Of a DNA stretch of 64,000 nt, positions 1-64,000 are shown piece by piece. The position numbers were made by a program, and so were the translations under genes. Below the pieces are notes generated by a model, which searched no databases, was not told where the DNA came from, and saw only the letters and a program-made list of their open reading frames with translations. Origin of the DNA: a virus (Duplodnaviria > Caudoviricetes); the IMG/VR virus record IMGVR_UViG_3300028601_000031, positions 8,228-72,227 of that record. One strand, written 5' to 3'. The number at the start of each line of letters is the position of its first letter. The stretch's first letter is position 1.

Positions 1-1293
1 ACTAAACATACATTTATAGATATTAAAGATGGTACAGATGATTCAATATCATTTATATTGGCTAATAAAGCTGGTGATTTATTGGAAATTGATGATGAAG
101 AAGAACTTGATTCTAATATAGAATTTAAAAAGAAATTAAGAGATGAAATAAAAATAGATAATCCTTTATACAAAAGATATAGAGGTTCTATGAAAATAGG
201 AAGATTTATAAATACCTTATTTCCAGGTGAGTTTCAATCATCATCAAGATATAAACAATATAAAATTAATGATGTTGAGTCATTTGTTAATATGTATAAA
301 GTAATGTCTAATAAGGAAGAAAAATTTAAAATGTTTGATTTAGTAAGTGGAACAGATATTGCAAAATGGTATTATTGTGATAATTATTTAGACAGAAATA
401 ATGGATCATTAGGTGGTTCTTGTATGTCAAGACACGGTGAATCATATTTTACACTTTATACTAATAATGATGATAAAGTACAATTATTAATATACTACTC
501 AGATGAAACAAAAACAAAAATAAAAGGTAGAGCATTAGTATGGAAATTAGATGAACCTAATGATAGATTTTATATGGATAGAATATATACAAATGACTAT
601 TCAGATGAAAAAATATTTATAGAATACGCTAAATCAAAAGATTGGTTATTTAGATCAATACAAGGCTATCAACAAAGTGGAGAAATTGCTGATCCTAGAA
701 CTGAAATAAATTCAAATATTATACTAAAAGTATATTTAAAACCAGAACATCACAATAAATATCCATATTTAGATACATTGGTTTATCATAATCCTGATAC
801 TGGATTGTTAAGTAATAGAGAGACAGGATGTAAATATTTATTAACTAGTACAGGTGGTGATTATGATTATCTAGATGATGATTATGATACTGTTTATAGT
901 GATTATCATGGCGATGATATAATGAGAAGAGATGCAGTATATTGTGAATTAGGAGAAGATTGGGTATTAAGAGATGAAGCATTAAGAGTTTATAATACTG
1001 GTTTAGGTAGTGAAGTATATGCAATATCTGGTTATCAAGGTATTGTACATTCTGTAATAAGTAATAAGATAGATAAATATTTCCCAGAAGAAAAATGTAT
1101 ATGGTCAGATTATCATAATACTTGGATATTTAAAACAAGTGCAAGAAAAGTATATTTAGATAAAAATAAAACAAGTAGTATTTTAGATCATAAAGTAAAT
1201 GAAAATGAAACATTTGCTAAAGTGGGAGAAGAATACTATGATATAGGACTAGTGACAAAAGACAGTAATAATAATTGGAAATTAAAGGACTAA
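1..1293 (+). CDS. Conserved phage protein of the 'SCM...GRAL.W...MDRIY...YPYLDT' family, 5'-truncated (paralog 1 of 3)
   Basis: The frame is open from base 1. TFIDIKDGTDDSISFI aligns with SYLDIGESNDTITFI of 27917..29707, and motifs are shared with 27917..29707 and 62756..64000. Confidence 0.8.
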   Translation, partial: TKHTFIDIKDGTDDSISFILANKAGDLLEIDDEEELDSNIEFKKKLRDEIKIDNPLYKRYRGSMKIGRFINTLFPGEFQSSSRYKQYKINDVESFVNMYKVMSNKEEKFKMFDLVSGTDIAKWYYCDNYLDRNNGSLGGSCMSRHGESYFTLYTNNDDKVQLLIYYSDETKTKIKGRALVWKLDEPNDRFYMDRIYTNDYSDEKIFIEYAKSKDWLFRSIQGYQQSGEIADPRTEINSNIILKVYLKPEHHNKYPYLDTLVYHNPDTGLLSNRETGCKYLLTSTGGDYDYLDDDYDTVYSDYHGDDIMRRDAVYCELGEDWVLRDEALRVYNTGLGSEVYAISGYQGIVHSVISNKIDKYFPEEKCIWSDYHNTWIFKTSARKVYLDKNKTSSILDHKVNENETFAKVGEEYYDIGLVTKDSNNNWKLKD

Positions 1294-2573
1294 TATTTTA
1301 GTCCTTTTTTAATTTTATTTAATTGGAAATTAATATCATCCTTGTATGTTATTCTAATTAATTCAATATTGTTATTTGAGCAATATTCATTTTTTATTTT
1401 ATCTTTTGTTTTTTGTTCATTTAATCTTTTATCACCACCAAAAACTTTTAAAGATTTAAAATGTTGAATACCATCATATTCAATACAAATATTATAATCT
1501 GTTAAATAAAAATCGAAAGGTAATGGTAGTTTATATTTACAATCTTTGAATCTTTTTTGATTGATATATTTTATATTATTATCTTCTAAAAATATTCTTA
1601 TTTTTCTTTCTCCTATAGATTCTTTACATTTCGGACAACCACTTTTTTTGCTTATATGATTATTTGGTGTTACGTTAAAATCACCGTGTATTGGACAAGT
1701 TACTATCATTTTTGTTGAATTATTAATATAAATTGATTTATTATAAGAATAAAAATTATTATGAACATCATTTGATTTTTTTATAATATCATTTAAATTA
1801 TTTTTTAATTTACCACTACATTTAATGCAACCGTGCCCTTTTAAATGGTCATCTGGTCTTTGTTCAAAAACACCGTGTTTTGGACAAATTATTTTAACTT
1901 TAGTTTTATTATTAATGTAATTAACTAAAGAATAGTTATAATAATTATTATGTTTAATATTTGATAATCTTTTAAATTCTTTTTCAGATTTCTTTGTATC
2001 TTGACATTTTGGACATTTTTGACCATTTAAATGAGCATATGGTCTTTGTTCAAATAAACCATGTATAGGACAAATTATTTTAACCTTAGTTTTATTATTT
2101 ATATAATTAACCAAAGAATAATCATAATAATTATTATGAATAATTAATGATTTATTTATAAATTTATCATTATTATATCTTAATTTATCGATATGACATG
2201 ATGGACAACCATTACCTTTTAAATGAGCATATGGTCTTTGTTCAAACATACCATGTACAGGACAAATTATTTTTACTTTAATATGTGAATTTTTATAATT
2301 AACTAAAGAATAATCATAATAATTATTATGAATTAATATTGATTTTTTTATAAAATCTTCATTTGTAATAATTCTTTTTAAGATACTACATTTTGGGCAT
2401 TTTGATCCTCTAATATGATGTGATGGTAATTGTTCAAAAACGCCGTGAATTGGACATATAATTTTAATTTTTGTGTTATTATTAATATAATCAATTAAAG
2501 AGTAGTCATAATAATTATTATGAACTTTATTACAACATTTTTTTAATTGATCAATTGTTCTTTTTTTACTCAT
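1290..2573 (-). CDS. Free-standing homing-endonuclease-like protein: 5 zinc-binding repeats (DUF723/CapR-like) plus C-terminal PD-(D/E)XK (Vsr/DUF559-like) nuclease
   Basis: Five repeats of YDYSLVNY..KVKIICPxHGxFxQxPxxH..GCxxC, then GE..I...FDFYL..CIEYDGIQHF...D..KN.YC....L.RI. Confidence 0.8.
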   Translation of the reverse strand: MSKKRTIDQLKKCCNKVHNNYYDYSLIDYINNNTKIKIICPIHGVFEQLPSHHIRGSKCPKCSILKRIITNEDFIKKSILIHNNYYDYSLVNYKNSHIKVKIICPVHGMFEQRPYAHLKGNGCPSCHIDKLRYNNDKFINKSLIIHNNYYDYSLVNYINNKTKVKIICPIHGLFEQRPYAHLNGQKCPKCQDTKKSEKEFKRLSNIKHNNYYNYSLVNYINNKTKVKIICPKHGVFEQRPDDHLKGHGCIKCSGKLKNNLNDIIKKSNDVHNNFYSYNKSIYINNSTKMIVTCPIHGDFNVTPNNHISKKSGCPKCKESIGERKIRIFLEDNNIKYINQKRFKDCKYKLPLPFDFYLTDYNICIEYDGIQHFKSLKVFGGDKRLNEQKTKDKIKNEYCSNNNIELIRITYKDDINFQLNKIKKGLKY

Positions 2574-2588
2574 ATTTATATATATAAA

Positions 2589-2618
2589 AAAAACCGAAGT
2601 TTTAAAACTTCGGTTTTT
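2589..2618 (-). terminator. Intrinsic terminator after the MoxR gene
   Basis: Perfect inverted repeat aaaaaccgaagtttt/aaaacttcggttttt with T-tracts. Confidence 0.8.
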
Positions 2619-2621
2619 CCT

Positions 2622-3806
2622 TTATTCGTCAATTTTAGGTACGTGTTCTAAAATTGCATTATAGAATTTTTCAAATCTTTCGTCTGATAAGAATTCTTCT
2701 ACAGCATCATTATCATCATCATTCACTTTCATATATTTGTAGTCATCATCTAATATTTTTAGAATAAAAGATACTGCCTCGTCATCTGAAATAGAAAGAA
2801 TGAATTTTTTAACATTTTCTCTTTGATAATCTTTTAATCCCATTATATTCATTTGTTTTAATGAATTTAATAGTTCAGATTTTTTATCTCTGTTTAGAGA
2901 TTCGATTTGTTCTTTTAGTTCATCATACCTTTCTAGTAAGTCTTTTATACCAAATTTCAAGCTCTCATCTAAGTATCTAATGAATCTAGAATTTGCACCA
3001 GTTCCAACATAACCTGCTCCCAATTCTCTAACATCATCGATAAAATCTCTGATACTAGATTCCATTCCGTAATTTCTAACGATATAATCGCTTAAAAATG
3101 TCCAAGAACGTGGTGTAGCGTAAGCATTTTGAGTTTTTGATCTTTTATCATCGAAACTATGTAGGAAATGTTCTTCATTACTCTTTAAGAAGTTAATAAT
3201 AACTGGATGGACATTTTCGTTAGCGAAATCATCTATCCATTCTGGTAATGTTAATGTGTGTTGCATATGGATAAGTCGGTTATTAAGAGCTCTGTCGAAT
3301 TCTTCAACATCTGTACCATCCATTTCACCTAAGTTACCAGATGACACCATGTACACATTATCATTAAATTTGAAATCTACGCCAATTGATCTTTCTAAAA
3401 GAATTTGAAGAGCAGCGTTTCTAACAGCAAGGGGTGCTCTGTTTAATTCTTCGAAGTGAATAATTGTTGGTGATTGATTTGCCATATATGCCCATTTAGG
3501 GATAGCGTATGACATAACGCTAATAATTTTTCTAACACTCTCGCCAGTATGATCATTTAAATCAATTTCCATTTCTTCTCTATATGGGAAAAGACCAACA
3601 TCAATTTCATCTACCATTGAAAGACGAACATCAAAGTATTGAAAACCTAATTTTTTAGCAATGGTTCTCATAATTGCTGATTTTGCTACACCTGGTTCTG
3701 CTGTAATGAATAATACTCCAGATTGACCATACATTATTCTGAAATACTTTTTCTGTTTAGCAGTTAAGGTATTAAATTTTTCTTCGTCTACTTTTAAAAA
3801 CATCAT
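2622..3806 (-). CDS. MoxR-like AAA+ ATPase
   Basis: Walker A AEPGVAKS, Walker B IHFEELNR, ALNNRL arginine finger, ATPRSW; near a vWA gene. Confidence 0.85.
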   Translation of the reverse strand: MMFLKVDEEKFNTLTAKQKKYFRIMYGQSGVLFITAEPGVAKSAIMRTIAKKLGFQYFDVRLSMVDEIDVGLFPYREEMEIDLNDHTGESVRKIISVMSYAIPKWAYMANQSPTIIHFEELNRAPLAVRNAALQILLERSIGVDFKFNDNVYMVSSGNLGEMDGTDVEEFDRALNNRLIHMQHTLTLPEWIDDFANENVHPVIINFLKSNEEHFLHSFDDKRSKTQNAYATPRSWTFLSDYIVRNYGMESSIRDFIDDVRELGAGYVGTGANSRFIRYLDESLKFGIKDLLERYDELKEQIESLNRDKKSELLNSLKQMNIMGLKDYQRENVKKFILSISDDEAVSFILKILDDDYKYMKVNDDDNDAVEEFLSDERFEKFYNAILEHVPKIDE

Positions 3807-3831
3807 AATATTTAAATTTTAAATTTGATTA

Positions 3832-3839
3832 CAAATATA
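3832..3839 (-). promoter_or_regulatory. Bacteroidota primary-sigma -7 element (TATATTTG)
   Basis: TAnnTTTG consensus just upstream of the MoxR start. Confidence 0.6.
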
Positions 3840-3854
3840 TAAATAATTTTTTAA

Positions 3855-4115
3855 TTAATCAACAGTTTGTTCATAATCTTTTAATAATTCTTCAAGAATA
3901 TCTTTAATAATAGGATTATTAAAAATAACTTCATATGAATTTGGTAATTTTTCTTCTGTATCATCTGAAGTAAATTTATAATCAATAGTATCTACTATGT
4001 TATTAACAACTTCTTTTAGTTCGTCTTTTGGTAATTCTACCATTTCATTTAATAGTTCTTCGACTTGTGCATCTGATGCATTCAAATAGTCAAAATTTTT
4101 AACTTTTTCAATCAT
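3855..4115 (-). CDS. Hypothetical acidic protein
   Basis: ORF between the vWA and MoxR genes, same strand. Confidence 0.65.
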   Translation of the reverse strand: MIEKVKNFDYLNASDAQVEELLNEMVELPKDELKEVVNNIVDTIDYKFTSDDTEEKLPNSYEVIFNNPIIKDILEELLKDYEQTVD

Positions 4116-4138
4116 AATTTTTCAATTTTATTTTTATT

Positions 4139-5761
4139 TTAATTACTATGTAATGAGTTTTCAACATCAATTTCAATTATTTTAACAATTCCCTTAGGAT
4201 CATTTATTCTAGGTGCTGTTCTAGTAGTCAATATAAGAGTTTTACCTTTTATCATTGAAAAATCTAAATGATCACATTCACCGTCAGTTAACATAACAGT
4301 ATTATACGAAAATAGTTTGTTTTTAGGTTCACTAATATAATCCAAAGCAGGTTGCAATGTAGTTCCACCTAATCCCTTTATTACTAATTTTTCCAAATCT
4401 TTTTTTGTTTTAATGCCCTCTACTGCTTTAACTTGTGTATCAATTTGAATAAGATTTATATGAATATCGTTTTGGAATACGTATGATAAAACTGATTCAA
4501 AATCACCACTCATTGATCCTGATGTATCTAAAATACAATTTATTACATTTTTAAATTTTTTCTTACCCTTTATACCCTCAATGCCTCTTCTATTTGGTTT
4601 AGTAATAGATTTTCTTTTAGTTGTACCAAACACATGATGAGATATAGTTCTTTTAATTTCTTTAAGGTAATCATGTTTTGATTTTCTTAATTTATTAAGA
4701 ATTTTCTCAACATCTGATGTAACAAGACCTCTGTTTTTAAGTCTTTGCATGAAATCATTAACCATAGATTTTCTAGCATCCTCTGGTACATCATCATCTA
4801 TATGACTATCCAATGTAGTTTTTTCTCCTCTTTCCATAGAATCAAATATTGAATCTAAAGATTGACATTCTATATTATTTTGTCCATAGTTACCTATTCT
4901 ATCTTTACCAAAACTATCTTTTGTGTGATCTATATCACTATTATCACCATTTTGGTCAGATTCTTGGTCACCTGGTTGTTGTCCACCTTGACCAATATCA
5001 TCGTTTTCCCCTTTGCCTTTTCCTCCTTTTTGTTTACTGTTACCACTTTGTCCACCTTTTTGTTCTTGACTTTTATCTTGACTTTGTTCTTGATTTTGAT
5101 CTTGACTTTGTGATTTATTATTATAATTTTGTAATTTTTCTTTTCTATTTTTATATTCTGCATATTTATCTTTTAACCATTCGTAAAGGTTTTCGAATAT
5201 ATGTTCTCCTTTGTATTCAACAGGAATAAACAATCCCATATTTTTATTATAGAAAGGATTTTTAATAGGATTTCCATTTTTATCTAAAACAGGTGTTCCA
5301 TCTTTTTTAGTTAAAAATTCTTCTCTGCTTTTTGGAATTGTTACTTTACCTTTATTCTTATCATTAGACATGATTTCATCATGAATGATTTGATTAATAA
5401 TCATATCTTGTGCAATATTAGAGAATTCCTTATTATACATAATTGATCTTTTTGTGTGATCAAATAATAGGTGAAAATCTTCATGTAATAATAAGAATAA
5501 TGCTTCAGTATCTAATAAACTATCTACGAATTCTCTATTCCAGTAAAAATTACATCCTTCCTTTGAAACATTTACTCCACAAGTAGGAATACTATTTGTT
5601 TCATAATAGTTAAGGAAAGTTTGAAATTCGGCATAATATGGTAAAATGTTAGCAGATAACATCATCACAGTACAATCAATAAATTTAGGATGTTCTCCTT
5701 TTCTCATTATTAATTGTGATGTATTTTTTACGATTTCATTATTTTTAATTTCTTGATTCAT
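4139..5761 (-). CDS. DUF2201-type metallopeptidase-like plus vWA domain protein (MoxR partner)
   Basis: LLHEDFHLLFDH (HExxH), Q/G-rich linker, MIDAS DTSGS..GGTT..TDG. Confidence 0.85.
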   Translation of the reverse strand: MNQEIKNNEIVKNTSQLIMRKGEHPKFIDCTVMMLSANILPYYAEFQTFLNYYETNSIPTCGVNVSKEGCNFYWNREFVDSLLDTEALFLLLHEDFHLLFDHTKRSIMYNKEFSNIAQDMIINQIIHDEIMSNDKNKGKVTIPKSREEFLTKKDGTPVLDKNGNPIKNPFYNKNMGLFIPVEYKGEHIFENLYEWLKDKYAEYKNRKEKLQNYNNKSQSQDQNQEQSQDKSQEQKGGQSGNSKQKGGKGKGENDDIGQGGQQPGDQESDQNGDNSDIDHTKDSFGKDRIGNYGQNNIECQSLDSIFDSMERGEKTTLDSHIDDDVPEDARKSMVNDFMQRLKNRGLVTSDVEKILNKLRKSKHDYLKEIKRTISHHVFGTTKRKSITKPNRRGIEGIKGKKKFKNVINCILDTSGSMSGDFESVLSYVFQNDIHINLIQIDTQVKAVEGIKTKKDLEKLVIKGLGGTTLQPALDYISEPKNKLFSYNTVMLTDGECDHLDFSMIKGKTLILTTRTAPRINDPKGIVKIIEIDVENSLHSN

Positions 5762-5786
5762 TCTGGTTATTTTATAAATTATGGTA

Positions 5787-5794
5787 CAAAAATA
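5787..5794 (-). promoter_or_regulatory. Bacteroidota -7 promoter element (TATTTTTG) with upstream TTTG
   Basis: TAnnTTTG plus TTTG about 20 nt upstream, located in the 3' end of the endonuclease gene. Confidence 0.65.
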
Positions 5795-5804
5795 ATAAAA
5801 AGTT

Positions 5805-6719
5805 TTAAATATTCAAAAAGTTTTTTAACTTTTCTTCTATATTATCATTATATTTTATTCTTAGTAGATTTATATTATTATTTTTACAATATTCGTTCTT
5901 TATTTGATCTCGTTTTTTTAATTTTTCTAATTTTTCAATACCTCCAAAAAATTTTAAAGGTTCGAAATGTTGAATTCCATCATGTTCTATACATGAATTA
6001 TATTCAGGTAAATAAAAATCAAATTTTAACAATTTTTTGTATTTACAATCATTAAATATTTTTTGTGTTTCAAAATTTATATTATTATTTTTTAATAGAC
6101 TTTCTATATATTTTTCACCTTTTGGTATATTACACTTTGGACATCCTGATTTTTTATTTATGTGATTATTTGGTGTTACTTGAAAAATACCGTGTTTTTT
6201 ACATATTATTTTTACTTTAGTTTTTGCATCAATATAATTACATAAACTATAATTCCATTCATTATTATGAATTATATTTGATTCTTTTATAAAATTTTCA
6301 TTTGTTTTTTGAATATTATTTGCGCAATATTTACAACCTTTTCCGTTTAAATGATTATTAATTTGTTGTTTAAATATACCATGAATAGGACATATTATTT
6401 TTATTATCGTTTTTTGTGTTTTATAATTATTATCATTATCATTTAAAAACAAAGAATATTCATATTTATTATTATGTATTTTATTAGATTTATTAATTAT
6501 TTCTTCTTTTGTTAATTTTATATTTCTACCATTACATTTTGGACATTTTTGACCTTGTGAATGATCATTTGGTCGTTGTTCAAATATACCATGTTTTTTA
6601 CATATTATTTTTACTTTAGTTTTTGTATTTATAAAATTAACTAATGAATAATCATATTCATCTTTATGAACTTTAATAAAATTTTTAATTATATCATATT
6701 TTGTTAATTTTATTCCCAA
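5805..6719 (-). CDS. Zinc-repeat (3x) PD-(D/E)XK homing-endonuclease-like protein
   Basis: Three CxxHG repeats plus FDFYLPEYNSCIEHDGIQHF nuclease domain; paralog of 1290..2573. Confidence 0.8.
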   Translation of the reverse strand: MGIKLTKYDIIKNFIKVHKDEYDYSLVNFINTKTKVKIICKKHGIFEQRPNDHSQGQKCPKCNGRNIKLTKEEIINKSNKIHNNKYEYSLFLNDNDNNYKTQKTIIKIICPIHGIFKQQINNHLNGKGCKYCANNIQKTNENFIKESNIIHNNEWNYSLCNYIDAKTKVKIICKKHGIFQVTPNNHINKKSGCPKCNIPKGEKYIESLLKNNNINFETQKIFNDCKYKKLLKFDFYLPEYNSCIEHDGIQHFEPLKFFGGIEKLEKLKKRDQIKNEYCKNNNINLLRIKYNDNIEEKLKNFLNI

Positions 6720-6746
6720 TTTATAAATTATTTTTATATTATATAT

Positions 6747-6778
6747 AAAAAAGACAGTTTTGTTAAACTGTCTTTTTT
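6747..6778 (-). terminator. Intrinsic terminator after pncB
   Basis: aaaaaagacagttt-tgtt-aaactgtctttttt inverted repeat. Confidence 0.8.
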
Positions 6779-6784
6779 AATGGT

Positions 6785-7951
6785 TTAATTAATTCTTAAT
6801 ATTTTCTTACATAATTCAACTTCATCTTTATCACCTGTATTTTTACCTTTATTATCTGAAAGTTTAACTGCAGGAATCCAATCATCATTGAATAAAACTT
6901 CTGAAATTTTAATAACCATATTTAATGGTTTAACACCCAGATCATTAGTTAAATATGTTCCAATTCCAAAGGCACTTTTAATTTTACCAACACAATATTC
7001 TTTTATTTGTGTTGCTAAATCAGTATTTAACCCGTCACTAAAAATAATAGTTTTTGACATAGGATCAATTCCCATTGATTTGTAATGATTTATTACCTTA
7101 TCAGTAAATTCAAATGGATCACCACTATCATGTCTAACTCCATCAAATAATTTAGATTGTTTCATATCAAATGATTTGAAGAAAACATCAGATGTATAAG
7201 TATCTGATAAAGCTATACCAAGCGATCCTTCATAGGTATTAACCCAGTTATCCAATGATAATTTATTTGACATTTTATAACCAAATAATGCAGCATGTAC
7301 CATAAACCATTCGTGTGCCATAGTACCTGTACATCTGATATTATATTTATATGCTAAAAAAATATTTGATGTACCTGTAAAAATAGGACAATCCTTATAA
7401 AGTGCTACAATTTTTTCTTGATTAAGGAATGAATATCTCCTTCTTGTTCCAAAGTCAGCAAAAAATGCATTATGATCAATCATTTTTTGTAGTTTATTTT
7501 TATCCTTTATTATGATTTTTTCATCATAAATATCAACGATTTGACCAGTTTTTTGAAAGTAAAGTTCTGATATGATTGCCATTAAAGGTACTTCCCATAG
7601 AATTGTACGAAACCAGAATCCTTCAATATCAATGTGTAATTTATTATTGTCATCTAAATAGACATCAACTTCTGATGAATCAAAACGATATCCACTTAGA
7701 AAATCAATATATGTAGGTGGTAGGAATTTTCCTAAATTTTTATTTACCCATGTTTTTTCGGATTGTGTTAAAAACAAAGATTCCATATTTTTAACTTCAT
7801 CCATAACATCTTTATCAAAATTATCAGGGAAAGAAATATTATTTCTATCTGTGAATTTATATCTAACCTTTTGATAAGGAAAATTTTTAACAACGGCGAA
7901 TCCCATTGTTAGTTTATAAAGATCGGTGTCTAAAATACTTTTGATTATCAT
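6785..7951 (-). CDS. pncB: Nicotinate phosphoribosyltransferase (probable ATG start at 7951)
   Basis: SILDTDLYKLTM, ADFGTRRR, GTSN, GTMAHEW, ALSDTY, GVRHDSGDP, IIFSDGL, FGIGT, KLSD motifs. Confidence 0.93.
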   Translation of the reverse strand: MIIKSILDTDLYKLTMGFAVVKNFPYQKVRYKFTDRNNISFPDNFDKDVMDEVKNMESLFLTQSEKTWVNKNLGKFLPPTYIDFLSGYRFDSSEVDVYLDDNNKLHIDIEGFWFRTILWEVPLMAIISELYFQKTGQIVDIYDEKIIIKDKNKLQKMIDHNAFFADFGTRRRYSFLNQEKIVALYKDCPIFTGTSNIFLAYKYNIRCTGTMAHEWFMVHAALFGYKMSNKLSLDNWVNTYEGSLGIALSDTYTSDVFFKSFDMKQSKLFDGVRHDSGDPFEFTDKVINHYKSMGIDPMSKTIIFSDGLNTDLATQIKEYCVGKIKSAFGIGTYLTNDLGVKPLNMVIKISEVLFNDDWIPAVKLSDNKGKNTGDKDEVELCKKILRIN

Positions 7952-7968
7952 ATAATTATATTTTAAGT

Positions 7969-8130
7969 TTATTTTTGTGATTCCCAAATTATTTGAATTT
8001 CTCTACCTGTTAGAGAATATAATACCCTATCATCGAAATATTGTTTACATAATTCAATTTTTACATCAGTGTCTAATTTATTCCACCATGCTAATGCAGA
8101 TATTCTTTTGTTTTGAAATTTAGTTAACAT
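7969..8130 (-). CDS. Small hypothetical protein (53 aa, not in the ORF track); paralog of 50632..50838
   Basis: MLTKFQNKRISALAWWNKL...YYSLTGREIQIIW; follows a TAnnTTTG promoter. Confidence 0.7.
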   Translation of the reverse strand: MLTKFQNKRISALAWWNKLDTDVKIELCKQYFDDRVLYSLTGREIQIIWESQK

Positions 8131-8146
8131 ATTATTTTATTTTTTA

Positions 8147-8178
8147 CAAAAATACACATATTTTAATAACTAAACAAA
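8147..8178 (-). promoter_or_regulatory. Bacteroidota promoter (TTTG-N20-TATTTTTG)
   Basis: Both -33 and -7 elements with canonical spacing. Confidence 0.7.
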
Positions 8179-8181
8179 TAA

Positions 8182-8712
8182 TTACGCTAATTTTTTACCT
8201 TTTAATAATTCACGTAAAAATAAATTTTTTTCACCGTTCATTATTTCTTCAGTCCATTTATAGAACAGGGTTGGGTATTTTCGTTTTAATTCATCATATG
8301 ATTTTTTTCTATCATCTAATGGATGATAAGAATGTTCCAATAAATATTCTTTCCAATCTGGATATTTTTCATAATCCCATACATGTTCATCACAAATAAA
8401 ACAAACAGCGGTAAGTGCATCATTTAAATCAGGTTCTTTAAATGATGCAATTTTAATCTGTTCGTTTTTAATATTTGCATCATAATTTAATAAATCAATA
8501 TAGATTTTATTTAATGTTCCTAATCTATCCGGATGTTCATTTGTTGTACCACCATTTAATATAATCCAAGTTTTATGATTATCGACAAAATCTTTAAATA
8601 GTTCAGTATCACCATATCTTCTTGCATATTCTAAAGCAGCATGTCCTGCTTGAATAGATTGTTGAATTGGTGAAATATTATAAGGTACAAAAAAATACAT
8701 TCTTTTTTCCAT
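8182..8712 (-). CDS. Phage peptidyl-tRNA hydrolase 2 (Pth2)-like protein
   Basis: ISPIQQSIQAGHAALE...KTWIILNGG...FKEPDLNDALTAV pattern. Confidence 0.65.
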   Translation of the reverse strand: MEKRMYFFVPYNISPIQQSIQAGHAALEYARRYGDTELFKDFVDNHKTWIILNGGTTNEHPDRLGTLNKIYIDLLNYDANIKNEQIKIASFKEPDLNDALTAVCFICDEHVWDYEKYPDWKEYLLEHSYHPLDDRKKSYDELKRKYPTLFYKWTEEIMNGEKNLFLRELLKGKKLA

Positions 8713-8717
8713 AAATT

Positions 8718-9098
8718 CTATTTATTAAAGTATGAATATAAATTTTTATAATATGTTAATAATTTTTTAACTTTTTTCATTTCTGAATCAGGTATACAAT
8801 CTCTATAATATTGTATATAATATACACATAAACTATTTGTAATCATACCATTTTCTAATAGATAATCATTATTAGTTGAAATCATTCCACAGTCAGTTCG
8901 ATGGAACCCTTTAAAACCTGATCCTTTGCGAAAATTTGGTTCTAATTTTATATCACTATAATTTGATGTTCCTTTAATTGATTTTGATAATGCAAATTCC
9001 ATTATTTTTGTTAATTCATCATTAACAGGCACATCACTTTTTTCGTTTTTATCAGGTTCTATGTATAATAAGAATACACTATCATCTATTCTATGCAT
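8718..9098 (-). CDS. Hypothetical protein
   Basis: Tightly packed operon ORF. Confidence 0.7.
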   Translation of the reverse strand: MHRIDDSVFLLYIEPDKNEKSDVPVNDELTKIMEFALSKSIKGTSNYSDIKLEPNFRKGSGFKGFHRTDCGMISTNNDYLLENGMITNSLCVYYIQYYRDCIPDSEMKKVKKLLTYYKNLYSYFNK

Positions 9099-9102
9099 AT
9101 TA

Positions 9103-9618
9103 TTATTTAAAATTTTTCATAACGTATTTAACTACATCATCAATTGTATCCCAACTTTCAATTTCTTTCATACTTATTGTACTTGATAAATATTTATCTA
9201 AATGATCAGATAATTCATATTTATCAATGTTAGACATATATAAATCATCAGTTAAATATATGTATATTGGTTCATCGTTATATAATAAATCATCATTATC
9301 AACAAATGGTTCTAGTTCATCTCTAACTATATCTAATGCTTTTTGGTATGTGATATTGTAAGATTTAAATTCTTTTTTATCTACAATTTTATTATAATTT
9401 TTATCCATATATCCATTATATGTTAAACATCCGATTAACCAATAAATATTAAGATCATTACTAAAAAATTTATCCCCTTGATTATTCGTAATAATATATT
9501 GTTCATCAATAGATTGGTGAACTGTGCATGATTCATTAGATAATATTATATTACCTTTAGGTGTTGTAGATTTCTTAAACCCGTTTAATTCTAAAAAATT
9601 AATAACTTCTTTATACAT
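9103..9618 (-). CDS. Hypothetical protein with C-terminal acyl-carrier-protein-like domain
   Basis: DDLYMSNIDKYEL..LDKYL...ISMKEIESWDTIDDVVKYV resembles ACP helices 2-4. Confidence 0.55.
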   Translation of the reverse strand: MYKEVINFLELNGFKKSTTPKGNIILSNESCTVHQSIDEQYIITNNQGDKFFSNDLNIYWLIGCLTYNGYMDKNYNKIVDKKEFKSYNITYQKALDIVRDELEPFVDNDDLLYNDEPIYIYLTDDLYMSNIDKYELSDHLDKYLSSTISMKEIESWDTIDDVVKYVMKNFK

Positions 9619-9620
9619 AA

Positions 9621-9881
9621 TTATTTAATATTAAAAATTGTTAAATTTTCAATAAATGTACCATCATCATTTATTCTGATAATTTCATTTATTTTTTGCA
9701 TATTAGTAGTGTACTTTGAATAGTTTTCTTCTAATGTTTTAACATCATCAAAGAAAACTGGATAATCATCATAATCCCATGTATCACAAACAGATATTAT
9801 ATATTTATGATTATTCTTTTTTGCTATTTTAATCCAATGATTAACATCTTGTCTTGTTGCTGTCATTTTTAAATATTTCAT
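9621..9881 (-). CDS. Hypothetical protein
   Basis: Operon ORF containing VCDTWDYDDYPVF. Confidence 0.65.
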   Translation of the reverse strand: MKYLKMTATRQDVNHWIKIAKKNNHKYIISVCDTWDYDDYPVFFDDVKTLEENYSKYTTNMQKINEIIRINDDGTFIENLTIFNIK

Positions 9882-10041
9882 TAAGTTTAAATCTTCTTTG
9901 TTTTAATTTACCAATATGATTTAATAAATCTCTATATTCTTCCTGTAATGATAATGAATATGATGCGGGATCACTCCATTTAACATTCATTATTTTCTTT
10001 TTTAAACGAACTCTTTGTTTATGTAAATCATTAAATATCAT
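9841..10041 (-). CDS. Hypothetical coiled-coil protein
   Basis: Operon ORF. Confidence 0.55.
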   Translation of the reverse strand: MIFNDLHKQRVRLKKKIMNVKWSDPASYSLSLQEEYRDLLNHIGKLKQRRFKLNEIFKNDSNKTRC

Positions 10042-10043
10042 AA

Positions 10044-10289
10044 TTATCTTTGAAATATTGAAATAATTATACTTATAGTCATAAATAATATAACAATCGA
10101 TATAAATGCTATAGGAATATACATAATTTTCAATAGAATATCATAACCATTTATGTTATATGATATTGTTAGTGTTATAATTAAAAATAATGATATTAAT
10201 AGTTTAATACCTATATTTTTTTTAATTGCGTTTATTATTTTATCCATATTATTTAATATATTTTTCAGAGTATTCAAATCGAATACCAT
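10044..10289 (-). CDS. Small membrane protein
   Basis: Two hydrophobic segments. Confidence 0.55.
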   Translation of the reverse strand: MVFDLNTLKNILNNMDKIINAIKKNIGIKLLISLFLIITLTISYNINGYDILLKIMYIPIAFISIVILFMTISIIISIFQR

Positions 10290-10869
10290 TAATTTTCATT
10301 TCTTCTATGTGTGGTTTAATATCATTTGTTATGAATTGAGTAGCATCTAATACTAAAGTAGTATCAAATCCCTCATTTATACTATCAATAGCAGTATATT
10401 TAACACAAAAATCACCAGCTAATCCACATATAATAGTTTCTGTTACATTTTTTTCTTTAAGAAATTCCGATAAACCTGTTGAATTTTTATGATCATTATC
10501 AAAAAAAGCAGAATAACTGTCAACATCAGAATTCATTCCTTTTTTAAAAATATAAGAATTTGGCATTCCTATAATAATATCATCATGTATATCTGAACCT
10601 CTTGTATTTTGAACACAATGGTCTGGCCAAAGAACTTGTTGAATTCCATTTAAATTAACAATATCAAAAACGTTTTTGTTTTCGTATTGTGATGCAAACG
10701 ATTTATGATCAGATGGATGCCAATCTTTAGTAAAAATAATAATATCAAATTCTCCTTTTTGCGTTAAATCATTTATGATTGGTATGATTTTATTACTATC
10801 TTTTACTTCTAGATTTCCTCCTTCGAGAAAATCATACTGTACGTCAACTACAATTAGTGCTTTTTTCAT
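10249..10869 (-). CDS. pncA: Nicotinamidase/pyrazinamidase
   Basis: ALIVVDVQYDF..GG.L, KDWHP..H.SF, WPDHCVQ, KG....DSYSAF, GLAGDFCV. Confidence 0.93.
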   Translation of the reverse strand: MKKALIVVDVQYDFLEGGNLEVKDSNKIIPIINDLTQKGEFDIIIFTKDWHPSDHKSFASQYENKNVFDIVNLNGIQQVLWPDHCVQNTRGSDIHDDIIIGMPNSYIFKKGMNSDVDSYSAFFDNDHKNSTGLSEFLKEKNVTETIICGLAGDFCVKYTAIDSINEGFDTTLVLDATQFITNDIKPHIEEMKINGIRFEYSEKYIK

Positions 10870-10897
10870 AATATGTAATATTTAATTGTTAATATTT

Positions 10898-11485
10898 TTA
10901 TTTTTTAATTTTTAATGTATATATCATATCTTTTAACCTTGATGATATTAGTTCCTCACCTATTAAATCAATTTCTGCTAATAATTCAGATCTTTCTTGC
11001 GATGATATTTCAGATTTTAATTTAATTTTACTAATTAAATCTCGAATTTTATCTTTTGATTTTATTTTTTCTTCTTTTGATATTTGATAACTTTCATTTT
11101 CTAGTAAATTATGTCTAATATCATGAATATTAGACATAAAGGTTTTACATGGACAATCTACAATAGTATTATATTCTGTTAAAACTCTAACACATCCATC
11201 AATCATATCCATTATAATATTTTGATTTGATGTAATAATTCTAAATTCATCATTAGATTTACTATTACATATCATAGATATAAATTGTCTTAATTGTGGG
11301 ATAGAAAGTTCTCTTTCTGGAAATAAAAAAGTACTTGGTGTATATTTTATTATATTTTCTAATTGATTATAAGTATGATAAGGTGCAACAATGCACTTTA
11401 TTATCTTACCATTATACATGGTTTTTGATAATTTTTCTTGTTCTGGTGTTAAATCAAATAAATTTTCTGGTATTGTCAAATTCAT
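10898..11485 (-). CDS. Hypothetical protein
   Basis: Long ORF downstream of a promoter. Confidence 0.7.
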   Translation of the reverse strand: MNLTIPENLFDLTPEQEKLSKTMYNGKIIKCIVAPYHTYNQLENIIKYTPSTFLFPERELSIPQLRQFISMICNSKSNDEFRIITSNQNIIMDMIDGCVRVLTEYNTIVDCPCKTFMSNIHDIRHNLLENESYQISKEEKIKSKDKIRDLISKIKLKSEISSQERSELLAEIDLIGEELISSRLKDMIYTLKIKK

Positions 11486-11502
11486 AATTTTTTTTATTTA
11501 TA

Positions 11503-11533
11503 CAAATTTAATAAATATATTTAAATATACAAA
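11503..11533 (-). promoter_or_regulatory. Bacteroidota promoter (TTTG-N19-TAAATTTG) driving the pncA operon
   Basis: Both consensus elements present. Confidence 0.65.
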
Positions 11534-11537
11534 ATTA

Positions 11538-12425
11538 TTAATAAAGTTTATTGTTAATAATATAATTTAAAACATCTCTATTCATATATTTTAATAATTC
11601 ATCATAATTACTACCATCGTTATAAAAAATTTTTAATTTATCTCTTATAAGTGTTGATGATACTTCTATAATTTTATTTTCATCTTTTAGATAAATATGA
11701 GGATAATTTAAATACCAATTTACAAATTCGTCTCTTTTTATACCTGTTCTTGGAATAACAACAAATTGAATTAATCTTTCTAATTCTTCATAATTAACCC
11801 ATTTATCAAAAGTATTTGCATTATCCATTCCTATAATTAATGAAAAATTATGTTTTTCTGTTAATTCTTTTTCTTCTTTTAATCTTTTAACAAAATTATA
11901 AGTGGCACCTGATAATTGATTATCAATTTCATAAGGAAATACTTTGATTCTATCATCTACTTTAGATGCAATTTCACACATATTTAATCTGTGTTCAGAT
12001 GATACCATTTCTTTATTGTACATATGTTTAAACGCAGGCATTAACCATACTTCATCAAATTCTCTTGATGTGTTTAAAACAAATTGTGCAGTTTGTATAT
12101 GTCCTTGGGTAATAGGGTTAAACGCCCCGCCAAATATAGCAACTTTTAATTTTCTACCAAGTGATTTATATTGTAATGATCTAGAATTTATTTTTTCTAT
12201 ATTATTTTGTATCAATTCATCTATTGTCCATCCACTTTCATTACATAATTGAATTAATGATGATAATAAGTCACCTGTTTCTTCTTTCAAATTGTGAATA
12301 TCTGACCATTTCATTAACTCAAAAAATTCTTTTTGAATATCATTTAATCTTTCGGTTAAAGGTGTATATCCAAAATTTTGTTTATATGTATTATTAATTA
12401 ATTTTTGTAATTTATTGGTTTCCAT
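11538..12425 (-). CDS. nadD: MazG-like NTP pyrophosphatase fused to nicotinate-nucleotide adenylyltransferase
   Basis: N-terminal KEFFEL...LKEETGDLL...NIEKINSR (MazG-like); C-terminal AIFGGAFNPITQGH, IIGMDN, VSSTLIR (NadD). Confidence 0.88.
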   Translation of the reverse strand: METNKLQKLINNTYKQNFGYTPLTERLNDIQKEFFELMKWSDIHNLKEETGDLLSSLIQLCNESGWTIDELIQNNIEKINSRSLQYKSLGRKLKVAIFGGAFNPITQGHIQTAQFVLNTSREFDEVWLMPAFKHMYNKEMVSSEHRLNMCEIASKVDDRIKVFPYEIDNQLSGATYNFVKRLKEEKELTEKHNFSLIIGMDNANTFDKWVNYEELERLIQFVVIPRTGIKRDEFVNWYLNYPHIYLKDENKIIEVSSTLIRDKLKIFYNDGSNYDELLKYMNRDVLNYIINNKLY

Positions 12426-12813
12426 ATAATATTTTTTGAATTTTATTTTTTCTGTCTCTCATTTTAATATAGTCATTTATATCCATTTTACTCTGATTGT
12501 ATAATCGTTTATCATATTCTATTTTATTAAGTAAATTAGATATTTTTTCATTTATACTATCTAAATCATCTTCAAATTCAGTAACATTTATAATATTATT
12601 ATTAATATTAAATAATGTAAGTTTGTTATTTATTATTGATCTGAATACATGTATACACATTATATAAAAATCATGCATATTATTTTCTTCATTTTCAACT
12701 TTAAAATTAAATGCAATTTGATCTATATTATCATCAATAATACATCTATATACTTTTACTAAAAAATCGTTTTCTATTTTTTGAATCATATTATTTAGTT
12801 TTACATAACCCAA
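12412..12813 (-). CDS. Hypothetical protein with C-terminal RxxKIxxI tag
   Basis: Ends ...RKNKIQKILYGNQ. Confidence 0.65.
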   Translation of the reverse strand: MGYVKLNNMIQKIENDFLVKVYRCIIDDNIDQIAFNFKVENEENNMHDFYIMCIHVFRSIINNKLTLFNINNNIINVTEFEDDLDSINEKISNLLNKIEYDKRLYNQSKMDINDYIKMRDRKNKIQKILYGNQ

Positions 12814-13196
12814 AATTCACCATTAACAATAATTTTTTTATTATATAATGGTTCTTTGAATTTATTTAATTCATTTTGTTTTAATCCCCAATCTTGTAAA
12901 CAGTAAAATAATTGTTTAAGATATGTATATCTATATTCATCATTGTAAAAATTACAAGATAAAATATGATTATTTTTTAATTTATCCAAACTAGGTATTC
13001 TGAAAATATTAGTATTAGTTATTTTACCATTTCCTTGTGAATATATTACAAACCCATTATGAATATGTAAGTCAAATGGATTATTTATTTTTCCACTATA
13101 AGATAGATATCTTTTATCCCAATGAATTATAGTTATTTCTAATCCATATTCTTGATTACCAGTTAATTTTATTTTTAGTACAAATTTATTATTCAT
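12801..13196 (-). CDS. Hypothetical protein, paralog of 13209..13610
   Basis: Shared F.I.S..FR.P..R...LK.L...LQ.W...FW pattern. Confidence 0.7.
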   Translation of the reverse strand: MNNKFVLKIKLTGNQEYGLEITIIHWDKRYLSYSGKINNPFDLHIHNGFVIYSQGNGKITNTNIFRIPSLDKLKNNHILSCNFYNDEYRYTYLKQLFYCLQDWGLKQNELNKFKEPLYNKKIIVNGEFWVM

Positions 13197-13208
13197 ATTT
13201 AATAAATT

Positions 13209-13610
13209 TTATTTAATAAACCAATAATTATCAACAAATTCAACATTATTGTTATTAATGTCTGAGTAATTATTAATAAATATTTTTTTATCACATGACC
13301 ATGTTTGTAAAGAATCATATAATTTTTTTAATCCGATTTTTCTTTTTTCGTCAGTAATATAATCATGTGTATGTATTATTTTCATATTATTATTCATATA
13401 ACCAGGAAATCTAAAATAATTCTCACAAAATACAAAATACATACTTGACCATATACAAAAATTATTTTTCTTATTCCTATGTACAACAATATTATAGACA
13501 TCATCATTAGTCAATAATAAAGTATCGTCTAAATATAATATTTCTATTGATACTTTATTATCGCCTATCAAATTTACTTCTAAACAAGCTTTATATGTTT
13601 TTTTATTCAT
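13209..13610 (-). CDS. Hypothetical protein, paralog of 12801..13196
   Basis: Same pattern; preceded by a TAATTTTG promoter at 13615-13622. Confidence 0.7.
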   Translation of the reverse strand: MNKKTYKACLEVNLIGDNKVSIEILYLDDTLLLTNDDVYNIVVHRNKKNNFCIWSSMYFVFCENYFRFPGYMNNNMKIIHTHDYITDEKRKIGLKKLYDSLQTWSCDKKIFINNYSDINNNNVEFVDNYWFIK

Positions 13611-13698
13611 AATACAAAATTAAATAAAATAAATTAATTAACAAAATTATTATTAGAATTATTAAAAATTAATATATATTATAAAAAATATAATTATT

Positions 13699-14451
13699 AT
13701 GTCAGCAGCTCAACAACAAATTAATCAATTAGAAGAAAATATAGAAGAATTAGAAGAAATAATTTATAGATTAACAAAAAAAGAAGAACCAATAGATATA
13801 TGGGAATATTTATTAACACCTAGACAAATTGCTAAAAAAATAATGATAAATAGTGCACCTGTTATACCTACATTAGACGGTGAAGAAATATTACCAGCAG
13901 AAGATATGGAAAAATCAATACATATGGTAGTATATGGTAAATATTTAGTTGGTGATGATGGTATACTAATTGATAATGAAATTAAATATCCTGAATGTGT
14001 AGATAAAAATAGAGCAATTGGAGATGATCATCCTATTTTTAAAGAAAAAATTAAAAATATGAAAAAACAGATAAGAAATTCAATTGAACAAATATCAATT
14101 AAAAAAAACCAATTAAAAGATGCATTTAAACTTGCTGGTCAACAAATTATAACAGGAACTGCTGCTCTTGTTGCATCTGCTACTGTTTTACCAATAGGTG
14201 CTGGTGTTCCTGCATCAATAGCTGCCGTACAAACAATAGTTAGTGCAATAACTGATCTACAATATAAAGTATTAGAAATATTACCATTATTAGGACCTTT
14301 AATAGAGATACCACTTATTATAATGGATGCTGGTATTGCAATAGTATTGGCTGCTATAAATTTAGTATTAACTGCTTTAATAATTGTTATTGGATCTATA
14401 GCAACATTAAAAGAATTAATTGCTCCTTTAATATTAGCTATTGGTGCTTAA
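13699..14451 (+). CDS. Coiled-coil protein with long hydrophobic C-terminal helices (possible virion or membrane protein)
   Basis: Isolated plus-strand ORF, Ala/Ile/Leu-rich C-terminus, upstream TTAATATATA motif. Confidence 0.7.
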   Translation: MSAAQQQINQLEENIEELEEIIYRLTKKEEPIDIWEYLLTPRQIAKKIMINSAPVIPTLDGEEILPAEDMEKSIHMVVYGKYLVGDDGILIDNEIKYPECVDKNRAIGDDHPIFKEKIKNMKKQIRNSIEQISIKKNQLKDAFKLAGQQIITGTAALVASATVLPIGAGVPASIAAVQTIVSAITDLQYKVLEILPLLGPLIEIPLIIMDAGIAIVLAAINLVLTALIIVIGSIATLKELIAPLILAIGA

Positions 14452-14763
14452 TCATTCATTAATTAATTGATTTCTTTTATCTAAATTTTCTAATTTATCT
14501 ACATATTTTTTTAGAATATCACCATGACATGATAATGGATAACACCAACATCCTAATGTTTTATATTTTAATTCATGTAAAGAATTCATTAATTCTTTGT
14601 TATTTAACAAATATTCTTCATATTTTTGAATCGATTCTTGTCTTGTATCAACTTTAAATTCTGCTATTGTATCATTTTTATGTGAATATGGATTTCCCCA
14701 TTTAGAAGGTCTACCTATATAAATATCAAATTTTTCTTTTTTACAATGTACTACTTTACACAT
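14452..14763 (-). CDS. DUF4326-family protein
   Basis: VVHCKKEKFDIYIGRPSKWGNPY...LGCWCYPLSCHGDIL. Confidence 0.8.
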   Translation of the reverse strand: MCKVVHCKKEKFDIYIGRPSKWGNPYSHKNDTIAEFKVDTRQESIQKYEEYLLNNKELMNSLHELKYKTLGCWCYPLSCHGDILKKYVDKLENLDKRNQLINE

Positions 14764-15164
14764 TATATACCATCTTTTATTTTTTTAATTTTTTTAAATC
14801 TTAACTTCAATTTATTAACATATATTTTAGTTAAATTAAAAAATTCATCATCAGTTAACAAACCCTTTTTATTCTTATTGGATAAAATAAAATTTGTTAT
14901 TATATCAATATTTTTATCATTTTCAATATCTTTGACATTAACATGTAACATTATATCACCAGTATTTACAATAATACTACTTAATTTTGTTTTATTAAAT
15001 ATATCTAGATATGATTCATAATAAGAATCACCCTCATTAAAATAACAACCACCAATATCATTTTCTCTGAATTTAACTGGTTTACCAGACATTACCCAAT
15101 TAGCAAAAAATTCATATATAGACTCTTTTTGTTCTTGTGTTAATCTATTTGAATAATCTTTCAT
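14763..15164 (-). CDS. Hypothetical protein with C-terminal RxxKIxxI tag
   Basis: Ends ...LRFKKIKKIKDGI. Confidence 0.65.
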   Translation of the reverse strand: MKDYSNRLTQEQKESIYEFFANWVMSGKPVKFRENDIGGCYFNEGDSYYESYLDIFNKTKLSSIIVNTGDIMLHVNVKDIENDKNIDIITNFILSNKNKKGLLTDDEFFNLTKIYVNKLKLRFKKIKKIKDGI

Positions 15165-15165
15165 A

Positions 15166-15393
15166 TTATTTATTTTTTAATAGTTTGATTATTTTATATT
15201 TTCTTTCAAAAATTTTAAATTTTTCATCTATACATACAGTATCAGATAATTTTGGGTAATCTTTGTAAAAATTATAATATTTTTTTAGAATATCAATATC
15301 AATATCAGTCATAATAGATATGCAGTTAAGTATATTTATACTGCCATCTTTTTTAATTGATTTTGATATTTTATCATTATACATTGATATCAT
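15166..15393 (-). CDS. Small protein with C-terminal RxxKIxxL tag
   Basis: Ends ...ERKYKIIKLLKNK. Confidence 0.6.
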   Translation of the reverse strand: MISMYNDKISKSIKKDGSINILNCISIMTDIDIDILKKYYNFYKDYPKLSDTVCIDEKFKIFERKYKIIKLLKNK

Positions 15394-15587
15394 TTTATTA
15401 TATTATTTAATTTTTCTTTTCTTAGTAATAATTTAATTCTATTTTCATCTCTTTTAATATAATTATAATGATGTAAATAAATACATGGATATTTACCGTA
15501 TATTTTTTTATATTTATCAATAATTAAATCATCTACATTATAAATTGATGAAATGATATCATAATGTAATTTTTTTGTAATACTCAT
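15390..15587 (-). CDS. Small protein with C-terminal RxxKLxxI tag
   Basis: Ends ...LRKEKLNNIIK. Confidence 0.6.
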   Translation of the reverse strand: MSITKKLHYDIISSIYNVDDLIIDKYKKIYGKYPCIYLHHYNYIKRDENRIKLLLRKEKLNNIIK

Positions 15588-15591
15588 AAAT

Positions 15592-16278
15592 TTATTCCCA
15601 TTTGAAAAAATGAACAGGTATTAAATCAACTTCCATACCATTAAAATTTTCAATTAAAATATTATTATCATTATCATCAATAGCAAAAGCAATAATATTG
15701 TCATTTATTGATATTTTAATATTAGGCACATTATTTTTAATATCGTTTATAAAATTAGATACCATATTAGTTGTATCGTCAGTAATAATACCTTTATCAT
15801 CAAAATTTATATCGGGAAATATTTTAATCATATCTCCTATAAATGATGTATTTATAATAATACCATTATAAACTTCAATATTGAATAATGTCATAAGATA
15901 TATAATATTCTTATGATATGTTTTTAATCCAGAAAAAACATAACCAGGTTTATAATATTTAGTTATATAATGTTTAATTATACCATCTAATTCATTATCA
16001 TTAAATACATTTTTTATATAATTATAAAAATTTAATAATTCATCTTTTTTATAATCATTTATATCAATATCATATATAAGATGAAGTAATCTTTTTTTAC
16101 TCTTATCATTGTATTCTTTAATAGATGGGTATTTACCTAAAAATGAACTATATATAATATTTTCAGCTTCTACATTGGATATATCATTTGATGTTTTAAT
16201 TATCCCTTTTTTAGCTTGTTGTTTTTCTATGATTTCTCTAATTTTAGGATTAATATCATATTTTTTCATTAAGTCCAT
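15592..16278 (-). CDS. Hypothetical protein
   Basis: Long operon ORF. Confidence 0.65.
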   Translation of the reverse strand: MDLMKKYDINPKIREIIEKQQAKKGIIKTSNDISNVEAENIIYSSFLGKYPSIKEYNDKSKKRLLHLIYDIDINDYKKDELLNFYNYIKNVFNDNELDGIIKHYITKYYKPGYVFSGLKTYHKNIIYLMTLFNIEVYNGIIINTSFIGDMIKIFPDINFDDKGIITDDTTNMVSNFINDIKNNVPNIKISINDNIIAFAIDDNDNNILIENFNGMEVDLIPVHFFKWE

Positions 16279-16280
16279 AT

Positions 16281-16649
16281 TTATAAGTTTTTATAGTTTT
16301 TTAAAAAATTAATTTCTTCTTTTGTTATAGATTCTAATCCTGATTTTTGTATTTTATATAATATTTCATCTATATCTAATGATTGTATATTATTATAGTT
16401 AATTTTATCATCTTCTCTTAATAAATCATTTTGTCTTTTTATAATACCCTTTAACTCTATTATATAATTTGTTTGTTTATTACAAATATCAATATATTCG
16501 CTATTTTGTTTCATTAATTTTTTAGCAGAATCATATATAGATTCAGATGATTTCATTATTTTTTTAATTGTTAAACTAGTTCTCCATAATCTAATGGATA
16601 GAATAGCAATTATTGAAGATAATATTATTACTAATATATTTAAGTTCAT
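16281..16649 (-). CDS. Membrane-anchored coiled-coil protein with C-terminal DUF6576-like helix pair
   Basis: N-terminal TM segment; C-terminal IDEILYKIQKSGLESITKEEINFL. Confidence 0.65.
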   Translation of the reverse strand: MNLNILVIILSSIIAILSIRLWRTSLTIKKIMKSSESIYDSAKKLMKQNSEYIDICNKQTNYIIELKGIIKRQNDLLREDDKINYNNIQSLDIDEILYKIQKSGLESITKEEINFLKNYKNL

Positions 16650-16661
16650 TTAAAATTATTT

Positions 16662-17042
16662 TTAGATATTAACAATTTGTTTTTCTGTTGGTTCTACTAC
16701 TTTTAATGGCACAAATAAATCATAACCATTATCATCTTCCATATGATTTATTTTATCAATTGACCAATGACCAAATTTATTTCTCATATAAAGAAATTTA
16801 TCACCATCCCATTTAGCAACACTGGCATTTCTACACCTACCTAAATAGTAATTACCAATAATTAAATCTTTTTTCGGTATAACACCTTTACTAAAAAGTT
16901 CATTGTACATAGATTCTGGTATTGGTTTAGGTAAACGACCAACTTTATAATAATTAGTTTCGTCAAATTTTTCAATATTTGGATAATGTATCATGTTTAA
17001 AATGTTTAAATACAAAAATAATAAATAAATTTTAAATATCAA
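16662..17042 (-). CDS. Hypothetical phage protein (true start probably at internal MIHYP)
   Basis: GRCRNASVAKWDG...HMEDDNGYDLFVP. Confidence 0.65.
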   Translation of the reverse strand: MIFKIYLLFLYLNILNMIHYPNIEKFDETNYYKVGRLPKPIPESMYNELFSKGVIPKKDLIIGNYYLGRCRNASVAKWDGDKFLYMRNKFGHWSIDKINHMEDDNGYDLFVPLKVVEPTEKQIVNI

Positions 17043-17045
17043 AAC

Positions 17046-17342
17046 TTATTCATTATTATCGTCATCTTTTTTTCTTGTTCTTGTATTTTTTTGTGTATCT
17101 TCTTTTTGTGTATCTTCTTTACAGATGAACAGTTGATAAAGTTCTAGTATTCTACTTATATCACCATATTCTTTTAAGAATTTCTCATGTGAACTTGCTA
17201 TAATAAGCGGATCTACTGTTATTTTACCTTTATGTGATTTATATGCATCATGTAATATCATATATTCTTCTGTTAAGAATTTAACTTTTTCTACTAATAA
17301 TTCAATTAAGTTCGATTGTTCTATTTCAATTTTATTCTTCAT
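17046..17342 (-). CDS. Hypothetical protein
   Basis: Operon ORF. Confidence 0.6.
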   Translation of the reverse strand: MKNKIEIEQSNLIELLVEKVKFLTEEYMILHDAYKSHKGKITVDPLIIASSHEKFLKEYGDISRILELYQLFICKEDTQKEDTQKNTRTRKKDDDNNE

Positions 17343-17453
17343 AATATTTTTTATTTTATTTTAGTGTAAAATTATTATTAAGTTTTTAATATATAATAAC
17401 AAAAATAAATGGTATAATATTTGTTTTATAATTATTAAAAAAAAACAAAAATT

Positions 17454-18626
17454 ATGAAAACAAAAATTATTTTATTCTTATTAAGTTCAATTTTATTTTT
17501 GAGTTGTTCTACATCTAATAAATTATCTAAAAACTCCGATGATATTTATTATAATGATAATATTGAAACAAAAAATATCCAAAATAAAGATTTTTACTCC
17601 GATTTAGAAAATAAGTATAATGATATTCTTAGTAATGATACTACTAATAATATTGATACTGTTATTTATAAATCAGAAAATACTAATCCATATGAAAATA
17701 TAGTATCAAATTCTTATCAAGAATCATATGAAAGAAGATTAAATGCTAGAAAATATGGTTTTAGTACATATTTTTATAATAATGACTATTGGTATGCACA
17801 ATCATACGCATTTGATCCTTTTTATAGAATTATAATTATAAATGATCATGTATGGGTTGAACCTTGGTATATATCAAATATGTTTTCACATTCAATATAT
17901 TATAGGTATAATTATTGGTATAGATATACATATAGATATACATATTTTTGGAATTACCCATATTATAATTATCATAATTATCATAATTATCATTGGGCAA
18001 ATTATTATCAAAATAGAAATTATCAAAATAGAAATTATAATAATATACATTATGGTAGAAGACCAACAAATAATCCAATTGAAATAAATAGACAATATAA
18101 CAGGGATAGATACGGAGATAGAAATTATAAACAAGAAAAACCAGTAGAATTAACTAGACCAAATAAACCAGTAGAATTAACTAGACCAAATAAACCAGTA
18201 GAATTAACTAGACCAAATAAACCAGTAGAAGTAAATAGACCAAATATATCAAATAGACCAAATAAACCAGTAGAAGTAAATAGACCAAATAATATGAATA
18301 GGAATTATAAACAAGAAAACAGGACAGATAGACCAAAATATTATCATAAACCAAAATCTAATAATAGAAATATTTATAATAGACCATCTATCAGTCCATA
18401 CGATAATATTTTAAAAGATAGTGATAATAGAAATAATAATAGAAATAATAATTCATATAGAACACCAAATTCAAATAACCAAATACGAAATAATAATGGT
18501 TCATCAAGGAGTTCAGTTGGATCATCGAGAAATTCTAGTGGTTCATCAAGGAGTTCAGTTGGATCATCGAGAAATTCTAGTGGTTCATCAAGGAGTTCAG
18601 GTAGTTCTTCAAATAATAAAAGATAA
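17454..18626 (+). CDS. Bacteroidota-type lipoprotein with Tyr/Trp-rich core and repetitive R/N/S-rich tail
   Basis: Signal peptide with lipobox FLS-C, DDIYY motif, low-complexity tail. Confidence 0.75.
   Translation: MKTKIILFLLSSILFLSCSTSNKLSKNSDDIYYNDNIETKNIQNKDFYSDLENKYNDILSNDTTNNIDTVIYKSENTNPYENIVSNSYQESYERRLNARKYGFSTYFYNNDYWYAQSYAFDPFYRIIIINDHVWVEPWYISNMFSHSIYYRYNYWYRYTYRYTYFWNYPYYNYHNYHNYHWANYYQNRNYQNRNYNNIHYGRRPTNNPIEINRQYNRDRYGDRNYKQEKPVELTRPNKPVELTRPNKPVELTRPNKPVEVNRPNISNRPNKPVEVNRPNNMNRNYKQENRTDRPKYYHKPKSNNRNIYNRPSISPYDNILKDSDNRNNNRNNNSYRTPNSNNQIRNNNGSSRSSVGSSRNSSGSSRSSVGSSRNSSGSSRSSGSSSNNKR
18138..18290 (+). repeat. 27-nt coding tandem repeat (KPVELTRPN x3, KPVEVNRPN x2)
   Basis: aaaccagtagaattaactagaccaaat exact x3, followed by variants. 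Confidence 0.95.
18498..18601 (+). repeat. 42-nt coding tandem repeat (GSSRSSVGSSRNSS, about 2.5 copies)
   Basis: ggttcatcaaggagttcagttggatcatcgagaaattctagt x2 plus a partial copy. Confidence 0.95.
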
Positions 18627-18629
18627 AAT

Positions 18630-18659
18630 AAAAAACCCCGAATTAATTCGGGGTTTTTT
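18630..18659. terminator. Bidirectional intrinsic terminator between convergent genes
   Basis: aaaaaaccccgaatt/aattcggggtttttt palindrome. Confidence 0.9.
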
Positions 18660-18661
18660 AT

Positions 18662-21121
18662 TTATTTGTCATTCATATTTGTTATAGTATCACCTGATAT
18701 TGGTATTAACATTTTAGTTATATTAACTATCTCTAATTTATCTTCTGTTTGAGATTTCGCAATAATTATCTTATCTCCATTTACAACTTCTTTTGTTATA
18801 ATCTTTATAGATACTTCATCTTGTATATATTTTTGTATTGCTCTTTTTAATGGTCTTGCTCCCATATCTTCATCCCATCCTTTTTCAAATATAAAATCTT
18901 TAGCAGTTTCATCCAATTCAATATCGATATTATTATCAATTAATCTATTTCTAAAATTATCTAGTTCAATATCAATAATACTTTTAATATTATCTTTACT
19001 AAGACTATCGAAATGAACAACTTCATCAATTCTATTTAAGAATTCGGGTGAGAATTTTTTCTTTAATTCTTTTTCAACAATTGATTTACTCATAACTTGT
19101 TTATCACTATTAAATCCAATTCCAGCTCCTCTTAGTTTTGCTTCTTTTGAACCAATATTTGAAGTCATAATAATAACAGTATTTTTAAAATCAACAGTTC
19201 TTCCCTGACTATCTGTTAATATACCATCATCAAATACTTGTAATAGTACATTCCATACATCATTGTGTGCTTTTTCGATTTCATCTAGAAGGATAATAGA
19301 ATATGGCTTATTTTTAACTGCATCTGTCAATTGTCCACCATCTTCGTGACCAACGTATCCAGGAGGTGCTCCAATTAATCTAGATACAGAGTGTTTCTCC
19401 ATATATTCTGACATATCTATTCTAATATAATCTCTTTCACTATTAAATAATTGTTCAGCCAATTTTTTAACCATATGTGTTTTTCCTGTACCAGTAGGAC
19501 CTAGTAATAAAAATGTACCAATTGGTCTTTTTCCATCATTTAATCCAGCCTTGTTTCTTAATATAGCCATTGATATTTTATCAACTGCGTCGTCTTGTCC
19601 AATTATCTTTTTCTTCAATTCAAATGGTAAATTTACAAGTTTAGATGTATCATCATCTGTTATATTTTTAGATGGTATATTTGTCATTATAGAAATAACT
19701 TCATATACATCTTCTTTTCTAACCTTTTTTCTTTTTGATAATCTTTTATTTTTAAGATCATTTTTCATTATTTCAAGTTCAGATTCTATTGATCTTTGTT
19801 GTTTTAACAATTCTGCCGCTGATAAAAAATCTTGTTCTGATACTTTTTTTAATTTTTGTTTAGTTATTTCATCTAATTCATTTTCCTTATTGATTATATC
19901 AACAGGTGTTTCAATATTAATCCTAACAGATGCACCAGCTTCATCCATAACATCAATCGCTTTATCAGGAAATTGTCTATCAGATATATATCTATCAGAT
20001 AATTTTAAACATGCTATTATGGATTCATCTGTATATTCCACCATGTGGTGATTTTCATATCTATCTTTAAGATTTTTAAGAATTTCATATGTTTCATTAT
20101 ATGTTGGTTCATTTACTCTAATTTTTTGGAACCTTCTTTCTAATGCACCATCTTTTTCGATCTTTTTATATTCTTCATTTGTAGTAGAACCAATGCAACT
20201 AATTTCACCCCTTGATAATGCTGGTTTTAAAATATTTGCAGCATCTAATGATCCTGTTGATCCGCCCGCTCCAACTATTGTATGAATTTCATCAATATAG
20301 ATAATAATATCTGAGTTTTGTTTTAATTCATCGACAATTTTTTTCATTCTTTCTTCAAATTCTCCTCTGTATTTAGTACCAGCTACAACAGAACCCATTT
20401 CTAGTGATAATATTCTCTTATTATGTAAAATATCAGGTGTTTCTTTATTGATGATAGCTTGTGCTAAACCATCAACAATAGCAGTTTTCCCAACACCTGC
20501 ACTACCAATAAGAATAGGGTTATTTTTTTTCCTTCTAGAAAGGACTTGTGCAATTCTTTTAATTTCTTTTTCTCTACCGATGACAGGATCTAACTTATTT
20601 TGTTTTGCTAAATCTGTTAAATCTGTACTAAATTCATCTAGAATTGGTGTTTTTGTTTTTTTATAAGGTACATTAGTTCCAGTTGGATTATCATCTTTTT
20701 CCATATTAGAATTTTTATTAAATACTTTATTATAAATATTTTCAGCATCGGTATATGTAACATTTGGTATAACTTTAGCTCTTATAATAGATAATACAAG
20801 ATGCTCTGTTCTTACGATACTTGAATTAAACTTTTTTGCTTCTAATTGGGATTGCATCATTATATTTTGTGCTTCGGTACTTAATGATGCTAAATCGTCA
20901 TCTTTTTTTTCAATTGTATCAACAGATATTGGATCACTATTTAAAAATGTTTTCATTTTTTTCTTAGCATTATCAATATCAATAATATTTGATAGTATTT
21001 TATAACCATTACAATCATTTGTACTTATTATTCCAAATAATAAATGAGGAGGTTCAATTAAACCATTAGAGTACTCCTTTGCTTTCTTAATTACTTTTTT
21101 AAAATTTTCTGAATATTCCAT
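18662..21121 (-). CDS. clpC: ATP-dependent Clp protease ATP-binding subunit (ClpC type)
   Basis: Clp N-domain, GSAGVGKT and GPTGTGKT Walker A motifs, GTKYRGEFE pore loop, UVR-like middle domain, IGF loop (GAGIGF). Confidence 0.93.
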   Translation of the reverse strand: MEYSENFKKVIKKAKEYSNGLIEPPHLLFGIISTNDCNGYKILSNIIDIDNAKKKMKTFLNSDPISVDTIEKKDDDLASLSTEAQNIMMQSQLEAKKFNSSIVRTEHLVLSIIRAKVIPNVTYTDAENIYNKVFNKNSNMEKDDNPTGTNVPYKKTKTPILDEFSTDLTDLAKQNKLDPVIGREKEIKRIAQVLSRRKKNNPILIGSAGVGKTAIVDGLAQAIINKETPDILHNKRILSLEMGSVVAGTKYRGEFEERMKKIVDELKQNSDIIIYIDEIHTIVGAGGSTGSLDAANILKPALSRGEISCIGSTTNEEYKKIEKDGALERRFQKIRVNEPTYNETYEILKNLKDRYENHHMVEYTDESIIACLKLSDRYISDRQFPDKAIDVMDEAGASVRINIETPVDIINKENELDEITKQKLKKVSEQDFLSAAELLKQQRSIESELEIMKNDLKNKRLSKRKKVRKEDVYEVISIMTNIPSKNITDDDTSKLVNLPFELKKKIIGQDDAVDKISMAILRNKAGLNDGKRPIGTFLLLGPTGTGKTHMVKKLAEQLFNSERDYIRIDMSEYMEKHSVSRLIGAPPGYVGHEDGGQLTDAVKNKPYSIILLDEIEKAHNDVWNVLLQVFDDGILTDSQGRTVDFKNTVIIMTSNIGSKEAKLRGAGIGFNSDKQVMSKSIVEKELKKKFSPEFLNRIDEVVHFDSLSKDNIKSIIDIELDNFRNRLIDNNIDIELDETAKDFIFEKGWDEDMGARPLKRAIQKYIQDEVSIKIITKEVVNGDKIIIAKSQTEDKLEIVNITKMLIPISGDTITNMNDK

Positions 21122-21240
21122 ATAGTTGCGTTTTTAGTTTTTATAATATATATTAATTTTATTGAATTGTTTAAATTGTCAAAAAATGTACCATTTATTT
21201 ACTTACTGACAAATTAACATATTTTAAATGGTATGTTCAT

Positions 21241-21632
21241 TTATTCACATAGTGTTTTTAATTCTTCCCATGTAGGTGTGGTTCCTTCGTGCACAAAAAA
21301 TTCAATACCATCTGCAATGCCGTCAATATCCAAATACCATTTAGGATTTGTCCTATCAATATATTTTAAGACACCTTTTCCATTAACGGTATGTAAATAT
21401 GCACTATCATAAGGTGCTCCATCCATAATAAAATGATTAACAATTGACGAATAAGTGAAAATTGATTCATTTTCAATTTCCATAACCATAAATTTGCGCA
21501 TATCATACCAATCTTTTACAAAATTACCAGTATTAAATATTTTTTATGATTTTTATCATAATGTAATTCAACACTACTGTAATTTAAATTGGTTTTATTT
21601 CCCTCGTCATATCTGATATAAATATATACCAT
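21241..21632 (-). pseudogene. Gene split by a frameshift in an A6 run (or programmed -1 shift / assembly error)
   Basis: ATG at 21632 gives MVYIYIRYDEG...KNHKK, then a stop shortly after; the -1 frame continues IFNTGNFVKDWYD into ORF 21241..21501. Confidence 0.6.
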
Positions 21633-21634
21633 AT

Positions 21635-22066
21635 CTATAGTTTTTGAATTAAAATTCCATCTTTATCAAACATTATCAAATCAAATCCTAATACTTTTAT
21701 ATTCTTATCTTTATAAAATTCTGATAGTGAACCAACATTTTTTCTAACTTCTGAAAAATTATGAGATCTTTCTGACATAATTTTAATTTGTTCATCGGTT
21801 GGTTCACTTTCAAAAAATATAATAAAATTATCAGAATTTGAATTATCCAACGCAACTGGTCTATAACATCCATGATCATCAGGTAAATCTTTAATATTAC
21901 TAAATAAATTTGATATATTCATGTCAACAAATTCATCACCTACTCCACATTCTCCTAATTGACCAGTCATATATGCACACATTTCTCTCTCAAAATTACC
22001 TGCATAAGAATCAGTTTTAACTTTAAATCCCCAATAAATTTCTTTCATATTATTAATCAATTTCAA
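21635..22066 (-). CDS. Hypothetical phage protein
   Basis: TDSYAGNFEREMCAYMTG..GECGVG; operon ORF. Confidence 0.7.
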   Translation of the reverse strand: MKLINNMKEIYWGFKVKTDSYAGNFEREMCAYMTGQLGECGVGDEFVDMNISNLFSNIKDLPDDHGCYRPVALDNSNSDNFIIFFESEPTDEQIKIMSERSHNFSEVRKNVGSLSEFYKDKNIKVLGFDLIMFDKDGILIQKL

Positions 22067-22400
22067 CGGTTGCTTCTAAATTTCTACTATTTAATCCTTT
22101 TTTTAATTTCATCATTTCATCAAATGATCCAGTTTTAACAACTGATTTACCCTTGTTGTGTGCTTCCATTGTTACTCTAATACATTCTTCACTTGATAAT
22201 TTACAAATATCATATAACGCTAACATTACATCCATAATATCATTGACATGATCATTCCATAGTATTAGTCTATAAACATCAGATTTCGAATTTTTAATAC
22301 CTAATTCACTTAATAAATCGGTTATGCTATCAGTATCAGATGATACACTACTTTGTATATCATTTAACATTTGCTCATATTTGTCTCTACTATACATCAT
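22053..22400 (-). CDS. clpS: Clp protease adaptor ClpS
   Basis: YRLILWNDHVN....V...L......ME.HNKGKSVV...GL..RNL.AT. Confidence 0.85.
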   Translation of the reverse strand: MMYSRDKYEQMLNDIQSSVSSDTDSITDLLSELGIKNSKSDVYRLILWNDHVNDIMDVMLALYDICKLSSEECIRVTMEAHNKGKSVVKTGSFDEMMKLKKGLNSRNLEATVEID

Positions 22401-22441
22401 ACATATTAATATTTTTACAAAAATACTATATTTTTTTATAA

Positions 22442-23029
22442 TTAAAAAGCTTTTTTAAATTTTTTATTTAAATATTCAGATTTTCTTTTTAATCTAAAAT
22501 TATTAATGTATATAAAATACTTTTTATCATTAGTAAAAACATCATTGCAATCTTTACACATTCCCATATTTATATCCCTATTGACATTATTTTTAGATTT
22601 TCCGCAACATGAACAAGTATTATTAGTTTCAATAATATTATTAATAATATCAGTATTATTACTTTTCTTCCTTATTAATCTATTAATCGAATATTTAACA
22701 TCAATATCATTTAAAAAATTTTTATTTATACAAACTATTTCTTTTTTAACAACTTCTCCATATTTATAAAAATAAACATATTTTTCCGTTAAACAATTGA
22801 AAAAATCACTACTTAAATGACACCATATTGGTATATCTATTTTTAGAATAGGTCTATGATATCCATATTCATAAGTGTATGATCTTAATTTAGATATAGT
22901 ATTACTATTTTTTAAACAATATGATTTTTTATTAATAGCGTCAATCTTTAAATATGGACATAAATTACAACTGTTTAATTTTAAACAGGTTGGTTTATCA
23001 TCAACAAATGTAGATATATATTTATCCAT
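22442..23029 (-). CDS. Cys-rich zinc-binding protein, paralog of 23034..23666
   Basis: CNLCP, IPIWC, CSCCG, GMCKDC, INNFRLKR. Confidence 0.75.
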   Translation of the reverse strand: MDKYISTFVDDKPTCLKLNSCNLCPYLKIDAINKKSYCLKNSNTISKLRSYTYEYGYHRPILKIDIPIWCHLSSDFFNCLTEKYVYFYKYGEVVKKEIVCINKNFLNDIDVKYSINRLIRKKSNNTDIINNIIETNNTCSCCGKSKNNVNRDINMGMCKDCNDVFTNDKKYFIYINNFRLKRKSEYLNKKFKKAF

Positions 23030-23033
23030 TAAA

Positions 23034-23666
23034 TTAAATTTTAATATCTTTCAAAACTTTTATTGTAGATTTTATTTTTTTATTTCTTTTTAATCTAAAG
23101 TTATTAAGATATGATAATCTTTTATTATAATCATTATTTTGGGATAATTCCCAGCATGTATCACACATACCAAAATTAACTGACCTATTAACACTTGTAT
23201 CTTCTTCTCCACATAAAGAACACACTAATCCTTGATTATATTTTTTAATATCTGTAGTAATTGTATTATTATCTGTTCTTATATCATTATAACTATGTAT
23301 AAATCCTTTCATATCATAATTATAATATAATGTGTCTAAGTTCAAAACATCAAAATCCATAGTATTTATGGATAAACTATTTTCATATACTTTAAATGTA
23401 TAATAAAATTTATGAATTAAATCAGATAAATTATTTGGCAATTCACACCATTTTGGGATATTAATAAATTCATATAACGAATATTTATCAATATCATAAA
23501 TGTATATGTTATTTTTTATAATATTATTTCCATCTTCGGAACTAAAATATCTACATTTACAATTTTTATTATTGAAATCTAAAGATAAAAGTGGGCATTT
23601 ATTACAACTACTTAAGTTAACTATAACTTTCTTGTTTTTGTAATACGTTCTTATGTATTTTTGCAT
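23034..23666 (-). CDS. Cys-rich zinc-binding protein, paralog of 22442..23029
   Basis: CNKCP, IPKWC, CSLCG, GMCDTC, LNNFRLKR; TAnnTTTG at 23681-23688. Confidence 0.75.
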   Translation of the reverse strand: MQKYIRTYYKNKKVIVNLSSCNKCPLLSLDFNNKNCKCRYFSSEDGNNIIKNNIYIYDIDKYSLYEFINIPKWCELPNNLSDLIHKFYYTFKVYENSLSINTMDFDVLNLDTLYYNYDMKGFIHSYNDIRTDNNTITTDIKKYNQGLVCSLCGEEDTSVNRSVNFGMCDTCWELSQNNDYNKRLSYLNNFRLKRNKKIKSTIKVLKDIKI

Positions 23667-23712
23667 GCTTTAATTTTTTACAAAAATAATAAAATTATTT
23701 TAATAAAAAAAA

Positions 23713-24066
23713 TTACATTAAATATTTTTTTATAGTATCTGATATCATTTTCTTATTTAATGGTTTTAATAAGATATCATTAAATATACTAATATCTCTA
23801 AATTCACTTGTACTATAAGCAGTAACTGCAATTATTGGTATATCTTTATTTAAGTTTTCTCTTATATATTTTGTTGCTTCTATTCCATTCATTAATGGCA
23901 TTTGTATATCCATAAAAATTAAACTTATATCAGAATTATTAATAAATATATTTATACACTCTTTACCGTTATCAGCTTCTAATATGTCGATATTAAAATC
24001 AGATAATAACTCATTTAATAATAATCTGTTAACATCAACATCATCTACTATTAGAATTTTTGACAT
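23713..24066 (-). CDS. Single-domain response regulator receiver (CheY-like)
   Basis: ILIVDD, IFMDIQMP.MNG, AVTA, LLKP. Confidence 0.92.
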   Translation of the reverse strand: MSKILIVDDVDVNRLLLNELLSDFNIDILEADNGKECINIFINNSDISLIFMDIQMPLMNGIEATKYIRENLNKDIPIIAVTAYSTSEFRDISIFNDILLKPLNKKMISDTIKKYLM

Positions 24067-24091
24067 TTTTTATTTTTATATATTAAATAAA

Positions 24092-24259
24092 CTATTTAGA
24101 TTTTTTATCTTTTTTATCCATTTTACTATCTTTATTAATATCTCTAATATTTTTTTTCCAAATTGATTTAGGTGTATAACTATATCCCATACTTAAATAA
24201 TTATTAACTTCTGATTCTTTTACTCTAATAATTTGATCATTTTTCTTTAGTGTTTTCAT
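24092..24259 (-). CDS. Small basic hypothetical protein (55 aa, not in the ORF track)
   Basis: MKTLKKNDQIIRVKESEVNNYLSMGYSYTPKSIWKK... fills an intergenic gap. Confidence 0.55.
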   Translation of the reverse strand: MKTLKKNDQIIRVKESEVNNYLSMGYSYTPKSIWKKNIRDINKDSKMDKKDKKSK

Positions 24260-24309
24260 AATATTATATTTTATTTTTATATTTTATTATAAAAAATTAA
24301 AATAGTTTA

Positions 24310-24345
24310 AAAAATAAATCCCTTATAATTAAGGGATTTATTTTT
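24310..24345 (-). terminator. Intrinsic terminator
   Basis: aaaaataaatccctta-taat-taagggatttattttt. Confidence 0.8.
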
Positions 24346-24532
24346 AACTAAAAAGTAATCCTGGTTTTTTATATTCTTCTTGTTGATATATTTCATTTAA
24401 TTGTTCAGGTTTCAGATCATTTTTATCCCAACCTTTTTCATTGATATATTTATCAACAAATTTCTCTCTAAGATCTTTTAAATCTTTTTCAGATAGACCA
24501 GTTTCTTTAATAATTTGTTCTTTCATAATCAT
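24344..24532 (-). CDS. Small hypothetical protein
   Basis: ORF bounded by a TTTATATATA motif and a terminator. Confidence 0.65.
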   Translation of the reverse strand: MIMKEQIIKETGLSEKDLKDLREKFVDKYINEKGWDKNDLKPEQLNEIYQQEEYKKPGLLFS

Positions 24533-24559
24533 TTATTATTTTTTATTATATATAAAATA

Positions 24560-24955
24560 TTAAAAGTTATAATTATTTAATTTTATTTCTTTTAAAATCA
24601 ATAAATTACAATTTTTATTTTTAATTTTATTTATTTTTAATTTTCTTATATATAAATCATCATATATTGGTACCAATCTATTATCATCCCATCTCATATT
24701 ACCATCTAAATATATTTTTATTTTATTCGCTAATATTCCTATAAGACCTATTTTATCATGATTAAATGATAATTTACTATGTGATGGTATATTATCCATT
24801 AAATTTGATATTATATTACCATTAGTTTTAATTTTCGTAAAATTGTAAATATTAGAAAATTTTATAATATCCATAATAATTTGTCTATTTATAGTTGATA
24901 TATTATGTAATAATGATATGGTATCATTAATATCTATATTAATATCTTCTATCAT
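24560..24955 (-). CDS. Small protein resembling a degenerate major-capsid-protein fragment, with RxxKIxxI tag
   Basis: IKTNGNIISNLMD...IGILANKIKIYLDGNMRWDDNRL, then IRKLKINKI. Confidence 0.5.
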   Translation of the reverse strand: MIEDINIDINDTISLLHNISTINRQIIMDIIKFSNIYNFTKIKTNGNIISNLMDNIPSHSKLSFNHDKIGLIGILANKIKIYLDGNMRWDDNRLVPIYDDLYIRKLKINKIKNKNCNLLILKEIKLNNYNF

Positions 24956-25647
24956 TGTTTATAATAATTATCATAATCTATTTTAGTAATAAAATTATCA
25001 AATGTTGTTCTAACAATTTTACCATTATCATCTTTTAAATAAATTAAATATTTAGTATTAAAATCATTGTCAATTTTAACATTAATATCAATTATACTAT
25101 ACTCTTTATCTAATGTAAAATTTTTTTGACATTTTATACAAACCAATTTGTGATTTTTTAATTTTAATAGTATCCCTTTAATTTGTTGAGATAATGATTC
25201 TAATTTCTTATTAATATACTTACTTTTATTTATGGGTTTTGGTTTAGGTTCTTCACCATCAACTTTATCACCTTTTATTTCATTACAAGGTTTACATAAA
25301 AGTTGATAATTTTCTAATTCATTTTTGCCCCCTTTACTTTTTGGATAAATATGATCAATTGTATACATATAAGGTTCACCGTTATCATCACTATATAAAT
25401 CTAAATGCCATCTACCCGCATTATCTTTTGCTGAAGCAAAATATTCTGGTATTTTATTACAATACTGACATTTTAATCCATCCCTATCAATTAAACTTTT
25501 TATTATATTAGCTCTTTTTAAAGAGTCGCTCATATCTTTAACATGAAATATTAATTCATCTGGTATTTTATTTTCTTTTAGTAAATCAAAGACCTCTTTT
25601 ATTGTATATTTTTTATAAATCTTATAACCATGATTGTTTCTTGGCAT
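24952..25647 (-). CDS. HNH endonuclease with C-terminal SH3-like extension
   Basis: CQYC...TIDHIYPKSKGGKNELENYQLLCKPCNEIKG. Confidence 0.85.
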   Translation of the reverse strand: MPRNNHGYKIYKKYTIKEVFDLLKENKIPDELIFHVKDMSDSLKRANIIKSLIDRDGLKCQYCNKIPEYFASAKDNAGRWHLDLYSDDNGEPYMYTIDHIYPKSKGGKNELENYQLLCKPCNEIKGDKVDGEEPKPKPINKSKYINKKLESLSQQIKGILLKLKNHKLVCIKCQKNFTLDKEYSIIDINVKIDNDFNTKYLIYLKDDNGKIVRTTFDNFITKIDYDNYYKQ

Positions 25648-25701
25648 ATCTTATATTAAATTAATTTTAATATCTTATATTTTATGATATTAGATAAGTT
25701 T

Positions 25702-25732
25702 AAAAATAAGGACAAAATATGTCCTTATTTTT
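25702..25732 (-). terminator. Intrinsic terminator
   Basis: aaaaataaggaca-aaata-tgtccttattttt. Confidence 0.8.
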
Positions 25733-26555
25733 AATAATTTTTATTATAGGTATAGATATAATCAACAGGATTAACTGGTCTATTATTTAATAAAATTTCA
25801 TAATGTAAATGATTATTAGTTGACATACCAGTACTCCCAACATAACCTATTTTTTCGTTTAATTTAACATGTTGACCTTTTTTAACAGATATTGAACTTA
25901 AATGCGCATAAACAGTCTTATATCCATATTTATGTTGTATTACAATTCTATTTCCATATCCTGTTTTATCTTTATAAATATTTTCTACAACTCCATCCGA
26001 TGTAGAATACACTTCAGTTCTTTTAGTTGCTGAAATATCAATACCTTCATGAAATGACCATTTTTTAGTTATTGGGTGTCGTCTATAACCAAATCCACTT
26101 GTTATTCTAATTAAATCACTAGATGATATAGGTGTTAGTGTAGGTAAATGATATATTGAATCAACCAATACATTAATTTTACGATTTAATGAATCATATA
26201 TAATATTTTGATTATTTATTTCATTATATAAATCTGTTATAGTATAATTACTATAATCTGAATAGTTCACATCTAAAGAAAGACTTAATGATTTTCTTAT
26301 TAAATCTTGTTCTCTTTCTTTTATTGTTATTAATTCATTTAAAACTATATTTTTTAATGAATCTTTCTCTTTATATACTAATTCTGTTTCTTTTTTAAAA
26401 TTTTCTATAATTTTAGATTCGTCTGGATGTATTGATACACTGGATATAGATAAAAAGATTACAAAAATAAATGCAAAATTAAATAATAAAAATTTTCTTA
26501 CTAATTTTGATTTTTCGTTTTTATACACTTCATTTTTAATTAATTCTGTATTCAT
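25731..26555 (-). CDS. M23 family peptidoglycan peptidase, membrane-anchored
   Basis: TM segment, coiled coil, ITSGFGYRRHP..HEGID, YAHL, STGMSTNNHLHYE. Confidence 0.92.
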   Translation of the reverse strand: MNTELIKNEVYKNEKSKLVRKFLLFNFAFIFVIFLSISSVSIHPDESKIIENFKKETELVYKEKDSLKNIVLNELITIKEREQDLIRKSLSLSLDVNYSDYSNYTITDLYNEINNQNIIYDSLNRKINVLVDSIYHLPTLTPISSSDLIRITSGFGYRRHPITKKWSFHEGIDISATKRTEVYSTSDGVVENIYKDKTGYGNRIVIQHKYGYKTVYAHLSSISVKKGQHVKLNEKIGYVGSTGMSTNNHLHYEILLNNRPVNPVDYIYTYNKNY

Positions 26556-26919
26556 TATAAAAATTATTTTTTCTAGATATAATAAAATATTAAATATTAT
26601 ATCGGTTAAATTATCTATTTTATATATTTTTTATAGTTGATTCTGATTATATCTATATAAATACTTTATAATCAATATCTTAATAAAAAACGAATAAATA
26701 TGATTTTATTTAATTAAAAATTTCAATTTTTATATTTTATTTTAATTAAAATTAAATAATGAATAAAAAAACATATTTTATTCATATGAAAAATTCGTAT
26801 ATATTAAATTTTAAATATTAAAAAATCAAAAAACATAATTTATATTCATATTTATATGGTTTTAATTTATATTTAAAATAAAAATATAGATATAATTTCA
26901 TTAATATTTTAAAATATAA

Positions 26920-26940
26920 AAACCGGATATTATCCGGTTT
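26920..26940 (-). terminator. Intrinsic terminator after the sigma factor gene
   Basis: aaaccggata-t-tatccggttt. Confidence 0.7.
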
Positions 26941-27799
26941 ATTCTATTCCATTGTCGTCAATGTATTTAAATTTCTTTTTGACAATTGACTGTATTAATG
27001 ATCGACCTTTGCTTATTTGAGATTTTATTGTTGATAAATTGGTATATGTTCTATATAAACAGTCTATTTGACTATTATTATCTATTTGAACATTTTTAAT
27101 ATTTTTTAATTCATTTTTATTAAAAATAAAAGTTTTACCTGGTTTTACTTCCATTTGTAAACAATCAGTATCATTATATTCAAAATTAATATAACAATAA
27201 TCAGTTCCATTATTTTTAATTTTTATATCTAAAAATTCTGACGCATTTGGTAAATCTATTTTATCCTTTTTATCAGTATTTATTATAATTTCTTTTGTGC
27301 ACATTTCAGCAATTTCTAAATATGGTCTATTTTCTATCTCCCTCATAATCATAACCTTTTTATATTTATCAGGTAGATTAAATATAGTACTTCTTACAAT
27401 TTCAGCCTTTTTAATAATTGATTTATCTAATTCTATATTATAATTATCATCTGTATCTATATTAGGGATAATATTAATAAGATTAAGATTATTATCATTA
27501 TAATCTTTGTCTAAAGATACTACAGACATTCTTTTTTTGTCCTTAAAATCTTTTTTTACTAAATTTTCAGCTATTTTATATAACCAAGTATGTATTTGAG
27601 ATTTTTCTTTATTATAGTTATTTATTTTTAATAATGCTTGTGTAAATGCATCATCAGCAAAATCTTCTGCTATATATTGATCTCTTGTATATCTTGTTAA
27701 ATACCATACTAATTTTGGTTTGTGTTTGTGATAGAATGACTCAAATTTTTGTCCAGTTATTTTTTCAAATTCAATAGATAAACTATTATTTTTTTTCAT
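26939..27799 (-). CDS. ECF-type sigma-70 factor with about 85-aa insertion in region 4
   Basis: Region 2 AEDFADDAF...TWLYKIAEN..KDF; region 4 LPDKYKKV..MREIENRPYLEIAEM [insert] NLSTIKSQISKGR. Confidence 0.85.
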   Translation of the reverse strand: MKKNNSLSIEFEKITGQKFESFYHKHKPKLVWYLTRYTRDQYIAEDFADDAFTQALLKINNYNKEKSQIHTWLYKIAENLVKKDFKDKKRMSVVSLDKDYNDNNLNLINIIPNIDTDDNYNIELDKSIIKKAEIVRSTIFNLPDKYKKVMIMREIENRPYLEIAEMCTKEIIINTDKKDKIDLPNASEFLDIKIKNNGTDYCYINFEYNDTDCLQMEVKPGKTFIFNKNELKNIKNVQIDNNSQIDCLYRTYTNLSTIKSQISKGRSLIQSIVKKKFKYIDDNGIE

Positions 27800-27819
27800 A
27801 AAAAAGAGGTAATTTTTTG

Positions 27820-27870
27820 ATTAAACATTTTAAGAAACTATTATAGTCATAATTTCTTAAAATGTTTAAT
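27820..27870. repeat. 18-bp perfect inverted repeat upstream of the sigma gene
   Basis: attaaacattttaagaaa ... tttcttaaaatgtttaat. Confidence 0.85.
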
Positions 27871-27916
27871 TTTTTTTTAAATTTTTTAAATTATTTAATA
27901 TAATTATTATAGTACT

Positions 27917-29707
27917 TTATTCACTTTCATTTTCATTTTCACTTACATCAGTACCATAAATATACATATCTGAATTTGTCAATCGATTAGTATTCCATAC
28001 CATATAATTTCCTAATAATGTTTGCCATGTATTTTCATCTACGTTTAGTTCTCTTTCACTTCTATCATTTATTTCTATATTTTCCATATTTTCGGATAAT
28101 GGTCTTCCTTGTAATATTTGTTCTTCTTGATCTCCCATTAATCTTCTAGAAGATGGAAATCTGGTGTCACTTGATCTTCTAATTCTTCTTGGTAAATCCA
28201 TGTGCGATCCATCTCCTTCTTCTTCTGTTGAATATCTTTCTGTTGGGTGTATTCGCCTATTTTCAGAACTAGATTGGTTATTACTGATGATATGATCACT
28301 ATCATAATAAGAATGATGAAATTTAAGATAGTCTTCGAGTTTGTCTTTTTTTTTAACAACTTTTTTTGGTGGAGAATTATCAACTATAATATCACCATTA
28401 TCATCTAGTTTAAATCCTCTTCCGATCATTTTAAAATGAATAATTACTCGTTGAGTTTTTTTATTATCAATGAAAGCTTCTCTTACACTATCTTCAAAAA
28501 TATAAGTATTTAAATAATCTGAATAGACACACCTATCAGCTAAAAAGTATTTTCGTTTACCAAGGATTTCAGATTTAACAATCTTATTTGATCCTTTTAT
28601 AGCCCGTAATCCATCAGTATTATGAACATATACTGAATCTGATTCATATACCCAGTCATCATCTATTTGACAATATACTGATTCATATCTAAGTATATCA
28701 TCATCATAATATCTACTATAAACTCTAGGTCTATGATCTACTTCATCTATATAACTACCTTGTGGATCAATTAAATGAATATGTGGTGATGTTTTTAATA
28801 ATCTACCGTCATTACATAATCTACCTGTCTCTGTATTATATACAGATAATGTATCCAAATATGGATAATATCTAAATTTTTTATTATTTAAATATACATC
28901 CATAATAAAATTACTAGGGGTATATAAAGAATCATTTCTAGTATCAACAATTACATTATTCCAACCATAGGTTTGTCTCTCTTTATGTAACCACCCATTT
29001 TTCCTAGCATAATCTTTAAATATTTCAACATCAAAATCATTTACTGAATAAATTCTATCCATATAAATTCTACTTTCTGGGTTATCTAATTTCCAAAGTA
29101 CTGCTCTAGCTCTTAATTTATTTTGGTCGTCTTTAAGAATAAGCATACTTATCTTATCTGGATTTTTTACATATAAATCAAGAAATTTAGTAGATTCATC
29201 ATATCTTAAACAAGATTTTCCAAGTGGTGTATCACCATGTGTAAATCTAGTATAATTCTTAAAGTTATACCAAAATGCAATATCTTTACCTGATACGATT
29301 TCAAATCTATCGTAATTTTCGTTCTTTTCCCTTTCGGCTTTGAACATATTTACAAATGTTTCAATATCTATTGGAGGACAAGGTATAGGGCTACCTTTTG
29401 GATTATTTACAGGAAATGCATCACCAAATAAAAGTTTGATAACTTTACCAACTTTCATTTCAGACCTTTTTTCTTTCCATGCTTTTTCAGAATATTTATA
29501 ATCATATTCTCTTTGTAGTTCTTTTACTTTATTGGAATAGATAAAAGTAATAGTATCATTAGATTCACCGATATCTAAATAAGATATTGGAAATCTATTA
29601 TAATGCCTAAATTGTTCCATTATAGTATTGGAAATACGATGATTAATTTTACTTAATAGTTCAATCAATCTTTGTGAACCATAGATTGTGATACATTCTC
29701 TTTTCAT
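27917..29707 (-). CDS. Conserved phage protein, 'SC..RA.LW..MDRIY..YPYLDT' family (paralog 2), with disordered tail
   Basis: LGKSCLRY, RARAVLWKLD, YMDRIY, YPYLDTL; promoter TATCTTTG at 29747-29754. Confidence 0.8.
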   Translation of the reverse strand: MKRECITIYGSQRLIELLSKINHRISNTIMEQFRHYNRFPISYLDIGESNDTITFIYSNKVKELQREYDYKYSEKAWKEKRSEMKVGKVIKLLFGDAFPVNNPKGSPIPCPPIDIETFVNMFKAEREKNENYDRFEIVSGKDIAFWYNFKNYTRFTHGDTPLGKSCLRYDESTKFLDLYVKNPDKISMLILKDDQNKLRARAVLWKLDNPESRIYMDRIYSVNDFDVEIFKDYARKNGWLHKERQTYGWNNVIVDTRNDSLYTPSNFIMDVYLNNKKFRYYPYLDTLSVYNTETGRLCNDGRLLKTSPHIHLIDPQGSYIDEVDHRPRVYSRYYDDDILRYESVYCQIDDDWVYESDSVYVHNTDGLRAIKGSNKIVKSEILGKRKYFLADRCVYSDYLNTYIFEDSVREAFIDNKKTQRVIIHFKMIGRGFKLDDNGDIIVDNSPPKKVVKKKDKLEDYLKFHHSYYDSDHIISNNQSSSENRRIHPTERYSTEEEGDGSHMDLPRRIRRSSDTRFPSSRRLMGDQEEQILQGRPLSENMENIEINDRSERELNVDENTWQTLLGNYMVWNTNRLTNSDMYIYGTDVSENENESE

Positions 29708-29798
29708 ATTTTATAATTAATATATTAGTAATTTTATTATTTAATACAAAGATATAACAAAAAATTAAAATAAAAAATAATTTTAAAAAATTTAACAT

Positions 29799-30359
29799 TT
29801 AATTTTTTGGTGGCGGAATTACAACCTTATCTTTCATTTTATTTATGACATCAACTATTGATATTGGTTTATAATCTAACATTTCACAAGACACATTAAT
29901 AATCCTACCTGGATGATTTTCAAAATATTCTTTGGAATTATCATGTGTATGTCCACAAACATGTATAGAACCTCTCCATATTCCATCCCATGAATAAATT
30001 GGATAATGAAAAAGAACAAATTTATATTCTTTTTCTTCATGTGTGTATTTAAAAGTATGATAATCCTTTACCCATTCAAATCTATCAATAAACCTATTGA
30101 TTATTTTTGGTTTATCATGATTACCTGCAATAAGATATATTTTACCATTCAATTTATTTGCGACATATTTACTAAAGGTATTACCATTCATTTTATATGT
30201 CATATCTCCTAAATAATAGACTTCATCATCAGGTGATACAACTTCGTTCCATGAATCGAACATACGTTGATTCATGTCAATAACGTCTTTAAATGGACGA
30301 TTTTGCATATGAATTATTGCATTGTGTCCCCAGTGATGATCACTTATAAAATATATCAT
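29799..30359 (-). CDS. Calcineurin-like metallophosphoesterase
   Basis: FISDHHWGH, YLGD, GNHD, LFHYP, CGHTH. Confidence 0.9.
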   Translation of the reverse strand: MIYFISDHHWGHNAIIHMQNRPFKDVIDMNQRMFDSWNEVVSPDDEVYYLGDMTYKMNGNTFSKYVANKLNGKIYLIAGNHDKPKIINRFIDRFEWVKDYHTFKYTHEEKEYKFVLFHYPIYSWDGIWRGSIHVCGHTHDNSKEYFENHPGRIINVSCEMLDYKPISIVDVINKMKDKVVIPPPKN

Positions 30360-30381
30360 AATTTTTTATCGTATTTGATTA

Positions 30382-30413
30382 CAAAGATAAGAAATAAAAT
30401 ATTAAATAACAAA
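30382..30413 (-). promoter_or_regulatory. Bacteroidota promoter (TTTG-N20-TATCTTTG)
   Basis: Both consensus elements present. Confidence 0.7.
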
Positions 30414-30466
30414 TATTTTGTTTTATAAATTTTATATATATTCTAAAATATTTAAAGTCTAAAATT

Positions 30467-30832
30467 ATGAAACATATTAAAACATATAATGAATCAATAA
30501 GACATCTTTTAAAGGGTAAAAATAAGGATGAAATGAAAAACATAGTTTATAGTTTACCAGACTATAAAAAATATGTTTATATAGAAAAACATGATTTATA
30601 TGATTTATTTACTGAAAAAGAATTAGAAGAGTTTGAATCTAAATCACCTGAAATAAGTGAAATGGGAAAGTGGTTTGATTTCCAAGTTGAAGATACACAA
30701 TACCATATTCTTATTCAGGATAATGATATAGATACAATTATTATATTAGATGAAAATCTTAAAGAAATAGAAGATTATGATACATTTGAATACATAAATG
30801 AAATGGAAGATTACTTAAAACCTTATTTATAA
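30467..30832 (+). CDS. Hypothetical protein with MKHIKTYNES leader
   Basis: Shares the NESI..LLK.K leader with three downstream genes. Confidence 0.7.
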   Translation: MKHIKTYNESIRHLLKGKNKDEMKNIVYSLPDYKKYVYIEKHDLYDLFTEKELEEFESKSPEISEMGKWFDFQVEDTQYHILIQDNDIDTIIILDENLKEIEDYDTFEYINEMEDYLKPYL

Positions 30833-30848
30833 AAAAAATAAAAAGTTT

Positions 30849-31496
30849 ATGAAATATTTAAAAACATATAGGAAACAATATAACTTTTGTAATGAATCCA
30901 TAAAACATTTTTTAAAGGGTAAAAGTAAGAATGAAATAATGAAAAAAACATCTAATTTAAAACCAATAGAAAAAATGAATTATGCAATTAAATATGGTAT
31001 AGACTGGTTAGCACAAGAAGCTATTGATGATGGAATTGACATTAATATGATATATATTGATTTAAGAACTGTTGTAATGAACAACGAAATTAGTATTTTA
31101 AAAATTTTAATTAATAATAAAATATCAATAAATGAACTCAATAGTGCAATTCTATATGCAATAGAACATAATAAATTAGATATATTAAAATTATTAGTTA
31201 ATTATGGTTGTGATATAAAAACTGATGATAATTTTATTGAATATTATAATTTTTATTTAACATATTTACAATTTGCTGTAATAAAATTAAAATCTGATGA
31301 TAATATGGTTAAATATTTAATTGATAATGGTGCTTATAATTATATTCCAAAAGAAATACTAGTAGATATATTAAATATGAATAAATTTGATGTAATTAAA
31401 GTATTAATAGATAATATTAAAGGTATGAAGGAAGCATATCAATATTTATACGATGAACATAAAAAAATAATTGAAAAATTAGAAAAAGTATTATAA
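30849..31496 (+). CDS. Ankyrin-repeat protein with MKYLKTY..NES leader
   Basis: AILYAIEHNKLDILKLLVNYGCDI, MVKYLIDNGA. Confidence 0.8.
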   Translation: MKYLKTYRKQYNFCNESIKHFLKGKSKNEIMKKTSNLKPIEKMNYAIKYGIDWLAQEAIDDGIDINMIYIDLRTVVMNNEISILKILINNKISINELNSAILYAIEHNKLDILKLLVNYGCDIKTDDNFIEYYNFYLTYLQFAVIKLKSDDNMVKYLIDNGAYNYIPKEILVDILNMNKFDVIKVLIDNIKGMKEAYQYLYDEHKKIIEKLEKVL

Positions 31497-31499
31497 TTT

Positions 31500-32669
31500 A
31501 TGAAATATTTAAAAACATATAGGGAACAATATAACTTTTGTAATGAATCCATAAAATATTTTTTAAAACCAAAAAAAGAAGAGGATGTATTAAATATTAT
31601 CAATAAATTAACACCCAAAGATAAATTATATAAAGGATGTACATATGGATTATTATCTGTTGTTAAAGATGCAATAGAAAAAGACGGAGTTGATCCATCA
31701 ATTAGTAGAAATGAACCATTAGAAATAGCATGTGAACATGGTAATATAGATATTGTTAAATATTTATTAACTTTTGATTCAGTTGATCCTTCTACAGATA
31801 GAAATAGTCCAATTATATCTGCTGCAATGTATGGATATGAAGATTTGGTAAAATTATTATTAAAAGATGAAAGAGTTGACCCATCTGATAAACATAATAG
31901 AGCATTAAAAAAAGCAGATCAAAATAAATATAATAAAATTGTTAAAATACTTTTAAACGACGATAGAGTTATAAATAGATTAAAAATGGATGATGAATTA
32001 TCATTTTATATAAGAGAAAAAAATTATGAAAATACAAATGAAAGTTTAAATGTATCTAAATACGAATGGGAATATAGTAGAATAAATAATAAAGTTGGTA
32101 AATTATATTATGCATCAAAATATAAATTATCGGTCGCAAATCTATATGAACTATCTAAATTATTAACTAATTTTTCTGATAAGGAAGTAATGTTAATGAC
32201 AATAACAGCAATATCGATATTAACAAGGGAAAGTAAAGAAAAAGTTGAAAAATTATTTGAATTATTATCACAATACAATATAAGTCAAAAAGATATAGAT
32301 AATCTAGTTAATAAGTTCACTACTATAAAGAATATATTTAAGGTTGTTGCATCAAAATACGATATAGTAATAAATAATATTTATGATATGTTATCGAATA
32401 CGACTTTATTAATACCATTTATAAACGTTTTAATAACATTAATAGAACATCAGAAGTTAAATATAGATATTTTATCTAAACCCTTAAATGATATTAAAAA
32501 TGAATTAGGTGACGATAAATATAATTTAATGTTTGATAGAATTGAAAGGAAATTATCTATAATGGTATCAAATACATCTAAATTTAAAGATGTTAAATAC
32601 ACTGAACCATATAGAAAAAGTCATGAATTAAAACCAATTCATATGAGAACAAAAAGAATTACATTATAA
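31500..32669 (+). CDS. Ankyrin-repeat protein with MKYLKTY..NES leader and unrelated C-terminal domain
   Basis: VDPS..N..L..A...G...IVK.LL repeats; internal TNESL. Confidence 0.85.
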   Translation: MKYLKTYREQYNFCNESIKYFLKPKKEEDVLNIINKLTPKDKLYKGCTYGLLSVVKDAIEKDGVDPSISRNEPLEIACEHGNIDIVKYLLTFDSVDPSTDRNSPIISAAMYGYEDLVKLLLKDERVDPSDKHNRALKKADQNKYNKIVKILLNDDRVINRLKMDDELSFYIREKNYENTNESLNVSKYEWEYSRINNKVGKLYYASKYKLSVANLYELSKLLTNFSDKEVMLMTITAISILTRESKEKVEKLFELLSQYNISQKDIDNLVNKFTTIKNIFKVVASKYDIVINNIYDMLSNTTLLIPFINVLITLIEHQKLNIDILSKPLNDIKNELGDDKYNLMFDRIERKLSIMVSNTSKFKDVKYTEPYRKSHELKPIHMRTKRITL

Positions 32670-33938
32670 ATGAAATATTTAAAACCATATAGGAAACAAA
32701 GTAACCTTTGTAATGAATCTATAAAACATCTTCTAAAACCTAAAAGTGAAGATGATATAAAAAATTCTATAATGAAATCAAATTCATCAGATAGACTAGA
32801 TAAAATTTTTAGATTTAAATTAAATCACTTATTTAGTGATGATGAAATATTAGAAATATGTAAAAATTTAACACCAGATGAAAAGTTATATAAGGGTACA
32901 AGACATAATATACCTATTTTAATCAAACAGTCCATATTAGACGGTGTAAATACTGGTAAAAATAATCAAATGTTAATAAAATTCGCATCACAAAATGGAT
33001 ATCCTGATATTATAGAAATGTTATTAAAAGATGATAGAGTTAATCCAGTAGTTCATAATAATCTACCAATTGCATACGCTGCAGAAAATGGACATTTAGA
33101 TGCTGTTAAAGTATTAATGAATGATAAAAGAGTTGATCCATCAGATCATAATAATGATGCTATAAAATATGCATTAAGAAATAATCATTTAACTGTAGTT
33201 AAAGAATTATTAAAAGATAAAAGAGTTGTTGATAAATTAGAACCGGATGATAGATATAAAATTAGAATAGAATTGGAACATGGTTATAAATCATTATTTA
33301 AAGATATAGAAAGAAAAATGAAATCAAATGAATCCATAAAACATCTTCTAAAACCTAAAAGTGAAGGTGATATATTAAAAACAGTTGAAAAATTATCACC
33401 ACAAGAAAAATTACAACACGCTTGTGAATATGGTATTCTTTGGTTATTTAAACAAGCATTGGATGAAGGTGCAAATCCTGCATATCAAGATAATTATCCT
33501 ATAAGATACGCATCAGCAGGTGGACATTATACAATAGTTAAAATATTATTAAGTTTTGATAGTGTTGATCCATCAGATTTAAATAATGTTGCTATACAGG
33601 TTGCTCATTATTATAAACATAAAGATGTTGTGGAATTGTTATTAGATGATAAAAGAGTTAAAAAATCACTACCTAAACATTTATTAGAAAGGTATATAAA
33701 ATATGTATATGATGATTTACATGAATCAAATATAATAAGAATTAATGAGTTTGTTCAAAATGATGATATAAAATATTGGGCATTATACTATCATATTTAT
33801 GATAATTTTTTCTCCAAATTAGATAATAGAGAAGAAATTCAAGAATTAAGAAATAAACTAATTGATGAATTTGGTGAAGAATTAGCACCAGTTATCAACT
33901 TTTTTGCTGATTATAGACTTAAAAAATTGGATATTTAA
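32670..33938 (+). CDS. Ankyrin-repeat protein with two leader-plus-ankyrin modules
   Basis: NESIKHLLKPKSE occurs twice; AENGHLDAVKVLM.D.RVDPS repeats. Confidence 0.85.
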   Translation: MKYLKPYRKQSNLCNESIKHLLKPKSEDDIKNSIMKSNSSDRLDKIFRFKLNHLFSDDEILEICKNLTPDEKLYKGTRHNIPILIKQSILDGVNTGKNNQMLIKFASQNGYPDIIEMLLKDDRVNPVVHNNLPIAYAAENGHLDAVKVLMNDKRVDPSDHNNDAIKYALRNNHLTVVKELLKDKRVVDKLEPDDRYKIRIELEHGYKSLFKDIERKMKSNESIKHLLKPKSEGDILKTVEKLSPQEKLQHACEYGILWLFKQALDEGANPAYQDNYPIRYASAGGHYTIVKILLSFDSVDPSDLNNVAIQVAHYYKHKDVVELLLDDKRVKKSLPKHLLERYIKYVYDDLHESNIIRINEFVQNDDIKYWALYYHIYDNFFSKLDNREEIQELRNKLIDEFGEELAPVINFFADYRLKKLDI

Positions 33939-33977
33939 AAAATATATTGTATATTTGTACCATAAAAATCTAACATT

Positions 33978-34190
33978 ATGGATAAAAATACAGAAACACC
34001 TAAATTCTTTAGTGAAAACGTATGGTTAAAAAGATTAGGATTGGTAATTTTAATTTTAGGTATGTATCCTAATATTGTTGCTGAATATCCTGTATATGTA
34101 GATTATATTATTAAATTTGTAGTTGGTGCAATTATTTTATCATATGTTTTAAAAATGGTAGTTGGATTTTTTAAATCTCTTCTAACTTAG
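33978..34190 (+). CDS. Small two-TM membrane protein
   Basis: Two hydrophobic helices; TATATTTG promoter at 33950-33957. Confidence 0.7.
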   Translation: MDKNTETPKFFSENVWLKRLGLVILILGMYPNIVAEYPVYVDYIIKFVVGAIILSYVLKMVVGFFKSLLT

Positions 34191-34590
34191 ACATTCTATT
34201 TAATAATTTTTCAATTTTTTCTTTTCTCATCAATAAATCATAATCGATACTTTCAGCCCAATCATATATTATATTCATGTCTATATCATTATATGATGAA
34301 TGTGAATTAAAATCAATTGTCATTTCTTCAATAATAGAGTTATAAAAAACCATACATGTATTATCATATATTATTAACTTTGATGGTTTTTTAGTATTAC
34401 TAATTTTAGTATTATTGGACATAGTTAAATATATTTCATATAATTTATTTATAACATAATGATTATTATCTACTTTTAATCGTATATTATTTGTAAATAT
34501 TTGATAATTATTATTTTGTGTTAATGTCATATTTCCCTTTGAAATATTAAATTTTACATCTAATCCATCATATTCATATATACAAACCAT
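34171..34590 (-). CDS. Hypothetical protein (tail-tube-like C-terminal strands) with RxxKIxxL tag
   Basis: ...IEEMTIDF....NDIDMNIIYDWAE, then MRKEKIEKLL. Confidence 0.55.
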   Translation of the reverse strand: MVCIYEYDGLDVKFNISKGNMTLTQNNNYQIFTNNIRLKVDNNHYVINKLYEIYLTMSNNTKISNTKKPSKLIIYDNTCMVFYNSIIEEMTIDFNSHSSYNDIDMNIIYDWAESIDYDLLMRKEKIEKLLNRMSKLEEI

Positions 34591-34638
34591 TAAACAAAAA
34601 TTGTTTTTTAATTATATAGATTAAAATATAAAATGTTT

Positions 34639-36093
34639 TTAATTTAAATAACTATTTAATATATTATCGATATCATCAATATCATTATAAGGTATTCTCA
34701 GTAAATTTATGTTATTATTTTTACAATATTCGGTTTTAATGGAATCTCTTAATTTTTGTTTTTTAAATGATTTAATTCCACCAAAATATTCATTAACTTC
34801 AAAATGTTGTTTACCGTCAAATTCAATACATAAATTATAATCAGGTATATAAAAATCAAATTTTAAGGGGTTTATATGTTTACAGTCTTTGAAGGATTTT
34901 TGGTGTATGTGATCAATTTTATTATCATTTAAATATTTTTTTATGGATAATTCACCTTTAGATGATTTACATATAGGACATCCATTATTTTTAATGTGAT
35001 ATTTTGGTTTTTGTTCAAAAATACCATGAATCGGACAAATTATTTTTACTTCAGTTAAATTATTTTTATACTTAACTAATGAATAATCATATTTATCATT
35101 ATGTATTTCTTTTGAATCTTTAATAAATTGTTCATAATTCTTTCTTTTTTTACCACTACAATCATAACACCCTTTATTTGTTAAATGACTACTTGGTAAT
35201 TGTTCAAAAATACCATGAATCGGACAAATTATTTTTACTTTAGTATAATTGTTTATATATTTAACTAAAGAATAATCATATTTATTATTGTGTAATTTTA
35301 CAGATCTATCAATAAAATCAACTGTTGTTAATTTTTTATTATTAGAACATACAGGACATCCAGATCCATTTAGATGATCAATTGATGATTGATTAAAAAT
35401 ACCATGTTTCGAACAAATTATATTAATTTTTATCATAGTGTTTTTATAATTAACTAAAGAGTAATCGTATTTATCACCATGAATATTTTTACATTTTTTT
35501 ATAAATTGTTCTGTCGTTAATATATTTTTTGCACACTTATTACAACCTATATTTAACAGATGACTATTTGGTGTTTGTTCAAAAATACCATGAACTGGAC
35601 AAATAATTTTAACTTTTGTTTTGTTATTTTTATATTTAACTAACGAGTAGTCATATTTATTGTTATGAATTATATTTGAACGTTTTATAAATTCATCTTT
35701 ATTCAATCTACTATTACCATAACACAGTGGACATCCTTGTTTATTCAAATGATTTTTTGGTGTTTGTTTAAATTCACCATGTTTTTTACATATAATAATA
35801 ACTTTTGTTTTAACATTAATATAGTTAACTAAACTATAATCATATTCAAAATTATGAACAATATTTGATTTATTTATAAATTGTTCTTTGGTAAATTTTT
35901 TATTTATAATCGCGCATTTAGGACAACCATTATTAATATGATTATCTGGTCTTTGTTCAAATATTCCGTGTTCTTTACATATTATTTTAACTTTAGTCTT
36001 ACTATTTATATAATCAACTAAAGAATAGTCATATTTATAATTATGTTTTTCGTTTGATTTATTTATAAACTCTTCTTTATTTGACTTTTTCAT
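34639..36093 (-). CDS. Zinc-repeat (6x) PD-(D/E)XK homing-endonuclease-like protein
   Basis: Six CxxHG repeats plus FDFYIPDYNLCIEFDGKQHF. Confidence 0.8.
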   Translation of the reverse strand: MKKSNKEEFINKSNEKHNYKYDYSLVDYINSKTKVKIICKEHGIFEQRPDNHINNGCPKCAIINKKFTKEQFINKSNIVHNFEYDYSLVNYINVKTKVIIICKKHGEFKQTPKNHLNKQGCPLCYGNSRLNKDEFIKRSNIIHNNKYDYSLVKYKNNKTKVKIICPVHGIFEQTPNSHLLNIGCNKCAKNILTTEQFIKKCKNIHGDKYDYSLVNYKNTMIKINIICSKHGIFNQSSIDHLNGSGCPVCSNNKKLTTVDFIDRSVKLHNNKYDYSLVKYINNYTKVKIICPIHGIFEQLPSSHLTNKGCYDCSGKKRKNYEQFIKDSKEIHNDKYDYSLVKYKNNLTEVKIICPIHGIFEQKPKYHIKNNGCPICKSSKGELSIKKYLNDNKIDHIHQKSFKDCKHINPLKFDFYIPDYNLCIEFDGKQHFEVNEYFGGIKSFKKQKLRDSIKTEYCKNNNINLLRIPYNDIDDIDNILNSYLN

Positions 36094-36103
36094 ATAATTA
36101 TAT

Positions 36104-36149
36104 ATAAAAATAAAAGGTCTAAATTTACATTTAGACCTTTTATTTTTAT
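36104..36149 (-). terminator. Intrinsic terminator after clpP
   Basis: ataaaaataaaaggtctaaat-ttac-atttagaccttttatttttat. Confidence 0.85.
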
Positions 36150-36152
36150 CTA

Positions 36153-36815
36153 TTAAACACCAATGATCTTATCGATGGCCCCATAATCCTTTGCCTCAAT
36201 TGATGTCATCCAATAATCTCTATCACAATCCCATTCCACTTTTTCATAAGGTTGACCAGTTTTATCTGATATTATCTGATAAAGTTCATTCCTTAACATT
36301 TCAATTTGTTTAGCAGTAATTAAAATATCAGATGCTTGTCCTTGTACACCCCCTAATGGTTGGTGTTGCATAAGACGACTATGTTTTAATGCACTTCTTT
36401 CTTTACCAGAAATAGCAAGAATAAATGCCATCGATGCTGCCATTCCAGTTACCATAGTATTTACATCATTGGAAATGAAGTTCATAGTGTCCAATATGGA
36501 ATATCCCGCATAAATCCCACCGCCCGGACTATTCAGATAAAGGTGAATTGGGCTATTATTATCATTAGATTGTAAAAATAACAGTTGTGCAGTAATAATA
36601 TTACTTACTGTATCGTCTATTGCGGTGCCAAGAAAAACAATACGATCCATAAGTAATCTACTGAATACGTCCATACTAGCTACATTCATCTGTCGTTCTT
36701 CAATAATAGATGGATTAATATAACCACCGATAACTTTTCCATATTGGTGCATTGCAGTGGCACTAACACCCATGTCTTTTCTAAATAAATTAAAATCTTT
36801 TCCTAAGTTTGTCAT
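36153..36815 (-). CDS. clpP: ATP-dependent Clp protease proteolytic subunit
   Basis: MDVFSRLLMDRIVFL, YLNSPGG, GMAASMA (Ser), MQHQP (His), DRDYWM (Asp). Confidence 0.95.
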   Translation of the reverse strand: MTNLGKDFNLFRKDMGVSATAMHQYGKVIGGYINPSIIEERQMNVASMDVFSRLLMDRIVFLGTAIDDTVSNIITAQLLFLQSNDNNSPIHLYLNSPGGGIYAGYSILDTMNFISNDVNTMVTGMAASMAFILAISGKERSALKHSRLMQHQPLGGVQGQASDILITAKQIEMLRNELYQIISDKTGQPYEKVEWDCDRDYWMTSIEAKDYGAIDKIIGV

Positions 36816-36829
36816 AGTTTTTATTGTTT

Positions 36830-37372
36830 TTATTTGTATAATAGTTTATTAAGTTCTTTTCTTATTATTTTTTCTTTTTCAAATGCTTCAATTTCATATG
36901 GTCTCTTATTATACGGTATGTCAATAAAATATATCTTATCTCCCATATATTCTAAATAATATTTATCTGAACCTGGATAAACTAATGAACCATCCATATA
37001 TTGTTGGATATGTACCATTTCATGTGATAACAATGTTTTTATCATGCTTCTGGGAAATGTACGACCTAAAAATATATAATATTTATTTTTTTCAAATAAA
37101 TTTGGGAATGTATAACCATAAATTTCATACTTATCAGTATTCATATCAATTGGTGTTATAAAAATGTCAATTTGAATAGTATCAATATCCATTATTTTAT
37201 TTGTAATAACTTTTAATATTGTATCAATTTCATTGAAATCTGTATAATTATTAACAATAACAGTATCAGGAAAATCAAAATGATTCATCTTTTTTTCTCT
37301 TCCTAAATATAGGAATAACAAAATTAGTAAAATTAATGATATTACTATAATAATTACGGACTTTTTTTTCAT
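36830..37372 (-). CDS. Membrane-anchored zincin-like metallopeptidase
   Basis: N-terminal TM segment; LSHEMVHIQQY...PYEIEA. Confidence 0.75.
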   Translation of the reverse strand: MKKKSVIIIVISLILLILLFLYLGREKKMNHFDFPDTVIVNNYTDFNEIDTILKVITNKIMDIDTIQIDIFITPIDMNTDKYEIYGYTFPNLFEKNKYYIFLGRTFPRSMIKTLLSHEMVHIQQYMDGSLVYPGSDKYYLEYMGDKIYFIDIPYNKRPYEIEAFEKEKIIRKELNKLLYK

Positions 37373-37375
37373 TTT

Positions 37376-37789
37376 TTATTTAATTATTTTTTCAATTTTA
37401 TTAAGTTTTAAAATTCTTTGTACTTCTTTGGGTTTTAAACATTGTTCTCTTAATTTTATTGTTTCTTTTAGAACATTATCATATGACCAGTTGTGCATAT
37501 TATCACCACTATGACAAGTATCAAAACCAATTATCCATAAATCTTCTTCATCATCATAATCAGAAAATGTTAATCCACCATGTACACTAGTATGTTTATA
37601 TAAGTCATCATAATCTATTTTATAAAAAGGGTGCCAAACAGGAATACCAACATACCCATTTCCCCATCCACCTATCATTTCTACATGTACTCCAAAATCT
37701 TTTTGTTTAGAATATTCATGTAAATGATTTCTAACTAAATATATAGGTAGTTGGTTATAATGTGGTAATTTATTTATTTTAAAGTTCAT
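37376..37789 (-). CDS. Conserved phage protein with C-terminal RxxKLxxI tag
   Basis: GWGNGYV..P..HP...VHGGLTF...IGFDTCH.GD; ends [14 protein letters not shown]. Confidence 0.7.
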
Positions 37790-38843
37790 TAAAATTTTCC
37801 AATTTTGATAGTTCTTCTAATAATATTTTTTCTTCTTTTGTTATTTTATCTGGAATATCTACATTTATTAATATATAAAGATCTCCTTTATTGTTTCTTT
37901 GATCTGATAAACCTTTACCTTTCAATCTTAATGTATCTCCGTTTTTTGTATGTGGTTTAATATTTATAGATACATCCCCATCTAATGTAGGAATTATTGA
38001 TTTACCACCCAATATAATTTTAGTAAATGGTATGTATAATTCATAAATTAAATTTATTCCATCTCTTTTTAACTTTTCATGTTCTTTAACATTTACATGT
38101 ATTATTAAATCACCATACATACCACCATTACCTGGTCTATATGGGGAATTTCCTTTTGTTCTTATTTGAAATCTATCATCATTATTTACACCCTTTGGTA
38201 TTTTGATGTTAATTTCTGTTTCTTCATCAATTACACCAGTTCCTGTGCAATGTGAACAAGTTTTTAATATAATATGCCCACTTCCGTTACATTTATCACA
38301 ATCTACAATTGTTGATGATATACCGAACATTGTTTTTCTTCCAATTTTTAATTTTCCTACACCACCACATTTATCACATGTTTCTGTTTCTCCTCCAAAA
38401 CCATTACATGAATTACATTTAACCTTTCTATTATATTTTATGTTCTTATCAACACCATCTCTAACATCATAATAATCAATATTTATTTTAAGTCTTAAAT
38501 CATTACCTCTATTAACTTTTTGTTGAAATCCACCACCAAAACCAAAATTAAAACCAAAATGACTAAAAATATCATCAAAATTCATGTTAAAATTGCCCAT
38601 AAAATCATCATAATTAAAACCACTATTAAATCCTTTATTATCACCAAATCTATCATAATTTTGCTTTTTTTGAGAATCTGATAATACAGAATATGCTTCT
38701 GATATATCTTTAAATTTTTGTTCAGCTTCTTTATTATTTGGATTTTTATCTGGATGATATTGCATGGCTAATTTACGATATGCCTTTTTTATTTCATCGG
38801 GTGTTGCATTTTTATCTACACCTAGTATATTGTAATAATTCAT
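37779..38843 (-). CDS. dnaJ: Molecular chaperone DnaJ
   Basis: J-domain with HPD, G/F-rich region, four CxxCxGxG motifs, C-terminal domain. Confidence 0.95.
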
Positions 38844-38852
38844 AAAATAAAA

Positions 38853-39065
38853 TTATTTTTTATTAATTGTTGTCCAATAATTAAAATATATTGAAGTATC
38901 TAAATTTGAATCAAATTTAATCGATGCTTTTTCATATATTATTTTATAACCTTTTAATGTTAATTTTCTAATTTTTCGAATAGTTCCTTCAGGATATAAA
39001 TAAATATCACCAAAAGAATCTTGTTTATGTATTGTTGGTTTATTATCAATTTCTAATATCTTCAT
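38853..39065 (-). CDS. Hypothetical protein
   Basis: Operon ORF. Confidence 0.5.
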   Translation of the reverse strand: MKILEIDNKPTIHKQDSFGDIYLYPEGTIRKIRKLTLKGYKIIYEKASIKFDSNLDTSIYFNYWTTINKK

Positions 39066-39078
39066 AATTAATAAAAGT

Positions 39079-39468
39079 TTAATATTTTGTTAATATTTTA
39101 TTTTTTAATCTATTACATTCTTCATAATCTTCTTTATGTAAACTCCTTATTAATTTTCTAAAAAGTATAAATATTTGTGGTAATTTTGGAATTTGTGTTG
39201 GATTATCTTCAATTTGTTTTCTATATTTTAAGGTATATTCACTGTTTATGTTTTCAAGTTTATCAATAATATCAAATGCCATTTCATTATATTTAGCAAT
39301 AGACATTATTGGTTTAATTATATCTTGATTTATAGGGTATATTGAATTTTGTTGAGCTATATCTACCATACTTTGTTTAGCTGATTTTGAATCATCTAAA
39401 ACTTTTATAGATTGCTCATATAACTCTTGAAAATCATTGTATAATTCATTATAAGTATTTATATCCAT
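39079..39468 (-). CDS. Protein with C-terminal UVR (UvrB/C) motif
   Basis: LIRSLHKEDYEECNRLKNKI. Confidence 0.65.
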   Translation of the reverse strand: MDINTYNELYNDFQELYEQSIKVLDDSKSAKQSMVDIAQQNSIYPINQDIIKPIMSIAKYNEMAFDIIDKLENINSEYTLKYRKQIEDNPTQIPKLPQIFILFRKLIRSLHKEDYEECNRLKNKILTKY

Positions 39469-39483
39469 ATTATTTATATATTT

Positions 39484-39517
39484 AAAAGAATATTGATGTT
39501 AAAATCAATATTCTTTT
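39484..39517 (-). terminator. Intrinsic terminator
   Basis: aaaagaatattgat-gttaaa-atcaatattctttt. Confidence 0.7.
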
Positions 39518-39566
39518 TGTTAAACAATTTTTATACCTTTTATATAATATATGAAAAAATGTCATA

Positions 39567-41366
39567 TTATTTGTTTAATATTTTTAATTTCTCTTCAATT
39601 GTCATATTTTCCAATTTAGATTTAACTCTTACATCAATTTGTTCATTTTTAATTCTATCATCAACTTCTTGATATTTTCTTTCAATTCCTACTTGTGCAT
39701 CTGAATTGTCAAAATTTAAATTTAAGTTTTCAAAATCTTCAATAAATATTTCACCATCACTACTTTCAGGAAAACTAATATTTACTTTATCACCAACTTT
39801 TGTAACAATTATTTTATTAGATATTGTAGATGAAGATACAAACAATTTATTTGGGTGTTCTTTTATGACAAAATAATAATAACTATCACTACCTCTTATA
39901 TCTACACCTATTCTTTCAATAGTACCAGTTAAATCCATAATTTTAATATCTGATGATGGTGCGATTATATTACCACTACTATTTAAAACTGATCTATAAT
40001 TTCTAATAGCATCTTGAATATTATCACCCACACCAACGATTTGATATTTTTCATATGATACTAAAGCGATACTTTTTATAAGACCTTCTTGATCTTTTAA
40101 TGCCATAACATATGTCCATACACCATTAATGTTATATGGTCTAGGAAAAGATGCAATATAATTTTTTTCTGGCATTCTTTGTTCAGCTGACCTTTGTGCG
40201 GCTCCTTCAATTGCTCCTGATGTTTTATATAATATGGTTTTTTTAGTTCTTGTATCAACCATAACAAAACCAAGACTGGCATCATCTCTACCGACAGAAG
40301 TTATACTACTATAATAGTAACATCTTCCATCTTCTCCGTATACTATTTGTACACCATCACTTAGTTGCCTTTTATCTCTACCACTCCAATTCCATGCACC
40401 ATGTATATATCTACCCCAATCATTTACCTGACTAATAATAAAAAGACTTGGTTGTATTCTATCTACCCATTCTGGTGTATCTTCAATACTATACTCTTTA
40501 ATATCACCATTTTTAGGATTTACTATTATAGTACCAATTGCATCTCTACCTAAATATCCAACTTTTTTATCATATAGTGTAACAACATACCATGGCATCA
40601 TATTATCATCCAATTCAAAACTAATATCAGTGAATGCTTTTGTTTTATATCCATTTTTGTATATATGTCTTTGTAAATAATCACCAACATATGCACCTTC
40701 TTGATATTTTAATTTAACATCTTCTCCATTAATATTAGTTATCAATCTAACATCTTTATCATTATTAGCATTAACAATCATATAACCAGTTGTTCCTTCT
40801 TTATTTCTTCTCCATTTCCAAAAACCAGAATGATTCAAAGGGGCAACATAATATAGTTTATTATTTACTTGTTGTAAAGTAAATTCACCAATTTCAACTT
40901 GACTACCTAACGACATATTTTCATCAACTAGTTTTTTATCAGCTAATTTAGATGCTGTTTTTTCATCAATTATTATAATATCTTCTGGTGATGTTGGACT
41001 CATATCTATACTTAGAGTTTTTTCTTCAACTTCTCCTAATAATTTTTGATAATCATATGCTCTAAATATTGGCATTGTACCAATTGGTAGTATTATAAAA
41101 AATATTAAACCTATTGACATTAATCCTAATGATATAGATGTTCTATATGTTCTTTTAAATTCAACATCACCATATTCATCAGAAGTAAAATCAAATAATA
41201 TATAAACAACACCCATCAATATTAAAATGAAAGGCCATCCTACAAATCCGTAATTTAGAACAGGTAAACTAAAGTAAGTAAAAAACCAACCTGTGAAAAT
41301 AACAGTAAATAAGGATATTATATCCTTAATACTAAAATCATTTTTTTGTTTATTCTTCTTTGCCAT
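39567..41366 (-). CDS. Large membrane-anchored protein (3 N-terminal TMs, beta-rich body, OB-like C-terminus)
   Basis: Hydrophobic N-terminus; FELDD...P, PEWVDRIQP, KVGDKV. Confidence 0.75.
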   Translation of the reverse strand: MAKKNKQKNDFSIKDIISLFTVIFTGWFFTYFSLPVLNYGFVGWPFILILMGVVYILFDFTSDEYGDVEFKRTYRTSISLGLMSIGLIFFIILPIGTMPIFRAYDYQKLLGEVEEKTLSIDMSPTSPEDIIIIDEKTASKLADKKLVDENMSLGSQVEIGEFTLQQVNNKLYYVAPLNHSGFWKWRRNKEGTTGYMIVNANNDKDVRLITNINGEDVKLKYQEGAYVGDYLQRHIYKNGYKTKAFTDISFELDDNMMPWYVVTLYDKKVGYLGRDAIGTIIVNPKNGDIKEYSIEDTPEWVDRIQPSLFIISQVNDWGRYIHGAWNWSGRDKRQLSDGVQIVYGEDGRCYYYSSITSVGRDDASLGFVMVDTRTKKTILYKTSGAIEGAAQRSAEQRMPEKNYIASFPRPYNINGVWTYVMALKDQEGLIKSIALVSYEKYQIVGVGDNIQDAIRNYRSVLNSSGNIIAPSSDIKIMDLTGTIERIGVDIRGSDSYYYFVIKEHPNKLFVSSSTISNKIIVTKVGDKVNISFPESSDGEIFIEDFENLNLNFDNSDAQVGIERKYQEVDDRIKNEQIDVRVKSKLENMTIEEKLKILNK

Positions 41367-41392
41367 ATTTTTATTTTTAAGTTATTTACAAA

Positions 41393-42610
41393 TTAAATAT
41401 TATACATTGGACAAGCTATACCTTTTGATTTATTATCAATTGTTATATTAGCAAATTGTCTAACTCTATCAGAAAACCATATATCTTTAATAAAATCATC
41501 ATATTCTAATACTGATATACCATTTTCCCAATCAATATTATCATCTTTAACTTTTTCCGAAAAAGAACAAGGATAAAATTTTGGATCACCATTTTCACCA
41601 GAATTTATATAAAGTGAATAAATACTTGATTCACAACTTTCTGCATATTTTTCTAATTTTTTTGCATCTTCTCTATCTTTTATAGATTTTATAAATTTTG
41701 GTTGTGAACAAGAATCAAATCCTATTGGTGCATTATTTTCAAATGCAAAATCAATTAATTCTTTAAATTTTTCATCACTTAATCTTGTATATGCGCTTTG
41801 TACTGCTCTTCCTTTTGGTTTAAGACTAAGAAAAACAATAGCATTTAATTTTTTTAATCTTTTATCTGTTTTATAATCTTTTATTAATTGAATAGCATTA
41901 TCAAATGTTTGTTCTGCTATCATGAAATGAATATTTACCTGTTTCATTCCTCTACTAGTTAATTCTTTAACAGCATTATATGTTAAATCTTTATCATATA
42001 AAGAAACTGCAACTGCTCCCATAGTAGATGATAGTTTATCGAATAAATGAGATGTCATTCTATCACCATTAATGGTAACATTTGGAACTACTCCATTTGA
42101 TTTTGTATATTCAAAAATATCCCACATATCAGGATTAGCATCAATATCCGTAATACCAAATGCAATTTGTCCAATTGTAGCAGGTAGTTTAGAAAATAAT
42201 TTTTTAAATGTATCTAATGTCATATTTCCTTCGCCTGTTGGTAAGTTTGATTTATAACAGAAACGACAAGGTCCTATTCCACTTACACCATGGCAAGATG
42301 TTGATATTTCGATATCAGCTATTTCAGGTAAACCTAATGATAAATTACCATCAGTATCTAAATCTAGTATAAACTCTTTAACATTAAATTTTTCTTGCCA
42401 TATATTACACCACAAAAGATATAAATCAACTTTATCTTTACTTAATTCTGGTTTCTTTGTATAATCACCTTTACCCCATCTAATAAAAAATCCATTATTT
42501 TTATTGAATATAAAATTATATTTTTCACTTTTAAGTACTTTATATTCAATATTATCTTTTATGATAGCATTAGAACCGTCAAATAATTGTATATTATATA
42601 TTTTTTCCAT
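41393..42610 (-). CDS. Radical SAM protein with CX8CX2C motif and SPASM/Twitch-like C-terminus
   Basis: DIEISTSCHGVSGIGPCRFCYKSN; VPNVTING; AVAVS; CES..YSLYIN...YPCSF...CPMY. Confidence 0.85.
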   Translation of the reverse strand: MEKIYNIQLFDGSNAIIKDNIEYKVLKSEKYNFIFNKNNGFFIRWGKGDYTKKPELSKDKVDLYLLWCNIWQEKFNVKEFILDLDTDGNLSLGLPEIADIEISTSCHGVSGIGPCRFCYKSNLPTGEGNMTLDTFKKLFSKLPATIGQIAFGITDIDANPDMWDIFEYTKSNGVVPNVTINGDRMTSHLFDKLSSTMGAVAVSLYDKDLTYNAVKELTSRGMKQVNIHFMIAEQTFDNAIQLIKDYKTDKRLKKLNAIVFLSLKPKGRAVQSAYTRLSDEKFKELIDFAFENNAPIGFDSCSQPKFIKSIKDREDAKKLEKYAESCESSIYSLYINSGENGDPKFYPCSFSEKVKDDNIDWENGISVLEYDDFIKDIWFSDRVRQFANITIDNKSKGIACPMYNI

Positions 42611-42612
42611 AA

Positions 42613-43023
42613 TTAATTATTATACTTTTTCATAAAGTCAACAACAGATGAATATATTGACTTAATTAATGATTCGTCAATACTATATGATATAACATTT
42701 TTATCAAAAGAATATTCACCTATTTCAGAAAAAGTTGTTACATATAATACTTTATCATCGAAGACATTTTTAATACTAAATCTATAATTAAAACCATTTA
42801 GTGATTTTAATTTAGATATTTTTTTAACAACTGGCATTATCCAATCAAATGATTTAGAAAATTTTAATTCATCATCATTATCAGATAATCCACTTATAAT
42901 TAATTCTTCATGATCAATATCTGTTCTACCATTTTTTTTGGGTATCCAACAATTTTCATCTACACTAAACTCAAGATTCATAAATTTAGCAATTATAATA
43001 TCACCAATTAAATTTTTATTCAT
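42613..43023 (-). CDS. Hypothetical phage protein
   Basis: IIAKFM...LKFSKSFDWIMPVVKKI pattern. Confidence 0.7.
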   Translation of the reverse strand: MNKNLIGDIIIAKFMNLEFSVDENCWIPKKNGRTDIDHEELIISGLSDNDDELKFSKSFDWIMPVVKKISKLKSLNGFNYRFSIKNVFDDKVLYVTTFSEIGEYSFDKNVISYSIDESLIKSIYSSVVDFMKKYNN

Positions 43024-44008
43024 CGAAATTTGTATTTAAATAATTTAGCCAAAAAATTCTAGCTTTTGCAGATATAGCTTTTCCAATTTTTTTAATATTA
43101 ATATTATTTTTCTCTATTGTATCTGATTCTTCCTTAATAACATCATTATAAACCCACTTCAAGTAATCTGCAGTAGATTTATCAATAATTGGAATATTTA
43201 ATTCTCTCATTTTATCAATACCTTGTGTCAATCTATTTTCAGTGACAGCATAATCGACAAAAGACTTAATATTTTCAATTTCCTCAATATCAACAGTAGT
43301 TAAAGTTTTTACTTTACTTACTTGGTGTTTTTCTCCTTTAACTTTAAAAATATATCTTTTATTATCATTAATATGTTCCCACACAATCCCTTCTCCTGTT
43401 CCTGATACATCAAAATATTTTCCAATAGGGCATTCTTTTTCTACATTATTAGTTAATTCAGATAATATATTTATTGATAATTCAGGTCGATTAAAATTAA
43501 TATCTATTTCAAAATTAGGAAATTGTAATATATTAAAAATTAATTGATCTTCGTTTTTTATATGTGCAAAATTAGACATATCTTTATAAAGACCATCTAT
43601 TTTTATAGCAAAAATAACAAACATTTTAGGTAATTGGGATATTGCCACTTTTTTCTGAATACCCTTACCACACCATTCACCATAAATAGCACAATATTCA
43701 TTAAACTGAATATTATCAAATAATTTTTGATAATCTTTTTTAATCATTTCATTCATGAAATTATAATTATCTTCAGTTAATGATAATTCAGATTCTCTGG
43801 ATTGAAATTTATATGTACCATCAGCATATTTAACAATAGATGAGTTAGAACCATGTAATTTTACAGTTCCTCTAAATTTCATTGTAGGGTATGGTGTAGT
43901 ATGATTAAAAATAGCTTTACCATCATCATTCTTACCTGCATAATCATGACTATCTTTAACCTGTCTAATGACATTTCTAAATTGTTCTATTTCGGTAAAT
44001 TTTTTCAT
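43016..44008 (-). CDS. ATP-dependent RNA ligase (Rnl2-like); probable start MKKFTEIEQFR
   Basis: Motif I VKLHGSN, QSR, IYGEWCG.GIQK, GEGIVW, FKVKGEKH. Confidence 0.8.
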   Translation of the reverse strand: MKKFTEIEQFRNVIRQVKDSHDYAGKNDDGKAIFNHTTPYPTMKFRGTVKLHGSNSSIVKYADGTYKFQSRESELSLTEDNYNFMNEMIKKDYQKLFDNIQFNEYCAIYGEWCGKGIQKKVAISQLPKMFVIFAIKIDGLYKDMSNFAHIKNEDQLIFNILQFPNFEIDINFNRPELSINILSELTNNVEKECPIGKYFDVSGTGEGIVWEHINDNKRYIFKVKGEKHQVSKVKTLTTVDIEEIENIKSFVDYAVTENRLTQGIDKMRELNIPIIDKSTADYLKWVYNDVIKEESDTIEKNNINIKKIGKAISAKARIFWLNYLNTNFDE

Positions 44009-44009
44009 T

Positions 44010-44339
44010 TTAATCTTTTTGGTATTTAGATATTTGTGTAATTTCATTATGGGTGAAACCAGATCTTTCTAAAGCTTCAGCAAAAGGAATCCATACATTT
44101 TCTTTTTGTGGTTCACCAGAACAATAACCATAATAATCTCTAGTTCCCCACCTATCTACAACAGCTTTAGTTCGTGCTACTAGTTTATTTTTATCTTTAA
44201 TAAGTTTAGCCATTCTAGATGCGCATGATTGAAAAGGAGCACCATTACCATAAAATGTACGTCCGTTAAACTGAAGACTATCTGCTCTTTCGTAATCTTT
44301 TTTAGTTGGGATAATTTTATCAATATCTATTCCATTCAT
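44010..44339 (-). CDS. Hypothetical protein
   Basis: First gene after the promoter at 44355-44386. Confidence 0.65.
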   Translation of the reverse strand: MNGIDIDKIIPTKKDYERADSLQFNGRTFYGNGAPFQSCASRMAKLIKDKNKLVARTKAVVDRWGTRDYYGYCSGEPQKENVWIPFAEALERSGFTHNEITQISKYQKD

Positions 44340-44354
44340 AATATTTAATTTCTA

Positions 44355-44386
44355 CAAAGATAAATAATAAAGATTAAATATCCAAA
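44355..44386 (-). promoter_or_regulatory. Bacteroidota promoter (TTTG-N20-TATCTTTG) driving the RNA ligase/radical SAM operon
   Basis: Both consensus elements present. Confidence 0.7.
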
Positions 44387-44449
44387 TTTGTTCTAATATA
44401 ATGATTATATAATTTCCTTTTTAATTTTCCACCATAATTATTTAACCAA

Positions 44450-44662
44450 TTATTTATTTTCATTATCAATATTTCTTTCGGTTATTATTACATATGATAT
44501 TCTCCAAAATGAATATAATACAACCCAAGTTACATAAGTCCACCACCACCCACGTACCGATGTTAATATAAGAGTAAATAACGTTATTAAAATTATTGTG
44601 ATTATTGTAATAAATTCTTGTTTATTTGCCCATTCATTTGATTTAATTATAAATTTTTTCAT
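44450..44662 (-). CDS. Small membrane protein
   Basis: Two hydrophobic segments. Confidence 0.6.
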   Translation of the reverse strand: MKKFIIKSNEWANKQEFITIITIILITLFTLILTSVRGWWWTYVTWVVLYSFWRISYVIITERNIDNENK

Positions 44663-44663
44663 A

Positions 44664-44960
44664 TTATTTTATGTTTTGTGGTATATTATCATCAAATAAC
44701 ATTGATATACTTAATTGACTTTGTATCATTTCCAAAAATAAATACTTACACATTGTCCAATCATAATTTGCACCTGTTCTACTAATAACTTCCCCATCAT
44801 CATTATAATGTGGTGTAGTTTGACTAATATTATATTTTGACATAATATCATAAAATTTATTTTTACAGTCTGATATGGTATCGGTGTCATTAAATTTTAA
44901 TGATATGATTTCTTTTGCAATATCGTTCATTTTATTTTCCATTTTTAACATTTTTAACAA
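44664..44960 (-). CDS. Hypothetical protein
   Basis: Operon ORF. Confidence 0.6.
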   Translation of the reverse strand: MLKMLKMENKMNDIAKEIISLKFNDTDTISDCKNKFYDIMSKYNISQTTPHYNDDGEVISRTGANYDWTMCKYLFLEMIQSQLSISMLFDDNIPQNIK

Positions 44961-45642
44961 TTAATTGATTATCAATTTGTTCCAATTCTATTTCTTGGAT
45001 ATCTTTTGTTGATTTTATATGATCTATAAATTCAATAAAACCATCTTTAAATGATTTTTCTTGTTTAAATTTTCCACTTCGATATGATTTTTTAAATTTT
45101 CTAAATAGTTCATTTAATTCATTTAATGTAAATGGGTAATTATCAGAATTTTCTAATACAGTTATTTTTTGATCTAAAATAGAACCAAACCAATAAGTAC
45201 CATCGGTTTTAAATTTTATTTTATCATCTACTTTTAAACATAAACCATAGTTATCTTCAATAACACTACCAATATAAGTTTGATAACCTAAATTTTCATA
45301 TTGTGATTGATTTGGGAATGGTTTAGGTTGTTCTAATTCATAAATAGTAGTAACTGATAAAATATTACCAACTTTCCAAGGATCTATGTATTTACTGATA
45401 TCAAATACTGGTATATTTTCAAGTTCAAATGATGAATAAATAACCCTTTTAGTATTTTCACAAATTGCATTCAATTTACCTTTTGGTGTTCCATCATTTT
45501 TAAATAGGTACCATCCTCTACCTGATAAATTAATACCATGTGCAAATGAAACACCATAATCACCAATTTCAACTTTATCGTCTGTAGTGATAACGTATCC
45601 TTCTTTTACTTTAAATAGATTTTTATTAATTATTGCTTTCAT
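44932..45642 (-). CDS. Hypothetical protein
   Basis: Long ORF directly downstream of the ncRNA. Confidence 0.7.
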   Translation of the reverse strand: MKAIINKNLFKVKEGYVITTDDKVEIGDYGVSFAHGINLSGRGWYLFKNDGTPKGKLNAICENTKRVIYSSFELENIPVFDISKYIDPWKVGNILSVTTIYELEQPKPFPNQSQYENLGYQTYIGSVIEDNYGLCLKVDDKIKFKTDGTYWFGSILDQKITVLENSDNYPFTLNELNELFRKFKKSYRSGKFKQEKSFKDGFIEFIDHIKSTKDIQEIELEQIDNQLIVKNVKNGK

Positions 45643-45668
45643 GTTTATATTTATTTAGAAATTAAAAT

Positions 45669-45824
45669 GTATTGCTATTTGAGTTGGATTCGAACCAACA
45701 GGCGGATGCCTCCTTTTCTACAACCATTCACATTTCTGCGGTCAGGAATCGAACCTGAGAGAGCAACCACTGATCACACACCGAGTTGAACGGGCTACCT
45801 ACCAATCTGTTCAAATAGCAATAC
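45669..45824 (-). ncRNA. tRNA-like structured RNA with two T-arms (not a canonical tRNA)
   Basis: 14-bp closing stem GTATTGCTATTTGA/TCAAATAGCAATAC; T-arms GTTGG-TTCGAAT-CCAAC and TCAGG-TTCGATT-CCTGA; locally GC-rich. Confidence 0.75.
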
Positions 45825-45828
45825 TATA

Positions 45829-45859
45829 CAAAGATATAAAAATATTTTTAATAAACAAA
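45829..45859 (-). promoter_or_regulatory. Bacteroidota promoter (TTTG-N19-TATCTTTG) immediately upstream of the ncRNA
   Basis: The -7 element ends 4 nt before the closing stem. Confidence 0.75.
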
Positions 45860-45861
45860 AT

Positions 45862-46050
45862 TTAATAACAATATGAATCGTCATTTTCACCAGAAGGATA
45901 ATATAAACTTTTACCTAAACTATTTATTTCATCTCTTTCTTTTTCCAATTCACGTCTATTGCTTTCAATGATTCTCCTATTAACTTTAGATTCCCATCTT
46001 TTTGATTTTGCTTTATTAATATTTTTTCTTACTTCATTTCTCCAACTCAT
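45862..46050 (-). CDS. Small basic protein
   Basis: Operon ORF. Confidence 0.55.
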   Translation of the reverse strand: MSWRNEVRKNINKAKSKRWESKVNRRIIESNRRELEKERDEINSLGKSLYYPSGENDDSYCY

Positions 46051-46477
46051 AATTAATTATTTTTAATATTTTATCTTTTCTTTTATATTTTTCTAAAAAT
46101 TTCATAGTATTATCATACATATTAATTTTACTATTTAATCTTTTTTGTTGTCTTAATAATTCTTTTATTGTATTATTTTTTGTTTCAAATAACTTATCAT
46201 AAAATCTATTTATCAATTCTATTTCTTTTTTCTTTAAATATTCTTCATTGTTTATTTTTCTTGTTATAAATGTAGAGTATGTTAAATCTGTTTTATTATA
46301 ACTATAATTATTATCAAAATAAAATTTATCCCAACTTTCACCATCACGAAAACCAACTCTAAAATATTCTCTTGTTAATATAATTTTATCACTGTATAAA
46401 TTCAATGAAATTCTATATGATATAGGTTCATCTTTAAAACTATCTAAGTCTGATTTTTCTTTTATAATTAATTCCAT
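46034..46477 (-). CDS. Hypothetical protein with RxxKIxxI tag
   Basis: Ends KRKDKILKIINYELEK. Confidence 0.65.
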   Translation of the reverse strand: MELIIKEKSDLDSFKDEPISYRISLNLYSDKIILTREYFRVGFRDGESWDKFYFDNNYSYNKTDLTYSTFITRKINNEEYLKKKEIELINRFYDKLFETKNNTIKELLRQQKRLNSKINMYDNTMKFLEKYKRKDKILKIINYELEK

Positions 46478-46781
46478 TTGAAAGTTTTTTAATTTTTGAT
46501 TGTCTTAATACCATATTAAAAAAATCTATAGATATTTTACCTGAAAAAAATTCTTGAAAATTATAATGTTCCCATAAGTTACCCTCAATTATTTTAAATT
46601 CATCATTTACAATTTTTGCAAATTGTGGCATATTTAAATCAAATTTATCAAGATGTTGTGTCATCTTTTCATTAGACGATGTTGAAAATGTGTTATATTT
46701 AACATATTCTTCATCACATTTTAATAGAAAATTAAGTATTAAACATGCACCTATTTGAATATCTTCATCATTTAATTTCAT
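46440..46781 (-). CDS. Hypothetical protein with RxxKIxxL tag
   Basis: LRQSKIKKL near the C-terminus. Confidence 0.65.
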   Translation of the reverse strand: MKLNDEDIQIGACLILNFLLKCDEEYVKYNTFSTSSNEKMTQHLDKFDLNMPQFAKIVNDEFKIIEGNLWEHYNFQEFFSGKISIDFFNMVLRQSKIKKLSNGINYKRKIRLR

Positions 46782-47035
46782 ATCGATTTAACAGTATTAT
46801 TATAATTCCAAACTTTAACTAAACGATTATATTCGTCATTATTTAATCTATCTTTTAATGGTATCCATCCAGTTACACATGATGATTGTTTTAATCCATT
46901 TGGTGTATCATATACCCAATAGTAATCTTCTTCGCCATCTACTACATCAACCAGTCTAACCACATCAAAAAAATCTAAAACTAGTGTATTTTTATATGGT
47001 TCTAATTCTTTTTTTAATTCTATTAACGTCGCCAT
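46778..47035 (-). CDS. Hypothetical protein
   Basis: Operon ORF. Confidence 0.65.
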   Translation of the reverse strand: MATLIELKKELEPYKNTLVLDFFDVVRLVDVVDGEEDYYWVYDTPNGLKQSSCVTGWIPLKDRLNNDEYNRLVKVWNYNNTVKSI

Positions 47036-47115
47036 TTTCTTAAAAATTTAGGTGTGAAATATCCAATTAAGAATCCAATAACACCAAATCCCCATATTGG
47101 TATATATCTAACTAT

Positions 47116-48554
47116 ATGAACTACACATTAGCTAAAGACTAATGTGTTTCAGGAATATACCTTCTCTTTAATCGTTTCATTGCTTATGCCATTTAATTCC
47201 GAGAAATTATTTGGTCTTATTTTTGCTCCGCGATCGTTATCAGATGTTCCGTCTGATATATTTAATCTTAATCCTTCTTTTAATATATTTATGGCTGCAT
47301 TAATATCTCTATCTAGTTTAGCACCACATTTATTACATATCCATTTTCTTTGATGAAGTTTTAAGTTTTGATTTATATGACTACATTTATTGCAAGTTTT
47401 AGATGAAGGGAAAAATCTATCTACTTTAATTAATTGTTTATCGTTCCAATCACATTTATAACTTAAAATATCGATGAATCTACCCCAGCTAACGTCAGAA
47501 ATTGATTTAGATAGTTTTCTATTTTTAATCATTCCTTTGATATTTAAATCTTCAATGTAAATAGTATCAAATTCATTAATTAGTTTAAATGTTATTTTAT
47601 GTAACATATCTGATCTAGAATTTGAAATCTTTTCATGGATTCTACAAACTTTTAATCTTTGTTTTTCGTATCTTTTTGATCCCCTTGTTTTTCTTGATAA
47701 ATGTTTTTGATTTAAACTTAATTTTCTTTCATATTTCTTTAAATATCTGATGCCCTTGGTTTTCGAACCATTAGATAGAGATATGAAGTCATTTAAACCT
47801 AAATCCATACCAATATTTTTATTGGTTTTTTTAACTGGTTGATATTCTTTTTCGACTAAAATTGAAACATAATATTTACCAGTTGAGGTCTTTGATATAG
47901 AACATTTTTTAATTAAACCTTCTATATTCCTGTGTTTAACCATTTTAATCCCACCTTTAAACTTTGGTATAATTAAATAGTTATCTTCTACCTTTACACT
48001 CTGTGGTACAGTAAAGGTATTTTTTGTTTTTCTACTTTTAAATCTAGGAAATCCACTTCTTTTTTTAAAAAATGATTGGTATGCTATATCCAAACAATTT
48101 AAACTATATTGTAAGGTCTGTGAATTAATTTCTTTTAACCACTGATAATCAGGATCTTTTTTAAGTTTAGTTAAAAAAGAAGATTGTTGGTTATAAGTTA
48201 TAGATTTTTTATTATTAACGTATTCTTCTTTTCTTTGGTTTAAAAAATGGTTGTATACAAATCTGACACATCCAAAATACCTATTTAAAATATATTGTTG
48301 TTCTTTATCAGGGTTTAACCTGAATTTATATGTATATATTATATTTTTCATCTTTATAGTAATTAATTCCTTTACTATAAATATATATTAAATGAAAAAT
48401 ATCACTTTTTTCCATTTTTACAATTTAAATATCTAACAGATTGATTATTAGTTATTTAAATTTTAAAAATATTTTTAAAAAATTAAATTCAATTGAAATT
48501 TATTGAAATTCATCCCTCTAACTAAAGATTAGATGGTTTTCTTTCAAGGTGAAT
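47116..48554 (-). mobile_element. Non-autonomous IS200/IS605-family (IS1341-like, tnpB-only) element
   Basis: Subterminal hairpins sharing a ctaaaga loop (47123-47147 and about 48515-48536), right end ...TTCAT, TTTAT target motif 5' of the left end, no target-site duplication. Confidence 0.8.
47149..48351 (-). CDS. tnpB: RNA-guided endonuclease TnpB
   Basis: N-terminal YKFRL.P...FGCVRFVYN; RuvC IGMDLG / IEDL / DRDINAA; zinc finger CNKC..CNKC. Confidence 0.95.
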   Translation of the reverse strand: MKNIIYTYKFRLNPDKEQQYILNRYFGCVRFVYNHFLNQRKEEYVNNKKSITYNQQSSFLTKLKKDPDYQWLKEINSQTLQYSLNCLDIAYQSFFKKRSGFPRFKSRKTKNTFTVPQSVKVEDNYLIIPKFKGGIKMVKHRNIEGLIKKCSISKTSTGKYYVSILVEKEYQPVKKTNKNIGMDLGLNDFISLSNGSKTKGIRYLKKYERKLSLNQKHLSRKTRGSKRYEKQRLKVCRIHEKISNSRSDMLHKITFKLINEFDTIYIEDLNIKGMIKNRKLSKSISDVSWGRFIDILSYKCDWNDKQLIKVDRFFPSSKTCNKCSHINQNLKLHQRKWICNKCGAKLDRDINAAINILKEGLRLNISDGTSDNDRGAKIRPNNFSELNGISNETIKEKVYS

Positions 48555-48702
48555 ATAAATATCAAAATATGATAAAATTAAAATAATAGTAAATAATAAA
48601 AATATGTTCGATAAACATACTAATAATACAAGTACTTTATTTTTATCAATATTTTTATTATTAAAATTTGGTATAATAATTGGTATAAACATATTTATTC
48701 TT

Positions 48703-49392
48703 TTAATTTATTATTTTAATTGAATATGATGGTATATTATCATAAGTATAATATGCATCAATATTAGTATATTTTGGATCTTTATATAATTTTATTTTTG
48801 GTAATGATTTAATATTTATTTTTAATTTAACAGGATTAAAATCTTCAACATAATATGATTTATTAGATATGAATGAATTTATATCATCAACACTTTCAAA
48901 TAAGTAAATTCTATCCGGATGATTATCTATCATCTTATTGGATTTCGGTGTTAATCCGATTTGTTTTATTTTATTAATATGTTTTTCATCTGTAACATGA
49001 TATAAAAACAATTTAATACCAGTATCTTCAAAATCAAAATTTTTATTAAATACAATATTTAATTTTTCACTATTCATAAAAATATTAATGTTTAAATTTA
49101 AATATTCTGTTTCATTATTGTCTTTTTTATAAGATGATATATAATAACCAGAAATATTTAATAAACTAATAATATCATTATATAAATTTATATTCTTAAT
49201 AGGTTTAAAATTTATTAAAAATATACCATCTTCAGATTGTATCAAATCATATTCTTCTATTTTATATTTAGTTAAAATATCATTTAATTTTTCTTTGAAT
49301 TTAGAGTATGAAAATGAGTATATTAATCCTTCTTGAATTAAATGTTCATTTTTATTTTCAAATGCCTCTTTAAACTGATTAAAATTTAACAC
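48703..49392 (-). CDS. ADP-ribosyltransferase-fold (Tpt1/ART-like) protein with capsid-targeting-like leader
   Basis: LYHVT...KI...GL.PK....PDRIYL...L.I...LYKDP....YTYDNIP; N-terminal MLNFNQFKE..LIQEG. Confidence 0.6.
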   Translation of the reverse strand: MLNFNQFKEAFENKNEHLIQEGLIYSFSYSKFKEKLNDILTKYKIEEYDLIQSEDGIFLINFKPIKNINLYNDIISLLNISGYYISSYKKDNNETEYLNLNINIFMNSEKLNIVFNKNFDFEDTGIKLFLYHVTDEKHINKIKQIGLTPKSNKMIDNHPDRIYLFESVDDINSFISNKSYYVEDFNPVKLKINIKSLPKIKLYKDPKYTNIDAYYTYDNIPSYSIKIIN

Positions 49393-49412
49393 TTTATATT
49401 TTTATTTTATTC

Positions 49413-49634
49413 TTATATATTAAATTTAAGAGTAGATAGTTCTAACTTATCAATAAACTCATATGAAAATATTTTTTCTTCATAAAATGAATATTGAAAA
49501 TTAGTTGTATCCCACCCATCAGGATCAATTATTTCAATTTTGAATTTATCTTTTACTATATCATACCATTCATTTGATGTCTTTAAACCACTGATATTAG
49601 TAATATCTTCTCTAATATTTTTAAATACTGACAT
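49413..49634 (-). CDS. Hypothetical protein
   Basis: IIDPDGWD motif ORF. Confidence 0.65.
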   Translation of the reverse strand: MSVFKNIREDITNISGLKTSNEWYDIVKDKFKIEIIDPDGWDTTNFQYSFYEEKIFSYEFIDKLELSTLKFNI

Positions 49635-49664
49635 AATTTATAATTTTTAAAAATTTAACATTTA

Positions 49665-49946
49665 TTAATCCTCAAATTTAACTAGTTTATAAATGTAGGT
49701 ATCGTCCTCATTTTTTGCAAACTTATCCATCCATTTTTTAAACCATGATTTTTTAACAATAATTATTTGGTATTTTTCCATATATTCAGACGCAATTTCT
49801 TGATTGATAATACCATCTTTAAATAGTTTATCTATTATCATTTCTTTACAAAGATTTGCATTTTTTGTCATACTATCAATTTCTACTAATACACTGTCTA
49901 TTGTTCCCATATTTTTAATTTTTAATTTTTTCAATAAATTTACCAA
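49665..49946 (-). CDS. Hypothetical protein (true start probably MGTIDS)
   Basis: Operon ORF. Confidence 0.6.
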   Translation of the reverse strand: MVNLLKKLKIKNMGTIDSVLVEIDSMTKNANLCKEMIIDKLFKDGIINQEIASEYMEKYQIIIVKKSWFKKWMDKFAKNEDDTYIYKLVKFED

Positions 49947-50047
49947 TTAATTTTCCAGTGGATGTTATAATCCAAACATATCCAACTATTGCAAGAATAC
50001 CAAACCAAAATTCCATATCGGATAAGAAATTAAAATTTTCCATATCA

Positions 50048-50581
50048 TTAAAGTTTAATAGTTCTAAAGTTATTTAATTCATCTAGTTCATCCCACATAT
50101 CAGAATATAATCCTCTTACTTTTAGTGCATATCTAAAAATAGGATATTCTTCAACGTATACTTTATACATATGATGACCTGACTCTTTTGAGTTTTTGGT
50201 ATTTGCAATTCTATCACATAATTTTACAAAAATAGCAAAATCACTAACCCAAATTTTTGGATATGTTTTAAAGTTTCTTTCCTTTCTATCCCAACCTCTT
50301 TCATTAGATACTCTAAATACGATATCTGCTATTTCTTCATTAAATTTTTCTTTTAATTTTTTAGGTGATGTGTCAGTATCTTCTACGGTATCATGTAACA
50401 TTATGGCACTTAACACAATATCTAATTTATCAGTCGGTAAATAATATGAATATTTTTCACCGTTTTTCAATACATCAAAAAGATGAACAGAATATGATTC
50501 ACTACCATATCTTTGTGATTCTGATGGCAAATCGTGTTTTTTACATGCGTATTCAATAGCTAAATCAATGAAATTGTTCAT
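50048..50581 (-). CDS. HD-domain hydrolase (RelA/SpoT-hydrolase/Mesh1-like)
   Basis: A...H...QRYG..Y..H...V, MLHDTVEDT, VKLCDRIAN; TATCTTTG at 50600-50607. Confidence 0.85.
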   Translation of the reverse strand: MNNFIDLAIEYACKKHDLPSESQRYGSESYSVHLFDVLKNGEKYSYYLPTDKLDIVLSAIMLHDTVEDTDTSPKKLKEKFNEEIADIVFRVSNERGWDRKERNFKTYPKIWVSDFAIFVKLCDRIANTKNSKESGHHMYKVYVEEYPIFRYALKVRGLYSDMWDELDELNNFRTIKL

Positions 50582-50631
50582 ATTTTATTATTTTAAGAAC
50601 AAAGATAATAAATAATAATCAAAATTAAAAA

Positions 50632-50838
50632 TTAATTTAATATTTTTTCATTTAAGTATATTTTTAATATTTCATCACCTGTTAAACCATAACAACTACC
50701 TTTATCTGGATAATATATCATTGTTAAATTAGCCCACCCATGATTACCCATAATATCTTGTATAGGAAGATCATTCCACCAATTTAAAGCAAGTTGTCTA
50801 TATCGGTATAATTTTATTCTACGAATTAATTTTTCCAT
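50632..50838 (-). CDS. Small protein, paralog of 7969..8130
   Basis: ALNWWNDL...YGLTGDEILKIY. Confidence 0.7.
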   Translation of the reverse strand: MEKLIRRIKLYRYRQLALNWWNDLPIQDIMGNHGWANLTMIYYPDKGSCYGLTGDEILKIYLNEKILN

Positions 50839-50839
50839 A

Positions 50840-51112
50840 TTAGATGTTCCTCCAATTTTTATCTAAATTAACAACCCAATCTTCAATTCTTATTGGTTCT
50901 ATATTTGTTTCTTTTAATTTTCTTATTGCTTCTTTTAAAACAATATTCATAAATTCACCAGATTCTTCTAATTGTTGTTCATATAATTTTAATAGTCCTT
51001 CCTTATGGATATTTATTTGTTCATTTCTTTCATCTTTTGATTGTCTTCGAATATTACCCAATTTATTTATGGCATCATTCCAATCACCAAATCTATTTAT
51101 TTTTTTACTCAT
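50840..51112 (-). CDS. Hypothetical protein
   Basis: Operon ORF. Confidence 0.6.
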   Translation of the reverse strand: MSKKINRFGDWNDAINKLGNIRRQSKDERNEQINIHKEGLLKLYEQQLEESGEFMNIVLKEAIRKLKETNIEPIRIEDWVVNLDKNWRNI

Positions 51113-51134
51113 AATGTTTAATTTTCCTATTCAT

Positions 51135-51362
51135 TTATTCAAATTTTATACATATTTCACCACCTTTTAATGGACACCAATCTGGTGTTTCAATCGGTTT
51201 ATCTTTTTTAAAACTATCATATATTTCTAATATATTATCTGTATCTCCCATGGATTTACACAAATTACAATATTCTATTGTATCATGTCCAGTTGCATAA
51301 TCATTATAATTAATTTGTTTAAATGGACAATCTTCGCAACCTTTAATTATAAATTCTGTCAT
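51135..51362 (-). CDS. Small Cys-rich protein
   Basis: CEDCPF...CNLC...TPDWCPL, resembling the N-domain of 22442/23034. Confidence 0.65.
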   Translation of the reverse strand: MTEFIIKGCEDCPFKQINYNDYATGHDTIEYCNLCKSMGDTDNILEIYDSFKKDKPIETPDWCPLKGGEICIKFE

Positions 51363-51365
51363 AAT

Positions 51366-51623
51366 TTAATAATTTTTAATATAAATAAATCTAGGTATAA
51401 AAATATCTAATTCTATTAATCTAGCATATCTAGCATCACATACATTACTAATACTACCTATCATAAATGATTCTTTTTTAATATCAATACCTTTTCCTTG
51501 GAATTTAGATTCAATAGTTAAATATTCATCAGTATCTAAATCTTTAACATAATCTAAATATCCATTATCTTCATTATAGGTAATTTCTATGTTTTTTCCT
51601 AAGTGTTTAAATTTTATTTTCAT
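51366..51623 (-). CDS. Hypothetical protein
   Basis: Operon ORF. Confidence 0.6.
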   Translation of the reverse strand: MKIKFKHLGKNIEITYNEDNGYLDYVKDLDTDEYLTIESKFQGKGIDIKKESFMIGSISNVCDARYARLIELDIFIPRFIYIKNY

Positions 51624-52016
51624 TTATCTTAACATTTTTGGTAAATTATATTTTTCAACTAAATCATATAAATCCCCATATGATACATATATAAATAAAA
51701 AATAATCTACTGTATCCATTAATCTACATCCAATTTCTCCATATTTCCAGCTCTCTTTATATCCACCTTGGGTAAATCTATCAATGACAACATTATGAGT
51801 ATTTAAAGATAATTTTTGTTCAATGAATTCTTCTGCTGTAAATTTATCAGTTCTCTTTCTTTGTATACTAGTTAATTCATCAACATGATGATCATATGAC
51901 AATGACAATGCGTCTCTATATAATTGTTTAAGTGTTTTTTCATCTTTAATAACACCAACATCAAAAAACCCATTCCAATATGATGTTTGTTCATTAAAAT
52001 TATTAATATTTTTCAT
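51624..52016 (-). CDS. Hypothetical protein with MKNINNFNE leader
   Basis: Operon ORF with leader motif. Confidence 0.65.
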   Translation of the reverse strand: MKNINNFNEQTSYWNGFFDVGVIKDEKTLKQLYRDALSLSYDHHVDELTSIQRKRTDKFTAEEFIEQKLSLNTHNVVIDRFTQGGYKESWKYGEIGCRLMDTVDYFLFIYVSYGDLYDLVEKYNLPKMLR

Positions 52017-52255
52017 TTTTTCTTAAATTTAGATTTTGTTTTTAATTCCTTTATTTTTTCATCTCTATCTCTATTTTTAAAATATTCTTTTTCATCAATA
52101 AATAATCGACAAATTTTTTTATCATTAACAATTTCATCATAATATGGACTATTTGGATGTTCACATTTCATACATTGATCACCAAACCACTTATTTAATA
52201 ATAAAGTAGATTCTGTATAATTAGAATATAAACAATCCAAACATGACTTTTCCAT
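52013..52255 (-). CDS. Small Cys-rich protein with RxxKIxxL tag
   Basis: CLDC..CMKC..C; DRDEKIKEL. Confidence 0.65.
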   Translation of the reverse strand: MEKSCLDCLYSNYTESTLLLNKWFGDQCMKCEHPNSPYYDEIVNDKKICRLFIDEKEYFKNRDRDEKIKELKTKSKFKKK

Positions 52256-52278
52256 ACTATTTATATATTAATATTTTT

Positions 52279-52503
52279 TTAATAGTTTAACTCCACTTTA
52301 AATGATACTGGTATATCATCTTTATAATTATCTGTATACGAATAATATTCAAAATGCCTTCCTAATCCTGATGATACAGCAACAGATTCTAACCAAAGAA
52401 GAAATTCTTTTACTTCTTCTTTTGGTAATTCTTTTTGGATATCAATTATTTCTATTTTCAAATTAATTGATTTTTTTAATATTTTACCAATTAGATTTTC
52501 CAT
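52279..52503 (-). CDS. Hypothetical protein
   Basis: Operon ORF. Confidence 0.6.
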   Translation of the reverse strand: MENLIGKILKKSINLKIEIIDIQKELPKEEVKEFLLWLESVAVSSGLGRHFEYYSYTDNYKDDIPVSFKVELNY

Positions 52504-52518
52504 ATTATTAAATTTGTT

Positions 52519-52680
52519 TCAATTATTATCAAAATACCAGTAAGTATCATCTTCATCATCTTTGAAATAGATACCCATTGATTCTAATTCTTCTAACAAT
52601 AAGTCATAATCCTTTTCCGGATGTATCATTCTTTCGTTCAGTCTATTAACTAATTTTTGTAATAATTGTTCCATTTCCAT
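52519..52680 (-). CDS. Small acidic protein (53 aa, not in the ORF track)
   Basis: MEMEQLLQKLVNRLNE...DDTYWYFDNN fills a gap. Confidence 0.55.
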   Translation of the reverse strand: MEMEQLLQKLVNRLNERMIHPEKDYDLLLEELESMGIYFKDDEDDTYWYFDNN

Positions 52681-52708
52681 ATGTTTTATTTTTATCTAAA
52701 TAATTATT

Positions 52709-53062
52709 TTACCTGCTACCAAAAATGTTCCATAAATCAATTGATCTTAAAATGGCTTGTTCACGATCTTTTTCATAAGAACCTCTAAAGTATTCCCATT
52801 TTTGATTTACAGCATAACGCCAATTATCACTACCATTTTCTACCATACTAAGATCAATAATGAGATTTCTTTTTCTAAACCATTCAATAGCTTGTTGCCA
52901 AAGTGGTGCAGCAATTTGGTCTTCTTTATTAAAATGCGAGTTTTTATATCGTCCAGTAATATCAATAAATTCATTTTTACTGTATTGACAGAAACAAGTT
53001 TCATCAAAACCCAATTCTTTAAGTTTCAAAGCTATCTCATATGTAACAAATTCTTTTTCCAT
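52709..53062 (-). CDS. Conserved Bacteroidota-phage-type hypothetical protein
   Basis: EFVTYEIALKLKELGFDE...AAPLWQQAIEWFR. Confidence 0.7.
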   Translation of the reverse strand: MEKEFVTYEIALKLKELGFDETCFCQYSKNEFIDITGRYKNSHFNKEDQIAAPLWQQAIEWFRKRNLIIDLSMVENGSDNWRYAVNQKWEYFRGSYEKDREQAILRSIDLWNIFGSR

Positions 53063-53073
53063 TTTAATTTTAA

Positions 53074-53244
53074 TTACTCATGCTTTGCATTATCTTCTAC
53101 ATCTTTTATAAATTCATTAATAGCTTTATTTAGCTTATCATATTGTTCTTGCTCTGCAACATATGTTTGTAACATACTTATAAGTTCACCCTTTGCTCTT
53201 TCCCAAGCCATTAATCTCATAATTTGTCTATCCTGTGTATTCAT
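53074..53244 (-). CDS. Small protein (56 aa, not in the ORF track)
   Basis: MNTQDRQIMRLMAWERAKGEL... fills a gap. Confidence 0.6.
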   Translation of the reverse strand: MNTQDRQIMRLMAWERAKGELISMLQTYVAEQEQYDKLNKAINEFIKDVEDNAKHE

Positions 53245-53254
53245 AATAAAAATC

Positions 53255-53590
53255 TTATAGTTTATTATAATAATTTTCTACCCAATCTAAAAACGTGCCA
53301 AAAGTATTGAAATAGTAATCTAAATCTAAACACGATCCAACTGATTCTTCAGTCATGTAATCTTCGCCAAATTCTTCAGCAATTTGTTTTACTATTTCAA
53401 CATATTTTGGGTGTACACCAAAATTCTCATTATCTTCTGGTATAAACCCAAGTACAATTTTTATAGACTTATAACAACGTTGTCTAACATCGTGTATTGC
53501 TGTATCTTTTTCCATTTTATGTAGATTTATTAAACATTTTATTATTAAAATATTTTCTGCCTTCTTCTCCGAAAATATAATTAAACCCAT
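53255..53590 (-). CDS. Hypothetical protein (true start probably MEKDTA)
   Basis: Operon ORF. Confidence 0.6.
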   Translation of the reverse strand: MGLIIFSEKKAENILIIKCLINLHKMEKDTAIHDVRQRCYKSIKIVLGFIPEDNENFGVHPKYVEIVKQIAEEFGEDYMTEESVGSCLDLDYYFNTFGTFLDWVENYYNKL

Positions 53591-54185
53591 TTTCTTTTCC
53601 CCATTTAATCATATCTTCTATATATTCTTCTTTATATTCTTCTAATTTTTTAACATCGTTATATAATGATGTTATTTTTGATTTATCATCACCATCTTTA
53701 TATAACGGGTCAATTTCTAATAAACCTAAGTTGTAAATTTCTAAAAATCCAGCTTTTTCTCTAGTTTTAAAAGTTAACCCATATTTACCCTTAATATTAA
53801 AAAGATTAATACCTTCATAATAATGAATATCGGTAAAAACTTTTAGTTCTTCTTCATCTTTATGTTCATCATAGTAATCTTTATCGATGGTTATAAATGA
53901 TTTATCGTTGGTTGCATAATATTCAGTGATTGAATCATTTGAAATAAAGTATCCTTCACTGGTTCCATAGAAACCAGTTATACAATTTTGTATGTACTTT
54001 TTTATCTGATAACCAAATAACATAAAATCTATTTTTCCATCGATTAAAATATAGGAAAGATATTTCTCTATTTTAACAGGTTTATCTGATACTACAGATG
54101 CAAATAATTCAACGGCATTATTAGGCATATCTAAATAATTAGGCATCAACCTCAATTCATAAGTTTTAAATTTTTCTATTTTCAT
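53517..54185 (-). CDS. Hypothetical protein with MKIEKFKTYE leader
   Basis: Long ORF with leader motif. Confidence 0.65.
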   Translation of the reverse strand: MKIEKFKTYELRLMPNYLDMPNNAVELFASVVSDKPVKIEKYLSYILIDGKIDFMLFGYQIKKYIQNCITGFYGTSEGYFISNDSITEYYATNDKSFITIDKDYYDEHKDEEELKVFTDIHYYEGINLFNIKGKYGLTFKTREKAGFLEIYNLGLLEIDPLYKDGDDKSKITSLYNDVKKLEEYKEEYIEDMIKWGKENGFNYIFGEEGRKYFNNKMFNKST

Positions 54186-54336
54186 AATTTTTATTTATTA
54201 ACGGTTTTTAATTCTGAATATTTTTCACATATTTTAAAATGTTTTTTTAAAGTAATTATTAAATCACTGTGATCTGGTTCTATAAATTTTTTTCCACAAC
54301 ATGGACATTTTGTTTTTGCGTAATTAAACCAGCATT

Positions 54337-54816
54337 TCATAATTTTAAAGTTTTAATTATATCATTGATCATTTTATATTCATCGATTTCTTTGTCCATA
54401 TCATCTAAATCTAGATCAGTCCCATTGCCATATGCACAATTTTCTTCTTTATTCCAAGCATTACCATCGGATGGTATGTATGCTCTTAATTTTCCACCAT
54501 CCCAATAAAAAATAAAACATATTGGAAATTCCCAATCACCACCGGCATTCACAAAAAACACATGAAAATCATCTACTAATTTTCTATATCCAACCGGATA
54601 TTTACCATTACAGAATCCTTCATCATCATCAAATTCTGTATAATTTTCAAAATCAAATTGAACTTTCGATAAATCTTTTAGAATTTGTTGTGGTAAATCA
54701 TATGGAAATTCATCATCTTCCATTAATTCTTTTACTTTTAGTAAAAATTCAGTTTTAGTTATTTTTATCATAATTTTAATTTTTAATAAGTTCCAATATT
54801 TTTTTATAAGAATCAC
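54337..54816 (-). CDS. Hypothetical phage protein
   Basis: KVQFDFEN..AGGDWEFP..FIFYWDG..LRAYIP..GN. Confidence 0.7.
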   Translation of the reverse strand: MILIKKYWNLLKIKIMIKITKTEFLLKVKELMEDDEFPYDLPQQILKDLSKVQFDFENYTEFDDDEGFCNGKYPVGYRKLVDDFHVFFVNAGGDWEFPICFIFYWDGGKLRAYIPSDGNAWNKEENCAYGNGTDLDLDDMDKEIDEYKMINDIIKTLKL

Positions 54817-55219
54817 TATTCATAACTTTAATACTATCATCACCGAACATAAATGGGATACTCATTAACCATTTATCATAAATACTATCAATATCATTTA
54901 ATATAATAGTTTTGTGTTTTTCGATATCACTATTATCTAATTTTTTATTAACTGATAAATGAATTGCTAATTTATTGATAAATGAAGTATCAATTTCACC
55001 ATTAATTAATAAATCTTGAATTATAATATCTTTAGTATATGATACTAATTGAGTATAGTGTAATTGATTTACAACTTCATCATATGTTTGAATTGGTACC
55101 GTATTAGTAATTGTTTTTTCTTTTAATGATGCAGATATTATAAAATAAAGAATAGCAATAGCAATACTAATAAAAATTACTAATACAGTAATCGGATAAT
55201 ACATGTTCACATTTTTCAT
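54776..55219 (-). CDS. Membrane-anchored hypothetical protein
   Basis: N-terminal TM segment; TATCTTTG promoter at 55245-55252. Confidence 0.65.
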   Translation of the reverse strand: MKNVNMYYPITVLVIFISIAIAILYFIISASLKEKTITNTVPIQTYDEVVNQLHYTQLVSYTKDIIIQDLLINGEIDTSFINKLAIHLSVNKKLDNSDIEKHKTIILNDIDSIYDKWLMSIPFMFGDDSIKVMNSDSYKKILELIKN

Positions 55220-55261
55220 AATTTAATATTTTTTAATTAAGTTACAAAGATATAAAATATT

Positions 55262-56209
55262 TTACAAAGATCCAAATAATTCTTGACTAATTGATTTCCC
55301 GTTACTAACTCTTTTAATAGCCTTAGCTAACATTTCATCAATTGATAATACTTTTATTTTATTACTTAATCCATGTTTAATTGGAATAGAATCAGTAACA
55401 ATTAATTCTGTTAATTTAGAATTATTAATATTATTATAAGCGTTACCTGATAGTATAGGATGACAAATAAGAGCCCTTACTGATTTTGCACCAGATTCCA
55501 TCAAAAGATCAGCAGCTCTTGAAATAGAACCACCGGAATCGATTATATCATCAATTAAAAAGACATCTTTATCTTGGACATCTCCAATAAGTTTCATAGT
55601 AGAAATAACACCAGGTTTTGATCTTTCTTTATGAATAACCACTAAATCTGTTTGTAATACATTAGAATAACGACTTGCTCTTTTTGTTCCACCTACATCT
55701 GGCGTTGCAATAACCATATTATCAGTATCGAAGTTTTCTTTAATATATGGTATGAATACATAACTAGAACTTAAATGATCAACGGGTATATCAAAAAATC
55801 CTTGAATTTGGTCACAGTGCAAATCGAGTGTAATAATTCTATTAGCACCTGATGTAGTTAATAAATCCGCCATTAATTTTGCTGAAATTGGAACTCTTGG
55901 TTTATCTTTTCTATCTTGTCTAGCATAACCAAAATATGGAATAACTGCTGCTATTCTCTTAGCAGATGCTCTTTTTGCAGCATCTAACATTAAAAATAAT
56001 TCCATCATACTATCATTAGAATTGGTTGATTGTATAATGAAAACATTGTCTTTTCTAATTGATTGATTATAATGAACTAATATTTCACCATCAGTAAATT
56101 TTTTAAGTTCAATATCATTCAAAATTGCTTCCTTATTATTAAAATAGGACTCAACTACCTTTTTAGATAGTTGTGGAATTGATGTACCTGAAAAGATTTT
56201 TATTGCCAT
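55262..56209 (-). CDS. prs: Ribose-phosphate pyrophosphokinase
   Basis: FTDGE, PYFGYARQDRK, DLHCDQIQGFF, PDVGG, DDIIDSGGS. Confidence 0.95.
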   Translation of the reverse strand: MAIKIFSGTSIPQLSKKVVESYFNNKEAILNDIELKKFTDGEILVHYNQSIRKDNVFIIQSTNSNDSMMELFLMLDAAKRASAKRIAAVIPYFGYARQDRKDKPRVPISAKLMADLLTTSGANRIITLDLHCDQIQGFFDIPVDHLSSSYVFIPYIKENFDTDNMVIATPDVGGTKRASRYSNVLQTDLVVIHKERSKPGVISTMKLIGDVQDKDVFLIDDIIDSGGSISRAADLLMESGAKSVRALICHPILSGNAYNNINNSKLTELIVTDSIPIKHGLSNKIKVLSIDEMLAKAIKRVSNGKSISQELFGSL

Positions 56210-56227
56210 ATTTTTATTATTTTAGTT

Positions 56228-56446
56228 TTAAAAAAGATAAATTGGATTCTGTTCGTTTAAATATAATGCAAATATAAATAAAAATTTTGATAAAATAAGT
56301 AAATACCAAAACCTATTTTTTGGTGATGTTCCATTATTTGTATGTTTTTCTTCGTAAGTTATAAAATTAATAATTATACTAATTATTAATAATATTACTA
56401 CCAATCCCTTTAATTCAAATCCTATCATAATATTAAAGTTTAACAA
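56228..56446 (-). CDS. Small membrane protein
   Basis: Two hydrophobic segments. Confidence 0.55.
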   Translation of the reverse strand: MLNFNIMIGFELKGLVVILLIISIIINFITYEEKHTNNGTSPKNRFWYLLILSKFLFIFALYLNEQNPIYLF

Positions 56447-56599
56447 AATCCATATAATATGTTAATAATTCTGATTCGTTTAACCATTTATAATGTCCTT
56501 TGACATCATACATTAATATACCTCCTCTAATTTCAGAATATAATTCGTTTTCCATTTACTACGGAAGATATATAATTATCTAATTTAATGTCCATATTT

Positions 56600-57190
56600 T
56601 TATTTTCTTTTATTGTCAGCGTATGTCTTATAACAAGGTATAAATACAACCAATCTATTATCTATATCACCATAAATATTAACTTCCCATTTATCTGTTA
56701 TAAAATTTATCATGGGTCTTTTTATTTTCACTAATAACTTACCATAATTATCATATATATCTACTGATGTTGAAAATAAATCTAATTTTCTAGATGTACC
56801 TAATCTTTTATCATACTTATCATAAATTGCATATGTATTTTGTATACTAAATAGATTTTCAAATATTTTATGTTCTATCTTACCAATATAATTATCATTT
56901 TCATCATATAGTTTAATTTGTGTAACTAAACTAAATATGGTTTCTTTGGATTTTGCAATTAAATCACCGTTTTTATCATATAATATAAATGATGTTGAAA
57001 AACTAATTATTTTTTCTTCGATATTACCAATTTTTTGACCTGATTTAGAATCTATATTAAAATTATTACCGATTACTGATAATCTTTCTGTTATAATAAA
57101 ATTTTTAGGTATATCAATTTTATTACTAAATGATATTAATGATTTTGTTATTAATAAGATTATTAGTCCAATTGTTAATTTAATTTTCAT
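56600..57190 (-). CDS. Secreted LURP-one/scramblase (tubby-like beta-barrel) protein
   Basis: Signal peptide; repeated I.D..G..IG.I..K..S units. Confidence 0.7.
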   Translation of the reverse strand: MKIKLTIGLIILLITKSLISFSNKIDIPKNFIITERLSVIGNNFNIDSKSGQKIGNIEEKIISFSTSFILYDKNGDLIAKSKETIFSLVTQIKLYDENDNYIGKIEHKIFENLFSIQNTYAIYDKYDKRLGTSRKLDLFSTSVDIYDNYGKLLVKIKRPMINFITDKWEVNIYGDIDNRLVVFIPCYKTYADNKRK

Positions 57191-57301
57191 AATTATTTAG
57201 TTTTTAATTTTTTCTTTTTCTTTTTATTCTTCTTTTTCAATTCTTTATAAAGTTCATAGTATTTATAATACTCACAATTTTTACATTTTCCCATAAGTTT
57301 A

Positions 57302-57658
57302 TTATTTACAAATTTTTTCAATGTTATTCATATTTTTAATAATTACATTAAAAAATCTTTTAGATAAAATATCATATTCGTTACCAATTATTTTTCTATA
57401 TATAGGAAAATCAATAACTTCGTCCATTCTATCTGTTAGAATATCAGCTAAATAATCATGTACTTTTTTCCATATATCAATATCTTCTCCTTTACTAGAG
57501 TCTGCAAATAAATAACCAATGATTATTTTAGTTATTTCTGAATGCCTTTTAGCTTTTTCATAACCATCTAATCTTTGTATACTATTAGCCATTAGATACC
57601 TATTAATAGGAAAATCTAATAAACACCACAATAAATATTTTTCTCTTTCTGTAACCAT
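57302..57658 (-). CDS. Hypothetical protein
   Basis: Operon ORF. Confidence 0.65.
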   Translation of the reverse strand: MVTEREKYLLWCLLDFPINRYLMANSIQRLDGYEKAKRHSEITKIIIGYLFADSSKGEDIDIWKKVHDYLADILTDRMDEVIDFPIYRKIIGNEYDILSKRFFNVIIKNMNNIEKICK

Positions 57659-57659
57659 T

Positions 57660-57959
57660 TTAAATTAATTCTAATTGATGATTAAATTCATACCATTTAT
57701 CGATGGCTTCTTTTGATTGAATAATTGATACTGTTAAAAATCCTTCTTTTAATCCACCCTTGTCCATATATTTAAGATTAGGAATTTCCCAGTATCCATA
57801 TGCACCAGCTGGTACATATGAATTTTTAAGAATATCAAAACCACGATATTCGATTTTTCTTGTAAAAACCTTAATTTCGTGTCTTCTTGATCCCTCATAT
57901 CTATCGAAATCTTTTAATTTTTCGATATTTTTAAGATCTATTCTACTGGTTAATTTCAT
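57660..57959 (-). CDS. Hypothetical protein
   Basis: First gene after a TTTG-N20-TATATTTG promoter (57979-58010). Confidence 0.65.
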   Translation of the reverse strand: MKLTSRIDLKNIEKLKDFDRYEGSRRHEIKVFTRKIEYRGFDILKNSYVPAGAYGYWEIPNLKYMDKGGLKEGFLTVSIIQSKEAIDKWYEFNHQLELI

Positions 57960-58003
57960 TTCTTAAAATTTTAGAGTACAAATATACAATAAATTATTTT
58001 AAA

Positions 58004-58564
58004 TTACAAATTTTTATGTTTAATATTTGTTATGCTAATGTATTTAGCAGGTACAAAATCAGTTAACCAAACTTTATTTTCAGATAAATAAAATTTATAA
58101 CCATCTTCGTACATTTTCTTTGATTCTATTCTTAGAATTACTGGTTTTAAAGTCTTTGCATGTCTTTGACCAACATGAAATGCTGTCAATTTATTGTCAG
58201 ATAAATGAACAAATTTTCTTGACATTTTATACAATCCATTTTGCATAATACTATCAATAACTGTTGGTGTTGTACCATGAAATAAAAACATTGGAGGTTC
58301 TAATTCTGCAAATTTAATAGTAACAAAATCAATTGAATGTCCCTGATTTGCTCTTATTTTCAATTCACCATCAAAATACTTATATGAGTATCTTTGTTTA
58401 TCATCCTTAAATACAAGCATATCCAATGTATCTTTATCTGTTTTGATTAAAGATAATAATTCTTTAATACTAACCCAACCGTCTTGATCCATTTTCATTC
58501 CTCTTGGATCATGTCGAAGCAAGTAAGCTAGCTTCTTTGATATTTTCATTAAATCCTTTTCCAT
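58004..58564 (-). CDS. kptA: RNA 2'-phosphotransferase (Tpt1/KptA)
   Basis: SKKLAYLLRH, DDKQRY, IRANQGHS, LFHGT, MSRKFVHLS, VWLTDFVP. Confidence 0.93.
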   Translation of the reverse strand: MEKDLMKISKKLAYLLRHDPRGMKMDQDGWVSIKELLSLIKTDKDTLDMLVFKDDKQRYSYKYFDGELKIRANQGHSIDFVTIKFAELEPPMFLFHGTTPTVIDSIMQNGLYKMSRKFVHLSDNKLTAFHVGQRHAKTLKPVILRIESKKMYEDGYKFYLSENKVWLTDFVPAKYISITNIKHKNL

Positions 58565-58973
58565 ATATTAATTTTTTAATTTTATGTATTCTTAACACAT
58601 CTTTAAATTCCATTTTTAGTATTCCATTACCGTCATATCTTGATATTGTTAAGTCTTTTATTTTATGAATATTCTTAAAAATATTATTTAAAAAATAATT
58701 ATACTCTTCGATTGTTTCTATTGCTTGTAATTCATATTTATCTAAATTATATGACATTCTATAACAAGCATATGGTTCCATAATTTCTTCAACTTTCCAG
58801 TCATCTTCTGTTAAATCTTTAATTAACTTATCTCTATTTATAATATAAATTGATTTAGAATACCCGCAACTATTACAAAAAGTAAATTCTTCACCTGTTT
58901 TATAATTAAAATCAGATATACAATCACCTGTCTGACATCTTGGACACTCAATATAATCAATTATAGTTCCCAT
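58509..58973 (-). CDS. Zinc-ribbon protein with RxxKIxxL tag
   Basis: CPRC..CNSCGY; LRIHKIKKL. Confidence 0.7.
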   Translation of the reverse strand: MGTIIDYIECPRCQTGDCISDFNYKTGEEFTFCNSCGYSKSIYIINRDKLIKDLTEDDWKVEEIMEPYACYRMSYNLDKYELQAIETIEEYNYFLNNIFKNIHKIKDLTISRYDGNGILKMEFKDVLRIHKIKKLIYGKGFNENIKEASLLAST

Positions 58974-59443
58974 ACATTCTTAATTTTATTAATTTTTAAA
59001 AATCTTTCTTCCTTTCTTATATCATCTAAACTAAAATGATTATTATTTGGTATACTGCAATACCTAATTTTTTCAATTGTAAAGATACCTTTTTTTACTA
59101 TAATAATCAAATCTGATTCATAAAATGTTGATGCAATAGTTCCTATATCTGTTATGTTTATAAAGTTTTTTAATTTTCTGATATCTATAACAGATTCAAA
59201 TCTTTTAATGCTACTATAAGGATTAGAAATTCTAAAATTATCTCTTATAAGTATAACATTATCATTATTTGACAATTCAATAATTTCTTTTATTGTATAT
59301 TTATCATAATAATCATTATTAAACTCCATAACATTATTAAAATACTTAGATATAATTGATGCTAATAAATTACAATTACGTCTATCAAATGTAGTTCTAT
59401 ATAAAAATGTAATTCTATTATGTTTTATTATTTTTTCTAACAT
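58961..59443 (-). CDS. Hypothetical protein (possible degenerate DnaB-like C-terminal fragment) with RxxKIxxI tag
   Basis: ESDLIIIV...TIEKIRY; ERFLKINKI. Confidence 0.55.
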   Translation of the reverse strand: MLEKIIKHNRITFLYRTTFDRRNCNLLASIISKYFNNVMEFNNDYYDKYTIKEIIELSNNDNVILIRDNFRISNPYSSIKRFESVIDIRKLKNFINITDIGTIASTFYESDLIIIVKKGIFTIEKIRYCSIPNNNHFSLDDIRKEERFLKINKIKNVWEL

Positions 59444-59745
59444 ATATAAGATAAATGATCAATAATTATAATATCTGGTTTTATATTTAATTTCATCACT
59501 ATATTTGGGTATAATGATGAAAAATCATAATTAGACTTAAATTTAGTAAATAATCTAAACCCAATTAAATGTTTATCACATTTATTTAAAAGTTTATAAA
59601 GTTTTAATTTCCTTATAAATATAAATAATTCATTTCTATTAGAAGTATCAACAATATGATCAATATTTATATCATTCATATGGGTTTTAATATCGCCATT
59701 AATTATAAAATAATGATTACCAATATATTCTATATTAAATATCAT
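59437..59745 (-). CDS. Small chimeric protein: RxxKLxxL tag, PolB motif A-like and Walker-B-like peptides
   Basis: IRKLKLYKL...YDFSSLYPNIVMKLNI-KPDIIIIDHL. Confidence 0.6.
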   Translation of the reverse strand: MIFNIEYIGNHYFIINGDIKTHMNDINIDHIVDTSNRNELFIFIRKLKLYKLLNKCDKHLIGFRLFTKFKSNYDFSSLYPNIVMKLNIKPDIIIIDHLSYIC

Positions 59746-59939
59746 TTAGATAAGATTTTATGTAAATTATTACAACCAATTTTAATTAAATAAAAAGATA
59801 ATATAGATACACTAATAAAAGTTATAAAATTAATAATTGGTTTAAATGGAACAGTATGTAAATATAACAAAGAAAATAGCATAATAATTGAAAAAATTAT
59901 TAGTACTATGTTAGTAAATATTAATATAAATCTTTTCAT
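59742..59939 (-). CDS. Small two-TM membrane protein
   Basis: Hydrophobic ORF. Confidence 0.6.
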   Translation of the reverse strand: MKRFILIFTNIVLIIFSIIMLFSLLYLHTVPFKPIINFITFISVSILSFYLIKIGCNNLHKILSK

Positions 59940-60331
59940 TTTTGTATTTTTTTAATTATTCTATTAAGTTTATTAAGTCTTTTAAATTTTAAATATTTTG
60001 GATCTTCGTACAATTCGTACCAATATTGGCCATCTCCGAACCTTAATATATTTTCTATATGTACTTTAATTTCATCTATAACAAGATCAATTAATTGAAA
60101 ATTATCCATAAATGTATAACACCATATAGAGTAATCATCTTCTTTTATATTCCAATCCTCATAATATTCGTAATAAGGTTCTTTTCCTTGTTTTATTAAT
60201 TCTTCATCTATTTTTTTACCAATTTCTATATGATTATAAATCATTTGTTTTTGTTCATCGGTTATTTTATGTAAAGGAATAATGAAGCTACTTGAACTAC
60301 TATTACTAACAAATCCTTTTCTTATTTTCAT
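59936..60331 (-). CDS. RxGFVSNSSSS-leader protein with RxxKLxxI tag
   Basis: MKIRKGFVSNSSSSSFII; KRLNKLNRII. Confidence 0.75.
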   Translation of the reverse strand: MKIRKGFVSNSSSSSFIIPLHKITDEQKQMIYNHIEIGKKIDEELIKQGKEPYYEYYEDWNIKEDDYSIWCYTFMDNFQLIDLVIDEIKVHIENILRFGDGQYWYELYEDPKYLKFKRLNKLNRIIKKIQK

Positions 60332-60530
60332 ATAATTTTTTAATTTTTAATATTCTATATTCTGTTAATAAAATAAATCTATTTGATAAAATACCTCCAT
60401 TATTAAGTAATTCTTTTATTAGTACTGCTTGATTATTAATTACATATTCAATTGTGTATTTTTCTCCTAATTTTAATGATGTACGTGGTGATGTACTAAT
60501 ACAAACCACAACATCCCCCTTTTTAAACAT
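60306..60530 (-). CDS. Small SH3-like protein with RxxKIxxL tag
   Basis: FKKGDVVVCI...LKLGEKYTI...RF; YRILKIKKL. Confidence 0.65.
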   Translation of the reverse strand: MFKKGDVVVCISTSPRTSLKLGEKYTIEYVINNQAVLIKELLNNGGILSNRFILLTEYRILKIKKLYENKKRIC

Positions 60531-60541
60531 ATTTTATTATT

Positions 60542-61126
60542 TTAATGATGATTAAATTTTTTAAATGTTATTGGATTAAGAATATCACTATGTTCAATAT
60601 ATCCTCCTATTTGACCATCTTCATCAGCATAAGTCAATTTAATAAATTTAGAATCTTTTTCTAAAGTATATGACAATCCCATTTTTATTAAATCTACAAT
60701 TTGTTCTAATAAAATATTTGACATTGACCAAGATATTTGATTATTGAATTTATTATTACTATCCCATCTTACTTTATTATTTAAAAATTTATTACATAAC
60801 ATGTAATATTCATCTATTTTATCTTTTGGAATATATTTTTCGTATTCATAAACATCGTCTTCGTTATAAATATAAATTTCATTATCAAGATCAATATCAT
60901 TAATAGTAGTTTTTTCACCAACAAATTCTAATTCTCTTTTTATATCTTCATAAATAGTATTTATAACTACTTTTTTATTAATATAATCACCCCAATGTGA
61001 TAAATTATCATAATTTTGAACACCTAATATTTCTTCAAGATGCTGTTCTGAAGTTGGTACAACATCAAGTTTTATAATAAAATTACTTGAACTACTATTA
61101 CTTACAAACCCGTTTCTTACTTTCAT
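60542..61126 (-). CDS. RxGFVSNSSSS-leader protein
   Basis: MKVRNGFVSNSSSSNFII...YADEDG....IEH..I.......NHH. Confidence 0.75.
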   Translation of the reverse strand: MKVRNGFVSNSSSSNFIIKLDVVPTSEQHLEEILGVQNYDNLSHWGDYINKKVVINTIYEDIKRELEFVGEKTTINDIDLDNEIYIYNEDDVYEYEKYIPKDKIDEYYMLCNKFLNNKVRWDSNNKFNNQISWSMSNILLEQIVDLIKMGLSYTLEKDSKFIKLTYADEDGQIGGYIEHSDILNPITFKKFNHH

Positions 61127-61131
61127 TATAT

Positions 61132-61533
61132 TTAATTTAAGAAGTTTAACATTTCTTCAAATCTCCAAAAAATTCTAGACATAGCTTCATCTTTATCTAC
61201 AAAACCTGCCCAATCAATTTCTCTTTTTTGTAGTTTATTCTTATCTATAACTATTTCTTTATTTAAATTAACTAAAAAATATATTAACTCTTTATAAACA
61301 TATCCCTTTTCATTCTTATATTGAATTTTATATGGTTTTTTATCAATATATTTTGATTTTATTTTAATTCCTACTTCTTCTTCTGTTTCTCTTATTGCTG
61401 CTTCTATATATGTTTCATCTTCTTCTACTTTACCTTTTGGTATAGAATATGTACCATACCAAGGAGCATTAGTTGGATGAACTAAAAGTATCTTATTATC
61501 ATATATAATTAATAATCCTGCTGATGTTTGCAT
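61132..61533 (-). CDS. NUDIX hydrolase
   Basis: Nudix box PKGKVEEDETYIEAAIRETEEEVG. Confidence 0.92.
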   Translation of the reverse strand: MQTSAGLLIIYDNKILLVHPTNAPWYGTYSIPKGKVEEDETYIEAAIRETEEEVGIKIKSKYIDKKPYKIQYKNEKGYVYKELIYFLVNLNKEIVIDKNKLQKREIDWAGFVDKDEAMSRIFWRFEEMLNFLN

Positions 61534-61579
61534 TTTTAAATTTTATTTTTATATATAAAAATAATAAGTCAATGTCCAA

Positions 61580-62026
61580 CTATTTTTTATTTAATGTTAA
61601 TTTTTGTCTTATAAATAAAAACTTAAATATTTCATAATCATCTATATAGGTATTAACTACTTCTTTTAATTTATCATGTAACAATATCATTTGATTTTTA
61701 TCAATAATACTATTATAAGAATTAAAAAAACTATTATGAATATTAATAAAATCATTGGGTTTTAATCCTATTGATTTTTTAAATTTAGATATATTATGGC
61801 AAAAATTTAAAATTTTAATATCATTTTCACTAATATCTGATAATTTCCATAAATCTTTATATGTTGATAATTCAATATTAAATTCGTCATTATCATAAAT
61901 TATATCAGGATATGTATTAAATATCCTAAAATATTTTTCTTTAAGGTAATCGATTGAATCGAATTTCCATTGTTGAGTGAGTACATAGAATACAATAATA
62001 TTAACTAACTTATTAAACGTGATCAT
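61580..62026 (-). CDS. Hypothetical protein
   Basis: Follows a TTTG-N20-TATATTTG promoter (62046-62077). Confidence 0.6.
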   Translation of the reverse strand: MITFNKLVNIIVFYVLTQQWKFDSIDYLKEKYFRIFNTYPDIIYDNDEFNIELSTYKDLWKLSDISENDIKILNFCHNISKFKKSIGLKPNDFINIHNSFFNSYNSIIDKNQMILLHDKLKEVVNTYIDDYEIFKFLFIRQKLTLNKK

Positions 62027-62079
62027 AAAAATATATTTTAAGATACAAATATAATAAAATATTTTTAAATAAACAAAAA

Positions 62080-62766
62080 TTAATGTTTTGATTCTACATA
62101 AACAGGTAAATCACCAAATATACCACCATGTTCCATTATTGAAAAATATGTTCCACTTTCATCAGAAAAAGTAAACGAATAAAATACCATACCTTTGTGT
62201 TTATCAACATATTGTTCTATTTCATCTAATGTATCAGATATAATTCCAATAACATATCTATTATTTATTTCATTTTCTAGATCTTCATATATATCATCAG
62301 CATTTTTAATATCCCAATTAAAATTACTCTTCATGTTTTCTAACTTTTTAAATTCTTCTACTTGAAGTTTAATATCATTTAAATTTTTTATAATTTCACC
62401 GTTAATATTATATGTGCCGTCATTATCTGCCCAAATTTCTCCACTAATTTCAGATAAGGCATAAAGATAATTATTAGGACCTTGTTTTTTAATATCTTTA
62501 AAAACATCATTTGTAGCACTATCTTTGAACTCATCAAATGTCATATTAAGAGAATTATATGACCTTACAAAGTCTTTAAATTTATTTATATTATTATCTT
62601 TTTTAGTTTTTTCATCAATAAAATCCCAACTACTTTGGATTGATTTTTCATTTCTTTCATTCCACATTAATTCATATAGTTCTTCTTTATTATTAATTTC
62701 TCTAGGAAAAAATACAAGAAAACTACTTGAACTACTATTACTTACAAACCCATTCCTAATTTTCAT
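62080..62766 (-). CDS. RxGFVSNSSSS-leader protein
   Basis: MKIRNGFVSNSSSSSFLV...FSDESG....MEHG.IF..LP....SKH. Confidence 0.75.
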   Translation of the reverse strand: MKIRNGFVSNSSSSSFLVFFPREINNKEELYELMWNERNEKSIQSSWDFIDEKTKKDNNINKFKDFVRSYNSLNMTFDEFKDSATNDVFKDIKKQGPNNYLYALSEISGEIWADNDGTYNINGEIIKNLNDIKLQVEEFKKLENMKSNFNWDIKNADDIYEDLENEINNRYVIGIISDTLDEIEQYVDKHKGMVFYSFTFSDESGTYFSIMEHGGIFGDLPVYVESKH

Positions 62767-64000
62767 TTTTCATTATTTTACTTTTTAATATATAATTTCC
62801 ATTTTTTTTATAGGTTAAATCATTTAATTTGTCTTTTGGTACATATGTAAAATTATGACCACTAGATGCATCTAATTCATTTCTATAAACTAATGTAGAT
62901 TTATCAATAAATAATGGATCACCATCATATGATATAACCAAATCCTTTTTATCTACATAATCATTAAAATATTTACTATACATCATAGAATACCTAGAAT
63001 AACTAACCGTTGTATATGAATTATAATGTTTTAACCATACTGCATCTTCTTCTAAAACCTCATATTTTTCACCGTGTGTCGTATTTATAATATTATCTAT
63101 TCTATCAATTGGGGCATAATCATTATAATATTTAAAATATTTTGAATCACTTTTCAATCTTAATTTATCATTAATCATATAAAATTCATCATAATCATCA
63201 TCATCTGTTAATAAGTTACATTCTACATAATTATCATCATTTTCATTAATATATTTATTATAATAATTTGACCAATATGTCGAATATGCTGGCATCCCAT
63301 CAGTTTCTCGTAGTACTAATGGATATTTATTAGGTATTCTAACATCAGATAATATTTTTGTGTCTTGGTAATAATACATAATTGTATCTAAATATGGATA
63401 ATATCTATTCGGTTCCATATTATATACATATAAATTTTCATCTATTGGTTCATTTGTTTTGCTATCTATAATAGTTTGTGAATTATATGATTGTCTTTCT
63501 TTATATAACCACCCTTTTTCTTTCGCATAATTCTTAAACATATCTATTTGGTGATCCATTATATAATAAATTCTATCCATAAAAACTCTTTTAGGTTTAT
63601 CTAAATACCATAAAAGTGCCCTACCAATTATAGAATCTTTGTTATTATCATAATATAATATTAACATTTTAACTTTATTAGGGTTTTTTGCATAAAAATT
63701 CAAATAATTACTACATTCATATCCAGCCATACAAGAATTATGTAATACTGTATCAGTTTTATTAACTTTATGATAATTATCATAATCATACCATTTTTTA
63801 ATATCATCACCTTCTACAATATCAAATAGGTCATTACTAGAATTTAAAATATTAAAATACGATTTGTATTTATTGATAAATGATTCTATACTATCATCAC
63901 TACCACTGTCAGGGAATTTATCACCGAATAATTTTTTTATTAATCTACCTATCTTTACCTTATTTCTAAATTTATCCCATATATCTTTATTTGTATCAAT
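62756..64000 (-). CDS. Conserved phage protein, 'SCM..GRALLW..MDRIY..YPYLDT' family (paralog 3), 5'-truncated
   Basis: The frame is open to the window end (...KVKIGRLIKKLFGDKF...LHNSCMAG). Confidence 0.8.
   Translation of the reverse strand: MDTNKDIWDKFRNKVKIGRLIKKLFGDKFPDSGSDDSIESFINKYKSYFNILNSSNDLFDIVEGDDIKKWYDYDNYHKVNKTDTVLHNSCMAGYECSNYLNFYAKNPNKVKMLILYYDNNKDSIIGRALLWYLDKPKRVFMDRIYYIMDHQIDMFKNYAKEKGWLYKERQSYNSQTIIDSKTNEPIDENLYVYNMEPNRYYPYLDTIMYYYQDTKILSDVRIPNKYPLVLRETDGMPAYSTYWSNYYNKYINENDDNYVECNLLTDDDDYDEFYMINDKLRLKSDSKYFKYYNDYAPIDRIDNIINTTHGEKYEVLEEDAVWLKHYNSYTTVSYSRYSMMYSKYFNDYVDKKDLVISYDGDPLFIDKSTLVYRNELDASSGHNFTYVPKDKLNDLTYKKNGNYILKSKIMKNEN

Follow-up and report, generated by a model that had tools for sequence, protein, structure and literature searches.

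Two small open reading frames, orf102 and orf160, lie side by side on a fragment of a large phage (Table 1). The window, by which we mean the whole stretch of 64,000 nucleotides analysed, belongs to a 72-kb contig that is very AT-rich (about 22% GC), was rated 18% complete by CheckV, and probably derives from a phage infecting a member of the Bacteroidota. At this level of completeness the contig includes neither the replicative polB nor the dnaB of this phage, and polymerase comparisons therefore used the contig's mini-PolB, described below, and PolBs from other phages. The gene neighbourhood includes NAD salvage genes, NUDIX, Tpt1 and an RNA ligase, all of them likely counter-defence genes. 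Both ORFs, and every run of letters quoted from them in a first-pass annotation made by eye, were recovered exactly in place: the product of orf102 ends ...NYDFSSLYPNIVMKLNIKPDIIIIDHLSYIC, and that of orf160 contains ...YESDLIIIVKKGIFTIEKIRY....

Table 1 Features of the orf102–orf160 locus, with positions counted from the first letter of the window.
Feature	Position	Strand	Basis
orf102, 102-aa ORF, small-family protein	59437-59745	minus	ORF list and homologues
N-terminal beta-rich part, orf102 residues 1-24	59674-59745	minus	Five invariant family residues; AF2 strands
Internal tag copy RKLKLYKL, orf102 residues 45-52	59590-59613	minus	RKLK core invariant in 13/13; predicted helix 39-56
PolB motif-A-like segment, orf102 residues 72-93, NYDFSSLYPNIVMKLNIKPDII	59467-59532	minus	Library, PDB-profile and hhalign matches
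Walker-B-like letters KPDIIIIDHL, orf102 residues 90-99	59449-59478	minus	BLASTP pairs; hhalign at control level
Overlap of orf102 stop and orf160 start, 7 nt, ATATGTTAG	59437-59443	minus	
orf160, 160-aa ORF, ORFan	58961-59443	minus	ORF list and homologues
Most conserved orf160 block LKNFINITDIGT, residues 91-102	59138-59173	minus	Invariant L91, K92 and F94-T102 in alignment A2
C-terminal tag of orf160, RFLKINKI, residues 147-154	58982-59005	minus	14 residues before stop

Two relatives from metagenomes, L003 and L004, retain the orf102/orf160 gene order with both frames open; in the L003 copy the two genes do not overlap. About 10% of triplets are expected to be stops given the base composition, and by this arithmetic the chance of finding 102 or 160 consecutive open codons is ~1e-5 or ~1e-8, respectively. 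The two ORFs are genuine neighbouring small accessory genes on the same strand. Searches of IMG/VR with profiles of the orf102 family (A1 and A3) or the orf160 family (A2) found no relatives. Two viral contigs recorded as related (G001 and G002) were considered as a guide to the phage's own polymerase and set aside. They carry PolA and DnaE-type enzymes and no family-B DNA polymerase (PolB), and because the only gene they have in common with the window is a widespread accessory gene, annotated as radical SAM or SPASM in T4-like Klebsiella phages, they are uninformative about its lineage.

The orf102 family

Homologues of orf102 form a family of 98–140 aa proteins found only in uncultured phage contigs. 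The 13-member alignment used here (A5, 34–96% identity) has invariant residues at I2, Y7, G9, F13, N16, F43, R45, K46, L47, K48, K58, L60, D74, L78, Y79 and P80. A truncated form and a frame-shifted form (P0004 and P0006) were excluded from A3 and A5, and one sequence (P0014, 1576 aa, 20 stretches) was dropped from the alignments as a tandem-repeat artefact. Members share a layout comprising a beta-rich N-terminus, a basic amphipathic R-K-L-K helix, a motif-A element of ~22 residues, and a fast-evolving tail. Residues 1–24 form three strands in a low-confidence AF2 model (pLDDT 56–65 there). Overall the models are poor (pLDDT 50.4 for orf102 and 42.5 for orf160) and so give no fold evidence for either protein; Foldseek with the poor orf102 model returned no matches at E<=0.001 (TM<=0.25).

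Two candidate identities for orf102 were rejected. An intein C-terminal region in residues 1–24 found no backing, as TIGR01443 matches nowhere on the contig (E<=10); residues 1–40 had no phmmer match in the PDB, and none of the three matches of the N-terminal family profile is an intein. DSAD1 (SPbeta YotI) resembles orf102 in size, phage origin and location among counter-defence genes, and its match to profile A1 spans the full length, yet that match is insignificant (E 0.73–0.96) and is gone from the broader A3 profile (0/25 matches). An atlas search supplied a lead only (score 0.76), pointing to one cluster of 98-aa viral proteins in which PF00136 is found on 62% of 53 members.

A PolB motif A-like element in orf102

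The first-pass annotation had read the end of orf102 as motif A of PolB fused to the Walker B of a DnaB helicase. The polymerase part of that reading stands above chance, with three profile libraries agreeing on residues 72–96 and the motif conserved in all 13 family members. Pfam PF00136 matches residues 73–93 at E 0.0082 (15.4 bits, below the cut-off of 23), covering only positions 63–83 of the 453 in the profile. The PHROG family phrog_262, 'DNA polymerase', matches residues 72–94 (E 1.5e-4), and NCBIfam NF004418, 'type B DNA-directed DNA polymerase', matches residues 72–96 (E 7.1e-4), scoring 17.9 bits where the cut-off is 692. In each library PolB ranks first among the named families for this segment. 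When profile A3 was run against the PDB, 25 of 25 matches were PolBs aligned at motif A, but at E values of only 0.27–0.37.

With hhalign, the 13-member family matched five T4-like PolBs over 22 columns (Prob 90%, P 1.6e-6), and the three distant members alone, none of which has an individual PF00136 match, did so at 85% (P 6.2e-6); reversed-template controls gave P 0.1–0.59. The pattern D-x-x-[SY]-L-Y-P is present in 13/13 members, with D, L, Y and P invariant and S nearly so. A loose motif-A pattern, written post hoc, is expected 2e-4 times in the 19,507 ORF residues of the window and was seen in one of 2000 shuffles; extending it, again post hoc, by the N-I-x-P-D/E that follows lowers the expected count to 1.5e-8. 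Counted from the letters, the segment is identical at 12 of 19 positions to motif A in the N-half of the PolB of a 636-kb phage.

The features shared with PolBs (RB69/T4 gp43, Pol alpha/delta, archaeal PolB) are a hydrophobic strand leading into Asp, S-L-Y-P, a helix, and N-I-x-P-D/E; residues 407–430 of RB69 and the corresponding part of Pol alpha align with orf102 residues 72–93. Whereas PolBs are 800–1000 residues long, orf102 has 102, and is without the exonuclease, N-terminal, fingers and thumb domains or motifs B and C. Motif B (K-x3-N-S-x-Y-G) and motif C (D-T-D), searched as consensus patterns, occur in 0/13 orf102-family and 0/8 orf160-family members, and the same counts were obtained for the Walker A P-loop (G-x4-G-K-[ST]). 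These counts bear out the earlier claim that neither ORF is a functional enzyme; orf102 cannot polymerise.

Under convergence or coincidence, D-x-x-S-L-Y-P would serve this small family structurally or functionally and share no descent with PolB. The match is only about 22 residues long, its database-wide E values are marginal (0.1–1 by tblastn, 0.3 for the PDB profile), and the AT-rich proteome abounds in D, F, S, L, Y, N and I; a look-elsewhere effect also applies, since the by-eye reading of the window would have picked up any well-known motif. Against this, three independent libraries choose the same family at the same place, the two hhalign values come from disjoint parts of the family while controls stay at 0.1–0.6, and the match runs on past motif A into N-I-x-P-D/E, as it does in T4-like and huge-phage PolBs, with the very low chance count given above for the extended (post hoc) pattern. 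We consider coincidence unlikely. The same phage group has other cut-down PolB derivatives, described below, and we regard it as fairly probable that this element originated in a PolB gene. Among 5.8 billion proteins searched, no long one shares three 5-residue words with orf102 residues 60–102. The search thus reveals no recent donor, and no extended or fused version of this part either (weak evidence).

Helicase-like letters

For the Walker B in orf102, the letters are there, and homology is not confirmed. K-P-D, four hydrophobics and D-H/Y-L resemble the Walker B strand of the SF4 helicases T4 gp41 and DnaB, but orf102 is without Walker A or any other helicase motif, and orf160 shows no likeness to these enzymes at all. 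If the C-terminal half of orf102 were a relic of a gp41/DnaB strand-helix-strand ending in Walker B, its PolB appearance would be accidental. BLASTP does pair orf102 with a Paraglaciecola virus helicase (27/88 identities over residues 15–102) and with gp41 of cyanophage P-SSM4 (15/28), the final I-C of orf102 is shared by the gp41 segment aligned to it, and most of 115 tblastn records are cyanophage gp41 genes. However, database-wide E values for the helicase matches are just 3–10, and the 115 records are not independent, since all carry one conserved gene. Against six gp41 (SF4) helicases in hhalign, the full 13-member profile remains at control level (Prob 1.4%, P 0.037), and the distant members alone fall to 0.05% (P 0.83). 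Moreover, gp41 is without the invariant D74, Y79 and P80 of the family, Walker A is missing as noted above, and orf102 matches no helicase family in Pfam (E<=10), PHROGs (E<=0.01) or NCBIfam (E<=1). We therefore think a helicase relic very improbable.

KPDIIIIDHL itself is retained solely in the clade of the window, and in part in P0015 and P0018 (alignment A5). By our estimate a hydrophobic run followed by Asp is common in the proteome of the window, and we treat these letters as a hydrophobic strand plus Asp rather than as a helicase relic.

The resemblance of orf160 to C-terminal DnaB motifs, also proposed in the first pass, did not survive comparison. Pfam (E<=10), PHROGs and NCBIfam contain no family that matches orf160, hhalign against helicases is at control level (0.2%, P 0.26), the best BLASTP E value against gp41 is 14, and none of 11 tblastn records is a helicase. 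Six full-length homologues (155–160 aa, 63–98% identity) are known. Their most conserved block, residues 91–102, matched no known motif by profile methods, and an atlas search with orf160 gave no usable match. We also considered whether orf160 might hold degenerate PolB motifs B and C, forming a split mini-PolB with orf102, and rejected this (hhalign of A2 against PolBs, P 0.72); compared with the mini-PolB found on the same contig, A2 gave P 0.16. By these comparisons orf160 is an ORFan unrelated to orf102, with no detectable helicase or polymerase ancestry. DnaB/gp41 ancestry is not supported for either ORF, above all for orf160, which corrects the earlier over-reading of these letters as a DnaB relic.

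Reduced and split polymerases

A tagged mini-protein with PolB motifs, as the first pass had described orf102, recurs on the same contig. Just outside the window (G000:C1:538-1353) lies a gene for a 271-aa mini-PolB with degenerate motifs A-B-C and the C-terminal end RSSKIRKI, a tag. Over 184 hhalign columns (P 3.3e-4) its sequence is colinear with PolB through motifs A, B and C and the KKxY region, and five of five PDB matches are PolBs. Its relatives are found in uncultured phages of 635–735 kb and in Flavobacterium phage MaF61. This protein is a much reduced PolB derivative with a C-terminal tag of the same kind as the tag set of the contig. It retains motif B, both Asp of motif C and KKxY, and the motif-A Asp is gone in 4/5 members; orf102, in contrast, retains the motif-A Asp and nothing else of PolB. 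Their motif A segments (FNVLYPNIIVKL in the mini-PolB and FSSLYPNIVMKL in orf102) are identical at 8 of 12 positions, and profile comparison between the orf102 family and the mini-PolB is not significant (P 0.093).

PolB is also found divided between genes. In each of three huge phages the PF00136 matches are spread over two genes far apart, the break falling after motif A, with profile positions of about 20–150 on one and about 123–452 on the other. As described in a preprint (PMC13648687), the PhiKZ polymerase is split within the palm, with DNAP-N carrying motif A (D562) and DNAP-C carrying motif C (D426); the arrangement is the same as in the 635–735 kb phages with mini-PolB relatives. In such phages motif A thus already works on a separate polypeptide. 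The N-subunits of split PolBs are about 500–640 aa long and include the exonuclease part, whereas orf102 keeps the motif-A element alone.

Inactivated or split polymerase derivatives are already known. In a keyword search of the literature (main texts), neither motif-A-only mini-proteins nor the tag turned up. A conserved 100-aa protein with motif A only, beside a tagged 271-aa mini-PolB in one and the same phage, would show the limits of replicase reduction and reuse.

A shared basic tag

The tag, R-x-x-K-[ILV]-x-K-[ILV], is a set defined in this analysis and corresponds to no published family. Among the 107 ORFs of the window, 11 sites fall within the last 30 residues and one is internal. 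The single internal site is RKLKLYKL of orf102, 58 residues before the stop; the earlier statement that both ORFs carry an RxxK tag is thus right for the C-terminus of orf160 (RFLKINKI), while the orf102 copy is not terminal. An RFLKINKI-type tag is present in 6/8 rows of the orf160 family, the other two being C-terminally cut fragments. At least 11 further proteins encoded by the contig have a basic amphipathic helix of the orf160 type close to the C-terminus, and we found no paralogy between tagged ORFs beyond the tag itself.

Several observations bear on the level at which the tag acts. Across six frames there are 19 sites, compared with 2.9 +/- 1.8 in shuffles. The I/L codons differ between copies. 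However, the tag starts 25–45 nt upstream of the next ATG in 9/12 cases (32 nt for orf160 and the gene that follows it), a few out-of-frame or intergenic look-alikes show the same spacing, and an A-rich box lies ahead of start codons at -14 to -10. Some of the tag signal could thus arise at the nucleotide level. The common helix may serve as a docking or targeting element acting at the protein level.

Selection and natural alleles

Relatives permitted the dN/dS comparison that the first pass had proposed. Codons 1–62 of orf102 have a dN/dS of 0.12 against L003, and the motif-bearing tail has 1.13 (window against L003; 5 synonymous and 23 non-synonymous changes). For orf160 the values are 0.76–0.79 against L003 and L004. 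In the L004 allele, present on two contigs, a 16-nt deletion removes the orf102 tail and leaves 80 aa.

The high ratios in the orf102 tail and orf160, together with this deletion, are what might be expected if both ORFs were decaying remnants, open by chance. That explanation is largely refuted. Every full-length homologue, at 34–98% identity, keeps its frame open, although ~1/10 random triplets would be a stop; codons 1–62 of orf102 are constrained, invariant residues are clustered, and gene order is conserved.

Possible roles of orf102 and orf160

On balance, and with modest confidence, we favour the interpretation that orf102 and orf160 are non-enzymatic accessory proteins, with orf102 keeping a PolB-derived element. 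The element may act as a non-catalytic binding surface directed toward the polymerase machinery or toward something that recognises it. If so, D74, S77, L78, Y79 and P80 give a directly testable handle, which could bear on the assembly of split polymerases, on interference between rival phages, or on how defence systems view polymerases.

PolB motif A sits inside the palm active site and not on an exposed surface. This counts against the idea, raised in the first pass, that the phage recycles snippets of its own essential, immune-triggering proteins as tagged decoys or baits, in which case the orf102 motif would occupy or mislead a host defence that senses the polymerase. Conservation of the motif amid fast change (the orf102 tail and orf160) is a pattern typical of arms-race proteins, the ORFs sit among likely counter-defence genes, and the mini-PolB provides a second tagged PolB derivative on the contig. 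The EVADES preprint (10.1101/2025.06.06.658234) also names a phage DNA polymerase as the putative determinant sensed by the Borvo defence; the passages of the anti-defence catalogue considered here have no class of trigger-fragment decoys. More broadly, the premise that the tag marks pieces of essential proteins is not supported, in that none of the 12 other tagged or near-tagged small ORFs matches capsid, tail or replication PHROGs at E<=0.01, and the helicase snippets were at control level in hhalign. Decoys of this kind are therefore, in our view, improbable.

A more specific version of the binding-surface interpretation is highly speculative. In huge phages with a two-polypeptide PolB, proteins of the orf102 type might be fragment-complementation competitors, the stand-alone motif-A strand-helix docking into the palm of the PolB C-half or into the mini-PolB. 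Docking would turn a polymerase off or on, be it the phage's own, to control timing, or one belonging to a co-infecting rival. Another possibility is that these proteins present this surface to a sensor in the host. The basic helix would be an address that brings the set of mini-proteins to one place or partner. The C-terminal helix, which some dozen unrelated small proteins have in common within 72 kb, is a second testable feature, and may account for how giant phages direct many of their small proteins.

Two conserved small genes

Both minus-strand ORFs singled out by the first-pass annotation, orf102 (102 aa) and the adjacent orf160 (160 aa), exist in the window as claimed, as does every residue quoted from them, and both are real, conserved genes. 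Public metagenomes hold homologues of similar length for each. Close homologues of orf102 span 80–105 aa (65–96% identity) and are joined by three distant relatives (124–140 aa) and five cluster members, while the six full-length homologues of orf160 share 63–98% identity. The entire neighbourhood is found in conserved order at two metagenome loci, L003 and L004, with GFVSNSSS-family genes followed by a 64-aa membrane protein, orf102, orf160, a zinc-ribbon ORF, and Tpt1. In the window, three proteins open with M-K-[IV]-R-[KN]-G-F-V-S-N-S-S-S-S and match phrog_7397 (function unknown), one over its N-terminal 22 residues only (59936-60331, E 3.4e-4) and the other two with E values of 3e-10 and 2.2e-13.

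Between the window and L003, dN/dS was 0.12 for orf102 codons 1–62 and 1.13 from codon 63 to the end (5 synonymous and 23 non-synonymous changes). The low value implies strong constraint on the N-terminal part and its helix, and disagrees with decay of the whole orf102 gene, the alternative of neutral debris raised earlier for both ORFs. Values were 0.76–0.79 for orf160 and from 0.18 (Tpt1) up to 0.56 for neighbour genes. In the L004 allele of orf102, carried by two contigs, a 16-nt deletion immediately 5' of the motif-A element described below leaves an 80-aa product; the loss of the tail is recent, because DNA past the deletion is still nearly identical to L003. Judged from these comparisons, the tail can be lost and consists of a few fixed residues amid fast-changing surroundings, a pattern more in keeping with a short element for binding than with a folded catalytic site.

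A polymerase motif A-like element in orf102

The resemblance of orf102 to motif A of family-B DNA polymerases (PolB), first noticed by eye, is above chance and was borne out by profile libraries and hhalign. Residues 72–96 returned family-B polymerase in all three libraries, with E values of 0.0082 in Pfam (under the cut-off), 1.5e-4 in PHROGs, and 7.1e-4 in NCBIfam. PDB searches with successive family profiles hit PolBs at motif A in 13 of 15 matches (A1) and in all 25 (A3, with E just ~0.3). Against references aligned from named phage records (five T4-like PolBs and six gp41 helicases), the orf102 family matched PolB over 22 columns (Prob 90%, P 1.6e-6) and the three distant members alone did so at 85% (P 6.2e-6), with reversed-template controls at P 0.1–0.59. 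In the broadest alignment D..[SY]LYP occurs in 13 of 13 members; D74, L78, Y79, and P80 are invariant and S77 nearly so, and the residues amid and beyond them vary. A loose motif-A pattern has 2e-4 expected occurrences in the window ORFs, or 1.5e-8 when combined with N-[ILV]-x-P-[DE], both patterns having been picked post hoc. Together these results establish a real, family-wide likeness rather than a single-sequence accident, and the element is conserved across the orf102 family. We tentatively suggest that it might act as a binding surface. As the first-pass annotation held, neither orf102 nor orf160 can be an enzyme; structure predictions gave poor folds for both.

Helicase readings

A tblastn search of 50,697 phage records yielded 115 weak matches (E 0.1 to 10), and nearly all annotated ones were PolB genes or cyanophage gp41 genes. 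In pairwise alignments, the C-terminal 28 residues of orf102 are identical to P-SSM4 gp41 at 15 positions, and residues 15–102 to a Paraglaciecola virus helicase at 27 of 88. The DnaB Walker B proposed for orf102 nevertheless fails in profile comparison with helicases (family 1.4%, P 0.037; distant members 0.05%, P 0.83), and the distant members lack it. The likeness lies outside the invariant D, Y, and P of the family. A helicase relic is very unlikely, and we treat the Walker-B-like stretch as a hydrophobic strand plus an Asp that follow the motif by chance.

The DnaB motifs read into orf160 gave no helicase- or polymerase-like signal by any method. Pfam (at E<=10), PHROGs, and NCBIfam were without match, the PDB profile search returned seven matches, all unrelated, and helicase records numbered 0 of 11 in tblastn. 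BLASTP E values were 14 for gp41 and 5.1 for PolB, and hhalign stayed at control level for both helicases and PolBs. Helicase ancestry of either ORF is thus absent by the tests run.

The C-terminal tag

The tag R-x-x-K-[ILV]-x-K-[ILV], a basic amphipathic helix, is real. Across 107 ORFs it occurs 11 times within the last 30 residues and once elsewhere (3.4 versus 0.06 per 1000 residues, a ~55-fold enrichment). Six-frame counting on the contig gave 19 sites against 2.9 +/- 1.8 in shuffles; 13 lie in long coding frames, and 12 of these sit 12–28 residues from the stop. The sole exception is orf102. Of the two tags attributed to this gene pair, that of orf160 is indeed C-terminal, but that of orf102 is internal, with an R-K-L-K core invariant across the family. 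A keyword search of the literature, where supplements may list such families, returned no account of the tag or of motif-A-only mini-proteins.

Hydrophobic positions of the tag use several I/L codons, the x positions vary, and three tagged genes have no nearby start codon, all of which favours a protein-level feature. A contribution at the mRNA level is possible, since in 9 of the 12 cases the tag begins 25–45 nt ahead of the following ATG, and a position-weight matrix picked up a few look-alikes, out of frame or between genes, at that spacing; the tag may act partly as an A-rich region for initiation of the gene that follows. In the zinc-ribbon ORF, the stretch past the tag may be incidental read-on.

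Tagged ORFs show no paralogy to one another and are gained or lost between relatives: L003 and L004 lack the 74-aa ORF at 60306-60530, and the former carries an additional tagged ORF of 124 aa next to its NUDIX gene, on the downstream side. The first-pass annotation suggested that the phage reuses pieces of its own essential, immune-triggering proteins as tagged decoys or baits. We consider this quite unlikely, as it finds no direct support, its helicase half has been dropped, and a PHROGs scan of 12 further small ORFs with the tag or a near-match to it linked none to a family of essential proteins.

Reduced and split PolB genes

No PolB or DnaB was found above threshold on the whole contig. 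Its weak PF00136 signals fall in a tagged 271-aa ORF (mini-PolB), for which hmmscan named no family. By hhalign, residues 84–270 are colinear with PolB 393–691, a span that takes in all three motifs (A, B, and C) as well as the KKxY region (Prob 38%, P 3.3e-4; reversed control P 0.18; helicases P 0.66), and all five PDB matches were PolBs (Pol delta, E 0.063). Relatives of 222–459 aa were detected by tblastn in three uncultured phages, of 735 kb (E 6e-5), 636 kb (E 6e-6), and 635 kb (E 9e-3), as well as in Flavobacterium phage MaF61 (E 1e-4), where the gene is annotated as hypothetical. Across the five aligned members motif C retains its two Asp and the pattern of motif B persists; the motif-A Asp is present in just one member and lost in the contig's own ORF, which carries R-x-x-K-I-x-K-I at its C-terminal end. 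Motif A of mini-PolB and of orf102 are identical at 8 of 12 positions, and the comparison of mini-PolB with the orf102 family profile was not significant (P 0.093).

In three huge phages the PF00136 match is shared by two genes hundreds of kb apart, with positions ~20–150 (motif A included) on a 499–515-aa ORF and ~123–452 on the other; in MaF61 PolB is unsplit, as one 1001-aa protein (records of these four phages: LR745206, LR756504, PQ858689, LR756501). The break falls after motif A, like that of the solved PhiKZ polymerase, in which the N-subunit carries motif A and the C-subunit carries motif C (PMC13648687). Some jumbo phages are reported to have a split minimal Pol III alpha (PMC7824862, the main text of which does not use the word 'decoy'). 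By hand count, 12 of 19 motif-A positions in the N-halves of the huge phages are identical to orf102. The motif-A element of orf102 probably derives from a PolB gene, a reading helped by these other reduced PolB forms in the phage group. The boldest reading compatible with the data, though improbable, is that orf102 competes by fragment complementation with split polymerases or with mini-PolB.

The PolB match of Paraglaciecola Antarctic GD virus 1 (MW805361) comes in two pieces ~1.8 kb apart, the first with two in-frame stops within the match; this gene may be split or interrupted.

Gene content and likely host

Coordinates of features in the window, on the contig, and at related loci
Feature	Position	Strand	Remarks
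orf102	59437-59745	minus	7-nt overlap with orf160
orf160	58961-59443	minus	7-nt overlap with orf102
Zinc-ribbon ORF	58509-58973	minus	56-nt overlap (58509-58564) with start of Tpt1
Tagged small ORFs, examples	12412-12789, 14763-15164, 15166-15393, 24560-24955, 34171-34590, 37376-37789, 46034-46477, 46440-46781, 58509-58973, 60306-60530	minus
GFVSNSSS proteins	59936-60331, 60542-61126, 62080-62766	minus
Clp ATPase (two AAA modules), ClpS, ClpP, DnaJ	18662-21121, 22053-22400, 36153-36815, 37779-38843		Pfam
NAD-salvage/RNA-repair set, including MazG, cytidylyltransferase-like, Tpt1/KptA (58004-58564)	6785-12425, 55262-56209, 58004-58564, 61132-61533, 43016-44047		Pfam
Homing-endonuclease-like paralogues	1290-2573, 34639-36093		52% identical
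Further HNH gene; TnpB gene	24952-25647; 47149-48351
TAnnTTTG sites, examples	62053, 57986, 55252, 44362, 30389, 23688, 22425, 21526, 17020, 11510, 8154, 5794, 3839	minus
mini-PolB, 271 aa	G000:C1:538-1353 = L001:538-1353 (whole contig)	minus	~7 kb outside window
orf102 allele, 80 aa	L004:4988-5230
Extra tagged ORF, 124 aa	L003:8158-8532

The contig spans 72,227 bp, 64 kb of it in the window (CheckV completeness 18%; GC 19–27%); nearly all genes lie on the minus strand and a search for tRNA genes found none. A Pfam scan of the 107 non-overlapping ORFs of the window detected a Clp set with DnaJ, and this phage-encoded protease system could bear on the tag. Also present were a sigma factor, a response regulator, ankyrin proteins, TnpB, and HNH/homing endonucleases, mobile nucleases being common on this fragment. 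An NAD-/RNA-repair gene block comprises NAPRTase-family, isochorismatase, NMNAT-type, PRPP synthase, NUDIX, Tpt1, and RNA ligase genes. NAD-salvage and RNA-repair genes are tied to counter-defence in other phages.

Start codons are preceded at -14 to -10 by an A-rich, almost G-free box with no Shine-Dalgarno G run, and TAnnTTTG lies 22–33 nt 5' of the ATG at ~14 minus-strand starts; the sites at 62053 and 57986 flank a ten-gene block containing orf102 and orf160. In Bacteroidota, an A-rich box and TAnnTTTG are found upstream of starts, and both features are consistent with a Bacteroidota host. For one gene, the nearest named phage is a Flavobacterium phage.
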